A DNA stretch of 64,000 bases, taken from contig CAZNUN010000008.1 of assembly GCA_964576275.1 (NCBI GenBank), positions 32,441 through 96,440 of the forward strand, written 5' to 3'. Below are positions 1-64,000 of this stretch, in pieces. Below the pieces are notes generated by a model. That model made no database searches. It was not told the origin of the DNA and worked only from the letters and a program-made list of their open reading frames with translations. The stretch comes from an uncultured bacterium. Its GTDB lineage: Bacteria > Fidelibacterota > UBA2242. Positions within the stretch are counted from its first letter, which is position 1, and each line of letters begins with the position of its first letter. Position numbers and translations under genes: made by a program.

Positions 1-992
1 TTGCCGGTGCATTGCTGCATACTTTAAACCATTCCTTATTCAAGTCTTCCTTATTTTATGCGGCTGGCAATGTCTATCGGGCAATTCATACGCTGAACCT
101 GGAATCGCTGGGCGGATTATTCCGGAAAATGCCGCAAACTGCTATGCTATTCCTGCTGTCGGCCCTGGCGATCTGCGGATTGCCGCCTTTCAACGGTTTT
201 ATTTCGGAGTTTATTCTTTACGGCGGGCTGTACCAAGGCAGTCTGCAGGCATCTCCGGTGAAAGCCCTAATTCTCATGCTGTCAATTTTAGGATTGGCGC
301 TGATTGGCGGATTGGCGTTGCTCTGTTTTACAAAAGCCTTCGGGATAGTTTTTCTGGGAAATCAACGGAAATCTCTTCCGCAACAAGATTGGAAAGAAGG
401 CCCGGGCAATCTGATTCCGCTTTACATTAACAGCGGGCTGATCCTGGCAATCGGCCTGTTTCCGGCAACATTTGTAAAATTGCTGAGCGCTCCGCTGGCA
501 TTGTTCGTCCCGAATTTTAACCAGGCATTTTTTGATTTCGAACTTCTTCAAAATCTGCAACAAGTCAGCCGGGCGACTGTCGGTCTGTTTGCCGTGTCTT
601 TTATTGTGCTGGGGATCAGGTATCTTGTCACGCATAGAGCCGTTAGAGAGGTTGGACCGACGTGGGGCTGCGGATATACCGGCAGAATGGACAAGATGCA
701 ATACACTGCAACCTCTTTCGTGAGAATGTATCGCAAACTCGCTGCACCGGCATTGCTGGTTCACCGGAAAAATGTCGAAATCCACGAGATATTTCCGCAT
801 GAAAAGCGCACCTATGAAACTCACCCGGAGGATGCTCTGGAGATAAATCTGATCGATAAACCGATTAATTTATTACAACGTTTTCTCTCGCTTTTCAGGT
901 TTATCCAGAATGGAAAAATCCAAAATTACCTGTTGTATGGCTTGGTATTTCTCCTGTTGATCGGGCTGCTGAGCTGGAGCAAACTCATATAG
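1..992 (+). CDS. NuoL/HyfB(HycC)-like proton-translocating antiporter subunit of a complex-I/hydrogenase-4-like module; 5'-truncated by the window edge (frame is open to position 1 and the track start is TTG)
   Basis: Polytopic membrane protein with NuoL/M/N-family style helices ('LFYAAGNVYRAIHTLNLESLGG...MLFLLSALAICGLPPFNGFISEF'). First gene of a co-directional nuo/hyf-like operon. No stop upstream in frame. Confidence 0.55.
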   Translation, partial: AGALLHTLNHSLFKSSLFYAAGNVYRAIHTLNLESLGGLFRKMPQTAMLFLLSALAICGLPPFNGFISEFILYGGLYQGSLQASPVKALILMLSILGLALIGGLALLCFTKAFGIVFLGNQRKSLPQQDWKEGPGNLIPLYINSGLILAIGLFPATFVKLLSAPLALFVPNFNQAFFDFELLQNLQQVSRATVGLFAVSFIVLGIRYLVTHRAVREVGPTWGCGYTGRMDKMQYTATSFVRMYRKLAAPALLVHRKNVEIHEIFPHEKRTYETHPEDALEINLIDKPINLLQRFLSLFRFIQNGKIQNYLLYGLVFLLLIGLLSWSKLI

Positions 993-995
993 ATT

Positions 996-1901
996 ATGCA
1001 GGCTTTGGTACTAATATTATTAATAAGTTTGTTCTTTGGCGGAATAGTCATAAGAACCAAGAGCGTCTGTGCCGGCCGGAAGGGACCGGGAATATTTCAA
1101 CCGCTGAAAGACATCTGGCGGCTGATGCGCAAAGGTGCCATTTTCAGCAACACCGCGACTGTTCTGACCCGCATCGCGCCCTCGATCTACTTCGCTAGTG
1201 TATTGATTGCGGTAGCGTGTATTCCATTCGGGAATGTTAAGGGGCTGCTTTCCTTTCAGGGTGATCTCGTGTTTTTTGCGTATGCCCTGGCGCTGGGTAA
1301 GTTTTTCATGATTGTTGCGGCGCTGGACACCGGCAGCAGTTTCGAGGGGATGGGGGCCAGTCGCGAAGCTCACTTTTCAATGCTGACCGAACCGGCTTTC
1401 TTCGGAGTGATTGGCTCGCTGGCCTTATTTACCGGGCGTACTTCATTTCACGATATTTTTACCTGCTTGCATTTTGGGAATTATTTATCCTATGTATTGG
1501 GTTCGATCATACTGGTCATTTTTATTATAATAATGCTGGTCGAAAACAGCCGTATGCCGATTGACGATCCGAACACTCATCTGGAACTCACCATGATTCA
1601 TGAGGTGATGGTTTTGGATTACAGCGGATTCGACCTGGGGCTGATTCAGTACACAACCAACCTGAAGTTTGCGATGTACTCTGCTCTGATTGCCAATTTG
1701 TTCACCGGTATGCTGCCGGTCGTGCCGGAAATTCTGATATTTCTCGGAGCCGGCTTTGTATTGGCGGTAATAGTTGGCGGCGTAGAGTCGTTTACCGCCC
1801 GGTTGCGGATGGGCAGAAATCCACAGTTCATTTTTTTGCTGACCTCATGGGCATTGTTATTATTCCTGCTGGTTTTATTCATCACAGGGCGGTTCAGTTA
1901 A
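996..1901 (+). CDS. NuoH/HycD(HyfC)-like membrane subunit (complex I subunit 1 family)
   Basis: 'GPGIFQPLKDIWRLMRKG' resembles the QP(F/L)xD(x)xK loop of NuoH/HycD. About 8 TM helices. Separated by 4 nt from the previous gene. Confidence 0.6.
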   Translation: MQALVLILLISLFFGGIVIRTKSVCAGRKGPGIFQPLKDIWRLMRKGAIFSNTATVLTRIAPSIYFASVLIAVACIPFGNVKGLLSFQGDLVFFAYALALGKFFMIVAALDTGSSFEGMGASREAHFSMLTEPAFFGVIGSLALFTGRTSFHDIFTCLHFGNYLSYVLGSIILVIFIIIMLVENSRMPIDDPNTHLELTMIHEVMVLDYSGFDLGLIQYTTNLKFAMYSALIANLFTGMLPVVPEILIFLGAGFVLAVIVGGVESFTARLRMGRNPQFIFLLTSWALLLFLLVLFITGRFS

Positions 1902-2531
1902 ATGAAAGCCATTATCCTCATATTATTTGCCATTTCATTGTTGAATATTTCAATTTCGAATCGTCTGCGTGGTTTTGCCAGGATTCTCGCGTTCCAGGGT
2001 TTTTTGCTCTTTGTGCTGGCTTTTATCCAATTGCGTGAGGTTACCATTCTCAACCTGGTTTTCATCCTGCTTGAAACGCTTGTGTTCAAAACGATCGTTC
2101 TGCCGATTTTTCTGGATTACGTCATCAAGAAAAACCGGATGACACGGGAAACCGAACCTTACGTGCCATATTTCATTTCGCTATTAATTGTTTCAGCAAT
2201 TGTTCTGGCGTCCTTTATAATCGTCCAGCAAATCGAGGGACTGACCGGCAATACATTATTTTTTATCGTAGCGCTGTCCACTTTATTCACGGGATTGTAT
2301 ATCATCATTTCCCGTAAAAAACTGATCACACACATGATGGGTTATGTGGTCACGGAGAACGGGGTCTTTATTCTTTCACTGGCGATCGGGAATGAAATGC
2401 CCATGATGGTCAATACCGGTATTCTGATCGATCTGTTCATCGGCATTCTGGTAATGGGTATTTTCGTTAATAAGATCGGCGACGTGTTTCAAGAGGCCAA
2501 TAATGAATATCTCAGCCAGATAAGAGATTAA
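1902..2531 (+). CDS. Small polytopic membrane subunit, HyfE/MnhC-NuoK-like
   Basis: 209 aa and entirely hydrophobic helices. Directly abuts the flanking genes (stop/start adjacent). This position and size match hyfE in hyf/ech-type operons. Confidence 0.4.
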   Translation: MKAIILILFAISLLNISISNRLRGFARILAFQGFLLFVLAFIQLREVTILNLVFILLETLVFKTIVLPIFLDYVIKKNRMTRETEPYVPYFISLLIVSAIVLASFIIVQQIEGLTGNTLFFIVALSTLFTGLYIIISRKKLITHMMGYVVTENGVFILSLAIGNEMPMMVNTGILIDLFIGILVMGIFVNKIGDVFQEANNEYLSQIRD

Positions 2532-2532
2532 G

Positions 2533-3969
2533 ATGGTGCTTGGATTTTATTTCGGTATAGCGCTTTTAATCATTGCCGGCTTGTCCGTCAGCCGAAAAAT
2601 TAAGGGTTATATTGTTCTGCTGAGCCTGTTCAATCTCCTGCAATGGAGTCTTACGGTTTACGCTTATTTACATCTTAATTTCGAGACCGGTTTTTTCAAA
2701 GCCGATGCGCTGGCGGTTATTATGCTGATGGTGCTGAGCATCCTTTCAACGACATCTTCATATCACAGTATCTTTTATTTGCAGCATCATCACCGCTTGC
2801 ATTTCACTCCCGAACGAGCCCAGTCGATATATTACACCGGCCTCTGCCTGCTGATCATGGCGCAGACCGGCGCTTTTCTGGCCAGCCACATCGCCGTAAC
2901 CTGGATTTTCGTGGAAATCACGACCTTTGCCGCCACGGTCATGATTTACCATGAGCGCAGCGCCGAATCGATCGAAGCCGCCTGGAAATACCTGTTCGTT
3001 TGCTCGGTGGCGCTGACTTTGACATTTACCGGTATTCTGTTTCTGGGCATCGCAGCCGAAGAAGCCGGAACGGTTAATCTGTTTTACACTTCACTGGTCG
3101 CCCATGCTCCGGCTTTTAATGCATTCTGGCTGAAGATAGCCTTTCTTTTGATCCTGATCGGGTACAGCGCCAAGATGGGTATTTTCCCGATGCACACCGT
3201 CACGATTGACGCTCATACTGTCGCGCCGCCTCCGGTAAGCGCGTTTATCTCCACGACGCTGATGAATGTCGGTTTCGCAGGTATTTTCCGGATGTATGCG
3301 GTCATCGCTCCGACTTCTTCTTTTACTTGGGCCAAACATGTTCTGCTGATCGTTGGGATGTTATCTGTGTTCGTGGCGGTGGTTTATTTGGTCAGCGTCA
3401 GGCATTTCAAACGAATGTTCGCGTATTCCAGCCTGGAGAATATGGGACTGGTCGCCATCGGACTGGGAGTGGGCGGCCTGGCCTATTACGCCGCGATCCT
3501 GCATCTGATCTTGCATTCATTTACCAAAGCCAGTATGTTTTACCAGATTCAGCAGGTGCATCAGTTGTTTAGGTCTTACATCATCCGGAAAACGGGCGGC
3601 TATTTCAAGGCTTACCCGGCGGGCGCAATAGTCATGCTGTTGTGTTTTATCTGTATTGCAGGCATTCCACCGTCCGGGATGTTTATCAGTGAGTTTCTGC
3701 TGGTCGAGGCTATGTTCGCCGGCCGGATGTTCGTGATACTGGCCATTTTGCTTTTACTGCTCACATTCGCGGTCTGGGCGCTCGGGAAAAATTTCACGCA
3801 GCTGATCTTTTCCGAACCGGATCAATCGATCGAAGTCCAGTCCGAAACGCTCAATCCCGTTCACACCATTTCACAGTATGTCCTGCTGGGATTAGTGATC
3901 TATCTCGGTCTGAATCCGCCGCCGCAGATGGTCGCTCTGATTAATGCGGCTATTAACATCGTCCCATGA
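2533..3969 (+). CDS. NuoN/NuoM/HyfF-like proton-pumping antiporter subunit
   Basis: 478 aa, 14-TM-like profile. Contains 'KMGIFPMHTVTIDAHTVAPPPVSAFISTTLMNVG', the conserved broken-helix region (K...H...P) of the NuoM/N/L family. Confidence 0.6.
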   Translation: MVLGFYFGIALLIIAGLSVSRKIKGYIVLLSLFNLLQWSLTVYAYLHLNFETGFFKADALAVIMLMVLSILSTTSSYHSIFYLQHHHRLHFTPERAQSIYYTGLCLLIMAQTGAFLASHIAVTWIFVEITTFAATVMIYHERSAESIEAAWKYLFVCSVALTLTFTGILFLGIAAEEAGTVNLFYTSLVAHAPAFNAFWLKIAFLLILIGYSAKMGIFPMHTVTIDAHTVAPPPVSAFISTTLMNVGFAGIFRMYAVIAPTSSFTWAKHVLLIVGMLSVFVAVVYLVSVRHFKRMFAYSSLENMGLVAIGLGVGGLAYYAAILHLILHSFTKASMFYQIQQVHQLFRSYIIRKTGGYFKAYPAGAIVMLLCFICIAGIPPSGMFISEFLLVEAMFAGRMFVILAILLLLLTFAVWALGKNFTQLIFSEPDQSIEVQSETLNPVHTISQYVLLGLVIYLGLNPPPQMVALINAAINIVP

Positions 3970-5464
3970 TATTATGGAATTTGTAGAAATAAAAAACCAC
4001 GCCAGCATCGCTCTCTCTGCCATTCCGGTATTGGATTATGATTTTTTTCGGCGCCGGAATGTGGATTTGCTCGGCGATGAAAATAATCACTGTGTAGCTC
4101 TGTTTGGTTATCCATTCGGCAAATCTTTGCGTTTGATTTGCGGTATTGCCGACGACCGCAATGGGATAATCCGGATTTTATCAACTGTGATTAACCCGAA
4201 AGACGAATATCCGTCGCTTACGGCTCAGCGCCCGGCTTTGCATATTTTTGAGAGAGAATTGTATGAAAATTTCGGCATTCGCTACAGCGATCATCCCTGG
4301 TTGAAACCGGTCCGTTTTCCACAAAACGCACCCACAAATAAAAATATTCCCGACTACCCGTTTTACCGGATCGACAGCGAAGAACTGCACGAGGTGGGCG
4401 TCGGCCCCATTCATGCCGGAATCATCGAACCGGGACACTTTCGTTTTATCTGCAATGGAGAACAGATTCTGCACCTCGAAATTCAGCTGGGTTTCCAGCA
4501 CCGCGGAATCGAGCGCCTGTTTACGGAGAAGAAGGGTCTGCTCGAACGTGCGACCCTCGCGGAAAACATCGCCGGTGATACGGTCGTCGGGCATACGCTG
4601 GCTTTCGTAAATCTCTGGGAAAGCCTGTGCGGTTTCACGGTTGGCCGGGATTTGCAATTTGCCCGGACGCTGGCGCTCGAACTCGAACGGATTGCGATTC
4701 ATACCGGCGATCTCGCCGCCCTCTGCACCGACATCGGCTATCAGCTCGGCAATGCCGTCCTGGGGCGTTTGCGCACCCCGTTGATTAATTTCTTCCAGCA
4801 GTGGTGTGGCAACCGGCTGGCCAAAAGCCTGATTCGCGCCGGTAAAACCAATTTTTCTTTCACGACGGAACTGGCCGGAAAACTTAATGACATTCTAAGT
4901 GCTTATGAAGCCGATTTCCTGGAAATAGCCGACAAAGCCTTTCATCTGCCGACTATTCTGGCCCGCTTCGAGAAGACTGGAATTGTCACGACTCAACAGG
5001 CGGCCGCAATCGGCGCAGTGGGCATGACCGCCCGTGCCAGCGGATTAGTCCGCGATGTTCGGATTAGTCACCCGTTCGATTTGTACGGGGAACTGGGACA
5101 CCGACCGGTCGTCAAGCACCATGGGGATGTTTATTCGCGCGTCCAGGTCCGGAAGGAAGAGATCGGGCAGTCGCTCGGTTATATCCGAAAATTAATGCAG
5201 GAAATACCGGATGTTCAGCCGCTTCGAGAAATGGGTAAGCCGCAGCCGGACGCCCTGGCGATTTCCCTGACGGAGGGGTGGCGGGGCGAGATCTGCCATT
5301 GCGCCGTTACCGGTGAGGACGGCCAGCTTATTCATTACAAAATAACCGATCCCTCGTTGCACAACTGGCTGGCGCTGGCCCTGGCCGTGCGGAATAATGA
5401 GATTTCCGATTTCCCAATTTGCAATAAAAGTTTCAATCTGTCTTATTGCGGACACGATTTGTAA
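3944..5464 (+). CDS. NuoC-NuoD fusion / group-4 [NiFe]-hydrogenase large-subunit homolog (HycE/EchE-like) without the canonical L1 Ni-Fe cysteine ligands
   Basis: 'VGVGPIHAGIIEPGHFRFICNGEQILHLEIQLGFQHRGIERL' aligns with the NuoD/large-subunit N-terminus 'GPQHP...LRL...GE.V...P.IGYLHRG.EK'. At the position corresponding to L1 (RxCGxCxxxH) it reads 'IAGDTVVGHTLAF', with no Cys. The C-terminus reads 'DFPICNKSFNLSYCGHDL' instead of DPCxxCxxH. The N-terminal ~150 aa is NuoC-like. The start could instead be the M at 3974. Confidence 0.65.
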   Translation: MRLLTSSHDIMEFVEIKNHASIALSAIPVLDYDFFRRRNVDLLGDENNHCVALFGYPFGKSLRLICGIADDRNGIIRILSTVINPKDEYPSLTAQRPALHIFERELYENFGIRYSDHPWLKPVRFPQNAPTNKNIPDYPFYRIDSEELHEVGVGPIHAGIIEPGHFRFICNGEQILHLEIQLGFQHRGIERLFTEKKGLLERATLAENIAGDTVVGHTLAFVNLWESLCGFTVGRDLQFARTLALELERIAIHTGDLAALCTDIGYQLGNAVLGRLRTPLINFFQQWCGNRLAKSLIRAGKTNFSFTTELAGKLNDILSAYEADFLEIADKAFHLPTILARFEKTGIVTTQQAAAIGAVGMTARASGLVRDVRISHPFDLYGELGHRPVVKHHGDVYSRVQVRKEEIGQSLGYIRKLMQEIPDVQPLREMGKPQPDALAISLTEGWRGEICHCAVTGEDGQLIHYKITDPSLHNWLALALAVRNNEISDFPICNKSFNLSYCGHDL

Positions 5465-6231
5465 CCAGGTCGATCATGTTTAAAACACTCAGCATTTTAA
5501 TTCATCAGGGCAAACAGTACATACCGCAACCGACCGAGGCCGAAGTACCGGGAATATTCCGCGGCCGGCCGCTGATCGGCCTGGCGGACGTTGACGAATC
5601 CGCTTTGGCGGCGGTTTGCCCGGTTCAGGCCATCGGTGTCTCTCCGGTCAGCATTGATCTTGGCAAATGTACATTCTGCGGCGAATGCGCCCTGGCATTC
5701 CCGCACAAGGTCGGTTTTACCAAAGACTATAAACTGGCCACTAATGACCGTCGCCGGCTAATCATTTCAGCCGGTGACGACCAGCCGCTGCAAATCGATC
5801 CGGTATTGGTGCGGAAAGAGATTTTTAAATATTTCCGCGGCTCGCTGAAACTTAGGCAGGTTTCAGCAGGCGGCGATAATAGTTGTGAGCTGGAGCTGAA
5901 TGCCAGCGGTAACGTGAATTTCGACGTCGGGCGATACGGCATCGAGTTCGTGGCGTCGCCGCGCCATGCCGATGGTATCGTGATCACCGGCCCGATTACG
6001 AAAAATATGGCCGAGGCGCTGGAGATTTGCTACCAGGCAATTCCCGAACCGCGCATCGTTATTTTAGCCGGAACGGATGCCATCAGCGGCGGCATCTTGG
6101 CGGACAGTCCGGCGCTGGATCGCAGTTTCCTGGAGAAACATCCTGTCGATCTTTACCTGCCCGGCAATCCGGTGCATCCGCTGACTTTCCTAAACGGCGT
6201 GCTGGATCTCATCCGCACCCGTAAAACCTGA
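5446..6231 (+). CDS. NuoI-like ferredoxin domain fused to a NuoB/HycG-like small subunit, with degenerate Fe-S ligands
   Basis: N-terminal half: 'AAVCPVQAI' and 'CTFCGECALAFP', i.e. a single CP plus one CxxCxxC. C-terminal half: 'FVASPRHADGIVITGPITKNMAEAL', the NuoB signature GSPRHAD..VTG. 'GDNSCELE' stands in for CCxxE, 'AGTDAISGG' for GxCxxxGG, and 'LPGNPVHP' for PGCPP. An alternative start is the M at 5476. Confidence 0.6.
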   Translation: MRTRFVTRSIMFKTLSILIHQGKQYIPQPTEAEVPGIFRGRPLIGLADVDESALAAVCPVQAIGVSPVSIDLGKCTFCGECALAFPHKVGFTKDYKLATNDRRRLIISAGDDQPLQIDPVLVRKEIFKYFRGSLKLRQVSAGGDNSCELELNASGNVNFDVGRYGIEFVASPRHADGIVITGPITKNMAEALEICYQAIPEPRIVILAGTDAISGGILADSPALDRSFLEKHPVDLYLPGNPVHPLTFLNGVLDLIRTRKT

Positions 6232-6289
6232 CCGATCCCGTCATTTTATTCGACGAACAGCTCTAACCGTGTTCGGAACGGCCTAAAGT

Positions 6290-6480
6290 TTACGATTTGC
6301 TCGCTAATCCTCGTTATTCGTAAAGATTTCCTAGTTCGGAACTCGGTGAAGGCAGTCTGGAACTCCGATAACTTTACGTTTTACTCCGAATTCCTCGTTA
6401 TTCGAAAGGTTAGGCCCGCTTGGAACGAACCTGAGTGACTTATGATCTAATTCTGGCTCGTTCCGAAGTAACCTGAGTTC
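6290..6480. repeat. Non-coding region with short direct/inverted repeat motifs between convergent transcription units
   Basis: 'cctcgttattcg(t/a)aag' occurs twice. 'gttcggaac' / 'gttccgaa' occur several times in both orientations. 'aacctgagt' occurs twice. No ORF. Coordinates approximate. Confidence 0.3.
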
Positions 6481-6495
6481 GTTTGCAGGAAACCA

Positions 6496-6515
6496 AGACA
6501 CGGCAGGCCGTGTCT
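6496..6515. terminator. Stem-loop between convergent genes (candidate terminator; weak U-tract)
   Basis: 'agacacggc-ag-gccgtgtct' is a perfect 9-bp stem. It sits about 5 nt downstream of the stop of the minus-strand gene ending at 6521. No clean T-run follows on either strand. Coordinates +/-2. Confidence 0.3.
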
Positions 6516-6520
6516 CTACG

Positions 6521-7111
6521 TTACATCTTTTTCGCGACCTGATAGCGGATAATGGTTTTATATTTCTCGGGATTGCCCTTGCCGAACATACCGGGATCTT
6601 TCAGATATTCCTCTTCGTGCGGTCCGATGATGGTATAACCCTGGGCCGTAATGTAATCCATCAGTTTCTGGATAGTCGGCGACTCGGTACTGTACGGCCC
6701 GATATGCAAAATTTCCGCCACAGCGCCATATTGCCAAACCTCAATCTTTAACCCGGCCGGAACTTCCTTTAATGCGGTCAGGTCTGTGACGTCGTCAGGC
6801 AGAGGCAAAGCCCACAGTCCAATCCACTGTTCCTTGGATTGGTTGAAATCCGCCAGCCAGCGGGCGCGTGGCGCGGCCGGCTGGATGTTCTTGTGCTGCT
6901 TTTTCAGAGCGAAAAAACTCTTGAATAAATTCTTCATGACCGCACCGGCCTGGTTCGGATCGCCTTTCGATTCAATGACCAGCATATTCTGGTCCGGTTT
7001 AATGCTGATCTGTGGTGCGAGCAGCTTATCGTATTCGGACAAATCGCGCCGGCAGGCGTTTAGCCCGGCCAGCAGAATCAAACTCATTGTACAAAGTACC
7101 AGTTTTCGCAT
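6521..7111 (-). CDS. Lipoprotein with a GyrI-like (AraC-effector-binding/SOUL-like) small-molecule-binding fold
   Basis: Signal peptide with lipobox 'LLAGLNAC'. Length and pattern ('...EVWQYGAVAEILHIGPYSTESPTIQKLMDYITAQGYTIIGPHEEEY') are typical of GyrI-like domain proteins. SD 'GGGGGAAGAT' lies before the ATG. Confidence 0.4.
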   Translation of the reverse strand: MRKLVLCTMSLILLAGLNACRRDLSEYDKLLAPQISIKPDQNMLVIESKGDPNQAGAVMKNLFKSFFALKKQHKNIQPAAPRARWLADFNQSKEQWIGLWALPLPDDVTDLTALKEVPAGLKIEVWQYGAVAEILHIGPYSTESPTIQKLMDYITAQGYTIIGPHEEEYLKDPGMFGKGNPEKYKTIIRYQVAKKM

Positions 7112-7293
7112 ATCTTCCCCCTTATTTTTATCGCAGAGGACGCGGAGAAATTTAATACGTTTAAATTTTAAAATATCTCCACATTCTCAACGATCTCAAT
7201 GGTTTGTTCCTTTCTTAAAAGGCAACGTCAAGATAAATCGAGATAATATATACAAACAACGTTGCATGGAAGAGCGGCCGGATGTCAGCGGAC

Positions 7294-7308
7294 GGCACAA
7301 AGTGTGCC
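7294..7308 (+). promoter_or_regulatory. Sigma54-like -24/-12 element (GGCAC-N7-TGC) that is also a perfect 6-bp palindrome, and possibly a degenerate REP
   Basis: 'cGGCACaaagtgTGCc' lies about 165 nt upstream of the 7478 start. It also resembles the core of the REP elements at 40978-41408 (gggcacag...ctgtgccc). Coordinates +/-2. Confidence 0.2.
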
Positions 7309-7477
7309 CGCGTCAGATCCAAACAGGTTTTGATTTGAGATTCGGATTTTGTCATTCTCATTCCATTGTTGAACATCTTATTACTGCCGTTTGAATTTAA
7401 TTGACCGAACTGAATTTCTGAATTGCATTTTTCGGTTTGTTTTAATACGTTCAGTCAAATGTGAGAAGGAAATGGAC

Positions 7478-9340
7478 ATGCGTGAAATGAGAAAAACCTT
7501 AATCGTGGTAATAATTTTAACTGCTCTGATAACTGTATCATCCGGGGCTGAATTTAAGTTCGCCTGGTTTACCGACACTCATATCGGTTCCTCGACGGCT
7601 GCGGAAGACTTGCAGGCGGCTGTCGCAGATGTCAACCGGCAACCGGACATCCGGTTTGTAATTATTTCCGGTGATGTTACCGAACAGGATTTCGGCGTCA
7701 ACCTTAATCAGGCCAAGATGCTTTTGGATGAATTAAACTTTCCGCATTATGTAATTCCAGGTAATCACGATCTGAAATGGACCGATTCGGGCGGTGAACG
7801 GTACCGGAAACTGTTTGGAACAGATCATTTTAATTTCGAGTTTCAGGGTTTGCGTTTTATCGGATTTCATCAGGGGCCGTTGTTGAAAATGGGCGACGGT
7901 TATATTGCCCGGGAAGAACTGAGTTGGCTCGACTCGACCCTGCAGAATTTGCCGGACAAAAATCAGCGCCTGGTTTTCGTAACGCACTATCCTATGGACA
8001 ATTCCGTCAGCAATTATTTCGACTTCTTCCGGTTAATTGAAGGGTACAATGTCCAAGCCCTACTGTGCGGACACGGTCACGCCAACCGGATTTCCGATGC
8101 CGACGGTCTGCCGCAAATCATGAGCCGCTCGACTCTGCGCGCCCGGTCGGGAACCGGCGGTTATACGCTCGTTGAGGTTGATGACGATTCGATCCGTTTC
8201 AGCGAACGTTTATCTGCCGGGACTGCTGACAAAGTCTGGGCGACCGTTGCAATTCAGGATCGGCTTTATAAAAATACCGGAGCCGTCGAATCCCAGCCGG
8301 ATTACAGTCAAAATGAAAAATATCCTTTCGTAAAAGTCCAATGGACCTTCGATGCCGGCGCGACTGTGACGGCGGCGACGGCGACCGATGGTAAAATTGT
8401 GGTAGTCGGTGCGAAAGATGGCAGTTGTTATGCCTTATCGGTCAAAGACGGAAAGAAGTTATGGCGATTTCAGACCGAAGCGCCGCTGCTGGGAACGGCT
8501 GTGATGGCCGGTGACCGTGTAGTTATCGCAGGTTGCGATTCGGTTATATATTGCCTGAGTCTGAAAAACGGTTCGCCGGTCTGGCATGTGAAATGCGCAG
8601 CGCCGGTACTCAGTACACCAACTATTGACCGTGATATAGTTTATATCGGCGGGGCCGATGGAATTTTCCGCGCTCTCGCATTGAAGACCGGTAAAATGAT
8701 TTGGCAGACTAACGGTATCATTGGATTAGTCGAAACCCAGCCGCGCCTGTATAACGGCCGGCTGATCTTCGGAACCTGGGCGAATCGTTTGTATGCTCTG
8801 CGAGCCGCGACCGGTAAAATTGACTGGGAATGGCGCGATGGCTCGGCGCAGATTAATCTTTCTCCGGCGGCCTGTTACCCGGCGGCTTACAAGGATAAAA
8901 TTTTTATTGTGGCGCCGGATCGCTACATGACCTGCATTCAGGCTGACAGCGGCCGGACGCTTTGGCGCTTGAATCGTTATAAAGTGCGCGAATCACTGGG
9001 GATTTCCCAAGACGGGCGTATGATTTTCGCCAAGACTATGCAGGATACTGTGATTGCACTCGATGCTGAAGCGGATGCACCGCGGTATAAATGGGTGGTA
9101 TCAGCCGGTTACGGTTATGAAATCGATCCGTCCCGGCCGGTCGAATATGCCGGGCGACTATTCTTCGGCGATAAGAATGGATTTGTGCATGCGCTCGATG
9201 CTCAAACTGGCGAAGTTCTCTGGCATTACCGCCTCGGCTGGGCAGCCGTGAACGATATTACACCGCTGAACGCCAAGGAATTGTTAGTTTCGGCTGTTGA
9301 TGGCAGAATGCACCTAATTACGACCGGCGCAGTGAAATAG
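7478..9340 (+). CDS. Secreted calcineurin-like metallophosphoesterase fused to a PQQ-repeat beta-propeller domain
   Basis: 'FAWFTDTHIG', 'ISGDVT', 'IPGNHD' and 'CGHGH' are metallophosphoesterase motifs. The C-terminal half carries repeated 'DG.(I/V)...DG...A....G..LW' PQQ/BamB-like blades. The track ORF starts at a TTG at 7391; the start was trimmed to the ATG (MREMRK) with 'AAGGA' 7 nt upstream. Signal peptide follows. Confidence 0.7.
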   Translation: MREMRKTLIVVIILTALITVSSGAEFKFAWFTDTHIGSSTAAEDLQAAVADVNRQPDIRFVIISGDVTEQDFGVNLNQAKMLLDELNFPHYVIPGNHDLKWTDSGGERYRKLFGTDHFNFEFQGLRFIGFHQGPLLKMGDGYIAREELSWLDSTLQNLPDKNQRLVFVTHYPMDNSVSNYFDFFRLIEGYNVQALLCGHGHANRISDADGLPQIMSRSTLRARSGTGGYTLVEVDDDSIRFSERLSAGTADKVWATVAIQDRLYKNTGAVESQPDYSQNEKYPFVKVQWTFDAGATVTAATATDGKIVVVGAKDGSCYALSVKDGKKLWRFQTEAPLLGTAVMAGDRVVIAGCDSVIYCLSLKNGSPVWHVKCAAPVLSTPTIDRDIVYIGGADGIFRALALKTGKMIWQTNGIIGLVETQPRLYNGRLIFGTWANRLYALRAATGKIDWEWRDGSAQINLSPAACYPAAYKDKIFIVAPDRYMTCIQADSGRTLWRLNRYKVRESLGISQDGRMIFAKTMQDTVIALDAEADAPRYKWVVSAGYGYEIDPSRPVEYAGRLFFGDKNGFVHALDAQTGEVLWHYRLGWAAVNDITPLNAKELLVSAVDGRMHLITTGAVK

Positions 9341-9371
9341 AAAACGTATCTGATAATTCTTTTAAATGAAA

Positions 9372-9400
9372 AATCCCCGAACGACTTCGGGGATTTTATG
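9372..9400. terminator. Rho-independent terminator, bidirectional between convergent genes
   Basis: 'aatccccgaa-cgac-ttcggggatt' followed by 'ttatgttggtttt'. Coordinates +/-2. Confidence 0.65.
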
Positions 9401-9421
9401 TTGGTTTTGGCAGATAATTAT

Positions 9422-10441
9422 TTACACGAATAAGTCGCTAAAGCGAGCCGCGGGACGGTTTTTCCAGTGGCCCTGATGATAAGCATAACTGACTAAGAGC
9501 GGCATGGTCAGAGTGGCTTCACCGTAAACCATTTGTTCGTACTTGGTATCGACTTTGCCCCAGGAACTGGCCTCCTTGAGAGTCGAGCCGGAGAGACCGC
9601 CGTCACGTTCGTCGGCTACAGTCAACTGTACGGCGTATTTGTGCATCGGTTTTTCAATTTCCAGCACGTCGGTAGCCACGACTACGTCCTGAGTGAAATT
9701 TTTCGGGACGCCGCCGCCAATCATCAAAATGCCGGTCTCTTCCGCGGCGATTTTGACTTTGGTAAGTTCCAGAAAATCCCGGGCGGAATCAATGGTGACC
9801 ATCGCGTCTTTGCGATTCCACTGGTGATGGATCAGGCCGAATCCAGCCGAACAATCGGAGAACGCCGGCACGAAAATCGGCACGCCTTTTTTATAGGCCG
9901 AATAGATAATCGATTTCTCGGTTTTAATACCGACTTTGTCGAGATATTTGCCCATTTCCCAGATAAATTCGCGCGATGAGAAAGGACGCGGCGGCAGAGA
10001 ATTGGCGATTTCGGCGACCGTCATATCGCAGACGCGCAGTTCGTCTTCGTCGATGTAGGTATCGTAGATACGGTCGATCGCCAGGTCGCGCAGTTCACTG
10101 TCGTCGCTGAACGGTGTGCCGACGTAATGCTTGAAACCGAGGGCTTCGAAGAAATCCTGGTCGACCATCAGAGCGCCGGTTGATACGATGGCGTCCACCA
10201 TATTGTTTTCGACCATATCGGCCACGACGTCTTTCAGTCCGGCGCTGAACAATGAACCGGCCAGGGTCAGGATAACCTTGCACTTTTCGTCTTTCAGCAT
10301 CCGGTCGTAAATATCGGCCGCGACGGCCAGATTGCGCGCCTGAAAGGCCATTTTTTCATAAGCCCGCAGGATCGGACGCGCGTCGAATGTTTTTATATCA
10401 ATATGTTCGACCACCTTTTGCAGATAATCGTTCTTTTTCAT
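9422..10441 (-). CDS. Deoxyhypusine synthase-like aminobutyltransferase (DHS family; likely homospermidine-synthase-type function in a bacterium)
   Basis: 'MVENNMVDAIVSTGA' matches DHS 'LVQHNMVDVLVTTAGG'. 'GILMIGGGVPKNF' matches 'GMIILGGGVVKHH'. 'EASSWGKV' matches the catalytic-Lys region 'EAVSWGKI'. Its ATG overlaps the agmatinase stop (ATGA). Confidence 0.75.
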   Translation of the reverse strand: MKKNDYLQKVVEHIDIKTFDARPILRAYEKMAFQARNLAVAADIYDRMLKDEKCKVILTLAGSLFSAGLKDVVADMVENNMVDAIVSTGALMVDQDFFEALGFKHYVGTPFSDDSELRDLAIDRIYDTYIDEDELRVCDMTVAEIANSLPPRPFSSREFIWEMGKYLDKVGIKTEKSIIYSAYKKGVPIFVPAFSDCSAGFGLIHHQWNRKDAMVTIDSARDFLELTKVKIAAEETGILMIGGGVPKNFTQDVVVATDVLEIEKPMHKYAVQLTVADERDGGLSGSTLKEASSWGKVDTKYEQMVYGEATLTMPLLVSYAYHQGHWKNRPAARFSDLFV

Positions 10442-11313
10442 TTAGTTGACTCCTTTGCATAAATCATACTTAAAGTTCGGTAAATGAGTTTAGCCGCCAG
10501 AAAATCGGGGGCTTTGTCGGACGGATTGGGCAATAGCTCGTTGACATCCATGCCGACGATACGCTTTTTTTGAATAACATGCGATATGACGTTGATGACG
10601 TCATACCAGCCCAGACCGCCCGGTTCGGGCGTGCCGGTCGAGGGCATAATCGCCGGATCGAAGACATCCAGGTCGACGGTCAGGTACACATTTTCCGTCA
10701 GATTGGCGCAGATTTTATCGAAGATTTCCGGTGAATTGTGATACTCGTGCGCGAAAATAACCCGCGATTTATCCAGACGCGGCAGTTCGCCGAGGTCCAT
10801 ACTGCGAATGCCGACCTGCATGATCGGACAGAATTCGCGGATGCGGGCCATGACGCAGGCATGATTGTACCGGCTGTGTTCGTACTCGTCGCGCAGGTCG
10901 GAGTGGGCGTCCAGCTGCAGAACCGACAGATTCGGAAAATGTTTGGCATGCGCCTGCGCCAGTCCGATCGAGATGGAATGTTCGCCGCCGAGGCTGACGA
11001 CGAATTTGCCGTCGTTCAGCAGCTGTGCGGTTTTAGCCGCGACGATTTGCGCCAGGTCTTCGGGTTTCTCCGGGCAGTCAACCGGCGGTAAAGTGGTGAT
11101 ACCCTGCCGGTAAACTTCCAAGCCGGTCTCGATGTCGTAGAGTTCCATGTTGGCGGAAGCAGCCAGTAAAGCCGCCGGGCCGTTGTCAGCCCCTTTTTGC
11201 CAGGTGGCGGTTCCGTCGTAAGGAATTGGCAAAATGGCTATCCGTGAAGATGGATACTGAGAATATTCCGACGCGAGCGCGCCGAAGGCTCCGGGTGAAA
11301 AGGCAGTCGGCAT
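10438..11313 (-). CDS. speB: Agmatinase / arginase-family ureohydrolase
   Basis: Arginase-fold Mn-binding motifs: 'GGEHSISIG', 'DAHSDLRDE' and 'SVDLDVFDPAIMPSTGTPEPGG'. Confidence 0.7.
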   Translation of the reverse strand: MPTAFSPGAFGALASEYSQYPSSRIAILPIPYDGTATWQKGADNGPAALLAASANMELYDIETGLEVYRQGITTLPPVDCPEKPEDLAQIVAAKTAQLLNDGKFVVSLGGEHSISIGLAQAHAKHFPNLSVLQLDAHSDLRDEYEHSRYNHACVMARIREFCPIMQVGIRSMDLGELPRLDKSRVIFAHEYHNSPEIFDKICANLTENVYLTVDLDVFDPAIMPSTGTPEPGGLGWYDVINVISHVIQKKRIVGMDVNELLPNPSDKAPDFLAAKLIYRTLSMIYAKESTK

Positions 11314-11328
11314 TTTTTTTATGTCAGA

Positions 11329-11718
11329 CTAAGGGTGTTGCGGGAAATCTTCGCCACGCTCTCTAAGATACCATTTGGGAGACTGGCTTTTAAAATATTC
11401 TATGATAAGATCCCGCGCCATATCCACGTCGAATGCCCGACAGGAGAAAAGGTCAACAAATGCAAATTTTTTACTGGGATATGTATGCACGGAAATGTGA
11501 CTTTCGGCAATGATCACGACGCCTGTAATACCTTCGTCGCCGGGGAAGCGTCCTTCGTACCGGAATACATAAGGCTGGGTAATTTTGGTCATGCCGATTT
11601 TGGGGGGGAGTTCGTTTAAAAGTTTGAAGCAAGCTTCGAGACTGTCTAAAACCGCTGGTTCACAGTCATTTAAATCCAGCATTAAGTGGGGTCCATAGCC
11701 ATACTTTGTTTCTGCCAT
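11329..11718 (-). CDS. speH: S-adenosylmethionine decarboxylase proenzyme, class 1b (pyruvoyl-dependent, SpeH/SpeD type)
   Basis: 'GVVIIAESHISVHTYPSKKFAFVDLFSCRAF' contains the ES(H) self-cleavage site of the small AdoMetDC family. The track ORF extends to 11820; the start was trimmed to ATG 11718 (MAETKYG), with 'GGAGGG' 11 nt upstream. Confidence 0.6.
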   Translation of the reverse strand: MAETKYGYGPHLMLDLNDCEPAVLDSLEACFKLLNELPPKIGMTKITQPYVFRYEGRFPGDEGITGVVIIAESHISVHTYPSKKFAFVDLFSCRAFDVDMARDLIIEYFKSQSPKWYLRERGEDFPQHP

Positions 11719-11919
11719 TTCGCATAAACCCTCCATTAATGAGTTAATCACGACACACAGTTCAAACCGATATGAGGCATCGTTTTGAAATCTGTAAAAA
11801 AACGCGCTATTATACGTCATTTTTTTTATTTTTCAAACAAAAATTATTCAGAGAAAACAAGATGATTTTCCGACGGGAGGCGAGGAGAAGCCAATGTTAA
11901 AGTTGCTAAAATATTTTTA

Positions 11920-11948
11920 TTGACTTTGAATATTTATTCGTTTAGATT
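11920..11948 (+). promoter_or_regulatory. Sigma70-type promoter candidate for the tetR-MMPL operon
   Basis: 'TTGACT'-17 nt-'TAGATT', about 20 nt upstream of the tetR start. Coordinates +/-2. Confidence 0.35.
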
Positions 11949-11957
11949 GGAAACGAA
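11937..11957. promoter_or_regulatory. Inverted repeat overlapping the -10 element, a candidate TetR operator
   Basis: 'TTCGTTT-agattgg-AAACGAA' has 7-bp perfect arms with a 7-nt spacer. It lies immediately upstream of the TetR-family gene. Coordinates +/-2. Confidence 0.35.
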
Positions 11958-11966
11958 AAAAACGAA

Positions 11967-12587
11967 ATGAGTTTCCAAGGTATGAAAGATGAAAATAAAA
12001 AATTGACACCAGCCGTCGCCTACGCCCGCCAATTTATCCTGGCCAACGGCACACATGGACTGAATCTCGATCAACTAACTGCCGACCTGCACATCGCCAA
12101 GAAAACCATTTACAAAGAATTTGCCACCAAAGATCAATTTATCGAGTATGTTCTGTTTGACATTTATCGCGAACTCTTTACTGAAACCCGGGCGGTGCAA
12201 TTAGATAAAAAGAACCCATTGCAATGTTTCTATGAATTAATGAAAGTGCTTTTCCGGCATGTTTCGCAGATCAATCCAAAGACAGTTCTGGATGTCAAAT
12301 TATTTTTTCCGCGAGTGTGGAAGGAGATCGAGGAATTCGAACAGGAAGTAATCAACCGCATATTAGACTCTTTTCAGAAAGCGGACGAATTAGGTCTGTT
12401 GCGCAAGAAATTCAATCTGAAATTCACCGCTGATTTTATTGTTAGGATGCTGGAAAACACGTTTCAGCCGGAGCTGTTTATTAACGCGCCCTATTCAATT
12501 GCCGACATGATTCAGATATTTGTAGATATAATCATGAATGGAATTATGGATAAAAAATTCACCTTTAATTTTTCGGATGCTGAATGA
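11967..12587 (+). CDS. TetR/AcrR-family transcriptional regulator
   Basis: N-terminal HTH 'GLNLDQLTADLHIAKKTIYKEFATKDQFIEYVL' fits the TetR_N pattern. 206 aa. First gene of a translationally coupled operon. Confidence 0.6.
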   Translation: MSFQGMKDENKKLTPAVAYARQFILANGTHGLNLDQLTADLHIAKKTIYKEFATKDQFIEYVLFDIYRELFTETRAVQLDKKNPLQCFYELMKVLFRHVSQINPKTVLDVKLFFPRVWKEIEEFEQEVINRILDSFQKADELGLLRKKFNLKFTADFIVRMLENTFQPELFINAPYSIADMIQIFVDIIMNGIMDKKFTFNFSDAE

Positions 12588-14866
12588 TTAAGAAAATTAT
12601 CGAATTCGACCTGAAATACCCGCGCACGATCATCGCCGCGTGTATCCTGCTAACATTACTGATGGGCTGGAGTATTCCACGCATCCAGCTGGAGCCGGAT
12701 GTCAAAGCCCTGATGCCGCAGGATTTCGAGATCATAAATTCCATGAAAGAGATGGAAGATACGTTTGGCGGCAACGATCTGGTCGTGGTTTCGATTACAT
12801 CAGAGAATATCTTCTCGTTGGCGACGCTGGAGAAAATTGAAGCCATGACGGCCGAAATCGAAACGCTGGCGACGGTTGATCAGGTGGTTTCGATTACGAA
12901 TGTCCCGGACGTCGTAGGTACTGCCGATGGCTTTGAAGTTCACGAAATGATTGAGGATTTGCCGACGACGGTCAGCCAGATTGATTCCCTCAAAAAGCGC
13001 ATCGCTGATAATCGCATGATCTACGGGACATTAGTTTCGGAGGATTTCCAAAAAGCCGGGATTATTGCATATCTGGATGTCGCCGGACATAAGAACACCG
13101 ACAATGAAATATATGACACCTTCATGGCGCTTAAGCATAAATATGAGGGTCCCGAAAAGATACATATGGCCGGGTTGCCTTTAACCCGTCGGGAAGTGTC
13201 CGCCACGATGACTTCGGATGTTAAAAAACTTTTTCCGTACGGGATAACTCTGATGATTCTGCTGTTGGTTTTTACTTTCCACAGCTGGACGGGCGCCTTT
13301 TTACCTTTTACCGTTGTGATAATGTCAATCGTGTTCACGATCGGGCTAATGGTCATGGTCGGAGTGAAGATGACTGTGGTCGAGATGCTGATTCCGGTGA
13401 TGCTGATCGCAATTGCGAACAGTTATAGCATTCAGGTTATCACCCAATATTTCGTGGAGTATTTCAATAATCCCAAAGCCGATAAGGACAATCTTATCCG
13501 GCTGATTTTGTCCTATCTGACGACGCCGGTGCTGTTGTCCGGATTTACGACGCTGGTCGGATTCCTCAGTCTGCGGTCGCATATTTTACCGCCGGCGAAA
13601 AATCTCGGATTGTTGTGTGCCTGTGGAACGACGATGGCCTATATCTACAGCCTGACCTTCATTCCGGCGGCGCTGAAACTGCTCGATTTTCCGGCGACTC
13701 TGAAAGCTGCCAGTTCGCATGAACGCACCAGTCGGTTTATGCAAGGCTGGGGGCGCTTTTTCATTCGTTTTCGCAAACCGTTCTTGATTGCCTGCCTGCT
13801 GGGAATTATCGGTGTGTCAACTGGAATGACCCGCATTATCGTGGATACCAATCCGATTGCATACTGGAAGAAATCGGCTGAAATCCGCCAGAGCAACGAT
13901 GTCATCGACCGGAATTTCGGCGGGAGTTCGACGATTTCTATCCTGGCGACCGGCGATATTAAAGATCCGGAATTTCTGCGCAAGATCGAAAGTCTGTGCA
14001 CGTTTCTGGAGAGCCAGCCGGCTGTGACGCGCGCCAATTCGATTGTGGACATGCTAAAACGTATGAACCAGGCCTTTCACGGCGACAGCGTCCAGTATAA
14101 TATCATCCCGGCGACTACCGAAGAGGTCGCCCAGTATCTTTTTCTGTATTCTTTGACCGGCGATACGAAAGATCTGGACCGCTTTGTGGATTACGACTAT
14201 ACCCAGGCGCAAATTCTGGCGCGGGTGAATGACTCCAGCTCGAAGACCTCTTATAAACTCTATACCGACACACAAGATTTTATCGCTAATAACATGGGAA
14301 CGGAAAATTTCCCGTCGGTTTCCGGGATGGCGCCGCTGATCGGGGTTTTATCGAAATTGGTTGTAGATGGACAAATTCGCAGTCTGGCGCTTTCGATTGT
14401 CGCGGTTTTTATCATTGTGGCGATTGCCTTCCGTTCCACGGTTGCCGGACTGATTTCCATCGTTCCACTCAGCGCGGCGGTGGTATGCCTGTTTGGAGTG
14501 ATGGGTTATGTTGGCATCACGCTGAATATGGCCACCGCCCTGATTTCCAGCATCATGATTGGCATTGGCATTGATTACACGATTCATTTTATCTTTCGTT
14601 TTCGCCTGGAAGCTAGGAAAGACGGAGATGCGGAACAAGCCGCTATCCGAACAATGACCACAAGCGGAAAAGGAATTGTTTATAACGCGGTTGCGGTTAT
14701 AATCGGTTTTACGGTATTGATGCTTTCCGGATTCGAGCCGATTTTCTTCTTTGGTTTTTTAATTGTGTTTTCGATCGTCGGCTGTTTATTCGGAGCGCTA
14801 ACGATTCTGCCGTCTTTGCTGATATTGACCAAACCGGGTTTTATTTTTGGAAAAAGGAGTAAATGA
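12584..14866 (+). CDS. MMPL/RND-superfamily exporter (two 6-TM bundles with large periplasmic loops)
   Basis: 760 aa with duplicated halves. RND/SSD-like TM regions ('...PVMLIAIANSYSIQVITQYF...' and '...SSIMIGIGIDYTIHFIFRF...'). ATGA overlap with tetR. Confidence 0.7.
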   Translation: MIKKIIEFDLKYPRTIIAACILLTLLMGWSIPRIQLEPDVKALMPQDFEIINSMKEMEDTFGGNDLVVVSITSENIFSLATLEKIEAMTAEIETLATVDQVVSITNVPDVVGTADGFEVHEMIEDLPTTVSQIDSLKKRIADNRMIYGTLVSEDFQKAGIIAYLDVAGHKNTDNEIYDTFMALKHKYEGPEKIHMAGLPLTRREVSATMTSDVKKLFPYGITLMILLLVFTFHSWTGAFLPFTVVIMSIVFTIGLMVMVGVKMTVVEMLIPVMLIAIANSYSIQVITQYFVEYFNNPKADKDNLIRLILSYLTTPVLLSGFTTLVGFLSLRSHILPPAKNLGLLCACGTTMAYIYSLTFIPAALKLLDFPATLKAASSHERTSRFMQGWGRFFIRFRKPFLIACLLGIIGVSTGMTRIIVDTNPIAYWKKSAEIRQSNDVIDRNFGGSSTISILATGDIKDPEFLRKIESLCTFLESQPAVTRANSIVDMLKRMNQAFHGDSVQYNIIPATTEEVAQYLFLYSLTGDTKDLDRFVDYDYTQAQILARVNDSSSKTSYKLYTDTQDFIANNMGTENFPSVSGMAPLIGVLSKLVVDGQIRSLALSIVAVFIIVAIAFRSTVAGLISIVPLSAAVVCLFGVMGYVGITLNMATALISSIMIGIGIDYTIHFIFRFRLEARKDGDAEQAAIRTMTTSGKGIVYNAVAVIIGFTVLMLSGFEPIFFFGFLIVFSIVGCLFGALTILPSLLILTKPGFIFGKRSK

Positions 14867-15222
14867 TGACCTCTGAGCGTCGAGATAAAAATATCGCCCG
14901 TTCAATTCTAATTGTCTCAGGCGGGATTGTGATTTATTGGCTTTACGAGGCGATTGTCTGGCTGGTTCACTGGCTAAGCACTGCCGGTTTGAAAGCCGGA
15001 GTGGGAGTGAATTTCGGAGAATTTTGCCTGGACAATCTGGGCATTATTCTAGTCGTTTATGTTATAATCTGTCTGCAAATTGCCGGCGTTGTGGAGTTCC
15101 GCCAGCGCAGAAATTTTACGGAGGCGTTTTTTCTGGGAGTCATTCTGACTCCGATATTAATGCCGGTTTATATGAGATTAAAAGAGAAAGGCTTCTTCAA
15201 GGCCAAAAGGAGGTTTGAATGA
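14863..15222 (+). CDS. Small integral membrane protein (3 TM), operon member
   Basis: 119 aa, hydrophobic. Overlaps both neighbours by 4 nt. Confidence 0.4.
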   Translation: MMTSERRDKNIARSILIVSGGIVIYWLYEAIVWLVHWLSTAGLKAGVGVNFGEFCLDNLGIILVVYVIICLQIAGVVEFRQRRNFTEAFFLGVILTPILMPVYMRLKEKGFFKAKRRFE

Positions 15223-16016
15223 AAAGATATTTTTCGTTGTTATTAATGTTAGCGCTTATTGTGCTTTTTGCTAATCCAGGTTGGGCGCAGATGTCCGGGC
15301 GTGACATTATGTTGAAAGTCGAAAAACAACAAGAGGTCAAAGCCCGGGTGGTTAAATCGAAAATGATTTTAGTTAATAAGCAAAATAAAACCCGTGAGCG
15401 GGATGTCCTTCAATATACCAAATCGGTCAACGATCCCAACGGCATCGACGATAAAATTCTGGTGTTTTTCGAATATCCGGCAGACATCCGCGGAACCGGC
15501 TTACTGATGATTTCATACACTGACATCAAGAAAGACGACGATCGCTGGCTTTACCTGCCGGCTTTGAAAAAAGTCCGCCGGATCGCGGGCGAGAGCAAGA
15601 ACGAATACTTCATGGGAACCGATTTTACCTACGATGATATGGGTGGCCGCGGCATCGATCAGGACACCCATAAATTGCTGGGCGAGGAAACGATTGACGG
15701 AGTAAAATGTTACAAAATCGAGTCGGTTCCTGTTGATAAGAATGATTTATACAGTAAGAAAATCGGCTGGGTAATCGCTGATAAATGGGTTCATTTGAAA
15801 GTTGAGTTTTACGATCGTAAAGGCCAGCTCCTGAAAACCATGCAGGCCACGGACATCCGCAATGTTTCGGGAGTCTGGCTGCAGTTTAATCTGGAGATGA
15901 CGAATTTTGCCGAAAATCATAAGACTATTCTGAAAATTCTAGAAGCTAAAATCAACGAACCAATCGACGACCAGATATTTACTACCACAGCCCTGGAGCG
16001 CGGAGGCATCAAATGA
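15219..16016 (+). CDS. LolA-like 'outer-membrane lipoprotein-sorting' family protein, the periplasmic partner typical of MMPL exporters
   Basis: Signal peptide. 'DDRWLYLPALKKVRRIAGESKNEYFMGTDFTYDDM' is characteristic of the LolA-like family found next to MMPL transporters. Confidence 0.5.
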   Translation: MKRYFSLLLMLALIVLFANPGWAQMSGRDIMLKVEKQQEVKARVVKSKMILVNKQNKTRERDVLQYTKSVNDPNGIDDKILVFFEYPADIRGTGLLMISYTDIKKDDDRWLYLPALKKVRRIAGESKNEYFMGTDFTYDDMGGRGIDQDTHKLLGEETIDGVKCYKIESVPVDKNDLYSKKIGWVIADKWVHLKVEFYDRKGQLLKTMQATDIRNVSGVWLQFNLEMTNFAENHKTILKILEAKINEPIDDQIFTTTALERGGIK

Positions 16017-17299
16017 AACGGGTAGTAATCGGAATGGCCTTACTGCTTCTGATGTGCCTGAATAAGCCGTTACAAGGCCAGGTGACTTTACGTGGTTTTG
16101 TCTTGAATCAGGATATGTTCAGAGCGCGTGAGGCAACGGACGCGATGCTGATTCGCAACCGCCTGCGCCTGAATGCCGAACTTTCCGGAGATAATGTGGC
16201 GGCTTATGCCTCGCTGGACATTACCAATGACATTACCGACAGCACTACGACCATTCCCAATCTGCGGGAGGTTTACCTTGATATTTACAGCAACTGGCTG
16301 GATTTACGCATCGGCAAGCAGCAGGTCGTGTGGGGAAAAACCGACGGTTATTTCATTAATGATATCGTGAACCCGCTGGATTTGTCCTATTTCCTGTTGC
16401 AGGAGTTTGACGATATTCGCATGGCCACAACCATGCTGAATGCCAAATTGCATCGCGGCAATCATTCCCTGGAAATGCTGTTCATCCCGGAATTCAAACC
16501 GATCAATTTGTTATTTGAGGGTGACTGGGGATATGAGCGGCCGGATTCCATCGATGTCCCTGATCCAGCATCCAGTTACAGTGAAGGAACTATGACTGTT
16601 CCAATAAATTATCAAGGTGATTCAGATGTAAAACCGTCCCTAAAAAATGCCGAATACGGTTTCAAATTCAATACCTTTATTTTTGGAACCGACCTGGCCC
16701 TGATTTACCTGCGAAGCCGGGAAGACCGGCCGGTTTACTTTACCCAAATGTTTCTGACTACATCTGGAATAAGTATGAATCTGACGCCGACACATCCCTG
16801 GCAGAGTTTTTTCGGCTTGAATTTTTCCAGGCCGTGGGGCGCATTCGTTTTTCGGGGTGAAGGCGGATACTATCCGGAGCGTCACTTCAACACCGAGAAT
16901 CAAACCTATTTATCGGATGGAATGATCATCGCAAAGCCCTTCACACAGTTAATGCTTGGTGCCGATTATCAGTTATCATCGTCTCTCGACCTGTCGATTC
17001 AGGCAATCAATGAACGAATTCTGGATTTTGAAGAGGGAATCCAAAACGATGAAAATGTAATGATCGGAACGTTGATGCTACGGGGACATTTTGTTAATGA
17101 GACGGTTTCGCCGCTGTTTTTCCTGTTGAATAATTTTGAAGATAAATCGTCTTTATTACGTTTGAGCGTTGACTGGAATTACGCGGACAACTTTACCGTG
17201 ACGGCCGGAGCGGATTTTCTGAGCGGCGATGCGGATACGATTTTTGGTATGTATGCTAACAATGATAATGTTTATTTGAAGTTGAGATATAGTTTTTAG
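16013..17299 (+). CDS. Outer-membrane beta-barrel protein (operon-terminal; C-terminal 'LKLRYSF')
   Basis: Signal peptide. Alternating amphipathic strands. Terminal aromatic residue. Coupled to the LolA-like gene. Confidence 0.45.
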   Translation: MKRVVIGMALLLLMCLNKPLQGQVTLRGFVLNQDMFRAREATDAMLIRNRLRLNAELSGDNVAAYASLDITNDITDSTTTIPNLREVYLDIYSNWLDLRIGKQQVVWGKTDGYFINDIVNPLDLSYFLLQEFDDIRMATTMLNAKLHRGNHSLEMLFIPEFKPINLLFEGDWGYERPDSIDVPDPASSYSEGTMTVPINYQGDSDVKPSLKNAEYGFKFNTFIFGTDLALIYLRSREDRPVYFTQMFLTTSGISMNLTPTHPWQSFFGLNFSRPWGAFVFRGEGGYYPERHFNTENQTYLSDGMIIAKPFTQLMLGADYQLSSSLDLSIQAINERILDFEEGIQNDENVMIGTLMLRGHFVNETVSPLFFLLNNFEDKSSLLRLSVDWNYADNFTVTAGADFLSGDADTIFGMYANNDNVYLKLRYSF

Positions 17300-17322
17300 T
17301 TTCTCATATAGAATATGGAAAA

Positions 17323-17356
17323 CAAAAAGTCCCGATCAATCGGGACTTTTGTTTAA
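17323..17356 (+). terminator. Rho-independent terminator of the tetR-MMPL operon
   Basis: 'aaaaagtcccgat-caa-tcgggacttttgttt'. Coordinates +/-2. Confidence 0.8.
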
Positions 17357-17379
17357 TTCAGCTGGTATTTACTGTCAGT

Positions 17380-17514
17380 TTATGCTTTGACAGTGTCGAC
17401 GACGACCGTGGTATCAACCGGAGCCGGTGTCTCTTCCACTTTGGCTTTTTTCTGGCAATTAACTACCAGTAGAGCCAAACTGGCAACCATCAGGATGGCC
17501 ATTAGTTTTTTCAT
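17380..17514 (-). CDS. Unannotated small lipoprotein (44 aa), below the ORF-track length cutoff
   Basis: The reverse strand reads 'ggagaaagaaATG' then MKKLMAILMVASLALLVVNCQKKAKVEETPAPVDTTVVVDTVKA*. Good SD, signal peptide with lipobox L-V-V-N-C. Coordinates +/-2. Confidence 0.35.
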   Translation of the reverse strand: MKKLMAILMVASLALLVVNCQKKAKVEETPAPVDTTVVVDTVKA

Positions 17515-17711
17515 TTCTTTCTCCTAAAATATCATTTTGCAAAAACCCCGTCTACCCAGACGAAATTCGGCATTAAAATTATAAAGGATTTTTTTGATAA
17601 TGAAAGGAAAATATTTTACAAGCATTGAAATATCGTATTACTCGTTATATTATTTGTATTAAAATACTCATATTTTTTTTATATAAATGAATAGAATTGA
17701 TGAAAATCTGG

Positions 17712-18584
17712 TTACTGAAGGCTGTCAGTAGTTTGTGATACTGTATCTAAGAACGGGTGCGACTGAAAAATCAGCGCATTTGTTGAATCTTCTTTGATTT
17801 CCTGCAGGAACTTGTTGAAACCGGCGGTATCGGTGATTTCTATCTGCATGACGGCGCTATCGCCGGACAGGTGCGAGTAACTGGTTGAGTCGAGGTGGCC
17901 GGTTTTAAAAAGCCAGGTCAGGAGTCTTTTCTGGCGGCGTTCAGTAAACTTGGAACCGTCGAGAGGAGAATGCCGTCGCGGGCTGGGTAATATTGCGATT
18001 AAACGGCTAGCTTCGCCAATACTCAGATTCGCTGCTGATTTACTGAAATAATGTTGCGAGGCGGCTTCCACCCCGTAAATTCCGCGTCCGAATTCGATCA
18101 CGTTAAGATATATCTCAAGGATACGCCGTTTGGAAAGACGGCGATCCATCTTGAATGCAATGATCAGCTCTCTGACTTTGCGTGGTATGGATTTTTTAGT
18201 TGTGAGATAGAGGTTTTTCGCCAGTTGCTGGGTAATTGTCGAACCGCCGATTGCGTATCTCTGGCGCTGTCTGTTTTTCTCCAGTGCGAATTTTATAGCT
18301 TCGACGTCAAAACCATTGTGCTCATAAAAACGGGCATCCTCGGCCAGGATCACGGCGTGGATGATATTCGGTGAAATTTTACTGATTGGCATCCACTGCC
18401 ACTTGATACTGACATTCTTATTGGCTTTCTGATATTCGGCGGTGCGCTGCCGGATCAGGGCGGTGGTCGTCGGATTTTTTCGGATAAATTCCGAGCCGTC
18501 CGGCGCCGCGATATACATACCGAAGAAAATCACCAACGGAGTTAAAATGATGAACAAGAGAATTTTTAGAATCAGCTTGAACAT
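17712..18584 (-). CDS. mtgA: Monofunctional peptidoglycan glycosyltransferase (GT51), with a ~80-aa C-terminal extension
   Basis: 'VILAEDARFYEHNGFD' (EDxxFxxHxG), 'AIGGSTITQQLAKNLYL' and 'RKVRELIIAFKMDRRLSKRRILEIYLNVIEFG'. N-terminal TM anchor. Confidence 0.75.
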   Translation of the reverse strand: MFKLILKILLFIILTPLVIFFGMYIAAPDGSEFIRKNPTTTALIRQRTAEYQKANKNVSIKWQWMPISKISPNIIHAVILAEDARFYEHNGFDVEAIKFALEKNRQRQRYAIGGSTITQQLAKNLYLTTKKSIPRKVRELIIAFKMDRRLSKRRILEIYLNVIEFGRGIYGVEAASQHYFSKSAANLSIGEASRLIAILPSPRRHSPLDGSKFTERRQKRLLTWLFKTGHLDSTSYSHLSGDSAVMQIEITDTAGFNKFLQEIKEDSTNALIFQSHPFLDTVSQTTDSLQ

Positions 18585-18862
18585 AAAATCTATCTGAGTT
18601 TAATTAACAATATGGGAAATATTAAAGTAAATTTTATTAACAATAGAAGGCAATTAGAAATATTGAAGATTTTACATGTACTTCTGATATGCCTTAATTT
18701 TAAACATGAAGTTTTAAAATGATTTATCCGATGTATATTGGAAAGGACTCAATTATAGCGAAACCAAAATCAAAAATATTTAGATATTTAAGAAAACTTC
18801 CCAGACCTATAAATTTTCATGTAATTATTAGCCTCATAAGTTAGTTGCTGTTAATATTTCGA

Positions 18863-19654
18863 TTATATAAGCCAACTATAATATTTTTTACCACGCCAAT
18901 TTTGAATTGTAATAGATATTCCTTCTTTATCCTTTATGTAATTCCCTTTAAAGTCTCTCAAAATATCCTCAATATTTTTAAAGTCATCTTCAGAATTGTA
19001 ATAAAAATATCGGGCAGGCATATCCCAATAATGACCTTGAGGTTCTTTTGGATATGGTATCTCTCCATATTGAGGGAATTCAAATTCATCAATATTTAGT
19101 ACTTGCTTTAAAGTATCCAAAAATATACTTGCCAATGACGAATCTCTAAAAGTACTCCCAAACAGATAAACGAATGAATTTTGAGGATAACGCCAGAATA
19201 AAGATATGATAGGTTTTGTACTATTAGTAGAATCGTCAGATACCGATATTGATGAATCTGTCACATAGATACTATAGTTATCAATAAAATTATCTCCAAT
19301 CAGTTTTAATGAGTAGGTTTTATCAGACAATGGCAAATGAATTCTTGACCCGGCCGGACCCAAAGCAGTCAAACAAACATTTGGTATAATTATCCCCAAA
19401 ATATCTATTTCTATTTTATTATTTGTAATTTCACAATCCGTGTAAATACAATAATTACAACAACCGTATATTTTTTCTGTTTCTAAAAATAAATATATTT
19501 CGGGATCGCTTTCTAAATCTGATTGTTCATAATCTTCAGATACTTTAAATAATATTCTTCCTTCAATAGGTAATAAATCACTGTTATCGTCAAAAAAGCC
19601 ACAGTTGATTAATCCTAAAAAGGTTATAAGGAGAAAGATTGTTCTGTAGTTCAT
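18863..19654 (-). CDS. Hypothetical lipoprotein in an AT-rich islet
   Basis: Signal peptide with 'LINCGFF'. N/I/Y/K-rich composition, unlike the rest of the window. No recognisable family. Confidence 0.4.
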   Translation of the reverse strand: MNYRTIFLLITFLGLINCGFFDDNSDLLPIEGRILFKVSEDYEQSDLESDPEIYLFLETEKIYGCCNYCIYTDCEITNNKIEIDILGIIIPNVCLTALGPAGSRIHLPLSDKTYSLKLIGDNFIDNYSIYVTDSSISVSDDSTNSTKPIISLFWRYPQNSFVYLFGSTFRDSSLASIFLDTLKQVLNIDEFEFPQYGEIPYPKEPQGHYWDMPARYFYYNSEDDFKNIEDILRDFKGNYIKDKEGISITIQNWRGKKYYSWLI

Positions 19655-19699
19655 ATCTCTAATCTCTTGTTATCTAACTTAAATATTATGACGAAATTT

Positions 19700-22162
19700 T
19701 TACCTCGCCAACACCATCTTTTTTACCTGAACATAATCGCCGGCAGTTAATTTGTAGAAGTAAATCCCGCTGGCGACGTTGTTGCCATGCGAGTCTCGGC
19801 CGTTCCAGATCAGGTGATAACGACCGGTTGGCTGGTGATTGTCCGCGAGAGTCGCAATTTTTTGTCCGAGTAGATTGTAAATCTCGAGCCTGACGTGGGA
19901 ATTCTGTGGCAATTCAAACTCAATGGTCGTCAGCGGATTGAAGGGATTGGGAAAATTCTGTCTGACTTGAAAAGTTTTAGGTTTTTGAGAATCATCAGGT
20001 TTCTCGATGATCTGAAATTCGCCATGATAGAGATTATCCGGTGAATTTTCCATAAAAAACGGCTGACTGGCCTTCATGTCCATTATCCCATCATACCATT
20101 GCGGCAGAGTCGGCGGCGTTTCACATGCTAACATCTCACGCCAGGCTTCGTCGGTCAGACGATTGGCGATTGGCTGAATGAATTCATAATATGAGAAGAT
20201 CGCCCCGCGCGTTAGGCGAAGCGTACCGCCTTCATTGATGATGACATTGATTTCCAGAGGATAACCGACGCCTTCCTCCAGACACTGATCCGAATTGGAG
20301 TCGGTATGCACATCGGCGACGACCGCCATGTCATCGCTGTCATAGTGCCAGGGATCCTCACCTTCGGAGACCAATTTTTGCATGACTTTGCCAAAGCAAT
20401 AAATGTTGGAGTATTCCTCATCTGTAAGTGGTGTATTCTCCAGTTCCTTGATCGAAACATCCCGTAAGAAAAGCAGGAGAGATTCAAAAAGCACAAGTTT
20501 ATCTTGAAATTTTTCAGTTAATATGTCCCTTGTAAGCAGTCCGTCCATTGTATAGCGCGTCAGGCTTGCCAGCCGGGCGTAAAGATGCGGATTAGGTTCC
20601 ACGTAACTTTTCGGCGGTCCGGGAGTGATACAGCAGGGCGTCATGCTTTGCTTGGCGTAGAGAATCGTATCGTGCCGTAATTCCGCCCAGGAAGCCAGAG
20701 CTGTCAGGAGTTCTTTGTCCATCCAGGCGATAGTCTGCATGAAAAACGGGTAGCCTTCGCCTTTTTCATATAGTAATGGCATCAGGCAATAGAGCCAGTT
20801 CCAGTATAAATTTTGTGCCCATTCGGCAGGTGAAATAGACGCGAATTCGGTCTTGAATTCGGTAATTTTTTCAGGATAATTCGGACAGGCTGTCTCGTTA
20901 TAAAGCGAATCCAGCAAATCGTAAGCCCGATCCGAGCCGAGAATCGTCATTATATCCAATCCTTTGGGGAAAAGACGCTGACCGACTTCAGGGTCGATAA
21001 GATGCGCGAACATATATGAATCGGGAATGAAACGCTGACCCATCAGCCTGAATCCTTTGTAGGTAGTAAAAGAGCCGTAAATCCAGTTCGGTATTTTCGA
21101 TTCCGGCAATTTTTGAGCTTCCGTCATAAAGGCGTCAAGCAAAGCCGAATTGGCAAGGCTATCGGCGGTAAGCGATAGAAAATTGGTACCGTAAATCTGT
21201 TCGGCGATAGATTTATAATCTGTAATATTGGGATCATCGGTTTTGCCGACGAAAAAGACAGTGGGTTCATAGATCATTTTCCATAAATCCAACAGAGAAG
21301 TCCCATCTGCTTCCAGATTATAGAGCATTTGAGTAAGCAACAGCGCCTGGAGGGTGTGTCTCCTCGCCAAGTCACCGAAATTTTCCGGCTCCATGGTGAA
21401 AATCGTCCAGCCTTGCCACATCATGGCTTTGAAGTAAGCCGTCAGCGTGTCATTCGTGGTGTAATGTCCGCGCGGGATGAATTGACAATAATCCAGTAAA
21501 TTGAATGGACCTAAGATGGGCGGAGTGTTAAATCCGTCATGATTGGCGATTAAAGTCAATTCCGAATCCACAAGCGCCGCAACCGGTTCTGGAACGATAA
21601 AATCATTGCCTTTCAATAATTTCTGCGATACGCACAGAAATGCTAGATTGCGCCGTAACGTCTCTTTAATTTCCGGTTCGGTTGCTGTATCATATTGCGG
21701 TTGGGTGGCGTCAATCAAAGTCTGGATTAAAAGTTCCAGAGCCGGTACGAATTTTTGAATTTCGATTTCGGCCAGAATCTTATCATAAAGAACATGATAA
21801 ATGTGCAGAACCGCGTCGGTAGTTACAAAAAGCGGCGTGCCTTCCCAGGTGCAGTCGTTGTAAATATCATATAACTGCTTGAACTGACTTCTCCGGACCG
21901 TGAAGTGGTTTTGAAGTAATAGCGCTGAGTCCACCGCACTGAATCCATAGAAGTAAGAAAAATTTTCAACGTTACTGAAATCGGGTTCGACGGTAAAAAG
22001 CGGTACGTTGGGAGTAAAATCGGCAGGATATGGCTGGTAAGTTCCAAAGTCGGTTTGAACATCTTCGGAAATGTTGGCAATCATCTGGAACTGAGCCTGC
22101 AACCCGGAAAAACAAAGAGCGAAGCATAGAACGAGTTTGAAAAATTCGTTAAAACGCTTCAT
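19700..22162 (-). CDS. Large secreted protein with a C-terminal T9SS sorting domain (CTD/Por_Secre_tail); last gene of the long minus-strand array
   Basis: The C-terminus 'FPNPFNPLTTIEFELPQNSHVRLEIYNLLGQKIATL...SGIYFYKLTAGDYVQVKKMVLAR' is a canonical T9SS CTD. The track ORF starts at 22201; the start was trimmed to ATG 22162 (MKRFNEF), with 'AAGGAGG' 7 nt upstream. Signal peptide follows. The ~700-aa body has no family I can name. Confidence 0.6.
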   Translation of the reverse strand: MKRFNEFFKLVLCFALCFSGLQAQFQMIANISEDVQTDFGTYQPYPADFTPNVPLFTVEPDFSNVENFSYFYGFSAVDSALLLQNHFTVRRSQFKQLYDIYNDCTWEGTPLFVTTDAVLHIYHVLYDKILAEIEIQKFVPALELLIQTLIDATQPQYDTATEPEIKETLRRNLAFLCVSQKLLKGNDFIVPEPVAALVDSELTLIANHDGFNTPPILGPFNLLDYCQFIPRGHYTTNDTLTAYFKAMMWQGWTIFTMEPENFGDLARRHTLQALLLTQMLYNLEADGTSLLDLWKMIYEPTVFFVGKTDDPNITDYKSIAEQIYGTNFLSLTADSLANSALLDAFMTEAQKLPESKIPNWIYGSFTTYKGFRLMGQRFIPDSYMFAHLIDPEVGQRLFPKGLDIMTILGSDRAYDLLDSLYNETACPNYPEKITEFKTEFASISPAEWAQNLYWNWLYCLMPLLYEKGEGYPFFMQTIAWMDKELLTALASWAELRHDTILYAKQSMTPCCITPGPPKSYVEPNPHLYARLASLTRYTMDGLLTRDILTEKFQDKLVLFESLLLFLRDVSIKELENTPLTDEEYSNIYCFGKVMQKLVSEGEDPWHYDSDDMAVVADVHTDSNSDQCLEEGVGYPLEINVIINEGGTLRLTRGAIFSYYEFIQPIANRLTDEAWREMLACETPPTLPQWYDGIMDMKASQPFFMENSPDNLYHGEFQIIEKPDDSQKPKTFQVRQNFPNPFNPLTTIEFELPQNSHVRLEIYNLLGQKIATLADNHQPTGRYHLIWNGRDSHGNNVASGIYFYKLTAGDYVQVKKMVLAR

Positions 22163-22219
22163 TTTTCGCCTCCTTTTTGTCCAATTAAAATTTATAGGCA
22201 AATTTATTAATAATCAACA

Positions 22220-24007
22220 TTACCAATTCATCTCGAAACCCAGCGTCCAGCCGTTGGTATTCATGATATCACCATTCGATCGGATGAACAATTTGGCGCC
22301 GGACGGATGTTCGTAAATCATGCCGAAGCGAACGGTGTTCGTGCGGGTAAAAGTTTTCGGCGGATTAGAATCGTATTTTTCGTAGCGATTGGTTTCCGGG
22401 TCATCAACGGTTAAAACCCCATTTACCCAATAACGATCGACAATGTTGGGATAGAGCAGATCGCCATGACTGTTATCCTCGACCAGACTGAGACTTATAT
22501 CGGTGCCGAGTAAGGCAAAGAAGCCCTTAGCCAGATGAGCTTTTACGCCGATTGGCACCATGAGATTCCAGGCATTGGTTTCAGTTGAATAGGAATATTG
22601 TTTAGTGTATGTGTCGAGGTATCGGTATGTCCCGGCGCTGTAAAGTGAATATTCCGTGAACGAATTGGAGTAATAATCCGAACTTTCCTCGAAATCGGCC
22701 TGCGACCATTGCCGGGAAATCTGTAATCCTCCGAACAGCGTCCAGTCATTTTCCAGCGCGTAGATCAATGAAGTCAGAAATTTCCACTGGCTGATCGTCT
22801 CGTCACCGGAACCTTCCAGGTTGAATTCAGCGGCGCTGTTTTCGGTGCAACGCCGGAATTCGTAGGTATTAGTGGCAATCCAGTAGTCATAAGTCCGGTC
22901 GCTGAAAGTGGTATCGTCAGTAGCGTATCGGGTGGTGATATCCTGATTTTTACTCGAAAAAGAAAAGAAGGAGCGCAAAATGAGATTTGAATTCATTTTT
23001 TTCTCGAATGTCAGCGTCAGGTATGGCTTCACTCCGGAAGTTTTATACATGTAATTGCTGTTCATAGTGTGTTCGCTGATGTTGTAGTAAGCCGTATTGG
23101 TCGCCGTTTCCGAGAACGAATCCGAAGTGTCCTGTGAAATTTCGGATTCCTTGCCGGAACCGAAAAACACTCCGGCGAAGAAACCGTAAGTCGTTTTATC
23201 GTCGGGATGGTTTAGAATCCCGGCGCCCAGGTCAAAATGCCGGCCGTTGATTTTCATATCTTCGTCGTTCAGAATTCCATAAGACGAATGTGGATAGGTC
23301 GCCCATTGCGAATTGTACAGATAGCCGTCGCGGTGAAAAATATAATGGCCGATGTGGAAACCGAGGTCGGTTTTTTCAGACAACCGGTAGCCGAGAGTGA
23401 ATTCGGATTGATTGGCGAGGACGATCTGTTGGTTTTCCTCCGTTTCGAGACGTTGCGGTTCAAGTTCAGCATAAGAGGCGTAGGAATTGGTAGCGATTGC
23501 ATCTTCCATCCAGCCACCGCTTCTCCACCAGGTTGAATTCCGGTAAGGACCATAGTCGAAGACTGAACGGTTGACAATCCCCAGACCCATGCGTTTATTC
23601 AATGGCAGAATCAGAGCCAGATTGTAAAGCGGCGCGATATTGATGTCCTGAACGCTGGTCTGACTGTACCACGATGGCGAAAGATAATAACTGTCTGTCA
23701 GAATCCCGGACGACAGCGGATTGAGCGAGGACGTGACACTGCTTTCCAGATTGAAGTCAATGTAAACAGTCTTCTGTTTTTCGCGCAGTATATAGGCCGG
23801 ATTCCAGTTCAGATCGCTGAACTTGTCCGGAACCATGCCACTGACTTCCGGCGCGAAAATCGCCATCTGCATAGTGCGGAATCCGATCGGTTCCATCAGA
23901 TAAGGAACTGAAGGTTGGCGCGTGACCGGATCGGGAACTGTTGCCAAAGCAATTCCGGTTAGCAGAATCAGAATAATCATCAAATCATATATTTTTTCAT
24001 TTTTCAT
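22220..24007 (-). CDS. Hypothetical outer-membrane beta-barrel-like protein
   Basis: Start trimmed to ATG 24007 (MKNEKIYDL), with 'AAAGGAG' 6 nt upstream. Signal/anchor peptide. Long run of alternating strands. C-terminus 'GWTLGFEMNW'. Confidence 0.4.
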   Translation of the reverse strand: MKNEKIYDLMIILILLTGIALATVPDPVTRQPSVPYLMEPIGFRTMQMAIFAPEVSGMVPDKFSDLNWNPAYILREKQKTVYIDFNLESSVTSSLNPLSSGILTDSYYLSPSWYSQTSVQDINIAPLYNLALILPLNKRMGLGIVNRSVFDYGPYRNSTWWRSGGWMEDAIATNSYASYAELEPQRLETEENQQIVLANQSEFTLGYRLSEKTDLGFHIGHYIFHRDGYLYNSQWATYPHSSYGILNDEDMKINGRHFDLGAGILNHPDDKTTYGFFAGVFFGSGKESEISQDTSDSFSETATNTAYYNISEHTMNSNYMYKTSGVKPYLTLTFEKKMNSNLILRSFFSFSSKNQDITTRYATDDTTFSDRTYDYWIATNTYEFRRCTENSAAEFNLEGSGDETISQWKFLTSLIYALENDWTLFGGLQISRQWSQADFEESSDYYSNSFTEYSLYSAGTYRYLDTYTKQYSYSTETNAWNLMVPIGVKAHLAKGFFALLGTDISLSLVEDNSHGDLLYPNIVDRYWVNGVLTVDDPETNRYEKYDSNPPKTFTRTNTVRFGMIYEHPSGAKLFIRSNGDIMNTNGWTLGFEMNW

Positions 24008-24017
24008 ATTTGCTCCT

Positions 24018-25274
24018 TTATGCAACTGGATTCATGATTTTTCCGATGAACAGGATCGTGCCGGAAGCCCGCTCGCGGATCGCCAAAATAAAGGGACGAT
24101 CAACGCGCATTACCGTAATATCTTCCGTGTCAGCCGAGACCGATTTGTATGTAACCTCGACGGATGCCGCCGCGGCGGCTTCGGTGCCTTCTTCGTCAAC
24201 TTCAATAAACGATTTATGTCTGACTTCGCTGATATACAATTCATCGCCATCTTGATTGATACGGCTGAAATCAGCCTGATCGTTAAATGCGATTCCCATA
24301 CCGAGTTCTGTCAGCGGATCATTTAGCACCCGGAACCACTCGAGTTTGAATCTCGGCAAATAAAGACTGACGTTTGTCGTGGATAAGTCTGCGCTCAGAT
24401 TATTCCATTTTTCATCGGTCAAGCCGCTTATCAACGAGTCTAAATCGTCGCTGGATCCCGGCAGGAGTACCGTCATGGCAAAAAATCCATCGTTATACGG
24501 CAGGTCGATTATCTGAAGTTCGTCAGTCTCAGCATAGTCGAAGTCACTACGGAGCGACATCATCTGGCAGTTCACTGTTTCGTCATTATTAAGATAAAAC
24601 GGAGCCTCCTTTGTGTGTTCTTCATTGAACTGATAGGTCCAGGTGCCCTTGAAATAAATGGCGTTGAGCAGAAACATAACCGTGTTGGGATTGATCGGTT
24701 TCCCAATGAGTTGTTTAATGAGTCCTTCGGTTTGTTCTGATATCCAGGCATTCATTGTATCAACGGCGGCGTCCTGATTGAAATCAAGTCCCCGAACAAC
24801 TGCATCGAAATACGTCTGGTTCGTTGCGATAAATGCCGGCAAGACCGAGAATTCGTTCCGGTACCAAATCGAGTTTGCGATCCGGAATTTGACTTGCGCA
24901 TCAAGCGACCTCAGTAAATTGATCAGGCTTTGATATGATTGGTTGATTTCATCTTCGATAAGATTTTCGAAACGAAGCGTTGAATGTATTGCCTCAAGAG
25001 TAGTGCCCGCCGCGCCGTTCGCGGTCATTCCTAAAGCCATCGAAACCGAAACTGGTGATATAAACAGATTGCTATCGCCGACCTCTTCCGATAATACTTT
25101 GAACAGATCGAATCCGAATGAGTTACTCGATTCGATCAGAGACTGTTCGGATTTGCTAAGGTTTCTTGGTAATTGTGGAATACCATCGGAGATCGGCCCC
25201 GTGACGTCCGAACAGCTTGTTATCAATGTCATTAATATGAATGACAGGTATATATTTCGTGAGGATTTTTCCAT
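24018..25274 (-). CDS. Serpin (serine-protease inhibitor) lipoprotein, paralog 1
   Basis: Hinge and shutter motifs: 'FIEVDEEGTEAAAAASVEV...MRVDRPFILAIRERASGTILFIGKIMNPVA'. Lipobox 'LITSC'. The track start is a TTG; the start was trimmed to ATG 25274 (MEKSS), with 'AAGGAG' 6 nt upstream. Confidence 0.8.
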   Translation of the reverse strand: MEKSSRNIYLSFILMTLITSCSDVTGPISDGIPQLPRNLSKSEQSLIESSNSFGFDLFKVLSEEVGDSNLFISPVSVSMALGMTANGAAGTTLEAIHSTLRFENLIEDEINQSYQSLINLLRSLDAQVKFRIANSIWYRNEFSVLPAFIATNQTYFDAVVRGLDFNQDAAVDTMNAWISEQTEGLIKQLIGKPINPNTVMFLLNAIYFKGTWTYQFNEEHTKEAPFYLNNDETVNCQMMSLRSDFDYAETDELQIIDLPYNDGFFAMTVLLPGSSDDLDSLISGLTDEKWNNLSADLSTTNVSLYLPRFKLEWFRVLNDPLTELGMGIAFNDQADFSRINQDGDELYISEVRHKSFIEVDEEGTEAAAAASVEVTYKSVSADTEDITVMRVDRPFILAIRERASGTILFIGKIMNPVA

Positions 25275-25287
25275 CTTTTTCTCCTTT

Positions 25288-26529
25288 TTACTCAGCAACT
25301 GGATTCATGATTTTTCCGATGAACAGGATCGTGCCGGTATTTTTCTCACGTAGAAAAAAGATAAACGGCCGATCGACAATAAAGTAAACTTCCTCTGTAC
25401 CAATGGATGTTATTTCAAAAGATATAGACGTTACGGCGGCGGCCTCAGTACCTTCTTCATTGACATCCACGAAAGTCTTATGTTTTATGTTACTGATAAA
25501 TAGATCGTAATCCGGATTGATTTTATCGAAATTCGCTTCGGATGGTGAAAAGGCTTTTTGCATACCCAGCGCTTTTAATGTTGGGATCAAACCGATATTA
25601 TATTCGACTTTAAATTTCGGTAAGAAAATATTGACTTCGGTTTCGGTCAGACCGTTTATCCAATCCATCCAATTGCCAGCAGTCATTGCTGCCGCAACAG
25701 AATCGACATCCACTCCGGAGTTTGGTAGAATGACAGTCATACTGAAGCCGATTTCACAGTAAGTCAGGTCGGCGATCTGGATCTGGTCATTCGCAAAATA
25801 ACCATGAGTGGCTTTATGCCTCATCATTTCACAATTTGTCTGACTGCCGTCTTTCCGGTAGAATGACGTTTCCTGGGTGTTTTCATCATCGAACTCATAC
25901 GTCCAGGTGCCTTTGAAGTAAATGGCATTGATCAGGAACATGACAGTATAAGGATCAATCGGCGGATCGACGATCGTTGGGATTTTCTCATGAGTTTTTT
26001 CGTTTACCCAGGCATTGATTACGTCAGCCGCGTCACTGCGATTGAAGTCCAACTCCTGAACCTCAGCGTCGAAATAAGTGGTATTGATTACTAAGAAATC
26101 ATTCAATACCGAAAATCCGCTGCGATACCAGATAGAGTTGGCGATCTCGAAAGTGACATCCGGGTCGGCGGTCGCAAGCAGATCAATCAGACTCTGATAG
26201 GACTGATTGATTTCCTCGGCAGTCAGATCGCCATATTCCAGCATGGAGTGCATTTCACTGCGGGTCTCGCCGTCCGCGCCGTTATAAGCCATACCGAGTG
26301 CCATCGAAACACTCAGTGGCGAAATGAAGATATTTTTATCGGTCTCGGAGGAAACGATTTGCCGGAATAACTTCAGACCGAAATTATTATCGGCTTCCGT
26401 CACCTTCTTTTCTATGGCGCTCAGCTCGCGGATCGGCTCTGGTTTATCACCGCCGGTGATTTTCTCAGGACAGCGGCTCAAAAAAAGAAGTGGAAGCACT
26501 GTCAGAACAATAATTTTTCTGTTTGTCAT
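25288..26529 (-). CDS. Serpin (serine-protease inhibitor), paralog 2
   Basis: 'FVDVNEEGTEAAAVTSISFEI...FIVDRPFIFFLREKNTGTILFIGKIMNPVAE'. Same C-terminus as paralog 1. Start trimmed to ATG 26529 (MTNRKIIVLTVLPLLFLSRC), with 'GAGG' 5 nt upstream. Confidence 0.8.
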   Translation of the reverse strand: MTNRKIIVLTVLPLLFLSRCPEKITGGDKPEPIRELSAIEKKVTEADNNFGLKLFRQIVSSETDKNIFISPLSVSMALGMAYNGADGETRSEMHSMLEYGDLTAEEINQSYQSLIDLLATADPDVTFEIANSIWYRSGFSVLNDFLVINTTYFDAEVQELDFNRSDAADVINAWVNEKTHEKIPTIVDPPIDPYTVMFLINAIYFKGTWTYEFDDENTQETSFYRKDGSQTNCEMMRHKATHGYFANDQIQIADLTYCEIGFSMTVILPNSGVDVDSVAAAMTAGNWMDWINGLTETEVNIFLPKFKVEYNIGLIPTLKALGMQKAFSPSEANFDKINPDYDLFISNIKHKTFVDVNEEGTEAAAVTSISFEITSIGTEEVYFIVDRPFIFFLREKNTGTILFIGKIMNPVAE

Positions 26530-26681
26530 AGAAACCTCATCATTTATTTCCGCAATACTTAAAAACGACAATTCATCTATGACAAATAGCATTCCAAAAT
26601 CTTCCGACGGAGAAAACCTGTCCGGGATAGACAAACTCTCAGATTTCTGAGACTAACGCCGAAAAATTGAGAGAAGCTGAA

Positions 26682-27734
26682 TCAGTCGCCGCGATAGATC
26701 AGACCGAGACTGCCAAACCATTTATCGTAATATAATCCACAGTAATGGGTCTCGTTGCGCATGAAAGCCGCGCGGCCGGTGAGAGCCAGGTTTTTCCAGA
26801 ACGGCCATTCCCATCCGAAAAGCAATTGGTTTTGGACATTTTGCTCCGGGTCGGGATTGTAATAGAGGAAGTACTGACGTAAATCCGCCCGGTATTTTTT
26901 CAGGAAAACATCGGCGACGATCTGATAATAACACGGCCCGATCTTTCCGGAAAGGTAATAATTCAAACTGGCGCCGAGATATTCGGAGAATTGATTGTTG
27001 GAAGTGACTTCAACGAGTCTCAGACGCAGACCGTGAAGCGCCCGGCGCCGCCGTTCAAAACCGATCTGACCGAAGACATAGCTATCCCGCTGGAGGCCCA
27101 ATGTATCCAGTACGGAATTGTCTTCAGCCAGGACATTTCTGAAGGGATAATCAATTCCGATCCAGCCGCCTTGTGCTGAGAATACCAGACCCGGATTGAT
27201 CTGACGCCGGAGTTCGGCTGATCCGCCAAGATGACGATTGGTGAGGCATTTTTTATGGTGATATGAATTTTCGGCGGTTAGGATGCTGAAGATGGTTGTC
27301 CAGTGTTGAAAATTCCAGCCAGCGCCGATCCTGCCGTCGCTGTTATTGTAGAAAAAATCATCATACAGCCACCACTTTTGAAAAGTACTGACCGCCGACG
27401 TAATGAAGAGCGACCGGCTGAGATTATAATTAGCCTGGGCGATCAGGTTTAATGTGGCTTTATTTTCCGCGTGACGATCGTAAGCCAGAAAACCGCCGGT
27501 TGAGTTAATAGATACATTCAGACGTTGTTTGTTCAGCCGGTAGCTCAGGTTCGCTATAACCGGCATTACCACACTGTTTCTGGAAATGGAATCGGACTCA
27601 AAGATGTTCGTTTCCATACCGCCTTCAATCTTGAAATAGCCAGACAGGTTTTGTCCTCCCTGAATGCCGGCGGCGAGGTTCAGAAAAATCCCGAAATGAA
27701 TAATTAGGCGTTGGCGACCACTGATTGATAACAT
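26682..27734 (-). CDS. Hypothetical outer-membrane beta-barrel-like protein
   Basis: 350 aa. N-terminal hydrophobic segment, Y/W/F-rich alternating strands. No recognisable family. Confidence 0.35.
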   Translation of the reverse strand: MLSISGRQRLIIHFGIFLNLAAGIQGGQNLSGYFKIEGGMETNIFESDSISRNSVVMPVIANLSYRLNKQRLNVSINSTGGFLAYDRHAENKATLNLIAQANYNLSRSLFITSAVSTFQKWWLYDDFFYNNSDGRIGAGWNFQHWTTIFSILTAENSYHHKKCLTNRHLGGSAELRRQINPGLVFSAQGGWIGIDYPFRNVLAEDNSVLDTLGLQRDSYVFGQIGFERRRRALHGLRLRLVEVTSNNQFSEYLGASLNYYLSGKIGPCYYQIVADVFLKKYRADLRQYFLYYNPDPEQNVQNQLLFGWEWPFWKNLALTGRAAFMRNETHYCGLYYDKWFGSLGLIYRGD

Positions 27735-27745
27735 TCAGCGGAAAT

Positions 27746-28723
27746 TTACTTAATTCCGTTGATTTCCTGTAGTTGTTTCTGGTAATAGTTGCGGAGCGAG
27801 TCCATTTGGGCTATATACGATGGCAGGTTGTTGGTTGGAATTTTTTGAAAAAGCGACAGGTAATCCGCCGTCGTTGATATTTGAGTAGTGATGGGAAGAG
27901 CGGCATTATCCGTCTGGGATAAGGCGTCTTTTCCTCCGTTGTTATATGTGGGTTCTGTCCAGGTTGTCCCGTCGGTCTGATCGCGATCGTTATTTTGCAG
28001 AGCGATTTCCCGGTTAACTGCTTCTCCGCTGAAGCCGGTCATTTCCAGATTCAGCTGGTTCAGCCTCTGACGCAGGTCTCTTTCGGCAATGGCGGCGGTG
28101 ATAATCATATCTATCTGCCGGATTTTATCGTCGAGAATTCGGATGACATCGGTGCGGATCGCGGCGCTGTGTTTGTATTTGGTTAACAGGGCGATGACGT
28201 TTTCGTATTTATTGGATAAAACCGGTTCGTTCGGCGTTGGCGGTCGGCTGGCGATAATTTGTCCTCGTTGCTCGATTAACTCAATCAGTTCGCGGGTGAG
28301 ATTTTGTCGTTGGCGCGGATCGGCGGTGTGATCGTACCGCTGCAGGATGGATTCGATGCGTGTTGAAATGAGGGTGTAATATTTATTGAAAATTAGATCT
28401 ACGGAAGTTTTTTGGGTAACTAATTTTGTTCTGATGTCAGTCATTTTGGAGCTGACTTCGGCTTTGCGGGCGGTTAGACGGGAGATTTTTCTGTTTGTAT
28501 TCCAGTTGGCGTTTTCCGCCGAGCCGAGTCGTAAAATTTGGGCATCGAGCGCGGCGATATCTTTTTCGAGTTGACTGTAAGACAAAGTCAATTCATGATA
28601 TTTACTCAGGGTTTGAGCGTACTGGACTCGGTAATAAGCAAGGCTGTCAGTAGAGGTCGCATTCAGCTTAATCGTCAGCAGAAAGATGAGCGCAATGGTC
28701 ACAAGGCATAGATGTTTATTCAT
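27746..28723 (-). CDS. Secreted coiled-coil protein, encoded immediately downstream of the two-component system
   Basis: Signal peptide 'LVTIALIFLLTIKLNA'. Long heptad-like Q/L/R/E-rich helices. No recognisable enzymatic motif. Confidence 0.4.
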   Translation of the reverse strand: MNKHLCLVTIALIFLLTIKLNATSTDSLAYYRVQYAQTLSKYHELTLSYSQLEKDIAALDAQILRLGSAENANWNTNRKISRLTARKAEVSSKMTDIRTKLVTQKTSVDLIFNKYYTLISTRIESILQRYDHTADPRQRQNLTRELIELIEQRGQIIASRPPTPNEPVLSNKYENVIALLTKYKHSAAIRTDVIRILDDKIRQIDMIITAAIAERDLRQRLNQLNLEMTGFSGEAVNREIALQNNDRDQTDGTTWTEPTYNNGGKDALSQTDNAALPITTQISTTADYLSLFQKIPTNNLPSYIAQMDSLRNYYQKQLQEINGIK

Positions 28724-30092
28724 ATTCTTCCGGTTTAATGCTATACTTTTCGATTTTATAATAGAGAGTACCGGGCTTGATTTTCAGCTGTTCGGCGGCG
28801 CGCTGTTTAACGCCATGCTGGTCGTGCATAGCCTTAACGATCATTTCGCGTTCAATCCGCCCGATGTGAGTGGAAAAATCGCGATCCGGCGTTTTTTCTG
28901 CGCCTGAGGGAGTGGATGATTTTTCTGGTAAATCACTAAAGTCGAACAGTGTTTCCGAGAAAATATCCTCTTCTACGAAAACCAGCGCCCGCTCGATGAA
29001 ATTTTCCAGTTCGCGCACGTTGCCCGGCCAGGAGTAGGCGGTAAGGCGGTCAATGACGCCGGATTCGATTTGCGGCGTCTTACGTCCCTGTCGGGTGGCT
29101 TTAAGTTTCAGCAAATTATCAATAAGGAGTGGAATATCTGACCGACGTTCCCGCAAGGGTGGAATTGACAACGGAATGACATTTATACGATAGTACAAAT
29201 CGGAACGAAACTGGCCGTCCTTGATCTGTTGTTCCAGGTTTTTATTGGTAGCGCAGATCAGACGGAAATTGCTATGGATGAATTTTTCTCCGCCGACCCG
29301 CTGGAATTGTTTGGTCTGCAGAACGCGCAGAAGTTTAACCTGTAAACCGGCGGACATATCGCCGATCTCATCAAGAAACAGCGTGCCGCCGTGACTCTGT
29401 TCGAATTTTCCGGCGTGCGTTTTATGTGCACCGGTGAAAGCGCCTTTTTCATGCCCGAAGAGTTCGCTTTCCAGGATTGTTTCGGTCAGCGCACCGCAAT
29501 TGACTGCCAGAAACGGACCTTTATGCTGTTGACTTGCCTGATGAATCAGGCGAGCTACCAGTTCTTTACCGACACCGCTTTCACCAGTAATCAGCACCGG
29601 GCTGTCGCTCGGAGCGATTTTAGCGATTATCTGGCGGATTTGCCGGATGGCGGGCGAGTCGCCGATCAATACGGGAAGATCGGATTCTTGGTTAAGGGGT
29701 TTCTGTTGGTTCAGCCAACGGTGGTAGAGAATCTCAACTTTGCGGCGCAGTTCGGCCAGCGCGAAGGGCTTAGTGATAAAATCTTCGGCGCCGCATTTCA
29801 TGGCGTTCACCGCCAGGTCAACCGTGGCAAAGGCGGTTATCAGAACTATTGTGGTGGCAGGCTGCACCTCTTTGATTTTTTTCATAAGAGCCAGCCCGTC
29901 CATTCCCGGCATTTTTATATCGGTGATGATTAATTCAAAGGATTTATTCTGGATCGTTTCCCAGGCTTGTTGACCGTCACTGACCGTTGAGACTGCGTAA
30001 CCTTCTTTGACGAGCGAATCCCGCAGACCTTCACGCATGGATTGGTTGTCTTCGACGATTAGGATGCGATAGTTAACTGGCAGTGGATTCAT
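28716..30092 (-). CDS. Sigma54-dependent response regulator (NtrC/AtoC family: REC + AAA+ + Fis-type HTH)
   Basis: 'ILIVEDNQSMREG...ELIITDIKMPGMDGL' (REC), 'GESGVGKELVARLIH' (Walker A), 'ESELFGHEKGAFTGA' (GAFTGA sigma54-contact loop) and a C-terminal HTH. Confidence 0.85.
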   Translation of the reverse strand: MNPLPVNYRILIVEDNQSMREGLRDSLVKEGYAVSTVSDGQQAWETIQNKSFELIITDIKMPGMDGLALMKKIKEVQPATTIVLITAFATVDLAVNAMKCGAEDFITKPFALAELRRKVEILYHRWLNQQKPLNQESDLPVLIGDSPAIRQIRQIIAKIAPSDSPVLITGESGVGKELVARLIHQASQQHKGPFLAVNCGALTETILESELFGHEKGAFTGAHKTHAGKFEQSHGGTLFLDEIGDMSAGLQVKLLRVLQTKQFQRVGGEKFIHSNFRLICATNKNLEQQIKDGQFRSDLYYRINVIPLSIPPLRERRSDIPLLIDNLLKLKATRQGRKTPQIESGVIDRLTAYSWPGNVRELENFIERALVFVEEDIFSETLFDFSDLPEKSSTPSGAEKTPDRDFSTHIGRIEREMIVKAMHDQHGVKQRAAEQLKIKPGTLYYKIEKYSIKPEEYE

Positions 30093-31519
30093 ATTTTCTC
30101 CGGGAGAATTAGGACAAATTCCGTGCCGCTTTGATCCGAGTGATCTAAATAGAGACGCCCGCCATGTTGTTCGACGAGAGATTTAGCGATCGATAATCCC
30201 AGACCGACGCCGTCCGCTTTGGTGCTGAAAAAAGCCTCAAAAATTTGAGACCGGATTTCCGGGGAAATCGGCGATCCACTGTTGCGGAAGTGGATAGCGA
30301 TATGATCTGTATGATTGACGATCTCGACCTTGACCTGCGGTGTCAGTCGGTTGGCTTCGAGGCCGTTGCGGATCAGATTAGCCAGACAGGAACGGAGTTT
30401 TCCAGGGTTGGCTTTGACCTGCGCCCGGCCGCTGATATTGATTGCGGCTTCCGGGAAATCGCGTTTTAATTCAAGGCTGACTTCATTTAAAAGATCGCTT
30501 AGTTCGCAAGTGATCAGATTGGCTTCCATAGGCCGGGCATAGGATAGGAAAGATTCGACGATCAGCGCCAGTCGGTCAACTTCGCGGGCAATTGCCGCCG
30601 CATATTTGGCGGCGGGGGTTGCTTCGCCGGTTTCTTCGAGCAATAGTTCGGAATTGATTTTCATGCCGCCCAGTGGATTACGGATTTCATGGGCGACCGA
30701 TGCTAAAAATTGTTTGTTTTGTTTCTCGCGCTGACTCAGCTCGGCGTGCATTTTCTGCATTGTCTGGCCCAGAAAGCCGATTTCGTCCCGGCGGGGATTA
30801 GGAACTGAAAGATCGCTGCGTCCCTGACCGATAGCCATAGCGTAGTCAGTCAGGTTTTCGAGCGGCCGGGTCAGCGTGCGCGCCAGAACCATAACCATCC
30901 CGATGCTGATGATCAAAACGACCGCCGTAAGGCTGAAAATCTGACGGCGTAATTTGGCGGTAATTCCTAAAAATTCGGCGCTGGCATCCAGTCCGAGGAT
31001 TACCGTTTGTTCGGGATTCCGCAGTACCTCAGAAAAAACCGATTTATAGAATTGTCCGTTCCGATCAACAAAGAGCGGCGAGGTTATGATTTGGCCAGCG
31101 GCGGCGGATGAGATTTCATGAGTATGCAGTCGGGATGATAGTATGGCGCTTTCGGAATTTCCGGCAACTGCCAGCAAGCCTTTATGAGGAGCAATCAAAT
31201 ACAAGGCCTGGGCGTCGAAAATTTCAGCCTGACCATTTAACCAACGCTGTAAAGAATCGCGGACGGAGTTTAGCGCCGGATATGAAGCTAACAGATTGAC
31301 GAGATTCGGATCGGCGTGAGAACAGATCAACTGGATATTTTGTTCCAATTGTCTGGTTAATTGGTTTTCAAGCGCCTGGCGGGTTTGCCAGTAAACAGGA
31401 TAAGTGATCGCCAGGGTGACGAAAATTACCAGCAATCCGGTAAAGATCGCAAACTTCCAGGCCAGTCTGACCGGTGGTTGATTTGGTTTGGCGGATTCGC
31501 CTAAGGGATAATTATTCAT
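30089..31519 (-). CDS. Sensor histidine kinase (2 TM with a periplasmic sensor, HisKA + HATPase_c)
   Basis: 'LASVAHEIRNPLGGM' H-box. The C-terminal part 'GVGLGLSIAKSLVEQHGGRLYL' has G-box-like motifs. ATGA overlap with the regulator. Confidence 0.8.
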   Translation of the reverse strand: MNNYPLGESAKPNQPPVRLAWKFAIFTGLLVIFVTLAITYPVYWQTRQALENQLTRQLEQNIQLICSHADPNLVNLLASYPALNSVRDSLQRWLNGQAEIFDAQALYLIAPHKGLLAVAGNSESAILSSRLHTHEISSAAAGQIITSPLFVDRNGQFYKSVFSEVLRNPEQTVILGLDASAEFLGITAKLRRQIFSLTAVVLIISIGMVMVLARTLTRPLENLTDYAMAIGQGRSDLSVPNPRRDEIGFLGQTMQKMHAELSQREKQNKQFLASVAHEIRNPLGGMKINSELLLEETGEATPAAKYAAAIAREVDRLALIVESFLSYARPMEANLITCELSDLLNEVSLELKRDFPEAAINISGRAQVKANPGKLRSCLANLIRNGLEANRLTPQVKVEIVNHTDHIAIHFRNSGSPISPEIRSQIFEAFFSTKADGVGLGLSIAKSLVEQHGGRLYLDHSDQSGTEFVLILPEKI

Positions 31520-31533
31520 CGGATTTTTAGTAG

Positions 31534-33189
31534 TTAAATATTAGGATTGTCTCCACACACCTGCCTGAAAATACGCAGAAAATTACCTCCCATGATCTTG
31601 GCGATTTCTTCCTCAGTATAGCCTTCATTCAGCAAAGCGCCGGTCAATCTCGGAAAATAGGATACATCCTGTAGATCACCCGGCCAGACTTCGATCCCGT
31701 CAAAATCCGAACCGATGCCGACATAATCAACGCCAACCAGGTTAACGATATAATTGATATGGTTGATGACGTCATTCAGAGAGGCATTGCTTGAACCGTT
31801 TAAAAAGTAAGGGTAGAAGCAGGCGCCGATCAATCCTCCTCCGGCGGCAATTGCCCGTATCTGATCGTCGCTCAAATTGCGGTAATGGTTACAGAGCGCC
31901 CGGGCATTTGAATGGGACGCTATGATCGGATTTTTGGAGGTTGCCAGGATATCGGAAATGGTCTGGATGCCGACATGTGAGACGTCAATTATCATGCCGA
32001 GTGAGTCCATCGCGGCTATTACTTTCCGTCCGAAGGCATTCAAGCCACCGGCGCGGGTTCCGCGGGCTTCATCTTTGGCGGAAACAGCCCAGGACGTGCT
32101 GTTATTCCAGGTGATGGTCATGCCGCGCACGCCCAGATCGTAGAAATATTTTAATTTATCGACATCGTTTTCAATATAATGACCACCTTCCAGGAAGATT
32201 ATTCCGGCGATTCGATCATCATTTACCGCACTGTCCAGGGCGGTATAATTTCTGATATGTTGAATTGTTTCTGGATTGGCAGTAAACTCGGCGGTAAGGC
32301 GGTTATATTGATTGATGGCCGTCTGATAAGCGCCGTTTGAAGCGCTGTCCCAGATGGCGAAAACCTGGATGTCCAATCCGCCATCCTGGAGGCGGGGAAT
32401 ATCGGTATGTAAATATGAATGACGGTCTGCAAGGTGATAATTGGCATAGGCAGATTTAGCCATTTGCTCGGAAATATCGTTGTGCATGTCGGCAACGCGG
32501 ACATAGGAATGCACAGATTGCAGAAAGGTTGTAAAATAGGTATGCTCGGAAGTCGTAATCAGCGTATCGGAATGGTAGCCGAATTTCGAGCTGACGATCC
32601 GCAGATCGGAGACGTTCGGTTTGGATAAGAACCGGGCTTGGTCGTCGGTTGGGCTGATATCGCCTAACCCGCCGGTTAGACTGCCGTCCAGTTGGATCAT
32701 TTTACGCGTGATTTGTTTTTGACCGGTTCGAATAGTATAAAAGTAAACTCCAGCGCTTCCTTGGCTTTTCCAGGTTGTCGAATAAGAACCTGCGGGGAGA
32801 TATTTGTGACAGCGATCGATTGTCTGACCCAGCAGATTGGTGACCGTGATCTCAATCGCGCCGTCACTTGGTAAATAAAAGGGCAGATTTGTCACCGGAT
32901 TAAATGGATTGGGGTAATTCTGCAGAACGCGGAATTCATCCGGCAAGTTAAACTCGTCACTTTTCATCTTGTTTGGAAAGGACAGGCTCCAGTCGCCATT
33001 GCCGTCGGTAAAGGTTGAATCGCAGGAGCCCGATTCGGTATCGCAGATCGTGATCCGAACGTTGCGAATGGGAGCATCGGTGTGGAAATCGGAAACCCGG
33101 CCGCCATAGGTTGCCGACCAGGCGGATAAAGCCGGGATGGCAATCAAGGCGCCCTGTAAAATTCGTCGGATTATATTTTGACCGGTCAT
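31534..33189 (-). CDS. Membrane dipeptidase (peptidase M19, renal-dipeptidase family) with an internal, N-terminally placed T9SS-CTD-like/FlgD-Ig domain
   Basis: M19: 'VADMHNDISEQ', 'GLDIQVFAIW', 'GIIFLEGGHYIEN', 'VSHVGIQTI', 'ASHSNARALCNHYRNLSDDQIR' and 'GIGSDFDGI'. Upstream of it (aa ~85-170): 'LQNYPNPFNPVTNLPFYLPSDGAIEITVTNLLGQTI...GVYFYTIRTGQKQITRKMIQL', which is CTD-like but not C-terminal. Signal peptide. Confidence 0.7.
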   Translation of the reverse strand: MTGQNIIRRILQGALIAIPALSAWSATYGGRVSDFHTDAPIRNVRITICDTESGSCDSTFTDGNGDWSLSFPNKMKSDEFNLPDEFRVLQNYPNPFNPVTNLPFYLPSDGAIEITVTNLLGQTIDRCHKYLPAGSYSTTWKSQGSAGVYFYTIRTGQKQITRKMIQLDGSLTGGLGDISPTDDQARFLSKPNVSDLRIVSSKFGYHSDTLITTSEHTYFTTFLQSVHSYVRVADMHNDISEQMAKSAYANYHLADRHSYLHTDIPRLQDGGLDIQVFAIWDSASNGAYQTAINQYNRLTAEFTANPETIQHIRNYTALDSAVNDDRIAGIIFLEGGHYIENDVDKLKYFYDLGVRGMTITWNNSTSWAVSAKDEARGTRAGGLNAFGRKVIAAMDSLGMIIDVSHVGIQTISDILATSKNPIIASHSNARALCNHYRNLSDDQIRAIAAGGGLIGACFYPYFLNGSSNASLNDVINHINYIVNLVGVDYVGIGSDFDGIEVWPGDLQDVSYFPRLTGALLNEGYTEEEIAKIMGGNFLRIFRQVCGDNPNI

Positions 33190-33232
33190 CAGTCAGCCCT
33201 TTGATCTGGTTAATTAACGATTGTCATACTAA

Positions 33233-33255
33233 CGCTAAATTTAGAACATTTAGCG
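33233..33255. promoter_or_regulatory. Inverted repeat in the divergent promoter region between the M19/two-component array and the LKR gene
   Basis: 'cgctaaat-ttagaac-atttagcg' is an 8-bp perfect IR. Coordinates +/-2. Confidence 0.25.
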
Positions 33256-33373
33256 GATTGCCAAATTGGAATTATCAGAAATTGTAATTGTATTTTGAAA
33301 GCACTCAGCAAGAATTACTTCCCTTTCTCCGATGAAAAACTTAAATTTATTAAGTTAACAACGGAGATTTGTG

Positions 33374-34687
33374 ATGATTTTCGGAATCCGGCAAGAAGAT
33401 AAAAATGAATGGGAAGCGCGCACACCTTTAACCCCGGCGCATGTCAAAACACTGATGGACAATTATTTCGTAAAATTCATCGTTCAGCCATCACCAATCC
33501 GGGCTTTCCGGGATGAAGATTACCGGGCGGCGGGGGCGGAAATCAATCCCGATCTCAGCACTTGCGACGTTATCCTGGCGGTCAAAGAAATTCCAGTGGA
33601 ATTATTGCTCCCGAATAAAAAATACCTGTTTTTCTCTCACACGATCAAAGGTCAGCGCTACAATATGCCGATGCTGAAACGACTGGTGGATTTGCGGACT
33701 ACGCTGATCGATTATGAAAGGATTGTCGACGAGAAGGGCAAGCGCCTGGTGTTTTTCGGAAGATTTGCCGGAATCGCCGGGATGCTGGATACGCTTTGGG
33801 CGCTCGGCCAGCGTCTGGAACTGGAAGGTTTTACGACTCAATTCTCCGAAGTGAAACGCGCTTTGCATTATGCCGATCTGGAAAGTGCTAAAAAAGCCCT
33901 GACCATCGTTGGTAAGAAAATCAGAGCCCGAGGGATTCCCGGTGCTGCGACGCCTCTGGTTTTCGGCTTTGCCGGGTATGGCAATGTTTCCCGCGGAGCG
34001 CAGGAAATTTTCGATTTGCTGCCTTTCGAGGAGGTCAAACCGCAAAATCTGACAGAAATTTCTCGGCAGGATAACTTTTCAGCCAATCGTTTATACAAGG
34101 TCGTCTTTACCGAAGCCGATATGTTTCGCCCCAAGAATCCAACGGATCGTTTTGATCTTCAGGATTATTTTTCGCATCCTGAAAAGTACGAATCGCGATT
34201 TGAAGAATATATTCCATATCTGAGCGTTCTAGTAAATGCGATTTACTGGGACGCACGCTGTCCGAAATTAGTGACGCGAAAATATCTGCGAAAAGCTTAC
34301 AAAACCGGGCAGCCGCGATTTCTGAAGGTCATCGGTGACATTACCTGCGATATAAATGGTTCGATCGAATGCAATCTGGCGGCTACGACACCCGGCGATC
34401 CGGTTTATGTCTATGATCCTTTAACTGAGAAAATCACTTCCGGCGTCGCTGGACGCGGTCCGGTCGTATTAGCTGTCGATAATTTACCCTGTGAATTGCC
34501 GCGCGACTCCTCGGCGATGTTCGGCGATGTCCTGATTAATTTTATCGCGCAGCTGAGTAAAGCCGATTTTTCAAAGCCGTTTGAAACCGTAAATCTGCCG
34601 CCGGAACTGAAGCGCGCAACACTGTTGTACGCCGGAGAATTCACCCCTGATTTTATCTATATGTCCAAATATATCGAGAATCTTTGA
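33374..34687 (+). CDS. Lysine-ketoglutarate reductase (saccharopine dehydrogenase, L-lysine-forming; AlaDH/PNT fold), matching the LKR half of animal AASS
   Basis: 'GIRQEDKNEWEARTPLTPAHVK' matches AASS '[22 protein letters not shown]'. 'YLFFSHTIKGQRYNMPMLKRLVDLRTTLIDYERIVDEKGKRLVFFGRFAGIAGM' matches '[54 protein letters not shown]'. The track start 33371 is a GTG; the start was trimmed to the adjacent ATG, with 'GGAG' upstream. Confidence 0.8.
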   Translation: MIFGIRQEDKNEWEARTPLTPAHVKTLMDNYFVKFIVQPSPIRAFRDEDYRAAGAEINPDLSTCDVILAVKEIPVELLLPNKKYLFFSHTIKGQRYNMPMLKRLVDLRTTLIDYERIVDEKGKRLVFFGRFAGIAGMLDTLWALGQRLELEGFTTQFSEVKRALHYADLESAKKALTIVGKKIRARGIPGAATPLVFGFAGYGNVSRGAQEIFDLLPFEEVKPQNLTEISRQDNFSANRLYKVVFTEADMFRPKNPTDRFDLQDYFSHPEKYESRFEEYIPYLSVLVNAIYWDARCPKLVTRKYLRKAYKTGQPRFLKVIGDITCDINGSIECNLAATTPGDPVYVYDPLTEKITSGVAGRGPVVLAVDNLPCELPRDSSAMFGDVLINFIAQLSKADFSKPFETVNLPPELKRATLLYAGEFTPDFIYMSKYIENL

Positions 34688-34730
34688 TTTTAAAACAGAT
34701 GAATTTTACGCAAATCAATAAGGAGAGTTT

Positions 34731-36050
34731 ATGAAGAAAATTTTATTACTGGGGGCAGGCTTGGTTTCGCGGCCATTGACCCGCTATTTACTGGATGTTC
34801 CCGAATTTGAAATCACTGTCGCTACCCGGACGGTCAGTAAAGCCGAACACCTGATCGAAGGCCATCCGCGCGGGAAGGCTATAGCGCTCAATGTCGAAAA
34901 CGTCGATGAATTGCGCCGCCTGGTCAGCAAGTGCGATCTGGCGATCAGTCTGTTGCCGTATATTCATCATGTCAAGGTCGCCAACCTGTGTATCGAGTAT
35001 AAAAAACACATGGTGACGACTTCCTATATCAGTCCGGCTATGAAAGCCCTGGAAGATCAGGCCAAAGCCGCCGGTATTTTGATTCTGAATGAAATCGGTG
35101 TCGATCCGGGCATTGATCATATGTCGGCCATGCGCATCATACACGCCGTCGAAAAGAAGGGCGGCAGGGTCGTGAGTTTCAAGTCATACTGCGGCGGACT
35201 GCCGGCTCCGGAAGCCAATACTAATCCGTATGGTTACAAATTCAGTTGGAGTCCGCGCGGAGTGTTGATGGCCGGACGCAACGATGCTAAATATCTGGAA
35301 AACGGTAAAACTGTCGAGATTCCCGGTAAGCAATTATTTAAAAATCACTGGCCGTTGACCGTCGAAGGTATGAATTTTGAAACGTATCCGAACCGGAATT
35401 CTTTACCGTATATCGAGACTTACGGGCTGAAAGATGTGCATACTATGTTTCGCGGAACGATTCGCAATATCGGCTGGTGCGATACGCTATACTGCATCGC
35501 CAAACTCGGCGTCCTCAGCGATGAAAAACGAACCGACCTGGCCGGATTGACCTTTGACAGTCTGACCCGCAAATTGATCGACGCCAAACCAGATGAAAAC
35601 ACACGCTCGGCTTTAAAGCGTTTTCTGGGGGCCGATGCCAACGATAAAGTTCTTTCCAATCTGGAATGGCTGGGCTTGTTGAGCGATGAAACCCTGCCGG
35701 AGACCGATCCGACTCTACTGGATGTCATGACAGCTCGTTTTCTGGCGAAAATGCCTTACGCCGCAGAGGAACGCGATATGCTCGTTCTGTATCATGAATT
35801 CATGGCTGAATATCCGGGAAAGAAAGAAAAGATCACCTCGACCATGGTCGATTTCGGAATTCCCGGCGGCGACTCATCGATGGCGCGTACCGTCAGCCTG
35901 CCGGCTGCGATTGCCACCCGGTTGATCCTCGAAAACAAGATCAATCTGACTGGAGTGCTGGGGCCGGTTATGCCGGAAGTGTATAATCCGGTCCTGGACG
36001 AGCTGGAAACTTTGGATATTGTATGCAAGGAGCAAACTTTTCCACTCTGA
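34731..36050 (+). CDS. Saccharopine dehydrogenase (NADP+, L-glutamate-forming), matching the SDH half of AASS
   Basis: '[17 protein letters not shown]' (Rossmann), '[61 protein letters not shown]' and '[28 protein letters not shown]' are near-identical in pattern to AASS '[28 protein letters not shown]'. SD 'AAGGAGAG'. Confidence 0.85.
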   Translation: [439 protein letters not shown]

Positions 36051-36072
36051 TTGATTGGCTTAAATAAGCACA

Positions 36073-36103
36073 AAAAGGCTTTCGGTAACGGAAGCCTTTT
36101 TTT
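36073..36103 (+). terminator. Rho-independent terminator after the LKR/SDH pair
   Basis: 'aaaaaggctttcgg-taac-ggaagccttttttt'. Coordinates +/-2. Confidence 0.8.
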
Positions 36104-36116
36104 ATGAAAATAATCC

Positions 36117-36145
36117 TTGACTTTGGGTCGGCGTCAAGCTTTAAT
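36117..36145 (+). promoter_or_regulatory. Sigma70-type promoter candidate
   Basis: 'TTGACT'-17 nt-'TTTAAT', about 25 nt upstream of the 36169 start and just after the terminator. Coordinates +/-2. Confidence 0.35.
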
Positions 36146-36168
36146 TAAAGAAAATATAAGAGGGAAAA

Positions 36169-37155
36169 ATGAGTAAAATATTTATCAGCAATCTGAAAGA
36201 AAACGCCAACGTTATCTCCTATTTCGGGGTTTTTAACAAAACTGTCCGGCACACGAAAGACGACAAACTCTATATAGACCTGATTTTGGTAGACTCCAGC
36301 GGTAAAATCAACGCCAAAATCTGGGACGACGCTGAAAAATTATCCGCCGAATTTGATAGAGGCGACGCCGTCAAAGTCCAGGGAGTCGTCACCACTTTCA
36401 ACAACGAATTGCAGATCAAGATCGAAAAAATCCGGCGTGTAATTCCCGAGCGCGATCGTGCGGAAGGTTACGATGTCGGTGATCTTTTACTTAGCACGCA
36501 TAAAGATATTGAAACCATGTGGCAGGATATTCAAAACCGGATCGGTTCTCTGGCAAATCCATATTTGAAACAGGTCGTGGCAGGGATTTACGAGAAATAT
36601 GCTGAACAGTTACGCACGCATCCAGGTTCGATGATGCTGCATCATGCTTTTCGCGGCGGACTGCTGGAGCATTTATATACGATGAGTACGGTCGCCGATG
36701 GAATTTGTGGCGCCTATCCGGATCTCGACCGCGACCTCGTCCTGAGCGGTGTGCTGTTGCACGATGTCGGCAAACTGGTAGAACTGAACAGCGGCATTGC
36801 GACGGCTTATACCGACGCCGGGAATTTTATCGGTCATCTGGTTCTGGGACGCGACATCGTTCACGAACATTGTCAGGCGATCGCAGGTTTCCCGGAAATT
36901 TTGCGGTTGAAACTCGAGCATATCATCCTGTCGCATCAGGGTAAATATGAATTTCAGTCACCACGCGAGCCACAGTTTCCGGAAGCCATGGCGGTTTACT
37001 ATATCGATGAGCTTGATACTCGTCTGAACCAAATGAAAGGCGATATCGAGGCCGATCTTTCCGAAGGCAACTGGACGGCGAAAGGCGGCTATTTCAGACG
37101 GGCTTTATATAAAGGGACGAATATCTCGGGTGGTACTGAACTGAAAAATGAGTGA
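36169..37155 (+). CDS. OB-fold + HD-domain phosphohydrolase (YhaM-like 3'-5' exoribonuclease family)
   Basis: N-terminal OB fold ('LYIDLILVDSSGKINAKIWD...GDAVKVQGVVTTFNNELQIKI'). HD motif 'HHAFRGGLLEHLYTM...LLHDVGKLVEL'. Confidence 0.6.
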   Translation: MSKIFISNLKENANVISYFGVFNKTVRHTKDDKLYIDLILVDSSGKINAKIWDDAEKLSAEFDRGDAVKVQGVVTTFNNELQIKIEKIRRVIPERDRAEGYDVGDLLLSTHKDIETMWQDIQNRIGSLANPYLKQVVAGIYEKYAEQLRTHPGSMMLHHAFRGGLLEHLYTMSTVADGICGAYPDLDRDLVLSGVLLHDVGKLVELNSGIATAYTDAGNFIGHLVLGRDIVHEHCQAIAGFPEILRLKLEHIILSHQGKYEFQSPREPQFPEAMAVYYIDELDTRLNQMKGDIEADLSEGNWTAKGGYFRRALYKGTNISGGTELKNE

Positions 37156-37206
37156 ATTCTGCACTCTGCTGTGTAAATTGACGATAGGTTTTTAAGGAAA
37201 AATGAA

Positions 37207-37767
37207 ATGAATACACGCATCAGAAAGATCACCCATTCGGCTATTTTCATCGCCCTGATCGTTGGAGTCGGTTACGCACTGGCTTTTATCCCGAATATTG
37301 AGTTGGTAACGGCTCTGATTTTCCTGGCGGGGGTATTGATGGGCTGGAAATCCGGTTTGGTCGTCGGCGGAATCGGAGAATTTCTTTTTTCGGCGCTGAA
37401 CCCGCTTGGTTCCGGGCTGATCTTTCCGCCGATGCTGATCGCGCAGGTTCTGGCAATGATGATCGTGGGCGGCGTCGGTGGTCTGAGCCGCAAATTTATC
37501 CTGAGCTGGCAACCACGCGCGCTGAATTTTGTCGTCATCGCTCTTATTGGTGGGCTACTGACATTGTTCTATGATATCTGCGTTTCGCTGGCTTATCCGT
37601 TGTCGGCTGGGTTTAATATGCAGGGAGTGCTGACTACCTTGGCCGCCGGTCTGGCGTTCAGTTTAATTCATATACTCGTTAATCTGACCATTTTCGTGCT
37701 GCTGGTTCCGGTTACCGCGCTGCGGGTAGTGCGGGCGGTGCCGTATTTCCGAGAAAATGATCGCTGA
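37207..37767 (+). CDS. Small polytopic membrane protein (5-6 TM; ECF-S-component-like topology, function unknown)
   Basis: 186 aa. Glycine-rich TM helices ('GVLMGWKSGLVVGGIGEFLFSALNPLGSG'). Confidence 0.3.
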   Translation: MNTRIRKITHSAIFIALIVGVGYALAFIPNIELVTALIFLAGVLMGWKSGLVVGGIGEFLFSALNPLGSGLIFPPMLIAQVLAMMIVGGVGGLSRKFILSWQPRALNFVVIALIGGLLTLFYDICVSLAYPLSAGFNMQGVLTTLAAGLAFSLIHILVNLTIFVLLVPVTALRVVRAVPYFRENDR

Positions 37768-39523
37768 TATGAAACTATCCCGGATATGTGCTATTGTATG
37801 CGGAGTAATGCTGGCGGTCGGCGCAGCCCAGCCGGAGATTTCCGATACGGTAGCGACCAGTGCGACGGTCGTTCCGGCACCAGAAATCGGAGTTTATGGC
37901 CTCGGCGATCAAATTTTAATGGGCAGTAATTACACTTATCTGCCTTACGATGACTGGGGTGTCAAAGGCGCCCTCCAGGTTTTTGGTTTACCATCAACCG
38001 CATTGAAAATCAGCATCGGCGGATTGCAGATGTGCGATCCGGTGTACGGCCAGACGCCGCTGACCTGGTTTAATCCGCGCTTTGACCGGTTTATCCTGGG
38101 TTTGGTAGGCGTGAAAATCATTCCACGTTTTGTATCCAGCCAAAAAGTCACCTCCCGGTTCGATTATTACCGTGGTGATTATGGCTATAAAAATTTCAGC
38201 CTGTTGCTGGGTGGCAGAATGGTGGATACCACGGTAGTCTGGCGTTTCATTGGCGAGAACCTCGGCTATGACAGTTATTACGGCATTCTCGGAGCCAAAA
38301 CTGCCTTGACCGGCGAAAGCATTTCGCAAATCTACCGGCTGGACTTACAAACCGTTCGCGGAAACTGGCAACTCAATTTCAACGGCGCCTATTATAAATA
38401 TCTCCCGGGTTTCATTCAGACCTCGCCCAGTTCCACTTCGATTTACCTTTTGCCTTTTCTGGAAGGAAATGTAAAGGAATATATGGCTTGTATCGGCGGA
38501 AGCGCTGCAAAATCTACCGTCACCGATACGACTTTTATCGGTCTGCAACAAACCAACTTCGTTTACGGTCAATTCGTAGAGGACACCGATTTCAGTTTCA
38601 AGGGCGTCGCCGGTCAAACGGAAATGGCGTTTTACTACGCCAAATATTTCGGGCGCTGGCGTTTGGCTCTGATTGGTAATCCGCTGACCAGATCGGTCTC
38701 TCTGCGCAATGGTTTTTATTTGCGGCAGAATCAGATCGCAGGAGGAATAGGACTTTCGGCGACCCGGGCGAAAAGGGACTGGAAGATTATCCTGGGAGCG
38801 AACGGTTCGCATTTCGACGGTGAAATGTCTTTGCGCTATGAGATGAATCCGGTTAGCCGGCTCGGAGTACAGTTGCTCTCATCTTACGCGCTTTACCCTA
38901 TGATCTACAAAATGAATTTTGCCGCCAATCAGCCCATTACGGCTGATGGTTTTGAGTATGCAGTCGCTTCAGTGGATTTTGGCTATTCGGGGCGGTTTAT
39001 AAAATTGGGATTGGCGCTCAGCCAGGTCAATTCGGATTTTTATACTCCTTATAAATCGGTCATAGACGATACGACGATTACCTATAAGCGTCAGAAACTG
39101 GATGCGGTTTATTTGACTGCGAATGCCAGTTTGATTTTACCGTGGCGCATGCGTCTGACTGTGCGCAGTCTGCTTTCGGATAATGAGGATGGCGTGTGGT
39201 TGCAGGGCTGGGGGCAAATCCGGCAGGAGCTTGATTTGTTCAGGGGAAATCTGAAGTTGTACGCCGCCGGAGAAATGACTTACTGGGATTCGAATTCCCG
39301 TCTGGCTTGGTTTGAGGAATTGCGCGGTGTCGGCGTAGTCGGGGCGGATTATTTTACCAATAACCGGCTGAATCTGGCGGTCAGGATTGGCGGAAACATT
39401 GGCGACTTTCATATATTTTATGCGATTTACAATGCGGAAGGACGGGCTTTTTCGACCATTTCCGGTATGAATTACCGCAATCGTTTAAAAATTTTCGGAG
39501 TAGAATGGCAATTCCTTGACTAA
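37757..39523 (+). CDS. Hypothetical secreted/outer-membrane beta-barrel-like protein
   Basis: Signal peptide 'ICAIVCGVMLAVGAAQ'. 588 aa, aromatic-rich alternating segments. C-terminus 'FGVEWQFLD'. An alternative start is the ATG at 37769. Confidence 0.4.
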   Translation: MIADMKLSRICAIVCGVMLAVGAAQPEISDTVATSATVVPAPEIGVYGLGDQILMGSNYTYLPYDDWGVKGALQVFGLPSTALKISIGGLQMCDPVYGQTPLTWFNPRFDRFILGLVGVKIIPRFVSSQKVTSRFDYYRGDYGYKNFSLLLGGRMVDTTVVWRFIGENLGYDSYYGILGAKTALTGESISQIYRLDLQTVRGNWQLNFNGAYYKYLPGFIQTSPSSTSIYLLPFLEGNVKEYMACIGGSAAKSTVTDTTFIGLQQTNFVYGQFVEDTDFSFKGVAGQTEMAFYYAKYFGRWRLALIGNPLTRSVSLRNGFYLRQNQIAGGIGLSATRAKRDWKIILGANGSHFDGEMSLRYEMNPVSRLGVQLLSSYALYPMIYKMNFAANQPITADGFEYAVASVDFGYSGRFIKLGLALSQVNSDFYTPYKSVIDDTTITYKRQKLDAVYLTANASLILPWRMRLTVRSLLSDNEDGVWLQGWGQIRQELDLFRGNLKLYAAGEMTYWDSNSRLAWFEELRGVGVVGADYFTNNRLNLAVRIGGNIGDFHIFYAIYNAEGRAFSTISGMNYRNRLKIFGVEWQFLD

Positions 39524-39535
39524 AAGGAGGTAAAT

Positions 39536-40864
39536 ATGCCGGTACAAAATTACTCCCGATTTTTTCCTGTTTTGGTTGGATTAATTTTACTCAGTTCGGT
39601 GTTCGCTCAGACCGATTCCACGAGCACAATTGATATCTATCGCCAGGCTTATCAGTCGGCGTTCAAAGACCGCGAGATCAGCCCGGATGAGAGTAATCTC
39701 TTGAAGAATCTCCAGAAATCGCTGAACATCTCCGATGAGACAGTTCTTCGGATTCGACAGGAGACTGTTCAATTGGCTCCGCATATGCGCGATCAGTCCG
39801 GGCGTTGGCCTTTAGTGATGCAAAATATCGTATATGGAGTAGGATTGTACGGCTGGGGAATTCCGTATTTGCTGGACGTCGAGGATCCAAAATGGTATCT
39901 TGGTGGAGAAATGCTGTCGCTCGGCACCAGCTTTTATCTGACTTACCAGTTTACCAAGAACATGGATATTTCGCATGCCCGCGCCCAGATGCTGAGGTAC
40001 GGCTCGGTGATCGGTTTGCACACGGCCGCCGGCTTGGGCTGGATGGCGTTTCCCGGAGAAACAAAACTGCTGTTAGGAGGAATGATGTTAGGGGTTCCGG
40101 CCGGGATGATTATAACCGACCGGTTCTATCGGAAATGGCAACCAAGTCTCGGCCAGTCCTGGGCGCTTACGCAATGGGGTGAACTGGGTTACAGTGGGAT
40201 TAACAATCTGTATATGATGATAGATCCGCAACCGAAGGAACCGGATTATGAACTGGAATATGAAGAATATGACCGGGACATGGCGCGTTATAACGATAAA
40301 TATGAGCACTGGCAACGGCGTAAGTTATTTATCAGCGTCCTCGGTCATCCGCTGGGTATGGCGATTGAGCGGCGGTTTTACGCTGACCGGCAATATACTT
40401 TCGGTGACGGTCTGATGCTGACTAACGGCCGGTATTTCGGTTTGTTTAATGGTTTAATGATCTGGGATTTAATCACGCGGGATACCGATCAGGACGCCAA
40501 CCATATCGACGGTCTCATTGCCCGCACCGTAGGATCATACGCGGGCATGATTCTGATGGATCGCTATATCCGAAATCTGGATTTTACGACCGGTCAGGCG
40601 ATTCTGATGGCAACCGGTGAAATTGCCGGGGGGCTTTTTGCTGCCGGAATGGGCGTTATTTTTGAAGTCAAAAATGGCCGGATCATGGACCTGCTCGCCG
40701 TAGGTGGCAGCTGGGGCGGCATGCTGTTGACCCGCCGCATTTTAGATGTGCCGTCGGAAATCCAAGCTAAGGAGTCGGACAACCTGAACATTTCTTTAGC
40801 ACCAACTTTCATCCCGGTTTCCAACAAACTGATTCCGGGTATTAATCTCAACGTACATTATTAA
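39536..40864 (+). CDS. Hypothetical membrane protein (signal peptide, soluble N-terminal region, then multiple Gly-rich TM segments)
   Basis: Strong SD 'AAAGGAGG' 6 nt upstream. 442 aa. Confidence 0.4.
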   Translation: MPVQNYSRFFPVLVGLILLSSVFAQTDSTSTIDIYRQAYQSAFKDREISPDESNLLKNLQKSLNISDETVLRIRQETVQLAPHMRDQSGRWPLVMQNIVYGVGLYGWGIPYLLDVEDPKWYLGGEMLSLGTSFYLTYQFTKNMDISHARAQMLRYGSVIGLHTAAGLGWMAFPGETKLLLGGMMLGVPAGMIITDRFYRKWQPSLGQSWALTQWGELGYSGINNLYMMIDPQPKEPDYELEYEEYDRDMARYNDKYEHWQRRKLFISVLGHPLGMAIERRFYADRQYTFGDGLMLTNGRYFGLFNGLMIWDLITRDTDQDANHIDGLIARTVGSYAGMILMDRYIRNLDFTTGQAILMATGEIAGGLFAAGMGVIFEVKNGRIMDLLAVGGSWGGMLLTRRILDVPSEIQAKESDNLNISLAPTFIPVSNKLIPGINLNVHY

Positions 40865-40954
40865 ATGACTTGGCTGCCGGTCGGTCTGTCGAGGTTGGAG
40901 AGCAGACAGAATAGGCGGAAGATCATGTATGGGCGCAGCCCGCTGGGCCGCGGT

Positions 40955-41002
40955 AATCATTTATCGGTTTTCCAATTTGGGCACGGCTCGCCGTGCCCCT
41001 AC
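40955..41002 (+). repeat. REP element copy 1 ('aatcatttatcggttttccaatttGGGCACGGctcgCCGTGCCCctac'), downstream of the RAYT stop
   Basis: GC-rich 8-bp perfect palindrome with a 'ctac' tail. Preceded by a second imperfect GC palindrome 'gggcgcagcccgctgggccgcgg' at about 40931-40953. Coordinates +/-2. Confidence 0.6.
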
Positions 41003-41010
41003 ATTTATTC

Positions 41011-41700
41011 TTAAAATTCATTCAGAAACCTTTCCCAGAATTTCTTCTTTTCATAAATCGGTATTTCGTTGTGGTTCTCACGGTCATATTCCCATTGGGG
41101 CGGATTGTTGATGATATACCGTCGAATTCTGTTCAATTCCTGTTCATTGCGGATAACATGTTCGTAATAATTGCGTTGCCAGACGGAATTGCCGGGTGTA
41201 TGGCGCAGGACATTGATACGTTTGGTAACGGCTGATTTAAACGATCGAACAATTGTAGGAATAGACATCGCGACTGGTCTTTGAAAACGTTCTACCGTAG
41301 TAGGGGCACAGCGAGCTGTGCCCATTGCATTTTCATTGGTATTATCACGGACACGGCAATCATTTATCATTTTTCCAATTTGGGCACGGCCCGCCGTGCC
41401 CCTACGATCATCATTAATAAAAAATATTATATGGACATGGTTTGGCATTATGACATGTTTATCGATGGCGATATATTCTCTTATCGATTCGGTTCTTTTT
41501 ATTTCCTCTTCAACAATCCTGCCCATTTCATTCAATACCATTTCACCATCTACAATCTCACCCAATAACGGCTGCCGGTCGTGGGTGCAAATCGTCACGA
41601 AATACGCCCCCGCCCGGGAATAATCAAATCCCTGCAAACGGATGGAACGACGCTTTATTCTTTTCAAGTCGATGATGATTTCCTTTCCCGGGCAATTCAT
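41011..41700 (-). CDS. REP-associated tyrosine transposase (RAYT; IS200/IS605 TnpA-like HuH enzyme) with a ~37-aa in-frame insertion encoded by two REP copies
   Basis: 'RLQGFDYSRAGAYFVTICTHDRQ' (RAYT N-terminus), 'MPNHVHIIFF' (HuH) and 'NSVWQRNYYEHVIRNEQELNRIRRYIINNP' (catalytic Tyr region). The HuH-to-Tyr spacing is ~82 aa. The segment 'RRGTAGRAQIGK...AMGTARCAPTT' is the translation of REP copies 3 and 2. Confidence 0.75.
   Translation of the reverse strand: MNCPGKEIIIDLKRIKRRSIRLQGFDYSRAGAYFVTICTHDRQPLLGEIVDGEMVLNEMGRIVEEEIKRTESIREYIAIDKHVIMPNHVHIIFFINDDRRGTAGRAQIGKMINDCRVRDNTNENAMGTARCAPTTVERFQRPVAMSIPTIVRSFKSAVTKRINVLRHTPGNSVWQRNYYEHVIRNEQELNRIRRYIINNPPQWEYDRENHNEIPIYEKKKFWERFLNEF
41300..41323 (-). 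repeat. REP element copy 2 (inverted orientation; 'gtagGGGCACAGcgagCTGTGCCC'), inside the RAYT ORF
   Basis: Same core with G>A / C>T compensatory changes that preserve the stem. Coordinates +/-2. Confidence 0.6.
41358..41408 (+). repeat. REP element copy 3 ('aatcatttatcatttttccaatttGGGCACGGcccgCCGTGCCCctac'), inside the RAYT ORF
   Basis: About 45/48 identical to copy 1, including the 5' AT-rich arm. Coordinates +/-2. Confidence 0.6.
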
Positions 41701-41708
41701 GTCATTGA

Positions 41709-41734
41709 TCCCGCATCGCGGGGAATTGCCCCTA
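41709..41734 (+). repeat. Degenerate REP-like element ('cccgcatcgcggggaattgcccctac') just upstream of the RAYT start
   Basis: Palindrome 'cccgc-atc-gcggg' plus a shared 'gcccctac' tail. Coordinates +/-2. Confidence 0.4.
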
Positions 41735-41795
41735 CGGAATCGGCACGATATACCGCGCTGCTACTTATTGAACGTCCTCCATGAAGGTTATCTCT

Positions 41796-42779
41796 TTATC
41801 GACACTCATTAATCAGAAAATCCCGATCGATAATGATTTTTCGGCTGGCTGTTCGCCAGAAGGCGCCCAAAATGCCACTGCCATTTTCGACATTGGAATA
41901 AACCTGAAGCGGAGCATTGAATCCGCTCAGTTCATCGGGCTGAACTTCCCAGCGCTGAATATTATACAGAGCTTCGTTCAATGAGTAAACGTAAAATCTC
42001 AAATAAAAGGAAGTGAACTGGCTCAGATCACCGATTTTATATTTATCTTCATCATAACAAAATTTAATCTCTTTTAACATAGTATTTATTTTATACCCGG
42101 TCGATGTATCTTGACGGGGATAACCGGAGGAAGATGAGTATACTCCATCGCCTTCATCAGTAAAATCTGAATGTATCTGTAAACTCCAATATTTTCCAGT
42201 ATCATTAATCGCTACAAAAGATAGTAATGGTAAATATCCCTTGGCTCCATCTGCCTGAGTCCATGAAAAGTTTAAGTCTTCAGAAGCGTTCCTGATTGTA
42301 TCTGGTAAATCTATAAACTCCACGGAATCCGGCACCACCGTTTCCGCATAGAGACTGTCGTAATCCGGATAATAGGCCGATAATTCCCAATGCTGTCCCG
42401 GATACACATCCACATTTGGAAATTGGTAGTAGTAGTAGTGAGTACAAAAATCCCAAGTAGATTCATACTCTTTAACGGAATCTTCCATAACAGGTAAGTA
42501 ATTTCCATTGACTGCAATTTTTACTGTCGCTCCTGAAACACTCCAATAATCAGGGTATTTTTTATAATCAGAATATGAATACTCATTCTCATACTCATAC
42601 TCACTTAATTCATTCCACTTCGAGACAAATACTTTCAAAGAATCTTCAAAAGGACTGATTAAGCAATTCACAGATAAATTCTTACTAATATCAGTATCTG
42701 GCCCGGTTGGTGGTCCGGCGGGACAGCGCCATAATAAAGGCAGTAGAAAAATTACGAAAAATAATCCGCGTTTTACCAT
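41796..42779 (-). CDS. Secreted protein encoded downstream of the TonB-dependent receptor (DUF4249-like position)
   Basis: Signal peptide. Start 1 nt after the receptor stop. Same gene-pair architecture as 45540-48642. Confidence 0.4.
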   Translation of the reverse strand: MVKRGLFFVIFLLPLLWRCPAGPPTGPDTDISKNLSVNCLISPFEDSLKVFVSKWNELSEYEYENEYSYSDYKKYPDYWSVSGATVKIAVNGNYLPVMEDSVKEYESTWDFCTHYYYYQFPNVDVYPGQHWELSAYYPDYDSLYAETVVPDSVEFIDLPDTIRNASEDLNFSWTQADGAKGYLPLLSFVAINDTGKYWSLQIHSDFTDEGDGVYSSSSGYPRQDTSTGYKINTMLKEIKFCYDEDKYKIGDLSQFTSFYLRFYVYSLNEALYNIQRWEVQPDELSGFNAPLQVYSNVENGSGILGAFWRTASRKIIIDRDFLINECR

Positions 42780-45043
42780 AACTTCCCCCTTAACCCGATT
42801 GTCGCCAGCGGCGGCATCTGAATCCAGATATCATCATGTTCGGCATAGGCCAGGACATTCAGACGGGCATAAATATTGGCTAAATCAATATAAAATTCCA
42901 TCGGGTGCGATCTCCAGCTGTATTTTTTGATAAAGTTAATATCCAGCCGGTGATAATCCGGATAACGCCAGGCGTTCCGCTCTCCATAGACTTCAATTTC
43001 CCAGGGATAACCGCCTGTCAGAAAATCCTCATAGAGCGGTTGCCGCATATACCCGATGATCTGGGTAAACGGCGTTCCGGAGTGATAGACAAAACGACTG
43101 CCTACTGACCACTTTTTGGTGAGTTGATAATTCAGAACCAGATCGAGGTCATGCGGACGATCGTATTTGGGCGGATAGGTAATGCCATTGACCGTTTTTT
43201 CAACCTGCGAATATGAATACGACAGCCAGCCCTGCATTTTCCCGACATTTCCTTTCAGCAGGATCTCCAGGCCATTGGCTAGGCCGGTGCCGTCCACGAA
43301 ATCCGGATCGATGGGCGAATACTTGGTGGTATTATATTCCACAATATGATTAAAACGTTTTTGATATAACGCCAAATCCAGGGCGAGATTGCGATGGATT
43401 TGCCACCGATAACTAAAAGCCAGTTGCTCTGCCGCCATAACCGGCAGATTTTCCGGGACCGTCACCCAGGCGTCGAACATCGACAGGATGATTTCTTCCG
43501 TGCCGATGGTCATCAAATCCTGGTGATATTTTCCCCAATGCAGTTGAATTTCGTGAGATGGAGTGATTTTCCAGCCCAGGGATAATTGCGGCGCGAATGT
43601 TATTGTATCCTGAATTGAAAAATGCGTCATGCGCAGATCGCCGCCAATATTGAACAGCGCTCCCAACTGGCGATTAATGCTGAAAAAGGCTGAATTTTCG
43701 AGGGATTGGTTTTTCTCGAAATAGATCGGCTGATAGCTGAATCCCTTGGTCTTCAGGTGGTAATCATTGGCGCAGAATTCGGCCCCGGCCTTGATCTGTC
43801 CAATAATAGCATTTTCATACCGGAAGTGAGCGTTAATCGTCTTACCGGTAAAGATATTATCGATCATTTCAGATTTCCCTGTATCTGCGGGAACCCATTC
43901 GGCCCGGAACCGGCTGACACTGCCGTGCAGATAAAAAACCATTTGCGGATTGATGACATTGGAATAATTAAAACCAAGCGCCATATTCTGCCAGTTATAA
44001 ACCCCCGAACTGTCATCTCCATCGATCACGCGCATATCGTAAACATCTTTTCCGATATAGGTGGTGATTTCCAGGCGATTCCGGTTACCGGGTTTAATGA
44101 CGATTTTTCCCATTCCATCGATGAAATAATACGGCAGTTTTATATCGGATGATAGGATTTTCGTTACAGTGTTGACAAACAAATCGGCATAAGTTCGCCG
44201 GATTGTGAAAAGATAACTACCGAACGGCAACGGCCCTTCCGCCCGGACTTTCGAACTCAGGAAACTGAGATTGACATAACCGGCATGTTCGGCAGAAGTT
44301 CCGTCCCGGACATTGACGTCGATAACCGAACTGAGCCGATTTCCATAGACCGGATCTATCCCGCTTTTAGAAACATTGACAGACTGAATCGCCGATTCGT
44401 CAAAAGTAGAAAAAATTCCTACCAGGTGAAAGGGGTTATAAATCGGCATGCCGTCCAGCAGGATCAAGTTTTGATCGGAGTTACCGCCCCGGATGTGTAA
44501 TCCTATGTTGTAGTCATTTACGGTTGTCACGCCCGGATAAGTTTCGATGACCCGGAACAGATCGGGTTCGCCGAGCTTCGGCGCCAGATTCAATTCGATA
44601 GAACTGATATTCAGCAGATCGCTTTCGAGTTCCCGCCTGAAGCGCCGCTCTCCGAATACCGAAACCGTATCGATCAAAACCGGCAAAGCCTGCAAACGAA
44701 TATCGATAAAACGATTGTCTCCGGCATTGATTTCGATGAACTCCTGATAAACTCCATATCCAATGTGGCTGGCAACCAGTTGATATTGGCCCGGTTCAAT
44801 CCCGGTAATCGAAAAATAACCGTTGGGATCGGAACTGCTTCCCAGGTTGGTATTTGCCAGAAAGACATTCACGCCCGATAATGGTTCCAGCGACTCAGCA
44901 ACCTTGACAGTGCCGGAAAGACTGGCGGCAAAGAGATATGTCGAACAGATTATGTTCCAGAATAAGAAAATCCAGATAAAATGAATAATCTTGTAGGGCG
45001 ATTTGGCAATTCGACCTACTTTATTTTTTCCAATCATCGTCAT
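42773..45043 (-). CDS. TonB-dependent outer-membrane receptor with an N-terminal carboxypeptidase-regulatory-like domain
   Basis: CarbopepD_reg-like 'SLSGTVKVAESLEPLSGVNVFLANTNLGSSSDPNGYFSITGIEPGQYQLVASHIGY'. Plug 'LHIRGGNSDQNLILLDGMPIYNPFHLVGIFSTF...GNRLSSVIDV'. 22-strand-sized barrel ending in W. Confidence 0.75.
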   Translation of the reverse strand: MTMIGKNKVGRIAKSPYKIIHFIWIFLFWNIICSTYLFAASLSGTVKVAESLEPLSGVNVFLANTNLGSSSDPNGYFSITGIEPGQYQLVASHIGYGVYQEFIEINAGDNRFIDIRLQALPVLIDTVSVFGERRFRRELESDLLNISSIELNLAPKLGEPDLFRVIETYPGVTTVNDYNIGLHIRGGNSDQNLILLDGMPIYNPFHLVGIFSTFDESAIQSVNVSKSGIDPVYGNRLSSVIDVNVRDGTSAEHAGYVNLSFLSSKVRAEGPLPFGSYLFTIRRTYADLFVNTVTKILSSDIKLPYYFIDGMGKIVIKPGNRNRLEITTYIGKDVYDMRVIDGDDSSGVYNWQNMALGFNYSNVINPQMVFYLHGSVSRFRAEWVPADTGKSEMIDNIFTGKTINAHFRYENAIIGQIKAGAEFCANDYHLKTKGFSYQPIYFEKNQSLENSAFFSINRQLGALFNIGGDLRMTHFSIQDTITFAPQLSLGWKITPSHEIQLHWGKYHQDLMTIGTEEIILSMFDAWVTVPENLPVMAAEQLAFSYRWQIHRNLALDLALYQKRFNHIVEYNTTKYSPIDPDFVDGTGLANGLEILLKGNVGKMQGWLSYSYSQVEKTVNGITYPPKYDRPHDLDLVLNYQLTKKWSVGSRFVYHSGTPFTQIIGYMRQPLYEDFLTGGYPWEIEVYGERNAWRYPDYHRLDINFIKKYSWRSHPMEFYIDLANIYARLNVLAYAEHDDIWIQMPPLATIGLRGKLW

Positions 45044-45046
45044 AGC

Positions 45047-45511
45047 CTATTTGAAGTAATACTTAATTCCTACACCAGTGTTCAGAAAACTAATTTCCTC
45101 TATTCCATCACCTACCCTTAAACTTGGTCCAAACTCCCCAAAAAGGCTCAATTTCTTATGAACTTTATATTCAACGCCGAGGATTATTCCCAGAAATAAC
45201 TCATCAATAAAGCCATGATAGGTAATATCCGGACCAATATAAGTTGATAAAGACTCATCCGAAGTTAATTTGACCTGAAAACTCAGACTTGACACTGTGG
45301 AATAAATAAAACCACCATCACTAAATTCCAGATACATTGAAAACCGTGTTCGAATTCTATCGGATACTCCATAAGAAATACCAATTTGTGGAATTATCTG
45401 GGCTTTGACAGTCAAACCTATTCGCCCTTTTTCCTGGGCATTGGTTGAACTATGCAGAGTCACTAGAATCGTAAAAATAGCCCATAATTGAAGAATCCGC
45501 TTACTTTTCAT
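45047..45511 (-). CDS. Small outer-membrane beta-barrel protein (OmpW/OmpA-barrel-like, 8 strands)
   Basis: Start trimmed to ATG 45511 (MKSKRILQLWAIFTILVTLHSSTNAQ), with 'GGGAG' 8 nt upstream. C-terminus 'GVGIKYYFK'. Confidence 0.45.
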   Translation of the reverse strand: MKSKRILQLWAIFTILVTLHSSTNAQEKGRIGLTVKAQIIPQIGISYGVSDRIRTRFSMYLEFSDGGFIYSTVSSLSFQVKLTSDESLSTYIGPDITYHGFIDELFLGIILGVEYKVHKKLSLFGEFGPSLRVGDGIEEISFLNTGVGIKYYFK

Positions 45512-45539
45512 TTTAAAATCTCCCTTATTTATAAAGTAA

Positions 45540-46325
45540 TCATTCAATCACAAAGAAATCAACCGAATCAACAGTGGATGATCCGAAAAATCCATATCCA
45601 CCTCTGATTCCACACGACGTTCCGGCATTTAAATAGTAATTTTTATAGTTTTCATCTACGGCGATTACATGGATGGTGTATCGCCTATAATTTTCAACGT
45701 AATCGAAGTTGAAAGAGTGTGAGAGTTCATAGCGAATGTAGGTGCTGTCGATTTCAATATAGTCTTCATAAGAATAAAAATTTTTTTTATATCGGATAGA
45801 TTGATGCGATGAAGTCTTAATTGGCGGTTCATAGATAATAATTTTATAAGGGGGTAGTGTCGATTTTTTGTCCCATTTAATTCGCAAAGGTGTTTTGTCT
45901 TGCAGGATGGCGCCGTCTATTGGTTCGATGATGTTCACGACTTCAGGTATCTCGGTTTCACCGGTAATTTCTCCAATATCAGTCTTAATTATCAATGTAT
46001 AGCGTTCTCCAGGAATTACATTCAATTTTTTTTCATAATCAATATACCTGGGCGATTTATAAAAATCTTCAACGTAGAACAATTTAACCGATTGTCCTCC
46101 GCTGGTAATTGTAATTTCGGCATTATTGACGAATACATCTGCAGGTTCTAAATCTTCATTAACATTGTCCGTTGAATAATAAATGTAAACCTCTTGTTGA
46201 TCCCAGCAAGGACTTATAAATGCTTTTATGCTAAGTTCTTTCTGAAAAACCGATTCGGTCGGATTATCACAATGAAGCAGAAATAACAGTGATAAAATTA
46301 GATTAATAAATGGTGTTTTCTTCAT
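45540..46325 (-). CDS. Lipoprotein encoded downstream of the second TonB-dependent receptor (DUF4249-like position)
   Basis: Start trimmed to ATG 46325 (MKKTPFINLILSLLFLLHC, lipobox). AT-rich. Confidence 0.4.
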   Translation of the reverse strand: MKKTPFINLILSLLFLLHCDNPTESVFQKELSIKAFISPCWDQQEVYIYYSTDNVNEDLEPADVFVNNAEITITSGGQSVKLFYVEDFYKSPRYIDYEKKLNVIPGERYTLIIKTDIGEITGETEIPEVVNIIEPIDGAILQDKTPLRIKWDKKSTLPPYKIIIYEPPIKTSSHQSIRYKKNFYSYEDYIEIDSTYIRYELSHSFNFDYVENYRRYTIHVIAVDENYKNYYLNAGTSCGIRGGYGFFGSSTVDSVDFFVIE

Positions 46326-46338
46326 ATTTTTACCATCG

Positions 46339-48642
46339 TCAAAATTCAAAATTGACTTGAAAGGATGGAATGACCGGTGTATTAAATTGCGTTACAATAC
46401 TTGGTTCAGTTGTATCTTCATCTTCGTAAGTATAAAATAGCGGATTTTTCCGGTTATACACATTAATAACTTGGAATTTGAAACATAGTTGCGATTTCTT
46501 AAATGACCAGGTTTTGGATGCACCTATATCAACTCTGTGATATGGAGAAAATCTTGAAGAATTTTTCTCGCCTCGAACGAAACTCCAGCCGCCGTACCCG
46601 CTTCGATAATCCAGATTGACAATTAGTTCTTCGGTTACTTCCCGACCGCCAATGTCGGGATATTTTCCCACTACCGGGGTGTAGGGTAAACCACTTAAAT
46701 AATAACCCGCTATTTCGACATCCCAGCCCTTTCCCCAAGGATATTTTAATACGATTTTTAAATTATGCCTGCGGTCATAATCCGTGAAATATTTCTTGTT
46801 GCCCTGAATAATGTCAGCAAAACTCAAAGAATAATTGGCGGATAGATTCAGATTTTTCCATCCGGTTTCTTCCAGCCAAATATCAAGCCCGGAAGCCGTC
46901 TGTTTTTGAGTGATAATTTTGTAAGGATAAATATCGGATAATGCAGGGATATTTTTCATCAGTTTATGATAACCCTCGATCTTAAATAGGGTAGTTCCAG
47001 TTAGTCTCCAATCCAATCCACAACTAAAGTATTTTGATAAGAGTGGCTTTTCTCCTTTCGTAATGGGAAACGTAATCGTAAAAGGAGCAAAGAGACTGGC
47101 GGTTAGCTGATTCTTTAGTGTGTAATAATTTTGAACATGTTGACTGTAAGAAGCGGTTATGGCGATATTTTGTGTCAGTGTCCGTTTTAATTGGAATCCC
47201 GGCTCCAGACAAAAATCCTTACTGAGGTGAAACCATGTGGAGCGAACTCCCGCAATAAAGGAAGTTAAAATGTCGATTTTGTATTCGTCTTGAATATAGA
47301 AACTGAATTGCCAGCCATTTTTCTCATATTGATAATCTGCGGGTGCATTATCAAAGAATATCTTTTGGGGCGGTCGAACCAAATCGTACAATTCCGAATA
47401 TTCATCAATATGCCAGTCATATTCGTACTGAAGGTATTTGTATTCCAAACCTGTCCGGAAGTTGTGATTTTGACCCATTCTGAAAATGTTGACTCTACAA
47501 GCCAGATCGTTCATTTGATTTTCAATGTCGTTATGCAATGTGTTTGAATATAGCGTGTTTGAAGAATAGTATATATGCGACTTTATTAACAGATTTCGGT
47601 TTGGGTGATCTTGCCATTTAAAACTCAATATTCGATTGCCCCATTTTGGCTGGATTAAGCCTTCAACTTTTTCTTCATCATAGCTAAGAACATCACATAA
47701 TACATCTCGTGAGTAAAATGCGTTGATAGAAATAGATTGATTATTACTAATCGGAAAAACAATGCTGCCCTGCATGTCGTAAAAGTAATATTCCGGATCG
47801 TCTCCCATTGCTTTCCAGAGTTTGTCATAATAGTTACGTCTGCCAGCGAAAAAAATTTTTATTTTGCCGAATTCCCGACCAAAAGTAACTCCCGATGATA
47901 ACAGCCCGGCTGATAACTTTGTTTTGTATTTGTGAATGTCTGCGCCGGTTTTAGGAATGATGTTTATTTTTCCACCCAGATAACTGCCATATTGAGCATC
48001 CCTGATACCCGGGGAAAATTCCACTGTTCGGGCACCCTCGGCATTGAAAACGCTGAAAATATTACCAAGGTGATATGGATTTAATATCGGAACATCATCG
48101 AAGCAGATTTGTGTCTGATCCGGCGGACTGCCTCTCACATAGATTGTATTCGAATAATCACTAACGATAACGATTCCGGGAAAAGATTGGACGACTTTTA
48201 ATACATCTATTTCTCCGAGTGCAGGCGATGATGAGAGATTCGTAATATCTTCATCCAAATCCATGATACTCTTAAAAAGATCAGGCATCGACTCAACAAT
48301 TATAACTTTTTCACCATGGTATGGTAACATTCTCAATGATATGTTACATTCAATCGATTTTTTAGAAAGAAGATTGACCGTCACAGTATCACTCCGATAG
48401 CCCGCCATCTGGAATTGAATGCAATATTCACCTTTTGGTATCGTTAGTTGATAATAACCATTTTCATCCGTGATAGTCCCATAATCACTGTTCAATATAA
48501 TGATTTGAGCAGTTTTAATAGGTTCGCCTATTATGGAATCTGTAACTGTTCCAAAAATGGTAGCATGTTTTTTTTCACCTGCAAATATCGAGCTCACCAT
48601 TAACAGTAATTGAAATATTTTTAATACCGATTTAATCTTCAT
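46339..48642 (-). CDS. TonB-dependent outer-membrane receptor with a carboxypeptidase-regulatory-like domain, paralog 2 (AT-rich)
   Basis: 'TIFGTVTDSIIGEPIKTAQIIILNSDYGTITDENGYYQLTIPKGEYCIQFQMAGYRSDTVTV'. Plug 'IYVRGSPPDQTQICFDDVPILNPYHLGNIFSVFN'. C-terminal 'VNFEF'. Confidence 0.7.
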   Translation of the reverse strand: MKIKSVLKIFQLLLMVSSIFAGEKKHATIFGTVTDSIIGEPIKTAQIIILNSDYGTITDENGYYQLTIPKGEYCIQFQMAGYRSDTVTVNLLSKKSIECNISLRMLPYHGEKVIIVESMPDLFKSIMDLDEDITNLSSSPALGEIDVLKVVQSFPGIVIVSDYSNTIYVRGSPPDQTQICFDDVPILNPYHLGNIFSVFNAEGARTVEFSPGIRDAQYGSYLGGKINIIPKTGADIHKYKTKLSAGLLSSGVTFGREFGKIKIFFAGRRNYYDKLWKAMGDDPEYYFYDMQGSIVFPISNNQSISINAFYSRDVLCDVLSYDEEKVEGLIQPKWGNRILSFKWQDHPNRNLLIKSHIYYSSNTLYSNTLHNDIENQMNDLACRVNIFRMGQNHNFRTGLEYKYLQYEYDWHIDEYSELYDLVRPPQKIFFDNAPADYQYEKNGWQFSFYIQDEYKIDILTSFIAGVRSTWFHLSKDFCLEPGFQLKRTLTQNIAITASYSQHVQNYYTLKNQLTASLFAPFTITFPITKGEKPLLSKYFSCGLDWRLTGTTLFKIEGYHKLMKNIPALSDIYPYKIITQKQTASGLDIWLEETGWKNLNLSANYSLSFADIIQGNKKYFTDYDRRHNLKIVLKYPWGKGWDVEIAGYYLSGLPYTPVVGKYPDIGGREVTEELIVNLDYRSGYGGWSFVRGEKNSSRFSPYHRVDIGASKTWSFKKSQLCFKFQVINVYNRKNPLFYTYEDEDTTEPSIVTQFNTPVIPSFQVNFEF

Positions 48643-48704
48643 ACCTTCAAAATATTCAGGACTGGCTATCTTAATAGACAGCCAGTCCTTTTTTAATCAA
48701 GTCA

Positions 48705-49886
48705 TCAAGGAATCGAAAACGGAAGTTTGTGTTTCAAAGTTAAATCAGCATCACGAGAATGACCATAATACCAGGTTTTTGTGGTATATACCGGATCAAA
48801 ATAATAATAAGAATCACCACATCCCGGACAACCAAGATGCCAGGAATTTTCAATTAAATCGTCGTCACTAGTATCATCCTCCCATACCTGAACCCTGACA
48901 AAATCACTGAAAGAATCTTCGGTATATATTGTTTTCGGAAGCCAACTATAGTCTTCTTCCTCATAAAGTTTCTCATCATTTACACTTGGGAAATCAGTTC
49001 TTTTCCAAGTTCCATCATCCCATGGATACCGAGCTTTGACATAAATTTCTGGAGACCCACTTATCCATGGCTCGTGATCATCATATAAACAGAAATCACA
49101 CACTTGTATTTTATGTTCAGTTGGTGGAAGAGGAGGATCATCAGATAAAATATCCGCTGATTTTCCAATAGCATTATAATTCTTGGAGGTATGATAAGGT
49201 AGATGCGTATCGGGATCACTTCTTTCATTTATCCCCACCACTATCACCGGATAATCAGGTTCCGTATTAGCGTCCAGAATATATTCTTTCAGATCCGCAT
49301 CATAGGCAGTTATCTCTTCCCATTCCATATCATCAGTAGTTAGAGGAGTATAAGCTACCAGTATCGTCGATTCGCCATCCCAGTCATCGAAATTCACCGG
49401 CAGGGAAATCTGGAGCAGTGGCACGGTTTCAATCATTTCTAAAGTAAGAACTTGTCTTGTTCTTCCACTAAAACGGCTATTAACCATTTCTCTCAATTCC
49501 TGACCGGAAATCTGATTTTTCTTGATCTGTTCCCATAAAACATCATAGTCACCATCGAACTTTTCTCCAATCTTTTTCTTCAGAGTCTGACATATTTCCG
49601 GATGTTTTAGCGATTTTGCCACTGCCATCGCAAAATATTTTAATAACACCTCATCGACGACTGCATCGCGCCGCTCGTCGTCGGATGACTTTTCAAGAGC
49701 GTAGTTATTTAGAAGCGCTATATCACTTTCACTAATTTCGATTTTATCGACATCATTCTCGAACAGTTCAATAGCAGATGATTTTTCAGTATTGGTCGGC
49801 AGATTATCGGTTTCACAACTAATAATTAAGAAAAGAAACCCAAGGATTGTTAAAAATACAGATAACTTTTTCATTTTGTTCTTCAT
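48705..49886 (-). CDS. Hypothetical lipoprotein (AT-rich, acidic, Trp/Tyr-rich C-terminal region)
   Basis: Signal peptide with 'LIISC'. No recognisable family. Confidence 0.4.
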   Translation of the reverse strand: MKNKMKKLSVFLTILGFLFLIISCETDNLPTNTEKSSAIELFENDVDKIEISESDIALLNNYALEKSSDDERRDAVVDEVLLKYFAMAVAKSLKHPEICQTLKKKIGEKFDGDYDVLWEQIKKNQISGQELREMVNSRFSGRTRQVLTLEMIETVPLLQISLPVNFDDWDGESTILVAYTPLTTDDMEWEEITAYDADLKEYILDANTEPDYPVIVVGINERSDPDTHLPYHTSKNYNAIGKSADILSDDPPLPPTEHKIQVCDFCLYDDHEPWISGSPEIYVKARYPWDDGTWKRTDFPSVNDEKLYEEEDYSWLPKTIYTEDSFSDFVRVQVWEDDTSDDDLIENSWHLGCPGCGDSYYYFDPVYTTKTWYYGHSRDADLTLKHKLPFSIP

Positions 49887-50005
49887 TCTCTTTTAATTTC
49901 AAAGAAACTTCATTAAAATCATTGCGGAATGAGTGTAATCTCTTCGGAGATTACGATTGTTCGGCCCGGAGAAAATGCGCAATCATTAACTCCGGGCTTC
50001 TGCTT

Positions 50006-50323
50006 TCAAGACGGGCATAGCATATTTCCTTTCTTCTGATTATTAGTGAATATAAATGTCTGGATGCCGGGAATTAAATACCAGGCTCCAAGCACCAAAT
50101 ACCAAATAAATTTCAAATACCAATGTCCGAAACGATTCGGGATTGGGAGAGTTTGAGATTTGGTTATTGGTGCTTCTTTGGAATTTGGCGCTTGGATTTT
50201 GGCATTTCCTGCAGGAATAGGTTGTACCTCTCCTTTCGCAGGATTTGCGCTAGCAATACAGACATTTTCTCCGGCCGCATTTCCGCCGGCTTCTCCTACC
50301 TTCAGGGCTGATTTTCGACTCAT
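50006..50323 (-). CDS. Possible small membrane-anchored protein (low-complexity A/G/P/K-rich N-terminus, C-terminal 'WYLKFIWYLVLGAWYLIPG' TM)
   Basis: 105-aa ORF in an otherwise non-coding 850-nt region. Could be spurious. Confidence 0.2.
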   Translation of the reverse strand: MSRKSALKVGEAGGNAAGENVCIASANPAKGEVQPIPAGNAKIQAPNSKEAPITKSQTLPIPNRFGHWYLKFIWYLVLGAWYLIPGIQTFIFTNNQKKGNMLCPS

Positions 50324-50735
50324 TCCATCCCTTCGAAAAAACCATTTATATCAAACTTCCGAACAAACCAAAAACTCTGAGAAAAAGCCACTTCCCGCGT
50401 CTGCGGGAAAAACTACACTCAGTTGAAGAACCGATAAACGGAGTGAATATCAATTCTTCTTAGCCCAATTAGAAAGAACGGTTTGATGTTAAATAGCAAT
50501 TTTTAAAAAGGCAAATATTTTTTTAATTTCGCCGATAATTTCACTAATTAATTATTCATACAGTCAATCGTAAAACAGTCTTGTCAGGCTGTTCATTTTT
50601 GATCGGCAGGATTACCGTTCGGGCGAATCTATAAAATTTCACCCTAAGCGATTTTTTATCATGACAAATAAGTGTTAATTTACGTCGCTATTTTATGCCG
50701 GAAGATTGAAAGTAATTCAGCAGGAGAAAATATAA

Positions 50736-51806
50736 ATGGCGCGAAAAATCGTGCATATCATTGGCACCGGAACGGTGGGCGCTCCGCTCATCGGAGTATT
50801 GTTAGGCCGCCGGGAGCAATTGGGGATCGAGGAGATTTCGTTTCAACCGAACCTGAAAGCCCTGGAAAACAAGGCTTTTCTGAACGGTCTGGCGGCGCGC
50901 GGGGCGAAATTATGTGTCCGAGATGACGTTGCAGATGAATTTATCAGTGTAGGGTGTAAAATCGACTATTCCGCCGCGGAAGCGATTGAACGTGCTGCCG
51001 TGATCATTGATTGTTCGCCGGATGACGAACCACTGAAAAATAAGGCGGAAATATATTCGCGTTTGACTGGCGAACCGAAATTTTTCATCGCTCAGTCACG
51101 CGCGGCCGGTTTTGGGCTCGATTATGCCTACGGAATTAATGATTCAGCCCTGAATCCCGGTGAGACCCGTTTCGTGCGAATCGTATCCTGTAATGCCCAT
51201 AACATCGCCGCCCTTGTCAAAACATTGGCATTCGATGAGAGCGGCGAAAATCATCTTGATTGGGGGCGGTTCGTTTGTATCCGCCGTGACAGCGACATCA
51301 GCGAGACGAAAAATTTTATCCCGGCTCCGCAGATCAGTCTGTACAATGACGAGATGTTCGGAACCTATCAGGCTTACGACGCCGCTTCCTTATTTCGCAC
51401 TATAGGAACAGAACTCGATTTGTTTTCATCGGCTTTAAAAGTCAATTCCCAGTATCTTCACATGGTGCATTTCGATCTGAAACTAAAACGCCCCATTACT
51501 CTACCGACCGTCATAAATAAGCTCGAGAGCAATCCATTGATCGCCCTGACCAATAAAATCCAGTCCGCCCTGGTTTTTGCCTTCGCCCGCGACATGGGAT
51601 TTCTGGGCCGGATCATCAATCAATCGGTGGTCTCGGTCCCGAGCCTGAATGTTAAAGGCGACAGCGAGATCATGGGATTCTGTTTTTCACCGCAGGACGG
51701 CAATTCGATACTCAGTTCGATCGCTGCCGCGGTTTGGTTTTTTTACCCGCGTTCCTATCGTGATAAATTGCTAAATCTGAACGAACTGATCTTTGGGGAA
51801 ATCTGA
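50736..51806 (+). CDS. Archaeal-type (class II) glyceraldehyde-3-phosphate dehydrogenase-like NAD(P) oxidoreductase
   Basis: 'KIVHIIGTGTVGAPL' (Rossmann). 'VIIDCSPDD' matches 'VIDCTPEG'. 'RIVSCNAHNIAALVKTL' matches class-II GAPDH 'RVVSCNTTGLCRTL' (catalytic Cys). 'FVCIRRDSD' matches 'AVIVRRGADP'. SD 'CAGGAG'. Confidence 0.45.
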   Translation: MARKIVHIIGTGTVGAPLIGVLLGRREQLGIEEISFQPNLKALENKAFLNGLAARGAKLCVRDDVADEFISVGCKIDYSAAEAIERAAVIIDCSPDDEPLKNKAEIYSRLTGEPKFFIAQSRAAGFGLDYAYGINDSALNPGETRFVRIVSCNAHNIAALVKTLAFDESGENHLDWGRFVCIRRDSDISETKNFIPAPQISLYNDEMFGTYQAYDAASLFRTIGTELDLFSSALKVNSQYLHMVHFDLKLKRPITLPTVINKLESNPLIALTNKIQSALVFAFARDMGFLGRIINQSVVSVPSLNVKGDSEIMGFCFSPQDGNSILSSIAAAVWFFYPRSYRDKLLNLNELIFGEI

Positions 51807-51910
51807 AATAACCCGGAATGATTGACCGAAGGATGCGCCGGGAGGGCAAAGGGTATACAAAATATCAAAGATGGTCGTTATCAGAAATTTGATGAAGAAA
51901 TGATATAGAA

Positions 51911-52543
51911 ATGATAACCGAACAAATTATTACGCGGCTGTATGCCGAGAATGTCTGGCTGGTCGGCGATCCGCAGACTCGTCAGGGATTGATTGTCGAT
52001 CCAGGCGACCAGGCGTCGGAAATCATTGCTAAAATTACGGCGTCGGCGATCAGACCGCTGGCGATATTGAACACGCATGGACATCCCGATCATCTGGCCG
52101 CCGCCGCCGATCTTCAGGAATATTACCAGATCCCGTTTTATCTGCATTCCGCCGAATCGGCCACTTTCAGGGCGGCAATTTCTTTCGGCCAAATGCTGGG
52201 CATTCCGGTCAACCGTCTGCCGGAACCGGTAACCTTTATCGAGAATGAAAACATCCCCGAAGTCGCGCCCTTTCAGATAAAAGTCATTACGACCCCCGGC
52301 CACACTCCCGGCAGCGTCTGTTATCTGATTGATGGGCGACTTTTTTCCGGTGACACGCTTTTCCGGAATTCGATCGGACGGGTCGATCTGCCGGGCGGTT
52401 CCTGGCCGCAAATGGAAAAAAGTCTGTCGAAATTGAGGATGCTGCCGCCCGAAACCTTGGTCTATCCCGGGCACGGCATGCAGACTACCATTGCCCATGA
52501 ACTCCGCCATAATCCTTATCTTAGACCTAACGGTTCCAAGTGA
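51911..52543 (+). CDS. MBL-fold metallo-hydrolase (glyoxalase-II-like)
   Basis: 'ILNTHGHPDHLAAAADL' (HxHxDH), and downstream 'TPGHTPGS...GDTLF' and 'YPGHG'. Confidence 0.7.
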   Translation: MITEQIITRLYAENVWLVGDPQTRQGLIVDPGDQASEIIAKITASAIRPLAILNTHGHPDHLAAAADLQEYYQIPFYLHSAESATFRAAISFGQMLGIPVNRLPEPVTFIENENIPEVAPFQIKVITTPGHTPGSVCYLIDGRLFSGDTLFRNSIGRVDLPGGSWPQMEKSLSKLRMLPPETLVYPGHGMQTTIAHELRHNPYLRPNGSK

Positions 52544-53934
52544 AAAACCTCAATCTGCCACGAAGATTCAGCGAGTTTATCAAGAAAAATGGTTTGCTCG
52601 ATAACGTCCAGATGGTAGTTGCAGCCGTTTCCGGGGGAGTGGACTCCATGGCAATGCTGGATTTGCTCCTGACATACCGTCAGCGTCACCGGATTGAAAT
52701 TACCGTAGTGCATTTCAATCACCAGTTGCGCGGCGCCGAAGCCGATCGCGATGAGGAACTCGTGCGGAAATTTTGTCAGGAGCGATCGTTGGATTTTTTC
52801 CGCGATACTGCCGATGTTCGCAGCTTTGCCCGAGCGGAAAAAATCTCGCTGGAAATGGCCGGACGTGAACTGCGCTATGCCTTTTTTAATAGAATTGCCG
52901 GTCGCTATACCGACTCCGTGATCGCTACCGCTCATACTTTGGACGACCAGGCTGAAACAATTTTACTCCGACTGTTAAAAGGCAGCGGCCTGCAGGGATT
53001 ATCCGGAATTAACTATCAAAGGGAAAATGTCATCCGACCGCTGTTGTTTGCCACGAAAGCCGAATTGTACACATACGCGCGTCTGAGGCAGTTGCCTTTT
53101 GTCGAAGATCATACGAATTCGCTGTCAGATTGCGAGCGGAATATCGTCCGTAACCGGCTTTTACCGGAGATAAAACGCGATTTGAATTCCAACATCGTAA
53201 GAACATTGACTAATTTAGGTGAAAATATGGCCGAAGCGCGGCAGGTGATCGTTGAATCCGCGCTGGCAGCTTTGCCGGATTTGACGATCGTTACAGATTC
53301 CGCGCAAATTGTGCTTGATAAATCTGGCCTTAAAACCTATTTTATCGGGATTGAAAAGGAGATAATCTGGCAGTGTCTGCAAAGATTGACAGACAAGATA
53401 CAACCACTCAGCCATAGACAAATGAATACTCTGATTAACATGATCAATACAGGCAGCACCGGACGCAGTTACGCGATTGATGGCGGAATCCTGGTCATGA
53501 ATGATCGCGAGCGTCTGATCCTTCAGCGAACGGTCAATGCGGATTGGCCGGAGACAGATTATTGGCCTGGACAAACGATTGACAATGAATTTTTTATGCT
53601 GACGAGTGAACCGCTGGAAGCCGGTCAATATCGACGTCCGGCGCGCCATTCGGCTGTGGAGTATTTCGATCTCGATAAGCTGGGAGATCGTCTCCGGTTG
53701 CGCCACTGGCAGGCGGGTGACCGTCTGACGCCGCTGGGCATGAGCCAAAGCCGCAAGCTGAGTGACATTTTTATTGATTTAAAAATTCCCCGTTTGCGGA
53801 AAAGCCAAATCCCACTTTTAATCAGCGGCGATCGGATCGTATGGATCTGCGGGCTAACGCCGGCGGATGAATTCAAGATCACTTCAACGACTAAAACGGC
53901 TTTAAAAATTATCTATAAGGACAAACGAATATGA
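52540..53934 (+). CDS. tilS: tRNA(Ile)-lysidine synthetase
   Basis: PP-loop 'VAAVSGGVDSMAMLDLL'. 464 aa. The conserved tilS-hpt-ftsH synteny follows. GTG start overlapping the previous stop. Confidence 0.8.
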   Translation: MKNLNLPRRFSEFIKKNGLLDNVQMVVAAVSGGVDSMAMLDLLLTYRQRHRIEITVVHFNHQLRGAEADRDEELVRKFCQERSLDFFRDTADVRSFARAEKISLEMAGRELRYAFFNRIAGRYTDSVIATAHTLDDQAETILLRLLKGSGLQGLSGINYQRENVIRPLLFATKAELYTYARLRQLPFVEDHTNSLSDCERNIVRNRLLPEIKRDLNSNIVRTLTNLGENMAEARQVIVESALAALPDLTIVTDSAQIVLDKSGLKTYFIGIEKEIIWQCLQRLTDKIQPLSHRQMNTLINMINTGSTGRSYAIDGGILVMNDRERLILQRTVNADWPETDYWPGQTIDNEFFMLTSEPLEAGQYRRPARHSAVEYFDLDKLGDRLRLRHWQAGDRLTPLGMSQSRKLSDIFIDLKIPRLRKSQIPLLISGDRIVWICGLTPADEFKITSTTKTALKIIYKDKRI

Positions 53935-54488
53935 CGAAAACGATGATACTGGATTCCGGTTTTGGAAAATACACCGGGCAGGAACTTGAAGAACTGATCT
54001 CCGCCGAGGAAATAGACCGGCGCGTGACTGAACTGGGCGCGGAAATATCCGCGATGTACAAAGGCAAAGTGCCGATTTTTATTGGTGTGTTAAATGGCAG
54101 TTTTATCTTTTTTTCGGATTTGTTCCGCAAGTTGACAATTGACGGCGAAGTTGATTTCATCAAGATTTCATCCTATGCCGATCAGACCAAATCTTCGGGA
54201 ACGGTGCTGTTATTAAAGGACATCAGTTGTGATATTACCGGGCGGGATGTAATTATTGTTGAGGATATAATTGATTCCGGCCTGTCGATCAAATTCCTGA
54301 AGCGTCGTCTCGAGGAAAGCAATCCGAGTTCGGTGCGCTTTGCGGCCTTTTTGATGAAAGAATATACCAAAATCGATTTTCCAATCGATTTTCTGGGATT
54401 CCGGATTCCCAATAAATTTGTAGTCGGATATGGTCTGGATTTAGCCCAAAAACTACGCAACCTTAAATCGGTTTACGCTTTTAAGTAG
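53931..54488 (+). CDS. hpt: Hypoxanthine(-guanine) phosphoribosyltransferase
   Basis: PRPP-binding '[17 protein letters not shown]'. 185 aa. ATGA overlap with tilS. Confidence 0.8.
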
Positions 54489-54505
54489 CAAAAAGGATTT
54501 TGAAA

Positions 54506-64000: not shown

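Follow-up and report, generated by a model that had tools for sequence, protein, structure and literature searches.

What does a complex built like a group-4 hydrogenase do once its large subunit has lost the ligands of the Ni-Fe site? This question is raised by six closely packed + strand open reading frames at positions 1-6231 of the window, the 64,000-nucleotide stretch of DNA that was analysed. The original prediction described these genes as a NuoL/NuoH/HyfE/NuoN/NuoC-NuoD/NuoI-NuoB module of Hyf-type architecture, and this description held, as the Pfam and NCBIfam domains of all six frames agree with it and the gene order matches hyfB-C-E-F-G-(H)-I. The window edge cuts the first gene, ehrA; the contig upstream of position 1, which had been named as worth inspecting, was examined in L001, a contig identical over window 1-6231 and matching from L001 position 6028. 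A further 341 codons are located there, giving a full ehrA (L001:5004-7019) that encodes 671 aa. This is the first gene of the operon, and it is preceded by a 140-bp gap and an ars-like cluster (ArsR, ArsP, LMW-phosphatase, thioredoxins, DsbD_TM, and SBF/Acr3); neither further subunits nor hyp genes are present in the upstream region of L001. With the upstream contig added, the six genes form a complete, self-contained ehrABCDLS operon.

The ehrA frame (12/3-992) carries Proton_antipo_M (PF00361), has hydrogenase-4 subunit B as its best NCBIfam match, and encodes a C-terminal extension, 'WGCGY'. EhrC matches the hydrogenase-4 membrane subunit NF008556 (1.5e-17) and only weakly PF00420 (NuoK), while EhrS contains PF01058 (Oxidored_q6) and Fer4, with a partial ferredoxin/NuoI match, and is recognised by the NCBIfam families NuoB, NuoI, and FHL iron-sulfur subunit. 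The start of ehrL is most likely the ATG at 3974 (496 aa, identical to protein P0001) rather than an upstream ATG at 3944; of the previously proposed span 3944-5464, the end therefore stands and the start most likely does not. The start of ehrS is most likely the ATG at 5476 (251 aa, identical to protein P0271) rather than the TTG at 5446, because homologues begin with the same 'M..L.IL.HQGKQYIP'.

Table 1. Genes of the ehr operon and sequence elements within them (window coordinates)
Feature	Position	Strand	Description
ehrA	1..992	+	HyfB/HycC/NuoL-type antiporter-like subunit; last 330 codons in window
ehrB	996..1901	+	NuoH/HycD/HyfC-like, peripheral-arm anchor; NADHdh PF00146, 5.9e-36
ehrC	1902..2531	+	HyfE-like small membrane subunit, C-terminal half NuoK-like
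ehrD	2533..3969	+	HyfF/NuoN-type antiporter-like; NCBIfam hydrogenase-4 subunit F, 5e-72
ehrL	3974..5464	+	NuoC-NuoD fusion, HycE-like 'large subunit'; PF00329 Complex1_30kDa and PF00346 Complex1_49kDa
EhrL beta1-beta2 loop VGVGPIHAGIIEPGHFRF	4394..4447	+	In complex I and hydrogenases, this element extends to the membrane interface
Degenerate L1 motif 'NIAGDTVVGH'	4565..4594	+	Aligns to HycE 'RVCGICGFAH' (hydrogenase RxCGxCxxxH)
Degenerate L2 motif 'NLSYCGHDL'	5435..5461	+	Extreme C-terminus; 'NLSYCG' aligns to HycE 'DPCYSC'
ehrS	5476..6231	+	HycF/NuoI-like ferredoxin domain (residues ~1-100) fused to NuoB/HycG-like domain (~118-248)
Sole surviving [4Fe-4S] motif of EhrS	5617..5688	+	C48 (ferredoxin motif 1 'CP') and C65-x2-C68-x2-C71 (motif 2)
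Old proximal (N2-type) site of EhrS	5875..6177	+	D134, C137, D201, N231, plus H234

The Ni-Fe ligands of EhrL were checked by phmmer alignment to the solved E. coli HycE (7z0s_E; 6.7e-37), which was also the top Foldseek match (TM (TMq) 0.87) of an AF2 model with a pLDDT of 92.8. Consistent with the by-eye reading in the original prediction, both L1 cysteines are lost, with A and T in their place, and the C-terminal DPCxxC motif is gone, S and G occupying the two L2 ligand positions; neither CxxC pair is therefore present. The leftover Cys in L2 is out of register, and across the family its position is occupied by C, S, or A. More than 8000 EhrL homologues were found, and in a set of 119 aligned full-length sequences, comprising the query and its nearest 50%-identity cluster representatives, both pairs are missing from 114. 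The sequences without both pairs have in common the signature E-x-[IV]-[SA]-G-D-[ST] ... DFP-x-x-NKSFNLSY-x-G-x-DL. The L1 consensus reads E-x-[IV]-[SA]-G-D-[ST]-x-x-x-H; 105 of 112 sequences carry its Asp. L2 reads 'LSY[CSA]G[HN]DL' in Ehr versus 'LCYSCxDR' in sister true hydrogenases.

[quoted passage not shown] Identities to the Ehr subunits of Geomonas L077 are 36, 43, 34, 30, 41, and 43%, and this range of 30-43%, together with the loss of both pairs in 114/119 aligned sequences, bears out the Ehr-type reading of the original prediction. The Geomonas cluster is laid out as EhrA-1/A-2/B/C/D/L/S, with names from the Geobacter literature (PMC7894505); the Geobacter sulfurreducens Ehr is GSU0739-45 (Coppi 2005 and Marreiros 2013, as cited in PMC7894505 and PMC6349859). 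Subunits and their order, the NuoC-NuoD and NuoI-NuoB fusions, the loss of L1 and L2 cysteines, and the signature motifs are all common to the window and Geobacteraceae, and the order A(-A)-B-C-D-L-S is kept across phyla. The fusions had been called unusual, but NuoC-NuoD is the normal HycE/HyfG architecture, and NuoI-NuoB occurs in nearly every locus examined and has already been described for Ehr (PMC6349859, Supplementary Note 4). E. coli Hyf/Hyc (7Z0S) is similar in gene order, with HycE as the best sequence and structure match of EhrL, and HycD, HycC, and HycG as best or second-best matches of EhrB, EhrA, and EhrS; however, the Ehr operon lacks hyfA, hyfD, hyfJ, hyfR, formate dehydrogenase, and hyp genes, and its products lack the Ni-Fe ligands and the proximal cluster, with the HyfH part fused to HyfI and carrying one cluster.

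It is highly improbable that the complex is a cryptic hydrogenase, still producing or using H2 at a non-canonical site; such activity was claimed on genetic grounds for the Azorhizobium Hyq 'endo-hydrogenase'. The Hyq operon (hyqRBCEFGI) likewise has six structural genes in the order B-C-E-F-G-I and encodes a 504-aa NuoC::NuoD large subunit (PMC3357923); it is reported to have an H2 phenotype in vivo (PMC2650096, PMC3357923), and hyq and ehr have been grouped together as systems without canonical Ni-Fe ligands (PMC4758237). However, by description, on which the comparison with Hyq was based, HyqI retains four N2-type cysteines (55, 58, 112, and 152), positions that imply a short small subunit without a ferredoxin-like domain, whereas EhrS here does not keep them. 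Moreover, all four Ni-Fe cysteines and the proximal cluster ligands are missing, EhrL has no C-terminal extension for endopeptidase processing, and Ehr complexes are classed as non-hydrogenases in HydDB (PMC5037454). The original prediction had seen no hyp, protease, or electron-input genes downstream; similarly, a Pfam scan of ORFs of at least 150 aa revealed no hyp or endopeptidase gene in the whole 64-kb window, and hyp genes are absent across ~69 kb when the upstream region, with its ars-like cluster immediately before the operon, is included.

A more striking feature of the locus, which the original prediction missed, is the loss of the ligands of two clusters from the small subunit. In non-Bacteroidota Ehr, including that of Geobacteraceae, EhrS carries 12 cysteines, the ligands of three [4Fe-4S] clusters; in contrast, a single motif is left in the Bacteroidota clade that includes the window, and the ligands of the proximal (N2-type) cluster and of one of the two ferredoxin-type clusters are gone. 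By alignment, the surviving motif corresponds to the N6b/medial cluster and the lost ferredoxin-type cluster is the distal one. The operon belongs to a Bacteroidota subclade that lacks the ligands for the Ni-Fe, proximal, and distal sites. C48, C65, C68, and C71 are present in 121/121 close homologue clusters and in 59/59 metagenome relatives, and the remaining four of the eight ferredoxin Cys positions are A/E, E, L, and F in the clade. At the old proximal site, the alignment shows D, C, D, and N of EhrS in place of the cluster-ligand cysteines of MbhJ (1e-22) and HycG (1.5e-19), where non-Bacteroidota Ehr have C, C, C, and C. The conserved pattern is Asp/x/Asp/Asn, as all 121 close homologue clusters have D134 and D201 and 120 of them N231, while C137 varies among relatives; H234 is (nearly) invariant throughout the Ehr family. 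One member of the clade, L022, is an exception and retains all 12 cysteines.

The stepwise loss of catalytic metal ligands could be taken as the mark of an operon in decay, a hydrogenase remnant without function, but this reading is effectively refuted by the pattern of conservation. The six frames are intact and closely packed, the functional membrane residues are kept, and the substitutions are common to thousands of homologues (more than 8000 for EhrS). Identities of 44-65% are maintained across Bacteroidota orders, and the cofactor-free domain is the best conserved: mean pairwise identity within the Fe-S-poor clade is 65% for EhrS (73% for its NuoB-like domain), followed by EhrB (58%), EhrL (56%), EhrC (49%), EhrA (47%), and EhrD (44%).

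A redox-driven pump is also rather unlikely. In such a pump, a low-potential donor of the ferredoxin or flavodoxin type would reduce the remaining cluster, and electrons would pass to a quinone, a sulfur compound, or another acceptor at the EhrL/EhrS/EhrB interface, with ion translocation as in Mbh, MBS, and complex I. Ehr complexes have been treated as putative redox-coupled ion pumps (PMC6349859), all three clusters are kept in non-Bacteroidota Ehr, the surviving EhrS motif is invariant, and true redox pumps show a similar conservation of coupling loop and membrane residues; the EhrL beta1-beta2 loop is near-invariant family-wide and is also present in sister true hydrogenases. However, the proximal ligands are replaced across the clade, with the exception of L022, and the distal cluster, the one near the surface, has gone as well, so that the remaining cluster would have neither an entry nor an exit relay. 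In complex I structures, N6b lies ~10 Å from N2, and N2 lies ~12 Å from the substrate site; a lone N6b-type cluster would therefore be >20 Å from the pocket, beyond the physiological tunnelling range. In addition, EhrL has Gly at the position aligned to the quinone-binding Tyr87 of Thermus thermophilus Nqo4, and the operon has no linked genes for a donor or acceptor: electron-input, formate dehydrogenase, CODH, and hyp genes do not adjoin it at this locus. Pyrococcus MBS is ferredoxin-driven and retains a three-cluster wire. As an Mbh-derived sulfane-sulfur reductase (MBS/Mbx, 6U8Y), it is likewise a group-4 descendant that has lost Ni-Fe catalysis and retained the ion-translocating chassis, but it is only a distant relative (6u8y_L, 3.7e-15; 6u8y_J, 6.6e-10) and, unlike the window Ehr, has Mrp-type additional subunits.

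With no electron wire to the large/small-subunit interface, there would be no redox drive at the old active site, and we tentatively propose that the complex is a redox-independent, gradient-driven ion translocator whose peripheral arm serves as a coupling or gating module. The best PDB matches of EhrA are MbhH (2e-52), HycC (3e-50), and MrpA (5e-31), and those of EhrB are HycD (7z0s_D, 2e-20) and MbhM (4e-17). The following residues are each conserved in 80% or more of the sequences: the Glu of TM5 and the Lys of TM7, TM8, and TM12 in EhrA (E142, K220, K255, and K356), the membrane Glu of the 'ENG' motif of EhrC, and, in both Ehr types, E117, R123, E124, E183, D190, D191, E197, and E203 of EhrB and E128, K214, and K332 of EhrD. 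As judged from these alignments, the membrane arm has kept its full set of canonical proton-channel residues, which makes a gradient-driven translocator the most likely reading; likewise, the strong conservation despite the loss of the Ni-Fe site and two clusters makes ion movement without redox chemistry probable. EhrA and EhrD, joined by EhrB and EhrC, would form the ion-moving membrane arm and could carry out Mrp-like cation/proton exchange or a related role in ion homeostasis, driven by a gradient. The hydrogenase-derived peripheral arm would sit on EhrB as a non-redox coupling or gating cap, and the lone [4Fe-4S] cluster may have a structural role or, at most, sense redox conditions or O2.

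Mrp (Mnh/Pha) offers a parallel, with antiporter-like subunits that have matching Glu/Lys channel residues and no apparent redox drive. The Ehr complex is proposed to work like Mrp, yet it lies outside the Mrp family; Mrp has neither the NuoH-like subunit nor the large peripheral arm of hydrogenase origin. Homologues of MrpB, MrpE, MrpF, and MrpG are missing from Ehr, which counts against a Mrp-like reading. Furthermore, since Mrp needs no peripheral arm to work, antiport alone leaves ~750 peripheral residues, the best conserved part of the complex, unexplained, and their conservation points to a function of the pocket. The four-Cys cluster, present in every sequence, would also fit residual electron transfer with a docking partner encoded elsewhere, and because L022 still has all 12 cysteines, cluster loss may alter function less than assumed. 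The Asp/Asp/Asn/His replacement site could be a putative metal site that perhaps restores some chemistry, again at odds with redox-independent translocation.

A function of the pocket is central to a further explanation, gradient-driven non-redox catalysis in the old Ni-Fe pocket, such as vectorial CO2 hydration or the uptake of inorganic carbon, on the model of DabAB or cyanobacterial NDH-1/CupA, or, in a variant, a Na+ cycle partnered with BicA-type SulP bicarbonate transporters; this we regard as quite improbable. Such catalysis is consistent with the high conservation of the peripheral arm and of EhrL E197, D202, and D495 around the old site. Ehr operons are flanked by DabA and DabB in L018, which is of the Fe-S-poor type, and in L056; one SulP subfamily adjoins EhrS in L018, L025, and L056, with further SulP genes in the vicinity of Ehr in L008, L050, L052, and L084. 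However, a DabA or SulP neighbour was found in 0 of 80 close metagenomic relatives and in neither the window nor L085 or L086, which makes the association sporadic, and the complex lacks a carbonic-anhydrase-like subunit and a pocket-invariant His/Cys set of Zn-type ligands. No neighbouring gene recurs across the 80 close metagenomic loci and two Chitinophagales genomes. Non-Bacteroidota Ehr operons usually have an HTH_17-PTS_EIIA_2 regulator gene just upstream, whereas the window clade does not, and the window operon has one EhrA copy, compared with two in the Geomonas cluster and in about one third of the relatives' complete operons.

Six open reading frames, all on the forward strand and nearly abutting, occupy positions 1-6231, and each was assigned by family searches to a subunit of the complex I/group 4 hydrogenase-like module that had been predicted. 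The 5' side was read from contigs encoding an identical large-subunit protein, one of which (L001) was verified as identical to window 1-6231. In these contigs, the full first gene, ehrA, encodes 671 aa and is separated by a 140-bp gap from an ars-like cluster directly upstream of window position 1 (ArsR, ArsP permease, LMW phosphatase/ArsC-type, two thioredoxin-like, DsbD_TM and Acr3/SBF genes); no other gene belongs to the operon. This cluster is not kept beside Ehr elsewhere, and on the 3' side the operon is followed by a GyrI-like gene on the opposite strand and then by unrelated genes. The original prediction had stopped at position 1; inspection of the identical contigs beyond it revealed no extra subunits and no hyp genes, ruling out both. 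No hyp or endopeptidase genes were found among open reading frames of at least 150 aa across the 64-kb window (Pfam) or among genes called in the 5 kb upstream, and no donor, acceptor or maturation genes were found linked to the operon in the window locus, in 80 close metagenomic loci or in two cultured/complete-genome relatives (L085, Flavihumibacter profundi, and L086). Rfam returned no riboswitch or RNA leader in the window and six related loci, one tRNA excepted, and promoter and terminator consensus matches were no more frequent than in shuffled sequence.

Coordinates of the features discussed (window positions unless a locus handle, L, names another contig or genome locus), with mean pairwise identity within the Fe-S-poor clade for the Ehr subunits
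Feature	Position	Strand	Assigned by	Mean identity
EhrA, HyfB/NuoL-like antiporter subunit	start of window, 5' part cut off	+	Pfam, NCBIfam	47%
EhrB, NuoH/HyfC-like subunit	996-1901	+	Pfam, NCBIfam	58%
EhrC, HyfE-like subunit	1902-2531	+	Pfam, NCBIfam	49%
EhrD, HyfF/NuoN-like subunit	2533-3969	+	Pfam, NCBIfam	44%
EhrL, NuoC-NuoD fusion	to 5464, likely start 3974	+	Pfam, NCBIfam	56%
EhrS, partial-ferredoxin/NuoI-NuoB fusion	to 6231, likely start 5476	+	Pfam, NCBIfam	65% (NuoB-like domain 73%)
EhrL H39-C40	4088-4093	+		
EhrL C56-G57	4139-4144	+		
ars-like cluster	L001:166-4864			
Polyamine trio	9422-11820	-		
TetR-like regulator and transporter set	11967-17299	+		
Serpin/DUF3160 set	19700-26634	-		
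DUF3160 protein, T9SS-sorted	19700-22201	-		
601-aa protein	22220-24025			
Tandem serpin genes	24018-25298, 25288-26634	-		
Low-GC stretch	41011-50000			
IS200-like Y1 transposase fragment	41011-41700			
Peptidase_C25 protein	58556-63463	+		
HTH_17-PTS_EIIA_2 gene	L052:4380-5069			
HTH_17-PTS_EIIA_2 gene	L077:2115-2759			
HTH_17-PTS_EIIA_2 gene (locus labelled Bacteroidetes)	L036:4284-4991			
DabA/DabB/SulP	L018:4886-9270	-		
DabA/DabB/SulP	L018:17974-20289	+		
DabA/DabB/SulP	L056:3782-12371	+		
DabA/DabB/SulP	L025:12417-14090	+		

The best PDB matches of the large subunit, EhrL, were HycE (6.7e-37) and MbhL (1e-35), those of the small subunit, EhrS, were MbhJ (1e-22) and HycG (1.5e-19), and those of the membrane arm were HycD for EhrB (2e-20) and MbhH (2e-52) and HycC (3e-50) for EhrA; complex I subunits scored far lower than these relatives from E. 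coli formate hydrogenlyase and Pyrococcus Mbh, including NuoD-type matches of EhrL. Loss of the Ni-Fe Cys ligands, previously judged by eye, was confirmed by residue-level alignment to solved HycE, in which 'RVCGICGFAH' of L1 lies opposite 'NIAGDTVVGH' of EhrL (Cys to Ala and Thr) and 'DPCYSC' of L2 lies opposite 'NLSYCG' (Ser and Gly at the ligand positions), so that all four Ni-Fe ligand positions are non-Cys. In group 4 [NiFe]-hydrogenases (Hyc/Hyf/Ech/Mbh), by contrast, L1 reads RxCGxCxxxH, where the Ehr consensus is [SA]-G-D-[ST], and L2 reads (D)PCxxCxx(H/R). An ordinary group 4 hydrogenase was ruled out by the alignments to solved HycE, MbhL, MbhJ and HycG. Many group 4 hydrogenases carry a cleavable C-terminal extension after L2; EhrL ends in 'NLSYCGHDL', with the stop codon following at once. 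The AlphaFold2 model of EhrL was confident (pLDDT 92.8), and the top structural match of this predicted structure was HycE (7z0s_E, TM 0.87), spanning the entire NuoC and NuoD regions. The beta1-beta2 loop, which in complex I and hydrogenases extends to the membrane interface, is nearly invariant in EhrL (VGPIHAGIIEPGHFRF) and identical to the loop of the sister true hydrogenases.

An exhaustive profile-free search with EhrL yielded 5102 cluster representatives, and an alignment was made of 119 full-length sequences (the query and its 118 nearest representatives). Both CxxC pairs were missing in 114 of the 119, and these share the signature E-x-[IV]-[SA]-G-D-[ST]-x-x-x-H and DFP-x-x-NKSFNLSY-x-G-x-DL; a small number of sister sequences carry RxCGxC and LCYSCxDR and are true hydrogenases, and in a neighbour-joining tree EhrL fell inside Ehr, apart from them. 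The nearest named homologues belong to Chitinophagales and Saprospirales. All six proteins were homologous over their full length to those of Geomonas limicola (L077, Geobacteraceae; BLASTP; A 36%, B 43%, C 34%, D 30%, L 41%, S 43%), whose cluster is laid out as EhrA-1/A-2/B/C/D/L/S, the arrangement named for Geobacter sulfurreducens GSU0739-45 (PMC7894505). When scanned with one genome per species, Ehr loci were present in Bacteroidota, Melainabacteria, Verrucomicrobiota, Planctomycetota, Desulfobacterota, Spirochaetota, Omnitrophota, Gemmatimonadota and others, and the gene order was A(-A)-B-C-D-L-S in all of them. Ehr complexes are described as group 4-related complexes without Ni-Fe ligands and of unknown function (PMC6349859, PMC10284858, PMC7304191), and HydDB leaves them out as non-hydrogenases (PMC5037454). 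The window operon has the Hyf-like gene composition with both fusions, a large subunit without Ni-Fe Cys and full-length homology to the Geobacter-type cluster. The published description covers this composition, including the NuoC-NuoD and NuoI-NuoB fusions (PMC6349859 Supplementary Note 4), and the Ehr-type classification of the original prediction therefore holds, upheld also by the HycE alignment, the shared signature, the Geomonas homology and the tree. The fusions themselves, however, had been called unusual, and both proved to be the family norm in the loci examined, in the 7z0s_E structural match and in that Supplementary Note. The operon is thus a correctly identified member of a known, unsolved family, one of thousands.

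What had not been part of the original prediction is the loss of clusters in EhrS, namely the proximal cluster and one ferredoxin-type cluster. In alignments to MbhJ and HycG, EhrS retains a single Cys of the proximal (N2-type) cluster, C137, with D134, D201 and N231 in place of the other three, whereas group 4 hydrogenases have a four-Cys proximal [4Fe-4S] cluster. Since position 137 varies, C137 is not constrained as a ligand would be. Of the ferredoxin Cys in the N-terminal HycF/NuoI-like domain, C48 (the 'CP' of motif 1) and C65, C68 and C71 (the CxxCxxC of motif 2) are the ones left; together they make up one complete four-Cys cluster motif, equivalent to the N6b/medial cluster, and the other four are gone. 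The EhrS of Geobacteraceae and most phyla, in contrast, has 12 Cys and three [4Fe-4S] clusters, although a three-cluster EhrS is not certainly part of the Ehr family definition. Cys patterns were compared by taxon in 51 EhrS sequences from genomes. The four proximal-cluster Cys were present in every complete non-Bacteroidota EhrS and all 12 Cys in 19 of 29, with some motif-1 ferredoxin Cys missing in a few loci (e.g., Melainabacteria and two Desulfobacterota); EhrS of the Bacteroidota clade had one cluster motif and Asp/x/Asp/Asn at the proximal site. The latter pattern was found in 59/59 close metagenomic relatives and in L085 and L086. Among 121 homologue clusters, D134, D201 and the four kept Cys were present in all, N231 in 120 and H234 in 119. 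The AF2 model of EhrS had a pLDDT of 66, and of less than 50 in the three former cluster loops; it was judged poor and for this reason kept out of the fold search. No mention of these Bacteroidota Cys losses was found in the searchable literature, although an earlier mention is possible, as Marreiros et al. 2013 (BBA) lies outside its scope.

One Bacteroidota MAG (L022) encodes an EhrS with all 12 Cys that is 55-58% identical to Fe-S-poor EhrS, together with the clade-specific 'HC ... CC' motif in EhrL, and from its sequence it looks like a living evolutionary intermediate within the Bacteroidota Ehr clade. Of 200 bootstrapped neighbour-joining replicates, 162 put L022 inside the clade and 38 put it outside, a split that does not separate single from repeated cluster loss.

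The 'HC ... CC' motif is specific to the Bacteroidota clade and lies on two adjacent beta-strands of the EhrL NuoC-like domain; among 70 close relatives, H39 was present in 68, C40 in 70, C56 in 67 and C57 in 64. As a candidate for a new Cys/His metal site it was rejected: the window EhrL has Gly57 and the all-Cys L022 shares the motif, so the motif does not explain the Fe-S loss.

Within the Fe-S-poor clade, the ranking of the subunits by mean pairwise identity indicates that the peripheral arm (EhrL and EhrS) is the most constrained part of the complex and not a decaying appendage. Membrane-arm charged residues, scored as conserved when present in at least 80% of sequences in both Ehr types, comprised E142 (TM5), K220 (TM7), K255 (TM8) and K356 (TM12) of EhrA, E128, K214 and K332 of EhrD, a Glu/Asp/Arg set in EhrB and a membrane Glu in EhrC. 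This conservation pattern excludes a dead relic of a hydrogenase operon and, by every sequence criterion, the stripped complex is still functional. These data add to the family a Bacteroidota-wide, Fe-S-depleted Ehr variant whose putatively cofactor-free small subunit is its most conserved protein.

In complex I, N6a, N6b, N2 and the substrate site are spaced about 10-12 A from one another. Because the equivalents of both N6a and N2 are missing, the surviving EhrS cluster would have no relay to the surface and none to the pocket, the latter more than 20 A away. Complex I (Nuo/Nqo) also has the N2 cluster in NuoB, quinone-site Tyr/His in NuoD, and separate NuoA/J/K and an electron-input module, whereas the window operon lacks the N2 ligands and NuoA, NuoE, NuoF and NuoG genes and has EhrL Gly201 at the position of the quinone-site Tyr, Nqo4 Tyr87. 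A redox pump with an unnamed donor and acceptor would fit the tradition of the Ehr family and the invariance of the remaining cluster, but is unlikely given the broken electron wire. Less likely still is a cryptic hydrogenase of the kind claimed for Azorhizobium Hyq (PMC2650096, PMC3357923); Hyq (hyqRBCEFGI), compared here by description, shares the gene order of the window operon, but its small subunit has the four N2-type Cys and an H2 phenotype is reported for it in vivo, and the absence of both Ni-Fe ligands and proximal cluster makes this reading very unlikely for the window complex.

We tentatively favor a complex that would not be redox-driven and would run on an existing ion gradient, much as an Mrp-type cation/proton exchanger or a device for ion homeostasis does; the former hydrogenase module would have been kept to cap EhrB in a coupling or gating role, and the one remaining cluster would be structural or a sensor. 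Such redox-independent exchange seems to us a realistic possibility, held with less than even confidence. The Mrp antiporter has seven subunits (MrpA-G) and no peripheral arm, whereas the operon shares with it only MrpA/D-like and NuoK-like parts, without MrpB, E, F and G, and with a peripheral arm; the complex may work like Mrp but is not an Mrp member. Antiport alone leaves the best-conserved peripheral arm unexplained, so that the pocket, or else the Asp/Asp/Asn/His site, likely has a specific function. A bolder proposal, which we hold with less confidence than ion exchange, is that the former Ni-Fe pocket and the Asp/Asp/Asn/His site have taken on a function other than redox chemistry (such as binding of ions or substrates, gating, or catalysis driven by a gradient) that is coupled to the antiporter modules; the Bacteroidota Ehr would then be the first member of the complex I/membrane-hydrogenase superfamily with a complete, highly constrained peripheral arm and a dismantled electron wire.

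Neighboring genes were clustered over 80 genome loci and 80 metagenome loci, and the only neighbors found were an HTH_17-PTS_EIIA_2 regulator of non-Bacteroidota Ehr and sporadic SulP and DabAB, none of them in the 80 close relatives. In at least 26 loci among L035-L084, including Geomonas, the former gene (about 215-260 aa) is co-directional with ehrA and lies directly 5' of it; its product seems to be a PTS(Ntr)-type regulator dedicated to classical three-cluster Ehr, and none of the Fe-S-poor (type II) loci examined contained the gene. DabA, DabB and one SulP (BicA-like) subfamily adjoin Ehr in a few distant genomes (L018, L025 and L056), with further SulP neighbors elsewhere, and could point to gradient-driven non-redox catalysis or a link to inorganic carbon; however, 0/80 close relatives have a DabA, DabB or SulP neighbor, and this lead was downgraded to one that we consider improbable, more so than a redox pump.

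Ehr occurs in many bacterial phyla and has been dubbed a 'missing link' between membrane hydrogenases and complex I; to our knowledge, no function has been demonstrated for any Ehr complex. The window points to a large, abundant Bacteroidota clade in which two of three Fe-S clusters are gone, with members among soil and water Chitinophagales and Saprospirales, Marinilabiliales, and gut Rikenellaceae and Alistipes, and cultured carriers such as Flavihumibacter profundi and Ancylomarina sp. The question is thereby narrowed to the role of a hydrogenase-like arm that would be unable to pass electrons, and for work on structure and transport the clade provides a naturally 'redox-off' form of the complex I coupling machine. 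If the non-redox reading is true, complex I-type coupling machinery can run without any redox chemistry. Routine annotation names these genes as 'Ni,Fe-hydrogenase III' or 'NADH-quinone oxidoreductase' subunits, and metagenomic estimates of H2 metabolism are inflated as a result.

Elsewhere in the window, a polyamine trio encodes a deoxyhypusine-synthase-like protein (homospermidine-synthase type), an arginase/agmatinase family protein and S-adenosylmethionine decarboxylase. It is followed by genes for a TetR-like regulator, an MMPL/RND-type transporter, a LolA-like/DUF1329 protein and a DUF1302 protein, a set that probably serves outer-membrane lipid or hydrophobe export. Serpin pairs are uncommon in bacteria; here two tandem serpin genes are co-directional with that of a T9SS-sorted DUF3160 protein, and between the pair and that gene lies one whose product has no Pfam match. 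A stretch with a GC content of 0.37-0.43, compared to about 0.48 elsewhere, carries two paralogous pairs of CarboxypepD_reg/TonB-type receptor and DUF4249 genes, is adjoined by an IS200-like Y1 transposase fragment and may be acquired DNA. T9SS sorting domains encoded in the window were taken to mark the organism as Bacteroidota, and one of them forms the C-terminus of a 1635-aa gingipain-like Peptidase_C25 protein with CARDB/Ig domains.

Follow-up and report, generated by a model that had tools for sequence, protein, structure and literature searches.

An Ehr-type complex whose fused NuoI-NuoB small subunit has predicted ligands for one [4Fe-4S] cluster and lacks the proximal (N2-type) cluster

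The last gene of a six-gene operon from an uncultured bacterium of the Fidelibacterota (UBA2242) is identified by its sequence as encoding the EhrS-type small subunit of a six-subunit "energy-converting hydrogenase-related" (Ehr) complex. The ancestral form of this fused protein family carried two [4Fe-4S] clusters in its NuoI half and a third, the proximal or N2 cluster, in its NuoB half; of these three, the clade of the query, mainly Bacteroidota, is predicted to keep one. The wire that normally carries electrons to the catalytic pocket appears to be broken, while the ion-pumping membrane part looks intact. All coordinates refer to the window, a stretch of 64,000 nucleotides (contig CAZNUN010000008.1, positions 32,441 to 96,440), at the beginning of which the operon lies (Table 1).

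Table 1. Operon genes and small-subunit features, given as positions in the window
Feature	Position	Strand	Basis
HyfB/NuoL-like antiporter-type subunit, C-terminal 326 aa	12..992	+	PF00361, NF005086 "hydrogenase 4 subunit B"
NuoH/HyfC/HycD-like membrane subunit joining the two arms	996..1901	+	PF00146, E 5.9e-36
HyfE-like membrane subunit, NuoK-like C-terminal part	1902..2531	+	NF008556 "hydrogenase 4 membrane subunit", E 1.5e-17, under cut-off
HyfF/NuoN-like antiporter-type subunit	2533..3969	+	PF00361, hydrogenase 4 subunit F models
Large subunit of EhrL type, a NuoC-NuoD/HycE-like fusion lacking NiFe ligands	3974..5464	+	PF00346, PF00329
Small-subunit gene, NuoI/HycF-like domain fused to NuoB/HycG-like domain	5476..6231	+	251 aa plus stop
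NuoI/HycF-like half, aa 1-110, predicted ligands for one [4Fe-4S]	5476..5805	+	FRGRP motif, NdhI and HycF matches
Predicted cluster-ligand codons: C48 (5617-5619), C65 (5668-5670), C68 (5677-5679), C71 (5686-5688)	5617..5688	+	
NuoB/HycG/MbhJ-like half, aa 118-251	5827..6228	+	PF01058, MbhJ, Foldseek
D134-N-S-C137 where the proximal/N2 cluster has its CxxC (hydrogenase) or CC (complex I) ligands	5875..5886	+	
D201 replacing the third cluster Cys (GxCxxxGG to GTDAISGG)	6076..6078	+	
N231 replacing the fourth cluster Cys (PGCPP to PGNPV)	6166..6168	+	

The operon comprises HyfB-, HyfC-, HyfE-, and HyfF-like genes followed by those of the NuoCD/HycE-like large subunit and the small subunit. These six genes occur in 63–78 of 84 loci, and the same six occur in distant relatives; clustering of the open reading frames of the 84 loci gave no conserved neighbor beyond them. 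The ars-like genes upstream in the query organism and the chromate transporters downstream in locus L085 are lineage-specific. No hyp (NiFe maturation) genes were called in the 20-kb loci, no NuoA- or NuoJ-like gene was detected by Pfam among the six operon genes, and scans for Rfam families, tRNAs, promoters, and terminators returned nothing relevant. The HyfB-like gene begins upstream of the window and encodes 671 aa in identical contigs (L001, 3502–5517). Its TM5 Glu, TM7 Lys, TM8 Lys, and TM12 Lys fall in invariant columns of 91 sequences, the helix labels being assigned by motif similarity to the HyfF/MbhH alignment rather than by direct structural alignment. Alignment of the HyfF-like subunit with MbhH showed that the TM5 Glu, TM7 Lys, and TM12 Lys are kept and that the TM8 Lys is replaced by Asn; the residues at these four positions are conserved in 67 sequences. 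The TENG glutamate of the HyfE-like subunit is invariant, and the loop ENSRMPIDDPNTHLELTMIHEVMVLDYSG of the NuoH-like subunit is nearly so across 63 sequences.

The large subunit probably starts at ATG 3974, which gives 496 aa, and its best solved relatives are HycE (7e-37) and MbhL (1e-35). The RxCGxCxxxH and DPCxxCxxH/R motifs of group 4 [NiFe]-hydrogenases are absent from it; the CGIC of HycE aligns to AGDT and the DPCYSC to NLSYCG. This NiFe-less signature is conserved in 75 homologs and is present in six other Ehr clades, and the large subunit also has an invariant D212, RGEICHC motif, and C-terminal NKSFNLSY.GHD. C493 and C502 were considered as obligatory ligands and discarded, each varying independently with Ser and Ala. 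Because the large subunit lacks the NiFe cysteines, the complex falls in the Ehr class and has no Ni-Fe site to wire. The gene fusions typical of Ehr were also found, PF00329 with PF00346 in one open reading frame and a ferredoxin-like domain with PF01058 in another, as was the operon content of two antiporter-like subunits (HyfB and HyfF) with a NuoH-like and a HyfE-like subunit.

The small-subunit gene had initially been placed at 5446..6231. The end at 6231 was retained, but the start was not: a start at 5446, where the longest open reading frame has its first TTG, would run into the upstream gene, whose stop is at 5464, and the true start is ATG 5476. The Met of this ATG is the first residue in 120 of 120 homologs and was also chosen by gene callers on identical contigs. 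As the start is shared by all homologs, the small subunit is 251 aa long, and its residues are numbered here from that Met. The motifs quoted in the initial annotation (AAVCPVQAI, CTFCGECALAFP, NSCELE, SPRHADGIVITG, AGTDAISGG, and LPGNPVHP) are all present in the plus-strand translation.

That the protein fuses a NuoI-like to a NuoB-like subunit, as first proposed, was borne out by a PF01058 match in the C-terminal half and NuoI/HycF matches in the N-terminal half. In the latter, the second of the two Cys motifs lines up with its NdhI/NuoI counterpart (E 1.6e-5), and a family profile aligns to residues 23–109 of HycF (E 2.6e-5). Similarity to NuoI extends beyond the cysteines to an RFRG motif and, after motif 2, to T.eY.l.T..R..L; TIGR01971 and NF009053 match this half under their cut-offs, and NCBIfam NuoI scores are far under theirs. 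The predicted structure has the element order beta-alpha-beta-beta-alpha-beta, with pLDDT 75–89 across residues 31–80. Four of the eight cysteines of two CxxCxxCxxxCP motifs are kept. Of motif 1, only the final Cys-Pro remains (C48-P49), with D38, E41, and L44 in place of its first three cysteines, and C65, C68, and C71 are the first three cysteines of motif 2, the fourth position being F75 (codon 5698–5700). Each of the four is found in 120/120 homologs of at least 69% identity and in 81/81 genome loci, where both Cys codons are used, and they are invariant across the family even at ~40% identity. This invariance and the pattern of Cys-Pro followed by CxxCxxC agree with the earlier count of one ferredoxin cluster, of which the four residues are the predicted ligands. 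Judged by its ligand pattern, the surviving cluster is probably of the N6b type, which normally adjoins N2, given the ligand assignment that we take to hold for Nqo9.

The NuoB half matches PF01058 (Oxidored_q6) with 73.3 bits against a cut-off of 27, MbhJ with E 1e-22, and HycG with E 1.5e-19, and the best Foldseek match of its predicted model is 6cfw_J (probability 1.00, TM 0.78 on target). It stays under the cut-offs of the NCBIfam NuoB models, the best score being 83.5 bits against 116 (NF005012) and the equivalogs lying far below theirs. Query residues were placed by residue-by-residue HMMER alignments to solved structures, in which DNSC aligns to the CNGC of both MbhJ and HycG, the tandem CC of NDUFS7 to S136-C137, GTDAISGG to GACPTGG of MbhJ and GACGNSGG of HycG, and PGNPVHP to PGCPP. 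These alignments leave C137 as the only one of the four N2 cysteines, the number counted at the outset, and place D134, C137, D201, and N231 at the N2 positions instead of four cysteines. Two other residues were rejected as alternative ligands. C185 is invariant, but fold topology would place it at the far end of the helix preceding strand 4, at the sheet edge opposite the cluster site, and C144 is Ser in the query protein. The AF2 model has low confidence in exactly the loops of the N2 pocket.

The replacements are as conserved as the remaining ligands. Among homologs of at least 69% identity, D134 and D201 are each present in 120/120, N231 in 119/120, and C137 in 113/120. Across 81 genome loci, nearly all from Bacteroidota, D134 is encoded by GAT in 44 and GAC in 37 and N231 by AAT in 41 and AAC in 40, and each change from Cys to Asp or from Cys to Asn takes two base changes. 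A sequencing error, which could have explained the missing cysteines, is excluded by residues that are near-invariant in 120 homologs and 81 genomes with both synonymous codons in use. We give virtually no credence to a decaying pseudogene or an assembly artefact either: the reading frame is intact, the identical protein occurs on 10 independent contigs, and there are about 8000 homologs. Thus four cysteines for one cluster and one of four N2 cysteines uphold the initial prediction of a single Fe-S center without N2, and the incompatibility with the normal electron path that was deduced from it would follow from the cluster spacing in solved relatives.

Loss of N2 is not confined to the query clade. 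In a neighbor-joining tree, N2-less sequences are found at three or four places at least, suggesting that the loss in Ehr is secondary and recurrent, having occurred in at least three or four lineages, and the N2-less Ehr set is very common, with thousands of sequences. These N2-less relatives carry either one or two ferredoxin clusters, and many other relatives combine one ferredoxin cluster with N2 in a two-cluster chain. In the N2-less sequences that have kept the first N2 motif, its first Cys is always replaced by Asp or Glu, a two- or three-base change. Large subunits without the NiFe cysteines are found in clades with and without the four N2 cysteines alike. Hosts of the Bacteroidota-type operon include Niastella, Chryseolinea, Lutibacter, and Mucilaginibacter, all of which have cultured members; Niastella, Chryseolinea, and Mucilaginibacter are aerobes.

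The gene set, the NiFe-less large subunit, and both fusions are shared with known Ehr complexes, examples of which are those of Geobacter sulfurreducens (EhrA-D, L, S; GSU0739-0745), Mycobacterium tuberculosis (Rv0082-87), and Methylacidiphilum ("ehrABCDLS"). In contrast to known Ehr, the query small subunit lacks three of the four proximal-cluster cysteines and four of the eight ferredoxin cysteines, whereas the Ehr relative L089, which resembles the Geobacter gene list in having two HyfB-like genes, keeps four N2 cysteines and both ferredoxin motifs. Ehr with the same subunits and both fusions (NuoC-NuoD and NuoI-NuoB) was already published (Marreiros 2013, as relayed by a citing paper), and the literature describes such complexes as "function unknown" or as possibly acting in pH homeostasis. 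The Ehr papers found by full-text searching report only the missing NiFe cysteines and "function unknown"; outside Marreiros 2013 itself, they yielded no description of loss of the proximal (N2-type) cluster. The operon genes are not mentioned in an RB-TnSeq paper on Bacteroidota, and a Nitrospina paper gave no whole-word match. The Ehr kind and the fused architecture are therefore known, whereas disappearance of the proximal (N2-type) cluster is, as far as literature was found, newly described here.

The best solved relatives include HycG with HycF of E. coli formate hydrogenlyase (FHL; PDB 7Z0S) and HyfI with HyfH of hydrogenase 4, systems that share the fold, the SPRHAD motif, and the operon partners with the query. 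In FHL, two separate proteins hold three clusters (F1, F2, and G1) that feed the NiFe site, and the relay needs every hop to be <14 Å, its proximal cluster being the oxygen-labile one; the query is a single polypeptide with one predicted cluster and no NiFe site. For the NuoB half, no solved structure is closer in sequence and fold than MbhJ of Pyrococcus furiosus MBH (PDB 6CFW), in which CNGC, GACPTGG, and PGCPP stand where the query has DNSC, GTDAISGG, and PGNPV. Both halves are homologous to complex I subunits, NuoB/PSST (N2) and NuoI/TYKY (N6a and N6b), and share the FRG signature, but the query has no tandem CC, no N2, no N6a, and no quinone-type large subunit, and its six-gene operon differs from the complex I set with separate NuoA/J/K/L/M/N. 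Mrp antiporters have PF00361 subunits with TM5 Glu, TM7 Lys, and TM12 Lys and a NuoK-like Glu in common with the query; lacking NuoB-, NuoD-, NuoH-, and NuoI-like subunits, Mrp is not what the operon encodes, and we liken the two as functional analogs only. A direct precedent for the Asp/Asp/Asn replacement is mitochondrial NDUFS1, in which the four cysteines of the lost cluster N7 became Asp, Asp, Ser, and Ser and water replaces the cluster. N7 lies off the electron pathway, so its loss leaves the relay uninterrupted, whereas the cluster lost from the query is the terminal one.

We consider the chances slightly better than even that this Ehr small subunit has one cluster and no relay to the large subunit and that the complex is an ion translocator. 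The electron relay into the large-subunit pocket would be lost, and the N2 pocket would be filled by Asp134, Asp201, Asn231, and the dispensable Cys137, the carboxylates possibly making up for the lost cluster in bulk and negative charge, in the way that Asp and Ser do at N7. The complex would still translocate ions, because strong purifying selection acts on the canonical Lys and Glu residues of the membrane arm and on the coupling loop of NuoH. Its role would most likely be that of an Mrp-like gradient-driven cation/proton exchanger or a pH-homeostasis device, with the hydrophilic cap as a structural lid or gate and the single cluster either holding the NuoI domain together or sensing redox state or O2. 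As no experiments on any Ehr complex were found in the literature, the ion-exchange role is deduced solely from the parts kept and the parts lost. Against this mechanism, conservation of the cap, with 81% mean column identity in the small subunit and the invariant large-subunit D212, RGEICHC, and NKSFNLSY.GHD, exceeds what a passive lid would seem to need, hinting at a ligand or catalytic site, and the invariant four cysteines of the remaining cluster would also fit a working redox center.

The same cysteines, invariant to ~40% identity, speak for an alternative that we regard as rather unlikely, namely a redox-driven pump whose single [4Fe-4S] cluster is fed by a soluble donor (such as ferredoxin or flavodoxin) and whose substrate binds in or beside the vacated N2 pocket. 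The substrate would be a quinone, a sulfur compound, or another molecule at the interface of the small, large, and NuoH-like subunits, reached in one hop in place of two. An N6b-type cluster can be an entry point, given the many relatives in which one ferredoxin cluster and N2 form the chain, conservation is strong in the NuoH loop and around the former active site of the large subunit, and in MBS the proximal cluster region is itself reported to be a catalytic site. Against this alternative, no partner or substrate gene is conserved beside the operon in 84 loci, and the repeated losses of N2 show no visible ligand that would compensate. A Gly-to-Tyr or other signature of quinone type is absent from the large subunit, which has AGDT in the place of the quinone Tyr region of complex I, and the pocket residues Asp/Asp/Asn are not hydrophobic.

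Those polar residues might instead form a site of their own. It is improbable that Asp134/Cys137/Asp201/Asn231 form a new site that binds a metal or cation (for example Fe, Mn, Mg, Ca, or Na) or an Fe-S cluster with unusual ligation, and that would replace N2 as a charge switch or restore the wire. Asp is a known ligand of Fe-S clusters and metals, D134, D201, and N231 are conserved like Cys ligands with synonymous codon turnover, independent lineages converge on Asp or Glu at position 1, and position 3 is mostly Asp or Glu (exceptions: Ser in P0216, Lys in P0249). However, C137, the sole thiolate, gives way to Thr, Asn, or Ser in close relatives, position 4 differs by lineage (N, H, D, or S), and in one sister clade the first motif is deleted entirely and position 3 is Q, K, E, T, or A; the N7 site, which lost its cysteines in the same Asp/Asp/Ser/Ser pattern, contains water only, and the low model confidence in the pocket loops also tells against a defined site. 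Still less likely, we see very little prospect of the large subunit contributing N2 ligands in trans, for example Cys451 and Cys453 of RGEICHC, with an interface cluster kept. These two cysteines are invariant in 73–75 of 75 large subunits of Bacteroidota loci and are absent from Ehr clades with four N2 cysteines, but the related clade with DTDN (L085) has only one of them and the N2-less clades L086 and L087 have neither. In known hydrogenases, the equivalent motif lies beside the NiFe-pocket canopy Arg rather than the proximal cluster.

Extending the ion-translocator reading beyond the query is more tentative, and we would not be surprised to see the full proposal fail: Ehr complexes of this type may be complex-I-like ion machines without electron transfer into the large subunit, in which a carboxylate pocket (Asp/Asp/Asn) has replaced the terminal cluster several times independently, mimicking its charge or binding a cation, and in which an ion gradient, as in Mrp, or the remaining cluster as a redox or O2 switch would be the driver or gate.

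Chemistry at the end of the Fe-S wire, where the homologs of NuoB, NuoD, and NuoH meet, is generally taken to drive the whole complex I superfamily. N2-less Ehr appears to have lost the final cluster of this wire along with the catalytic metal, while the pump residues and coupling loops are under strong selection. If these complexes are gradient-driven exchangers, a redox pump would have reverted to an Mrp-like transporter with its cap retained; if they are still redox enzymes, a new site would be in use. The first case would provide a natural "N2-less" experiment on the coupling of the two arms in the complex I superfamily, and under either reading, the operon in a cultured strain could address the long-standing question of Ehr function.

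The ORF marked in the initial annotation at 5446..6231 (+) is real, but its start has to be moved to the ATG at 5476: the stop of the preceding gene lies at 5464, the Met of this ATG is the first residue in all 120 closest homologs, and gene callers predict a 251-aa product on contigs encoding an identical protein. Query residues are numbered from this Met. Six closely spaced genes in one orientation form the operon (table); this gene stands last and is followed by a convergent GyrI-like gene. Beyond the six operon genes, no neighbor is conserved across 84 loci, with formate dehydrogenase, NuoEFG, and hyp (NiFe maturation) genes all absent there. In this organism, a cluster of ars-like genes lies immediately ahead of the operon and beyond the window (1-3362 of loci L001 and L002). 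Its products are an ArsP permease, an arsenate reductase of the low-molecular-weight phosphatase type, two thioredoxins, DsbD_TM, and an SBF/Acr3-like transporter; the cluster was not conserved in other genomes among the 84 loci compared. The hairpin downstream of the operon was not flagged by a simple terminator scan. Elsewhere in the window, the Peptidase_C25, Por_Secre_tail, and CarboxypepD_reg proteins together point to a host of the Bacteroidota/FCB group.

Features of the window, with the Ehr operon first
Feature	Position	Strand	Remarks
HyfB/NuoL-like subunit	cut by window start	+	671 aa in identical contigs
NuoH/HyfC-like subunit	996..1901	+	
HyfE-like subunit	1902..2531	+	
HyfF-like subunit	2533..3969	+	
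NuoC-NuoD/HycE-like large subunit	3974..5464	+	
Fused NuoI-NuoB-like small subunit (query)	5476..6231	+	
Several TTCGGAAC-like half-palindromes	6270-6470		within intergenic 6232-6520, downstream of operon
Perfect 8-bp hairpin GACACGGC/GCCGTGTC	6497-6516		between operon and GyrI-like gene
DUF3160 protein	19700-22201		T9SS sorting tail (Por_Secre_tail); near serpin genes
601-aa ORF	22220-24025		adjoins serpin genes; no Pfam match
Tandem bacterial serpin genes	24018-25298 and 25288-26634	-	PF00079, E 1e-115 and 1e-118
ORF with Por_Secre_tail (T9SS sorting) match	31534-33189		
CarboxypepD_reg TonB-type receptors	42773-45043 and 46339-48642		
Peptidase_C25 (gingipain-like) protein	58556-63463	+	1635 aa; CARDB and FlgD_ig domains

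The proposed fusion of a NuoI-like with a NuoB-like half was borne out by a Pfam NuoB domain (residues 146-254 of the 261-aa ORF; 73 bits, cut-off 27) and by matches to NdhI/NuoI and HycF. In HMMER alignments to the solved structures of MbhJ (6CFW) and HycG (7Z0S), D134-N-S-C137 lies opposite CNGC, G-T-D201-A-I-S-G-G opposite GACPTGG (MbhJ) and GACGNSGG (HycG), and P-G-N231-P-V opposite PGCPP, and the tandem CC of NDUFS7 lies opposite S136-C137. Because these alignments place D134, C137, D201, and N231 at the ligand positions, one of the four proximal/N2 Cys is kept, as first counted for the NuoB-like half. An AF2 model (pLDDT 72) has the NuoB fold, with MbhJ as top Foldseek match (TM 0.78 on target), and its confidence is low in precisely the two loops where the proximal cluster would have been bound.

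Pfam ferredoxin matches are sub-threshold only (residues 56-94 of the 261-aa ORF). VSIDLGKCTFCGECALAFPHKVGFTKDYKLATNDRRRL matches the second Cys motif and characteristic tail of NdhI/NuoI (E 1.6e-5), the family profile matched HycF over residues 23-109 (E 2.6e-5), and the AF2 model contains a confident ferredoxin-like β-α-β-β-α-β unit; the N-terminal half is NuoI/HycF-like. In the 2x[4Fe-4S] ferredoxin fold, one cluster is held by the final Cys-Pro of motif 1 together with Cys 1-3 of motif 2. These are present as C48 (followed by P49), C65, C68, and C71, and the remaining positions are occupied by D38, E41, and L44 (motif 1, counted back from C48-P49) and F75 (motif 2), in line with the claim that ligands for only one ferredoxin cluster remain. 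Since phmmer maps query residues 59-96 onto Nqo9 92-130 and we take the N6b ligands of Thermus Nqo9 to be C63, C98, C101, and C104, the surviving cluster would be of the N6b type, the neighbor of N2.

A word-indexed search returned about 8000 homologs, the best 120 of which are 250-255 aa long with at least 69% identity. C48, C65, C68, C71, D134, and D201 are conserved in all 120, N231 in 119, and C137 in 113 (otherwise Asn or Ser), and position 75 is Phe or Tyr in 118. Among 81 genes, D134 is encoded by GAT in 44 and GAC in 37, N231 by AAT in 41 and AAC in 40, and D201 by GAT in 69 and GAC in 11. These three residues are maintained under selection through synonymous turnover; sequencing error, once named as a possible source of the Cys-to-Asp/Asn substitutions, is ruled out by this conservation and turnover and by the two base changes that each substitution requires. 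Scanning a single genome from each species confirmed at least 404 loci, and the best 80 are almost all from Bacteroidota, including Niastella vici, Chryseolinea serpens, Lutibacter, Gillisia, Mucilaginibacter, Paludibacter, Saprospiraceae, Chitinophagaceae, and Bacteroidales, with one labeled Marinimicrobia. Some of these genera are aerobic, and some of those carrying the operon have cultured members.

The best solved relatives of the large subunit are HycE (E 7e-37) and MbhL (E 1e-35); it has AGDT for the CGIC of HycE and NLSYCG for DPCYSC, leaving no NiFe ligands. Hydrogenase-like complexes that have precisely these genes but lack the NiFe Cys go by the name Ehr; their function is stated to be unknown in the literature, and examples come from Geobacter (GSU0739-0745), Mycobacterium tuberculosis (Rv0082-87), Sulfobacillus, Nitrospira, Methylacidiphilum, and Margulisbacteria. 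A passage in a paper citing Marreiros 2013 explicitly describes NuoC-NuoD and NuoI-NuoB fusions for Ehr. The complex is a member of this known class, and because gene set, NiFe-Cys absence, and both fusions were already described, neither it nor the fused architecture is new. Numbered on the 506-aa large-subunit ORF starting at 3944 (for the window gene, see table), RGEICHC (C451, H452, C453) is invariant in 73-75 of 75 homologs from Bacteroidota loci and absent from the other Ehr clades examined; the C-terminal DFPxCNKSFNLSYCGHDL and AGD(T/S) are conserved across all Ehr clades examined, N2 kept or not. Taken together, these motifs mark the former NiFe pocket with a signature specific to Ehr. 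The β1-β2 loop, D212, RGEICHC, and the C-terminal motif are all kept.

Conservation of the membrane subunits was assessed in 63-91 genomes, nearly all Bacteroidota. The HyfB-like subunit has invariant Glu (TM5) and Lys (TM7, TM8, and TM12), with its helices assigned by motif. In the HyfF-like subunit, Glu of TM5 and Lys of TM7 and TM12 are kept, and the TM8 residue is Asn. Hardly any variation occurs in the NuoH-like loop ENSRMPIDDPNTHLELTMIHEVMVLDYSG, and the HyfE Glu (TENG) is invariant. The membrane arm is intact and under selection in a complex with one cluster-binding site, no N2 ligands, and no NiFe ligands.

Representatives at 50% identity were searched exhaustively with HMMER, which yielded 4018 matches, 1340 of them at E ≤1e-10, and motifs were counted in 70 well-covered representatives among the 150 best. 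All four N2 Cys are kept in 38 of the 70 (two ferredoxin clusters in 19 of these, one in 11), about 20 have none or one, and the remainder resemble frameshifted assemblies; the C48/C65/C68/C71 cluster is retained in essentially all clean representatives. The loci of six distant representatives contain the same six genes, one of them having an additional HyfB-like gene, as listed for Geobacter, and none of their large subunits has the NiFe Cys. Since these Cys are missing whether or not N2 is kept, the whole fused family is Ehr and N2 loss is a later step. In a neighbor-joining tree without bootstrap support, N2-less sequences occupy at least three or four places. Their N2 positions read D, C/T/N, D, N/H in the query clade; D, S, S, D in P0216, which adjoins a CCCC sequence and still has two ferredoxin clusters; E, C, E, D in P0197; D, I, D, D in P0167; and D, V, D, S in P0215. 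Cys1 is replaced by Asp or Glu in every N2-less lineage that still has the motif. Differing operon order (locus L087) and differing ferredoxin states support independent losses. In a further N2-less clade of the tree (P0159, P0169, P0170, P0176, P0191, P0203, P0212, and P0225; 228-274 aa), the first N2 motif is deleted, the single ferredoxin cluster and F75 are kept, and the third and fourth ligand positions are Q/K/E/T/A and D/N/Q/R/E/A; this is a still more reduced small subunit. In L085, a distant N2-less operon of DTDN type, the small-subunit gene is followed (10762-11837) by two genes of the chromate transporter family, with stop and start codons that overlap or abut, another transporter link that may or may not be meaningful.

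In the F1-F2-G1-NiFe relay of FHL, each hop is <14 Å; because without G1/N2 a two-hop gap would separate the surviving cluster from the large-subunit pocket, the classical relay presumably cannot operate. The original finding holds, and so does its interpretation. The Asp/Asp/Asn set probably fills the cavity, giving negative charge in place of [Fe4S4(Cys)4], the same kind of replacement as at the lost N7 site of mitochondrial complex I, where Asp/Asp/Ser/Ser correspond to Cys228/231/235/263 and waters lie in the site. Taking Ehr identity and mechanism jointly, we somewhat favor a complex that translocates ions without being powered by electrons delivered to the large subunit, the mechanism alone being less certain. 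Such a complex could exchange ions in the manner of Mrp or serve pH homeostasis, as has been suggested before for Ehr; the hydrophilic cap would be its lid or gate, and the cluster that remains would have a structural role or sense redox state or O2. The proximal cluster of FHL is oxygen-labile, and its loss would also suit aerobic hosts.

The main rival to an ion-translocating complex uncoupled from electron delivery is that the one cluster passes electrons to a substrate located in the vacated N2 pocket or close to it; the cap and the four Cys are very highly conserved, which argues for some chemistry there. A new metal site at Asp/Asp/Asn is less likely, as C137 and the fourth position vary and one clade deletes the motif; donation of N2 ligands by C451/C453 of the large subunit is likewise less likely, the CHC motif being missing from other N2-less clades.

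In the literature covered, which excludes Marreiros 2013 and Coppi 2005, recurrent, conserved loss of the terminal cluster with Cys-to-carboxylate replacement is not described. N2-less Ehr should hold moderate-to-good interest for those working on complex I and hydrogenases: it is abundant, occurs in genera with cultured members, and raises a clear, testable question about how a superfamily member lacking N2 is powered.

Follow-up and report, generated by a model that had tools for sequence, protein, structure and literature searches.

A speDA-speB-speY operon of Ca. Neomarinimicrobiota predicted to make sym-homospermidine by joining two agmatines

Three neighboring genes on the minus strand (9422-11718) of a 64-kb stretch of DNA, hereafter the window, from Ca. 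Neomarinimicrobiota (Marinimicrobia) encode a SpeD-fold pyruvoyl decarboxylase, an arginase-fold ureohydrolase, and a homolog of deoxyhypusine synthase (DHS), and very probably constitute a self-contained route from L-arginine to sym-homospermidine via the joining of two agmatine molecules. This is most likely one further case of an established system and not a new route: a cluster from the same phylum was described in 2023 (Li et al., J Biol Chem 2023, PMC10407285), the reaction catalyzed by the DHS homolog was solved in 2024 (Kobayashi et al., Sci Rep 2024, PMC10981699), and it was generalized in 2026 (Li et al., J Biol Chem 2026, PMC13625781). An earlier note on this DNA had proposed either an unusual spermidine or homospermidine route or an agmatine-based aminobutyl transfer; the latter is right, judging from the SpeY/CdmS orthology described below, but it is neither unusual nor an open matter, because the same Marinimicrobia speD-speB-speY cluster was already published in 2023.

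The locus is most likely a three-gene operon that runs from a promoter (11836-11809) through speDA, speB, and speY to a terminator (9397-9370), with the following features.

11809-11836, minus strand: promoter-like site, TTGAAA-16 nt-TATAAT, 11 of 12 matches
11719-11808, minus strand: 5' leader of ~85-90 nt, with the Shine-Dalgarno sequence GGAGGG at 11734-11729
11666-11725, minus strand: candidate overlapping upstream ORF, 19 codons plus TGA (MRNGRNKVWLWTPLNAGFK)
11329-11718, minus strand: speDA, 129 aa, SpeD-fold pyruvoyl enzyme, most likely an L-arginine decarboxylase (Pfam AdoMet_dc, 89 bits)
10438-11313, minus strand: speB-type ureohydrolase gene, 291 aa, most likely for an N1,N9-bis(guanidino)homospermidine (diagmatine) ureohydrolase (Pfam Arginase, 218 bits)
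9422-10441, minus strand: speY, DHS homolog, 339 aa (Pfam DS, 337 bits)
9370-9397, no strand assigned: hairpin terminator AAAATCCCCGAA-GTCG-TTCGGGGATTTT, between convergent genes

Across 12 relatives, both promoter hexamers showed little or no variation, and the sequence farther upstream showed no conservation; the 5' leader is conserved among Marinimicrobia-type relatives. The speDA ORF as listed by program covers 11329-11820 (163 aa), while the true start is the ATG at 11718 (129 aa), which fits the homologs, with their N-terminal M-x-x-x-x-[YC]-GYGPH; 11718 had in fact been given as the end of the cluster in the earlier note, in agreement with these N-termini. The ATG at 11820 of the over-long ORF sits within the -10 box of the promoter-like site. 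Another in-frame candidate for the start, ATG 11736, was rejected for its lack of conservation in three relatives (L081, L094, and L004). The speB stop TGA (10440-10438) overlaps the speY ATG (10441-10439) in the form of ATGA, with AAGGAG located 7 nt upstream of the speY ATG, while the speDA stop TAG (11331-11329) is followed by a 15-nt spacer and then by the speB ATG at 11313. Because speDA and speB do not overlap, the translational coupling that had been ascribed to the whole cluster is strict only for the speB-speY pair. The terminator was called by program on the plus strand; the same palindrome is obtained when the minus strand is read, in which case it lies 25 nt past the speY stop and is followed by the T-rich tail TCATTT.

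In the first step of the proposed pathway, the 129-aa SpeD-fold protein would cleave itself at Ser73 to generate its pyruvoyl cofactor, and would decarboxylate arginine, not S-adenosylmethionine, to agmatine. In the second step, predicted from close orthology to a characterized enzyme, the DHS-like SpeY would oxidize one agmatine with NAD+, bind the resulting 4-guanidinobutyl group to Lys296 as an imine, and transfer it to another agmatine at its primary amine, giving N1,N9-bis(guanidino)homospermidine, i.e., G44G, caldomycin, or diagmatine. In the third step, as its family and context suggest, the Mn-dependent SpeB homolog would hydrolyze both guanidino groups to release homospermidine and two urea molecules. 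Such a pathway would need no dcSAM, putrescine, or spermidine synthase.

Known systems share most of this scheme. The speD(A)-speB-speY cluster of Ca. Marinimicrobia bacterium CG08_land_8_20_14_0_20_45_22 has the phylum, the three genes, and the proposed end product in common with the window, and arginine decarboxylase (ADC) activity but no AdoMetDC activity was demonstrated for its speD homolog PIS27863 (PMC10407285); it belongs to a different genome, however, and PIS27863 has 131 aa compared with 129 aa in the window. Capsulimonas corticalis and a MAG of Ca. Sericytochromatia, which belong to other phyla, have speDA-speB-speY clusters of identical architecture; their SpeY proteins make G44G in Escherichia coli, and SpeB proteins linked to SpeY are G44G-specific (PMC13625781). 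CdmS (TTHA1570) and TtSpeBap of Thermus thermophilus share the two-step chemistry from two agmatines via G44G to homospermidine (PMC10981699), but Thermus uses a PLP-dependent ADC where the window has a pyruvoyl decarboxylase derived from SpeD, and the Thermus ureohydrolase has a second role in the aminopropylagmatine pathway, whereas the window has a dedicated speB in the same operon. The window thus adds one more Marinimicrobia genome to the experimentally established conversion of arginine to homospermidine via agmatine and diagmatine, which in itself matters little. Its practical value is a correction of annotation: in database entries of close relatives the first gene is named S-adenosylmethionine decarboxylase and the second agmatinase, and some of these entries start the first gene 34 codons too early. 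If the names were read literally, a dcSAM-dependent spermidine pathway would be wrongly predicted.

By homology, the DHS homolog is an ortholog of the agmatine homocoupling enzyme SpeY/CdmS and a predicted G44G synthase. It scored 579.8 bits against NF002699, the NCBIfam equivalog model of G44G synthase (cut-off 500), over residues 5-338 of 339, and showed 63% identity over 338 aa (full length, E 5e-152) to T. thermophilus CdmS (sequence from the supplement of PMC10981699). The earlier assignment to the DHS family was confirmed for the fold, but SpeY remained below the cut-offs (in parentheses) of all five DHS equivalogs, namely NF002006 at 303.7 (434), NF002630 at 245.3 (364), TIGR00321 at 235 (304), NF003052 at 175 (380), and NF002294 at 173.8 (350), and also below that of the homospermidine-protein model. 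The catalytic lysine and NAD-binding residues, which had been named as a point to verify, were looked for on the alignment and are all present: K329, D238, and D313 of human DHS have their counterparts in the catalytic Lys and the Asp residues of the NAD site. The spermidine-site residues D243, H288, and D316 of human DHS are replaced by F201, N248, and L283 in SpeY; Leu at the human 316 position is shared with two archaeal DHS structures, 7cmc and 8put, and the Phe and Asn are of the CdmS type. All of the residues corresponding to CdmS Ser67, Glu136, Asp143, Phe204, Leu286, Glu293, and Lys299 are present in SpeY (S63, E132, D139, F201, L283, E290, and K296), while it should be noted that the agmatine-binding roles of the CdmS residues come from a docking model and not from mutagenesis (PMC10981699). 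Among 124 SpeY sequences, K296, E290, W294, D280, D196, F201, L283, and N248 were invariant, a check that covered the residues other than S63, E132, and D139. Eukaryotic and archaeal DHS (EC 2.5.1.46) have the same fold, NAD site, and catalytic lysine as SpeY, and presumably the same imine-transfer mechanism, but act on spermidine and eIF5A, whereas free agmatine would be the substrate of SpeY.

Judging from sequence features, the first gene product is most likely SpeDA, a neofunctionalized SpeD-derived arginine decarboxylase that would supply this agmatine. The protein had been taken for a class-1b SAM decarboxylase, of which the fold stands (Pfam AdoMet_dc match with Ser, His, and Cys) and the activity most likely does not, given its SpeDA class and its score of 72.1 bits against TIGR03330, the canonical class 1b SpeD equivalog (cut-off 75.65). 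Ser73, His78, Cys93, and Glu72 correspond to S63, H68, C83, and E62 of Thermotoga maritima SpeD and were invariant in 121 family members. The family also has an insertion of 5-6 residues, and T. maritima E72 is replaced by K, R, Q, or S, so that the acidic residue of the HTWPE motif is gone; the alignment thus shows processing residues that are kept and a substrate-side loop that is remodeled. Li et al. (2023) mark one proline as conserved in true AdoMetDC and not in SpeDA (PMC10407285). Two prolines are common to the canonical sequences, of which T. maritima P51 is replaced by Asp in the family of the window protein and P71 is kept.

One of the two SpeD paralogs of Vampirovibrio chlorellavorus was shown to be an ADC (PMC10407285), namely SpeD2 (SpeDA) of the speD-speD-speE-speB cluster. 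SpeDA of the window scored 136 bits (52% identity) with the non-canonical paralog of this cluster type, 64 with the canonical paralog, and 57 with T. maritima SpeD, where the proven SpeDA was represented by a 99% identical Vampirovibrio sequence and the T. maritima-like paralog was taken as the true SpeD. The window protein and the non-canonical paralog share GPHLMLD, IGMTKITQPYVF, the loop insertion, and FSCK, but the Vampirovibrio pathway leads from agmatine to spermidine via SpeE, whereas agmatine would go to SpeY in the window. PIS27863 was not among the best 120 matches, and neither it nor WP_181385235 was among the matches or cluster members listed. In a comparison by eye with the printed supplementary alignment, SpeDA did not show the diagnostic Gln, Thr, Phe, and Tyr pattern of SpeDC (ornithine decarboxylase): the window has IIAESHISVHTYP...AFVDLFSC, where SpeDC domains have VQLIETS..GHF..AYIDIFSC. 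Among metagenome relatives, speB directly follows the SpeD-like gene in 62 of 66 loci and speY comes next in 39 of 47, and the called genes on other contigs have the same order of AdoMet_dc, Arginase, and DS domains. The relatives with no downstream speB are L156, L160, L161, and L163; a Pfam scan of the flanking ORFs of L160 and of one large ORF each of L156 and L163 revealed neither SpeE nor anything informative. A speB neighbor is not diagnostic by itself, because a canonical-looking speD adjoins an agmatinase-family gene on a Persicobacter plasmid.

We consider it quite improbable that the first gene encodes a genuine AdoMet decarboxylase feeding a spermidine synthase encoded elsewhere, for example in a route via agmatine and N1-aminopropylagmatine with SpeB as the final ureohydrolase, and that SpeY is a separate activity sharing the operon. 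The AdoMet_dc domain with its intact Ser, His, and Cys, the Persicobacter gene pair, and a view limited to 64 kb of the genome are all compatible with it, and, judged by sequence alone, a protein that has lost none of its catalytic residues and still has the Pro of HTYP may have some residual AdoMetDC activity. Against it stand the score below the canonical SpeD cut-off, the family-specific insertion and the missing acidic residue, the closer relation to the non-canonical of two paralogs that both adjoin speE, and the lack of AdoMetDC activity in the tested Marinimicrobia homolog (PMC10407285). The search for partner genes also argues against it. A Pfam scan of the 49 ORFs of at least 90 aa in the entire 64-kb window detected no Spermine_synth domain, no Orn/Arg decarboxylase domain, and no second AdoMet_dc domain, and a SpeE protein query gave no tblastn match in the window, nor in any of 166 related loci (best E value 0.014). 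The earlier statement that no spermidine synthase lies near the cluster was thus borne out, and the search that it recommended for speE and arginine decarboxylase likewise returned neither within the 64 kb; SpeY requires a source of agmatine, and the window contains no other ADC. A Sacchrp_dh protein (34731-36050) was considered as a carboxyspermidine dehydrogenase or homospermidine synthase, and was rejected in favor of a saccharopine/lysine enzyme; among solved structures it is closest to saccharopine reductase 1e5l (E 3e-94) and the SDH domain of human AASS, and it adjoins an AlaDh_PNT protein.

The product of the second gene had been called an agmatinase, a name that holds for the arginase fold (Pfam match and 220 bits against the agmatinase equivalog TIGR01230, cut-off 174) but most likely not for agmatine as the substrate, which would be diagmatine instead (PMC13625781). 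All six Mn ligands (H112, D135, H137, D139, D214, and D216) were invariant in 75 sequences, and the best solved relative is the agmatine ureohydrolase 3pzl. Every SpeB homolog tested was reported to hydrolyze G44G, those associated with SpeY being inactive on agmatine, and a diagmatine ureohydrolase was defined as a G44G-specific enzyme with no agmatine activity (PMC13625781). From its linkage to speY and this context, SpeB would most likely act on the coupled product and not on agmatine.

It is very improbable that SpeB is a conventional agmatinase producing putrescine and that SpeY forms homospermidine from putrescine-type substrates or, as in plants, from spermidine and putrescine. SpeB does pass TIGR01230, and plant DHS-family enzymes form homospermidine from spermidine and putrescine (PMC13625781), but agmatine was the only amine accepted by CdmS among those tested (PMC10981699), all bacterial SpeY proteins tested made G44G (PMC13625781), and the window SpeY resembles CdmS in having Phe and Asn where human DHS has D243 and H288; moreover, an active agmatinase would consume the substrate of SpeY. 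Despite the DHS fold and catalytic lysine, a deoxyhypusine-like modification of a translation factor in place of free polyamine synthesis is extremely improbable for a protein that falls under every DHS equivalog cut-off and above that of the G44G synthase model, is 63% identical to an enzyme proven on free agmatine, and is encoded in tight linkage to decarboxylase and ureohydrolase genes.

While the agmatine-coupling pathway is known, its control may not be, and the overlapping upstream ORF may be the sole part of this locus that could teach something new. An out-of-frame ATG located 7 nt upstream of the speDA ATG was present in all 58 unique relatives (~10 lineages at 80% nt identity), and the ORF that it opens has 19 codons in 52 of them; counted by lineage, all 10 keep the -7 ATG and 8 keep the ORF length. 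The Vampirovibrio gene, in contrast to speDA of the window, has no -7 ATG. A T at the third base of speDA codon 17, a codon that encodes N, G, S, D, or A, keeps the upstream ORF stop in 54 of the 58, a pattern which indicates that the stop is preserved by a synonymous-site constraint in speDA. The start of the speDA family carries an invariant GGAGG-N-TTT-ATG-NNNN-ATG, in which the spacing from the single Shine-Dalgarno sequence is 4 nt to the first ATG and 11 nt to the second. It is possible, though somewhat doubtful, that the candidate upstream ORF is translated and vies with speDA for this Shine-Dalgarno sequence, setting the amount of arginine decarboxylase or making this amount depend on the levels of polyamine, arginine, or agmatine.

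Eukaryotic AdoMet decarboxylase mRNA has a polyamine-sensing upstream ORF, and SpeFL is an ornithine-sensing leader. If our tentative reading is true, the upstream ORF would be a bacterial counterpart of both, and would show how bacteria tune the flux into a NAD-only, SAM-free polyamine route. No description of it was found in the pathway papers or by full-text literature search. No Rfam riboswitch match at the gathering score was obtained in the leader of the window or in 20 related loci. An RNA structure was also considered as the cause of the conservation of the start region, and was rejected on the RNAalifold value of -0.85 kcal/mol for the 58 in-register sequences; 15 leaders gave -1.18 kcal/mol with no compensatory pair and no supported consensus structure. 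Apart from these calculations, a small hairpin (CGATG..CATCG), which is without statistical support, was seen by eye, with one compensatory variant (L081).

The speDA-speB-speY cluster is an already known pathway, in the phylum in which that pathway was first demonstrated; it matches the published speDA-speB-speY clusters of Marinimicrobia, Capsulimonas, and Sericytochromatia in gene content and the Thermus pathway in chemistry. Only an overlapping open reading frame (ORF) at the start of speDA may be new. The ORF list and Pfam confirmed that the three-gene cluster described in the earlier note (9422-11718) is real and its coordinates exact. The features of this unit are as follows:

11836-11809, minus strand: promoter-like site TTGAAA-16-TATAAT, kept in relatives
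11329-11820, minus strand: ORF with Pfam AdoMet_dc (89 bits)
10438-11313, minus strand: speB, ORF with Pfam Arginase (218 bits)
9422-10441, minus strand: speY, ORF with Pfam DS (337 bits)
9370-9397: palindromic hairpin at the end of the unit, with a T-rich tail when read on the minus strand

The ORF beginning at 11820 is over-long and opens within the -10 box of the promoter-like site. The true start of speDA is ATG 11718, which is preceded by GGAGGG 10 nt upstream, is equivalent to the Met at which the homologs start, and yields a protein of 129 aa, the conserved form, vs. 163 aa in public calls. In those calls of close relatives (database proteins P0002, P0003, P0256, and P0259), the start lies 34 codons too early, and the extra codons (11719-11820, minus strand) cross the conserved promoter and 5' leader. 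DNA further upstream is unconserved among relatives, unlike the site itself. Translational coupling, previously suggested for the whole cluster, holds for speB and speY (ATGA overlap at 10441-10438, with AAGGAG just 5' of it), but not for speDA and speB, which are 15 nt apart. Three Candidatus Neomarinimicrobiota MAGs that have this gene trio in identical order encode proteins 90-91% identical to SpeY. The neighboring genes (11967-17299 and 7391-9340, both plus strand) are also retained in a relative with 77% identity in SpeDA (loci L081 and L082): on one flank a divergent TetR-like gene with an MMPL transporter, followed in the window by LolA-like and DUF1302 genes, and on the other a convergent metallophosphoesterase/PQQ-beta-propeller gene.

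Judging from its sequence, SpeY is an ortholog of the agmatine homocoupling enzyme. The deoxyhypusine synthase (DHS) homolog CdmS of Thermus thermophilus joins two agmatine molecules to form N1,N9-bis(guanidino)homospermidine (G44G), which a ureohydrolase then converts to homospermidine (Kobayashi et al., 2024; PMC10981699), and SpeY proteins of diverse phyla all couple two agmatine molecules (Li et al., 2026; PMC13625781). The window SpeY is 63% identical to CdmS over 338 residues (sequence from the 2024 supplement). Residues are numbered 5 higher in the paper than in the sequence it prints (PMC10981699); with this offset, all of the residues named for CdmS are present (Ser67/S63, Glu136/E132, Asp143/D139, Phe204/F201, Leu286/L283, Glu293/E290, and Lys299/K296). 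SpeY is not a DHS in the strict sense, because it is recognized as such neither by the equivalog models, scoring below the cut-offs of five DHS equivalogs and of a homospermidine biosynthesis protein model, nor at the spermidine site. When aligned with a human DHS fragment, which was first verified against PDB chain 1rlz_A, SpeY keeps the catalytic K329 as well as E323, W327, D313, and D238 and has Phe, Asn, and Leu where the human enzyme has D243, H288, and D316; all positions compared are invariant across 124 SpeY sequences. The loss of catalytic Lys and NAD residues considered in the earlier note is thus not the case (K329, D313, and D238 equivalents), and the enzyme looks active. H288 is important for catalysis in human DHS. 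The DHS motif GGGVVKHH, which includes this His, reads GGGVPKNF in every SpeY examined (124 sequences and CdmS; N248 in the window). Its Asn-Phe is common to the window SpeY, CdmS, and the cyanobacterial (Cylindrospermum) SpeY (PMC10981699, supplementary Fig. 1), and this change is absent from the differences listed in the CdmS paper (PMC10981699).

The SpeD-like protein was at first taken for a pyruvoyl AdoMet decarboxylase (AdoMetDC). It falls just under the canonical SpeD cut-off (72.1 vs. 75.65). The residues needed for processing and catalysis are kept (S73, H78, C93, and E72, corresponding to Thermotoga maritima S63, H68, C83, and E62). Many SpeD homologs without a SpeE partner are arginine (SpeDA) or ornithine (SpeDC) decarboxylases; the earliest proof came from a Ca. 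Marinimicrobia MAG, for the speD gene in its speD-speB-speY cluster (Li et al., 2023; PMC10407285). In the window SpeDA family (121 sequences), 5-6 extra residues precede the GITG strand, canonical Pro51 is Asp, and the position of the Glu in canonical HTWPE holds Lys, Arg, Gln, or Ser and apparently in no case Glu; the window protein lacks the residues diagnostic of the ornithine decarboxylase type. A natural control is provided by the "Microcystis phage MaAM05" record, in which speH_2, speH_1, speE, and speB lie in a row and speH_1 shares 99% identity with a protein of Vampirovibrio chlorellavorus; of the two SpeD homologs in this two-speD cluster, one was found to be a true AdoMetDC and the other an arginine decarboxylase (Li et al., 2023; PMC10407285). 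While speH_2 is canonical (66% identical to T. maritima SpeD, with FSPYGVSG and HTWPE), speH_1 shares GPHLMLD, IGMTKITQPYVF, the loop insertion, and FSCK with the window SpeDA family, and the window SpeDA scores 136 bits against speH_1 vs. 64 bits against speH_2. Among 80 metagenome loci with a SpeDA relative 59-91% identical, 66 extend far enough to show the next gene, which is speB in 62, and speY then follows speB in 39/47; called genes on independent contigs read AdoMet_dc-Arginase-DS or AdoMet_dc-Arginase alone. On a Persicobacter plasmid, a canonical-looking speD adjoins an agmatinase-family gene, and therefore adjacency to speB alone proves nothing. We consider it very probable that the window protein is an arginine decarboxylase.

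The control stretch (L167; MW495066.1, 244219-252599; speD-speD-speE-speB), perhaps together with the whole 274-kb record, looks like Vampirovibrio rather than phage DNA, and an identical copy of the speH_1 protein is also known from a 908-kb contig. A SpeDA-type homolog 54% identical to the window SpeDA, with the loop insertion of the family and followed by a 398-aa ORF, is encoded in a 735-kb uncultured phage genome (L168; LR756501.1, 39-5001; ORF 2289-2666).

SpeB, called an agmatinase, scores above the agmatinase equivalog cut-off, retains the complete set of six Mn ligands (invariant in 75 sequences), and has an archaeal agmatine ureohydrolase as its nearest solved relative. All SpeB homologs tested hydrolyzed G44G to homospermidine, and agmatine activity was undetectable in the two SpeY-linked ones; a true agmatinase, the authors argued, would starve SpeY of substrate (PMC13625781). 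It is well founded that the window SpeB carries out the last pathway step; that it ignores agmatine we only infer.

In the proposed route, arginine would be decarboxylated to agmatine by the pyruvoyl SpeDA, NAD-dependent SpeY would join two agmatine molecules into G44G via an imine on Lys296, as predicted by close orthology, and G44G would be hydrolyzed by SpeB to homospermidine and two urea, judging from family and context. Neither decarboxylated AdoMet nor putrescine would take part, which would explain why speE is missing. The earlier note had seen no spermidine synthase nearby, in agreement with a Pfam scan over the entire window (49 ORFs of 90 aa or more, none overlapping), which detected no spermidine synthase, no PLP-dependent or pyruvoyl (PvlArgDC) arginine/ornithine decarboxylase, and no second SpeD; a SpeE protein from another locus used as a query had no match in the window (best E 0.014) or in 166 related loci. 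Of its two alternatives, an unusual spermidine/homospermidine route or an agmatine-based aminobutyl transfer, the second was right, given the orthology of SpeY to CdmS; the observation stands, the interpretation is supported in part, and the question so posed had already been answered. The only suspect neighbor, a protein of the saccharopine-dehydrogenase fold at 34731-36050, was rejected as a carboxyspermidine dehydrogenase: it is a saccharopine reductase ortholog (E 3e-94 to 1e5l) with an AlaDh_PNT partner. This ortholog also matches the SDH domain of human AASS, and the adjoining pair (33371-36050, plus strand) resembles a bacterial lysine pathway through saccharopine in split form.

At the speDA start (11666-11734, minus strand), GGAGG-N-TTT-ATG-NNNN-ATG is invariant in 58/58 unique sequences with an aligned start, which are related and represent a smaller effective sample of ~10 lineages at 80% nucleotide identity, unlike the remainder of the leader, which differs wholly between groups. 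The first ATG (11725) is out of frame with speDA and opens an upstream ORF (product in the window, MRNGRNKVWLWTPLNAGFK) that overlaps speDA and has exactly 19 codons in 52/58 sequences and 21 in three; the ATG is kept in all 10 lineages and the length in 8, at a mean third-position identity of 0.44. Its stop spans speDA codons 17 (third base) and 18 (first two bases). Although codon 17 may specify Asn, Gly, Ser, Asp, or Ala, it ends in T in 54/58 sequences, which preserves the stop: Asn is AAT in 29/29, vs. 47% ending in T among the other Asn codons of these genes, and Gly is GGT in 15/19, vs. 17% elsewhere. No other position in this frame has a stop in more than 34/58. The element occurs in L001-L004 and L081-L155. 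Among its carriers are MAGs labeled Neomarinimicrobiota or Desulfobacterales, as well as a contig that encodes a protein labeled Anaerolineae. The ATG is absent from the Vampirovibrio-type homolog and from a megaphage homolog; in the Vampirovibrio-type locus, the stop codon of the upstream speD sits in its place. RNA structure was rejected as the cause of the pattern, and no Rfam family matches the leader in the window or in 20 related loci. The simplest reading is that the upstream ORF is translated and competes with speDA for one Shine-Dalgarno sequence, and we regard it as a candidate regulatory element; no mention of it was found in the literature.

Elsewhere in the window, a Mrp-antiporter-like/complex-I-like row (12-6231, plus strand; two Proton_antipo_M, NADHdh, a fused 30-kDa/49-kDa subunit, and a 20-kDa subunit) is reminiscent of a membrane-bound group 4 hydrogenase or Mbx-type module; the window edge truncates its first gene. 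At 24018-26634 (minus strand), two full-length serpin genes overlap in tandem (426 and 448 aa; Pfam Serpin 385 and 394 bits); upstream of them, a DUF3160 protein with a type IX secretion sorting domain is encoded. The GC content falls to 0.37-0.43 at 41011-50323 (minus strand), vs. ~0.48 elsewhere; this stretch holds two successive TonB-dependent-receptor and DUF4249 gene pairs and, at its edge, an ORF (41011-41700) with a weak IS200-like transposase match. A 1635-aa protein (58556-63463, plus strand) has peptidase C25 (gingipain-type), CARDB, and FlgD-Ig type C-terminal domains.

Follow-up and report, generated by a model that had tools for sequence, protein, structure and literature searches.

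Described systems closest to the locus

Serpins target serine and cysteine proteases, and a hinge that fits the inhibitory consensus permits loop insertion. Among bacterial serpins, miropin is an outer-membrane lipoprotein that is exposed on the surface and acts as an inhibitor of foreign Ser and Cys proteases (bioRxiv 10.1101/2025.09.05.674453). In the literature searched, we found nothing that places miropin under sigma-54 two-component control or that links it with a dedicated barrel or a T9SS cargo. A two-component-regulated bacterial serpin is already known in Bifidobacterium breve, in which the two-component system is encoded beside the serpin operon and controls expression of the serpin, which is induced by proteases (PMC8012564).

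We analyzed a serpin-containing locus in the window, i.e., the whole stretch of 64,000 nucleotides under study, which comes from an uncultured bacterium of the Fidelibacterota (Marinimicrobia). Serpin 1 of this locus shares with miropin a putative lipoprotein-type signal, an inhibitory hinge, an aligned Lys in the reactive-centre loop, and an FCB-group host. Unlike miropin, the cassette has two serpin paralogues within a putative regulated operon. As in B. breve, two-component genes are found near serpin genes; however, B. breve is a monoderm actinobacterium, and a sigma-54 activator, a coiled-coil/barrel pair, DUF3160, T9SS, and the 595-residue barrel described below (B595) are not reported for its system.

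The ZraPSR and CpxAR/CpxP systems of Enterobacteria combine a membrane kinase and a regulator, which in the case of ZraR is a sigma-54 activator, with a secreted, helical accessory protein as modulator of the kinase. The cassette similarly couples a kinase and a regulator with a secreted helical protein, but the accessory proteins are unrelated in sequence, the enterobacterial systems are not known to have an outer-membrane barrel partner, and the regulons differ. The Slam systems (SlipAM/DUF560) resemble the cassette in that an outer-membrane barrel gene adjoins lipoprotein genes, and a role in barrel-assisted surface display is conceivable for B595 or for the second barrel, B350. Assignment of either barrel to the Slam family was rejected. 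SlipAM (PF04575) matched only 1 of 13 B350 sequences, weakly (E 0.01), and none of the distant members; the B350 model shows a 16-stranded barrel and lacks the periplasmic TPR domain of that family; and no B595 sequence matches. The first-pass annotation could not map this combination of genes to a described system, and none was found in the searchable literature. Within that scope, the cassette as a whole is previously undescribed.

Layout of the locus

Nine ORFs are all present in the window in the same direction, as first annotated, and their domain calls hold in Pfam and NCBIfam:

31534-33189, minus strand: M19 dipeptidase, 551 aa (Pfam/NCBIfam)
30089-31519, minus strand: sensor histidine kinase, 476 aa (HAMP, HisKA, HATPase_c)
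28716-30092, minus strand: NtrC-type sigma-54 response regulator, 458 aa (REC, Sigma54_activat, AAA_lid_14, HTH_8)
27746-28723, minus strand: secreted coiled-coil-like protein, 325 aa, without known family
26682-27734, minus strand: B350 barrel, 350 aa (AlphaFold2 model)
25288-26529, minus strand: serpin 2, 413 aa (Pfam serpin, PF00079)
24018-25274, minus strand: serpin 1, 418 aa (Pfam serpin, PF00079)
22220-24007, minus strand: B595 barrel, 595 aa (AlphaFold2 model)
19700-22162, minus strand: DUF3160 protein, 820 aa, last gene of the output unit (Pfam/NCBIfam)
19689-19710, minus strand: not an ORF but a weak hairpin resembling a terminator, located where DUF3160 stops (pattern match alone), the likely end of the output unit

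The genes are tightly coupled inside each of two parts. The stop codon of the kinase gene overlaps the start of the regulator gene in a real ATGA coupling, as had been claimed, the regulator and coiled-coil genes overlap by 8 nt, and 14 nt separate the M19 gene from the kinase gene. The earlier claim that no gap exceeds 48 nt depends on the choice of start codons: it is correct with mechanically assigned TTG starts and incorrect with the ATG starts that have Shine-Dalgarno support and that also appear in the public gene calls. With the latter, B350 and serpin 2 are separated by 152 nt (ATG at 26529), and B595 and DUF3160 by 57 nt. Conserved promoter-like elements are found in the 152-nt gap, which would make it a regulatory region and argues for at least two units rather than one. 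Of the two layouts initially envisaged, the two-unit option is favored over a uniform single unit. Here and below, we infer operon structure and promoter use from sequence conservation.

A conserved regulatory module

The first part, module 1, comprises the histidine kinase, the sigma-54 response regulator, the secreted coiled-coil protein, and B350. We found it in 22 non-redundant loci, including relatives with B350 proteins at about 16-20% identity. The kinase has two transmembrane segments around a periplasmic domain of ~145 aa, followed by HAMP, HisKA, and HATPase_c domains, and its orthologues occupy the same position in related loci. The regulator consists of a REC domain, a sigma-54 AAA+ domain whose GAFTGA motif is seen in the translation, and a C-terminal Fis-type HTH (Pfam). 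Its NCBIfam matches ranked AtoC, NtrC, and then ZraR, all far below the equivalog cutoffs (AtoC, 450 versus a cutoff of 714; ZraR, 382 versus 760), indicating that it is none of these regulators proper.

The 325-aa protein is secreted and largely helical, with Pro-free heptad-like stretches at aa 27-135 and aa 168-257. Its gene, whose orthologues could be aligned, always lies between those of the regulator and B350. It matched no Pfam or NCBIfam family and, in the PDB, coiled coils only. B350 was modelled by AlphaFold2 as a beta-barrel of 16 strands (pLDDT 87). Searches revealed no TonB plug and no transporter family, and its fold matches were generic. From this model, B350 is a predicted outer-membrane barrel of an unannotated family and the fourth gene of the regulatory module.

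Elements between the two parts

Two elements were identified in the 152-nt gap:

26637-26652: perfect 16-bp palindrome TCTCAGAAATCTGAGA, candidate binding site (upstream activator site) of the response regulator
26580-26597, minus strand: sigma-54-type -24/-12 element TTGGAATGCTATTTGTCA, with GG at 26595-26594 and GT at 26583-26582

The palindrome has two matches in the window where 0.10 would be expected, both within the cluster, and related loci, distant ones included, carry one or two copies at the same place. The -24/-12 element is located ~50 nt downstream of it; across loci, anything from 50 to 250 nt may separate the palindrome from the -24 element, a variability that would suit an enhancer site. 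Transcription is predicted to start near 26570, about 40 nt before the serpin 2 ATG.

With a matrix built without the window and without its close relative, the -24/-12 element obtained the best score in the window (18.5). In a held-out test, 8 of 12 loci scored at least 13, compared with 0.74% of 1893 control windows. In the window, both elements follow B350, as they do in 18 of the 21 other loci with this gene; the three remaining ones (L055, L060, and L062) lack them. The -24 hexamer is TGGAAT in the window and TGGCAC or TGGAAC in relatives. At -12, sigma-54 promoters almost always have GC, and the canonical TTGC is here consistently replaced by TTGT or, rarely, TTGA. A strict scan for sigma-54 promoters with GC at this position accordingly gave no match. 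Of the three places suggested for a promoter search in the first-pass annotation (before 28723, 27734, or 26529), the last has an atypical sigma-54-type element, which a strict form of the matrix scan proposed there would miss because its -12 dinucleotide is GT.

We weighed whether a different regulator might bind the gap motifs, or whether they might terminate or attenuate the upstream unit, with the downstream genes expressed from a sigma-70 promoter or by read-through. The GT dinucleotide in place of a near-invariant GC and the flagging of the palindrome as terminator-like in a pattern scan would be in line with such a reading. However, the motif TGG[C/A]A[C/T]-N5-[T/C]TTGT keeps the exact sigma-54 spacing at all sites although the flanking sequences cannot be aligned between loci, and it always adjoins a sigma-54 activator gene of the same cluster, with an inverted repeat upstream. 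The palindrome itself is AT-rich, could form only a 2-nt loop, and is not followed by a T-run. We therefore regard a function other than sigma-54-dependent initiation as improbable.

A variable output operon with miropin-like serpins

The part behind the -24/-12 element is a variable output operon, which here encodes the two serpins, B595, and the T9SS-sorted DUF3160 protein. Both serpins contain the full-length domain (385 and 394 bits versus a cutoff of 27, PF00079; Pfam E about 1e-115) and are paralogues with 47% identity. Their hinges, EEGTEAAAAA and EEGTEAAAVT, are of the inhibitory type (P17 E, P15 G, P14 T, and small residues at P12-P9), and EEGTEAAA is kept in nearly all serpin orthologues. 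Serpin 1 combines its hinge with a lipobox-type signal, LITSC; serpin 2 has a signal peptide ending in Cys, the hinge EEGTEAAAV, and a predicted P1 Thr. A signal ending in Cys is present in almost all serpin orthologues, often with a non-canonical N or R as the preceding residue. The closest solved structure to serpin 1 is that of Tannerella forsythia miropin (5ncs, E 5e-79), and a Lys of serpin 1 aligns with the Lys of the miropin reactive-centre loop that is reported to be P1. By sequence, both serpins are miropin-like putative inhibitors with lipoprotein-type signals.

B595 was modelled as a large beta-barrel with very long strands (AlphaFold2, pLDDT 85), and its N-terminal ~190 aa form a conserved region. 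The protein belongs to a new outer-membrane barrel family, almost confined to Fidelibacterota. Its identification as a TonB-dependent or FadL-type transporter was rejected, as no plug/TonB_dep_Rec or Toluene_X signature was found and its fold matches were generic. The first-pass annotation spoke of dedicated barrels. That both barrels serve the serpins is not supported by the arrangement: B350 is part of the regulatory module, and B595 lies in the output unit.

The DUF3160 protein contains the domain of that name (E 1e-187) and, at its very C-terminus, a sorting domain of T9SS type A (TIGR04183, 38.5 bits versus a cutoff of 23; PF18962, 30.8 versus 27), placed at aa 750-830 of an 833-aa ORF for a protein given as 820 aa. 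Among the genes examined, none was seen to encode T9SS machinery. The invariant residues of DUF3160 cluster in His/Asp/Glu motifs (H120xxH123, RGHYT, ELRHD, and DVHTD), which suggests that it is metal dependent.

Conservation of the cassette

Of the 44 species-level genomes that the arrangement spans, nearly all carry the label Neomarinimicrobiota or Fidelibacterota. Loci in which B595 is only 38-45% identical also have the quartet with serpin, B595, and T9SS cargo behind it. A serpin is present in 26 of 45 non-redundant B595 loci and directly adjoins B595 in 17 of 41; the next gene encodes a T9SS sorting domain in 14 of 31. Even under a different gene order, module 1 is accompanied by a serpin and often by DUF3160 as well. 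Four loci (L059, L061, L062, and L063) were reached via remote relatives of B350, with neither serpin nor B595 as a criterion, and the link between serpin and the B350 module was seen again in them; L059 also encodes a B595-like barrel (hhalign 97%). The association is recurrent rather than universal. In L009, L016, and L057 the quartet is followed by vWA proteins or paralogous barrels with no serpin nearby, and some B595 genes are solitary.

The neighborhood recurs in many species of Fidelibacterota as well as in remoter relatives, and the adjacency is not a matter of chance. A two-part cassette conserved in Fidelibacterota (Marinimicrobia) and related FCB-group (Fibrobacterota-Chlorobiota-Bacteroidota) bacteria is well supported. 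The M19 dipeptidase, initially counted as a member of the array, is a lineage-specific neighbor: no other related locus has it upstream of the kinase, not even one with a 76% identical B595. Besides its signal peptide, the M19 protein has a CarboxypepD_reg-like domain and, internally, a T9SS-sorting-like domain. Its gene and a downstream 263-aa gene, likewise a lineage-specific neighbor, would speak for a fortuitous adjacency of unrelated genes, an explanation that we consider close to negligible given that gene content and cis elements are kept down to about 16-20% B350 identity.

Proposed function and alternatives

We consider it somewhat probable that the cassette is an envelope-sensing, sigma-54-dependent anti-protease surface program. 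The kinase would sense an envelope cue, possibly proteolytic damage itself, and phosphorylate the sigma-54 activator, which would bind the palindrome and open the sigma-54 promoter. In sensing, the coiled-coil protein and B350 would probably assist the kinase from within the envelope. The serpins would then be installed on or in the cell envelope, with B595 as their outer-membrane partner, anchor, or conduit, and DUF3160 would be secreted alongside. The roles proposed for the coiled-coil protein, B350, B595, and DUF3160 derive from location, predicted fold, and co-occurrence. The purpose is most likely an inducible shield that protects the cell surface from serine or cysteine proteases where communities degrade protein. 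In a more tentative extension, which we hold to be rather unlikely, the coiled-coil protein and B350 would form an outer-to-inner-membrane relay or a protease-labile bait that reports surface proteolysis to the kinase. As a self-contained protease alarm, the cassette would detect foreign proteases and respond with sigma-54-driven display of serpins through B595, with DUF3160 and the vWA/VIT proteins as additional factors for surface protection or repair.

The locus might instead serve protein foraging, with DUF3160 and other T9SS cargo as secreted hydrolases, the barrels importing the products, M19 finishing the dipeptides, the two-component system sensing peptides or amino acids, and the serpins only shielding the cell from its own secreted proteases. 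In the window, M19 with its secretion-type domains is the immediate upstream neighbor, L059 has a Peptidase_S15 gene after the serpin, and DUF3160, with its enzyme-like invariant His/Asp motifs, has been called a secreted enzyme (PMC4158269). Nevertheless, M19 is not conserved with the cassette, no recognizable protease is a conserved member, neither barrel has a TonB plug or transporter family signature, and the single constant output is a protease inhibitor, so that we find this reading doubtful. A narrower proposal, akin to the serpin-regulated protease cargo of the first-pass annotation, is that DUF3160 is a secreted protease and the neighboring serpins its dedicated regulators. The genes share one output operon in the window and are direct neighbors in differing arrangements in L006, L027, L061, and L063. 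Yet many serpin-B595 loci lack DUF3160, and it comes next in just 8 of 31; DUF3160 matched no peptidase family and has no relative among the solved structures of the PDB; and its invariant residues fall into His/Asp/Glu motifs, with no Ser or Cys nucleophile that stands out in the alignment, although five serines are invariant as well, whereas the targets of serpins are Ser and Cys proteases. The proposed protease cargo was thus not borne out, and such a pairing appears very improbable.

Candidate elements in the kinase gene

Two further matches lie within the kinase gene:

30112-30129, minus strand: weak sigma-54-like element GCGGCACGGAATTTGTCC, a candidate only, at the kinase C-terminus (encodes GTEFV)
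30235-30250: second palindrome copy CCTCAAAAATTTGAGA, within the 3' part of the kinase gene

The sigma-54-like element scored 11.3 and precedes the regulator start by 20 nt; similar sites are absent from distant orthologues and present in close ones. The palindrome copy is a candidate autoregulatory site, confounded by its coding for SQIFEA.

Gene organization of the serpin locus

Open reading frame calling and domain searches bore out the nine head-to-tail genes on the minus strand between 19700 and 33189 listed in the first-pass annotation, and the domain content agreed. We judged start codons by Shine-Dalgarno sequences and signal peptides, which placed the starts of the last four genes at 26529, 25274, 24007 and 22162. 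Public gene calls on the same contig have matching starts for four of five genes; in them the 595-aa barrel gene (B595) starts nine codons further in and yields 586 aa.

Genes of the array, in transcriptional order, with the junction to the following gene
31534-33189, minus: M19 dipeptidase (Peptidase_M19); 14 nt to the kinase gene
30089-31519, minus: histidine kinase (HAMP, HisKA, HATPase_c); 4-nt overlap (ATGA) with the regulator gene
28716-30092, minus: response regulator (REC, Sigma54_activat, HTH_8; GAFTGA in the translation); 8-nt overlap with the coiled-coil-like protein gene
27746-28723, minus: coiled-coil-like protein (325 aa, signal peptide, no family); 11 nt to B350
26682-27734, minus: B350, a barrel (350 aa, no family); 152 nt to the serpin 2 gene
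25288-26529, minus: serpin 2 (Serpin); 13 nt to the serpin 1 gene
24018-25274, minus: serpin 1 (Serpin); 10 nt to B595
22220-24007, minus: B595, a barrel (595 aa, no family); 57 nt to the DUF3160 gene
19700-22162, minus: DUF3160 protein (DUF3160, E 1e-187; T9SS type A sorting domain above both curated cutoffs)

The array had been described as having no gap longer than 48 nt. This part of the description is wrong, because with Shine-Dalgarno- and signal peptide-supported starts two junctions measure 152 and 57 nt; the rest of it stands. An Rfam search of 18000-34000 gave no match. Below, the kinase, regulator, coiled-coil-like protein and B350 genes are called the quartet, the four genes behind the 152-nt gap the output operon, and both together the cassette.

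Conservation of the neighbourhood

An indexed protein search returned only 24 clusters for B595, and a scan of species-representative genomes gave 44 loci. All loci whose B595 is 38-45% identical start with a kinase, a sigma-54 regulator, a ~330-aa protein and a ~350-aa barrel, followed by a gap and a variable gene set that ends with B595 and a large protein carrying a T9SS sorting domain. We called ORFs at the B595 loci, clustered their products, and counted over 45 non-redundant loci. A serpin is present in 26 of the 45, and it directly adjoins B595 in 17 of the 41 with enough upstream sequence. Where enough downstream sequence is available (31 loci), the gene after B595 has a T9SS sorting domain in 14 cases and codes for DUF3160 in 8. 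Conservation of the neighbourhood, the key check set by the first-pass annotation, was upheld for the quartet, serpin, B595 and T9SS cargo. It failed for M19, which does not recur among the related B595 loci examined and is ruled out by synteny as a cassette member.

B595 has its nearest relatives, 76-78% identical, in MAGs that carry the label Candidatus Neomarinimicrobiota or Marinimicrobia; the NCBI taxonomy assigns these MAGs to the phylum Fidelibacterota of the FCB group. The exact DUF3160 protein was found on metagenome contigs, one of which, 90.7 kb long, comes from a digester community (JGI sample 3300020813).

Several families recur in related loci and are missing from the window: a ~367-aa protein in which a zinc ribbon precedes a barrel-like region, two families of small lipoproteins, and families of Cys-rich T9SS cargo. 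The ~367-aa protein (signal peptide, CxxC...CxxC zinc ribbon, barrel-like C-terminal part) opens many related output operons, namely at loci L019, L020, L022, L035, L036, L040, L053 and L054 (e.g., L035:7607-8722). Often it is preceded by the gene for a ~160-aa lipoprotein, likewise missing from the window.

Of the two parts of the cassette, the quartet is the older and the more widespread. An exhaustive profile search with B350 gave 269 representative clusters, all of ~350 aa, from which distant loci were picked without reference to serpins.

Gene order at distant B350 loci
L059: kinase, regulator, 329-aa protein, B350, gap, 578-aa distant B595 homologue (hhalign 97%), serpin
L061: quartet, three unknown genes, DUF3160, serpin
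L062: kinase, regulator, serpin, 344-aa protein, B350
L063: quartet, gap, T9SS-type proteins including a VIT-vWA protein, serpin, DUF3160
L057: quartet, gap, vWA protein, contig end
L055: pair of 338-aa protein and B350 only, in an unrelated context

That the quartet keeps serpin and DUF3160 through rearrangements is strong evidence, at the level of sequence, for a functional link between them, and chance adjacency of the genes is barely credible.

The output operons of distant relatives also encode VIT-vWA or vWA/YfbK_C proteins (L063:16104-18464 and L057:6703-8238), whose domain make-up resembles that of eukaryotic inter-alpha-trypsin-inhibitor heavy chains. At L063 the vWA-type protein and the serpin lie in one operon.

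A candidate sigma-54 promoter and activator site

A strict sigma-54 scan (GG-N10-GC, at least 10/11) found no site in the whole window and none in the gaps. Alignment by eye of the gaps following B350 revealed a common element, TGG[C/A]A[C/T]-N5-[T/C]TTGT, with exact sigma-54 spacing and GT at -12. Upstream of it, the orthologous gaps carry one or two copies of a palindrome, YCTCARA-NN-TYTGAGR. Of the three places in which the first-pass annotation proposed to look for a promoter, 26529 has such an element in front of it, with no GC at -12.

Sequence elements in the cassette
26637-26652: perfect palindrome, flagged as terminator-like by a pattern scan
26597-26580, minus: -24/-12 element (gap comparison and matrix score)
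30235-30250: second palindrome copy, 3' end of the kinase gene (pattern match)
30112-30129: weak sigma-54-like element, 3' end of the kinase gene (motif match)

We derived a matrix from ten sites, none of them from the window or its close relative; with it the window site reaches 18.5, the best value on both strands of the 64 kb. In a held-out test, a score of 13 or more was reached within the 600 nt behind the B350 stop at 8 of 12 loci, all eight with the palindrome upstream; among 1893 windows drawn at random from the loci tested, the share was 0.74%. Among the held-out loci are the distant L057, L058, L059, L061 and L063, whose flanks are unalignable to the window. The palindrome pattern matches twice in the window, both times inside the cluster, against 0.10 matches expected. 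Transcription is predicted to start at ~26570, with a leader of ~40 nt before the serpin 2 ATG. The mechanical TTG start at 26634 would be upstream of this position, which supports 26529 as the true start. The palindrome was rejected as a terminator: its loop is only 2 nt, its stem is AT-rich, no T-run follows, and its position is enhancer-like.

From these comparisons, we read the palindrome and the -24/-12 element as a candidate activator site and sigma-54 promoter with a lineage-specific variant at -12. The GC at -12 is near-invariant in sigma-54 promoters, whereas all candidate promoters in the window and in the related loci (L006-L063) have GT, rarely GA, in its place. This departure keeps alive the alternative that the gap motifs are something other than a sigma-54 promoter and activator site, which we consider unlikely.

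About 115 nt separate the palindrome and weak element in the kinase gene, both of which lie shortly before the regulator start. Close orthologues have similar pairs, distant loci none, and the motifs coincide with the conserved kinase peptide motifs SQIFE and GTEFV. Together they mark a candidate autoregulatory promoter inside the kinase gene, confounded by the coding sequence.

Features of the encoded proteins

The inhibitory hinge is present in both window serpins and nearly all orthologues, and almost all orthologues have a signal peptide ending in Cys. The closest solved structure is that of miropin from Tannerella forsythia (E 5e-79), and in the alignment a Lys of serpin 1 falls on the Lys of the miropin reactive-centre loop. 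Miropin is a surface-exposed, outer-membrane-anchored lipoprotein that acts against serine and cysteine proteases of foreign origin, and a role in shielding surface proteins has been proposed for it (bioRxiv 10.1101/2025.09.05.674453). Serpins 1 and 2 are 47% identical in protein sequence, and L012 and L053 have both types as well, which makes them old paralogues rather than products of a recent duplication. The last 43 nt of the two genes are 100% identical (24022-24064 and 25295-25337); they encode ...ILFIGKIMNPVA just ahead of the ribosome-binding site of the next gene, which points to gene conversion at this site or to some constraint on the junction.

Neither B350 nor B595 matched a Pfam family, even when all family members were scanned. 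Structure prediction gave a 16-strand model for B350 (pLDDT 87) and a large barrel, its strands as long as ~35 residues, for B595 (pLDDT 85), which has a conserved N-terminal region of ~190 residues ahead of the barrel. A Slam-like role for B350 was discarded: the single weak Pfam match to SlipAM (Slam), in 1 of 13 B350 sequences, was unconfirmed in distant members, and the model has 16 strands. The 325-aa protein is labelled coiled-coil-like because it has Pro-free, heptad-like stretches, matches only coiled coils in the PDB, at noise level, and belongs to no Pfam or NCBIfam family.

A model for regulated serpin production

Sequence comparison shows the quartet, the candidate cis elements and the output genes to be conserved as a set. 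In the circuit that we propose, the kinase would sense a periplasmic or surface cue, probably aided by the co-operonic coiled-coil-like protein and B350. In such an accessory role these proteins may be likened to CpxP and ZraP, periplasmic proteins that assist envelope stress systems. The phosphorylated activator would bind the palindrome and drive the sigma-54 promoter, resulting in production of putative lipoprotein serpins, B595 and secreted DUF3160. B595, being the most frequent direct neighbour of the serpin, may be its outer-membrane partner, as anchor or conduit. Protease attack is the most economical guess for the inducing signal.

The first-pass annotation had suggested that the large cargo protein might be a protease controlled by the serpins. 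The single passing remark found in the literature describes DUF3160 as a secreted enzyme (PMC4158269), and outside the sorting domain no sequence or profile match to a solved structure was obtained. Across 15-17 family members its invariant motifs are H120xxH123, RGHYT (231-235), ELRHD (494-498) and DVHTD (617-621). By these motifs it looks like a metal-dependent enzyme, unlike a serine or cysteine protease, and an inhibitor-protease pair of serpins and DUF3160 is accordingly rated low, as a highly doubtful arrangement. That the locus serves protein foraging is improbable, although a minor share of our confidence goes to it. We favour instead a two-component-regulated bacterial serpin defence, which is a known kind of system; what is new is the proposed sigma-54 circuit, with its identifiable cis elements and unusual -12, together with a number of orphan protein families and the link to T9SS cargo.

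The regulation and use of bacterial serpins are poorly understood. Bifidobacterium is the sole precedent that we found for serpin regulation, and our literature search returned no link of serpins to sigma-54 or of Marinimicrobia to serpins. The cassette would represent a defined, widely conserved serpin circuit, with a sensor, an activator, a candidate binding site and a predicted promoter, in an abundant, largely uncultured phylum. It places four uncharacterised families (the coiled-coil-like protein, B350, B595 and DUF3160) in one testable functional context. The GT variant at -12 bears on regulon prediction in FCB-group genomes, since standard sigma-54 scans would miss the regulons of this lineage. 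If proteases are indeed what is sensed, the circuit would constitute envelope surveillance of a new kind.

Flanking genes

The M19 protein carries a domain above the curated cutoff for T9SS type A sorting domains at aa 92-165 (32695-32916, minus strand; TIGR04183, 40.7 bits against a cutoff of 23), in its N-terminal third and not at the C-terminus. The arrangement resembles an in-frame fusion of M19 with a small T9SS cargo made up of signal peptide, CarboxypepD_reg and sorting domain.

The cassette is followed directly by a 263-aa lipoprotein-like ORF (18863-19654, minus strand), found only in contigs of its own species; the GC content here is just 29-35%. The next gene (17712-18584, minus strand) encodes a monofunctional transglycosylase (Transgly), and a Transgly gene adjoins the cassette also in L011, L012 and L039. 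An IS200-like Y1 transposase gene adjoins TonB-dependent-receptor-like genes (CarboxypepD_reg and Plug) and a DUF4249 gene; by domain matches this region, unrelated to the cassette, spans 41011-41700 and 41796-48642 on the minus strand. On the plus strand, 12584-17299 holds an MMPL transporter gene followed by DUF2921-, DUF1329- and DUF1302-family genes with 4-nt overlaps. The cluster is of a lipid or envelope export type, and in L039 it is likewise in synteny with the cassette.
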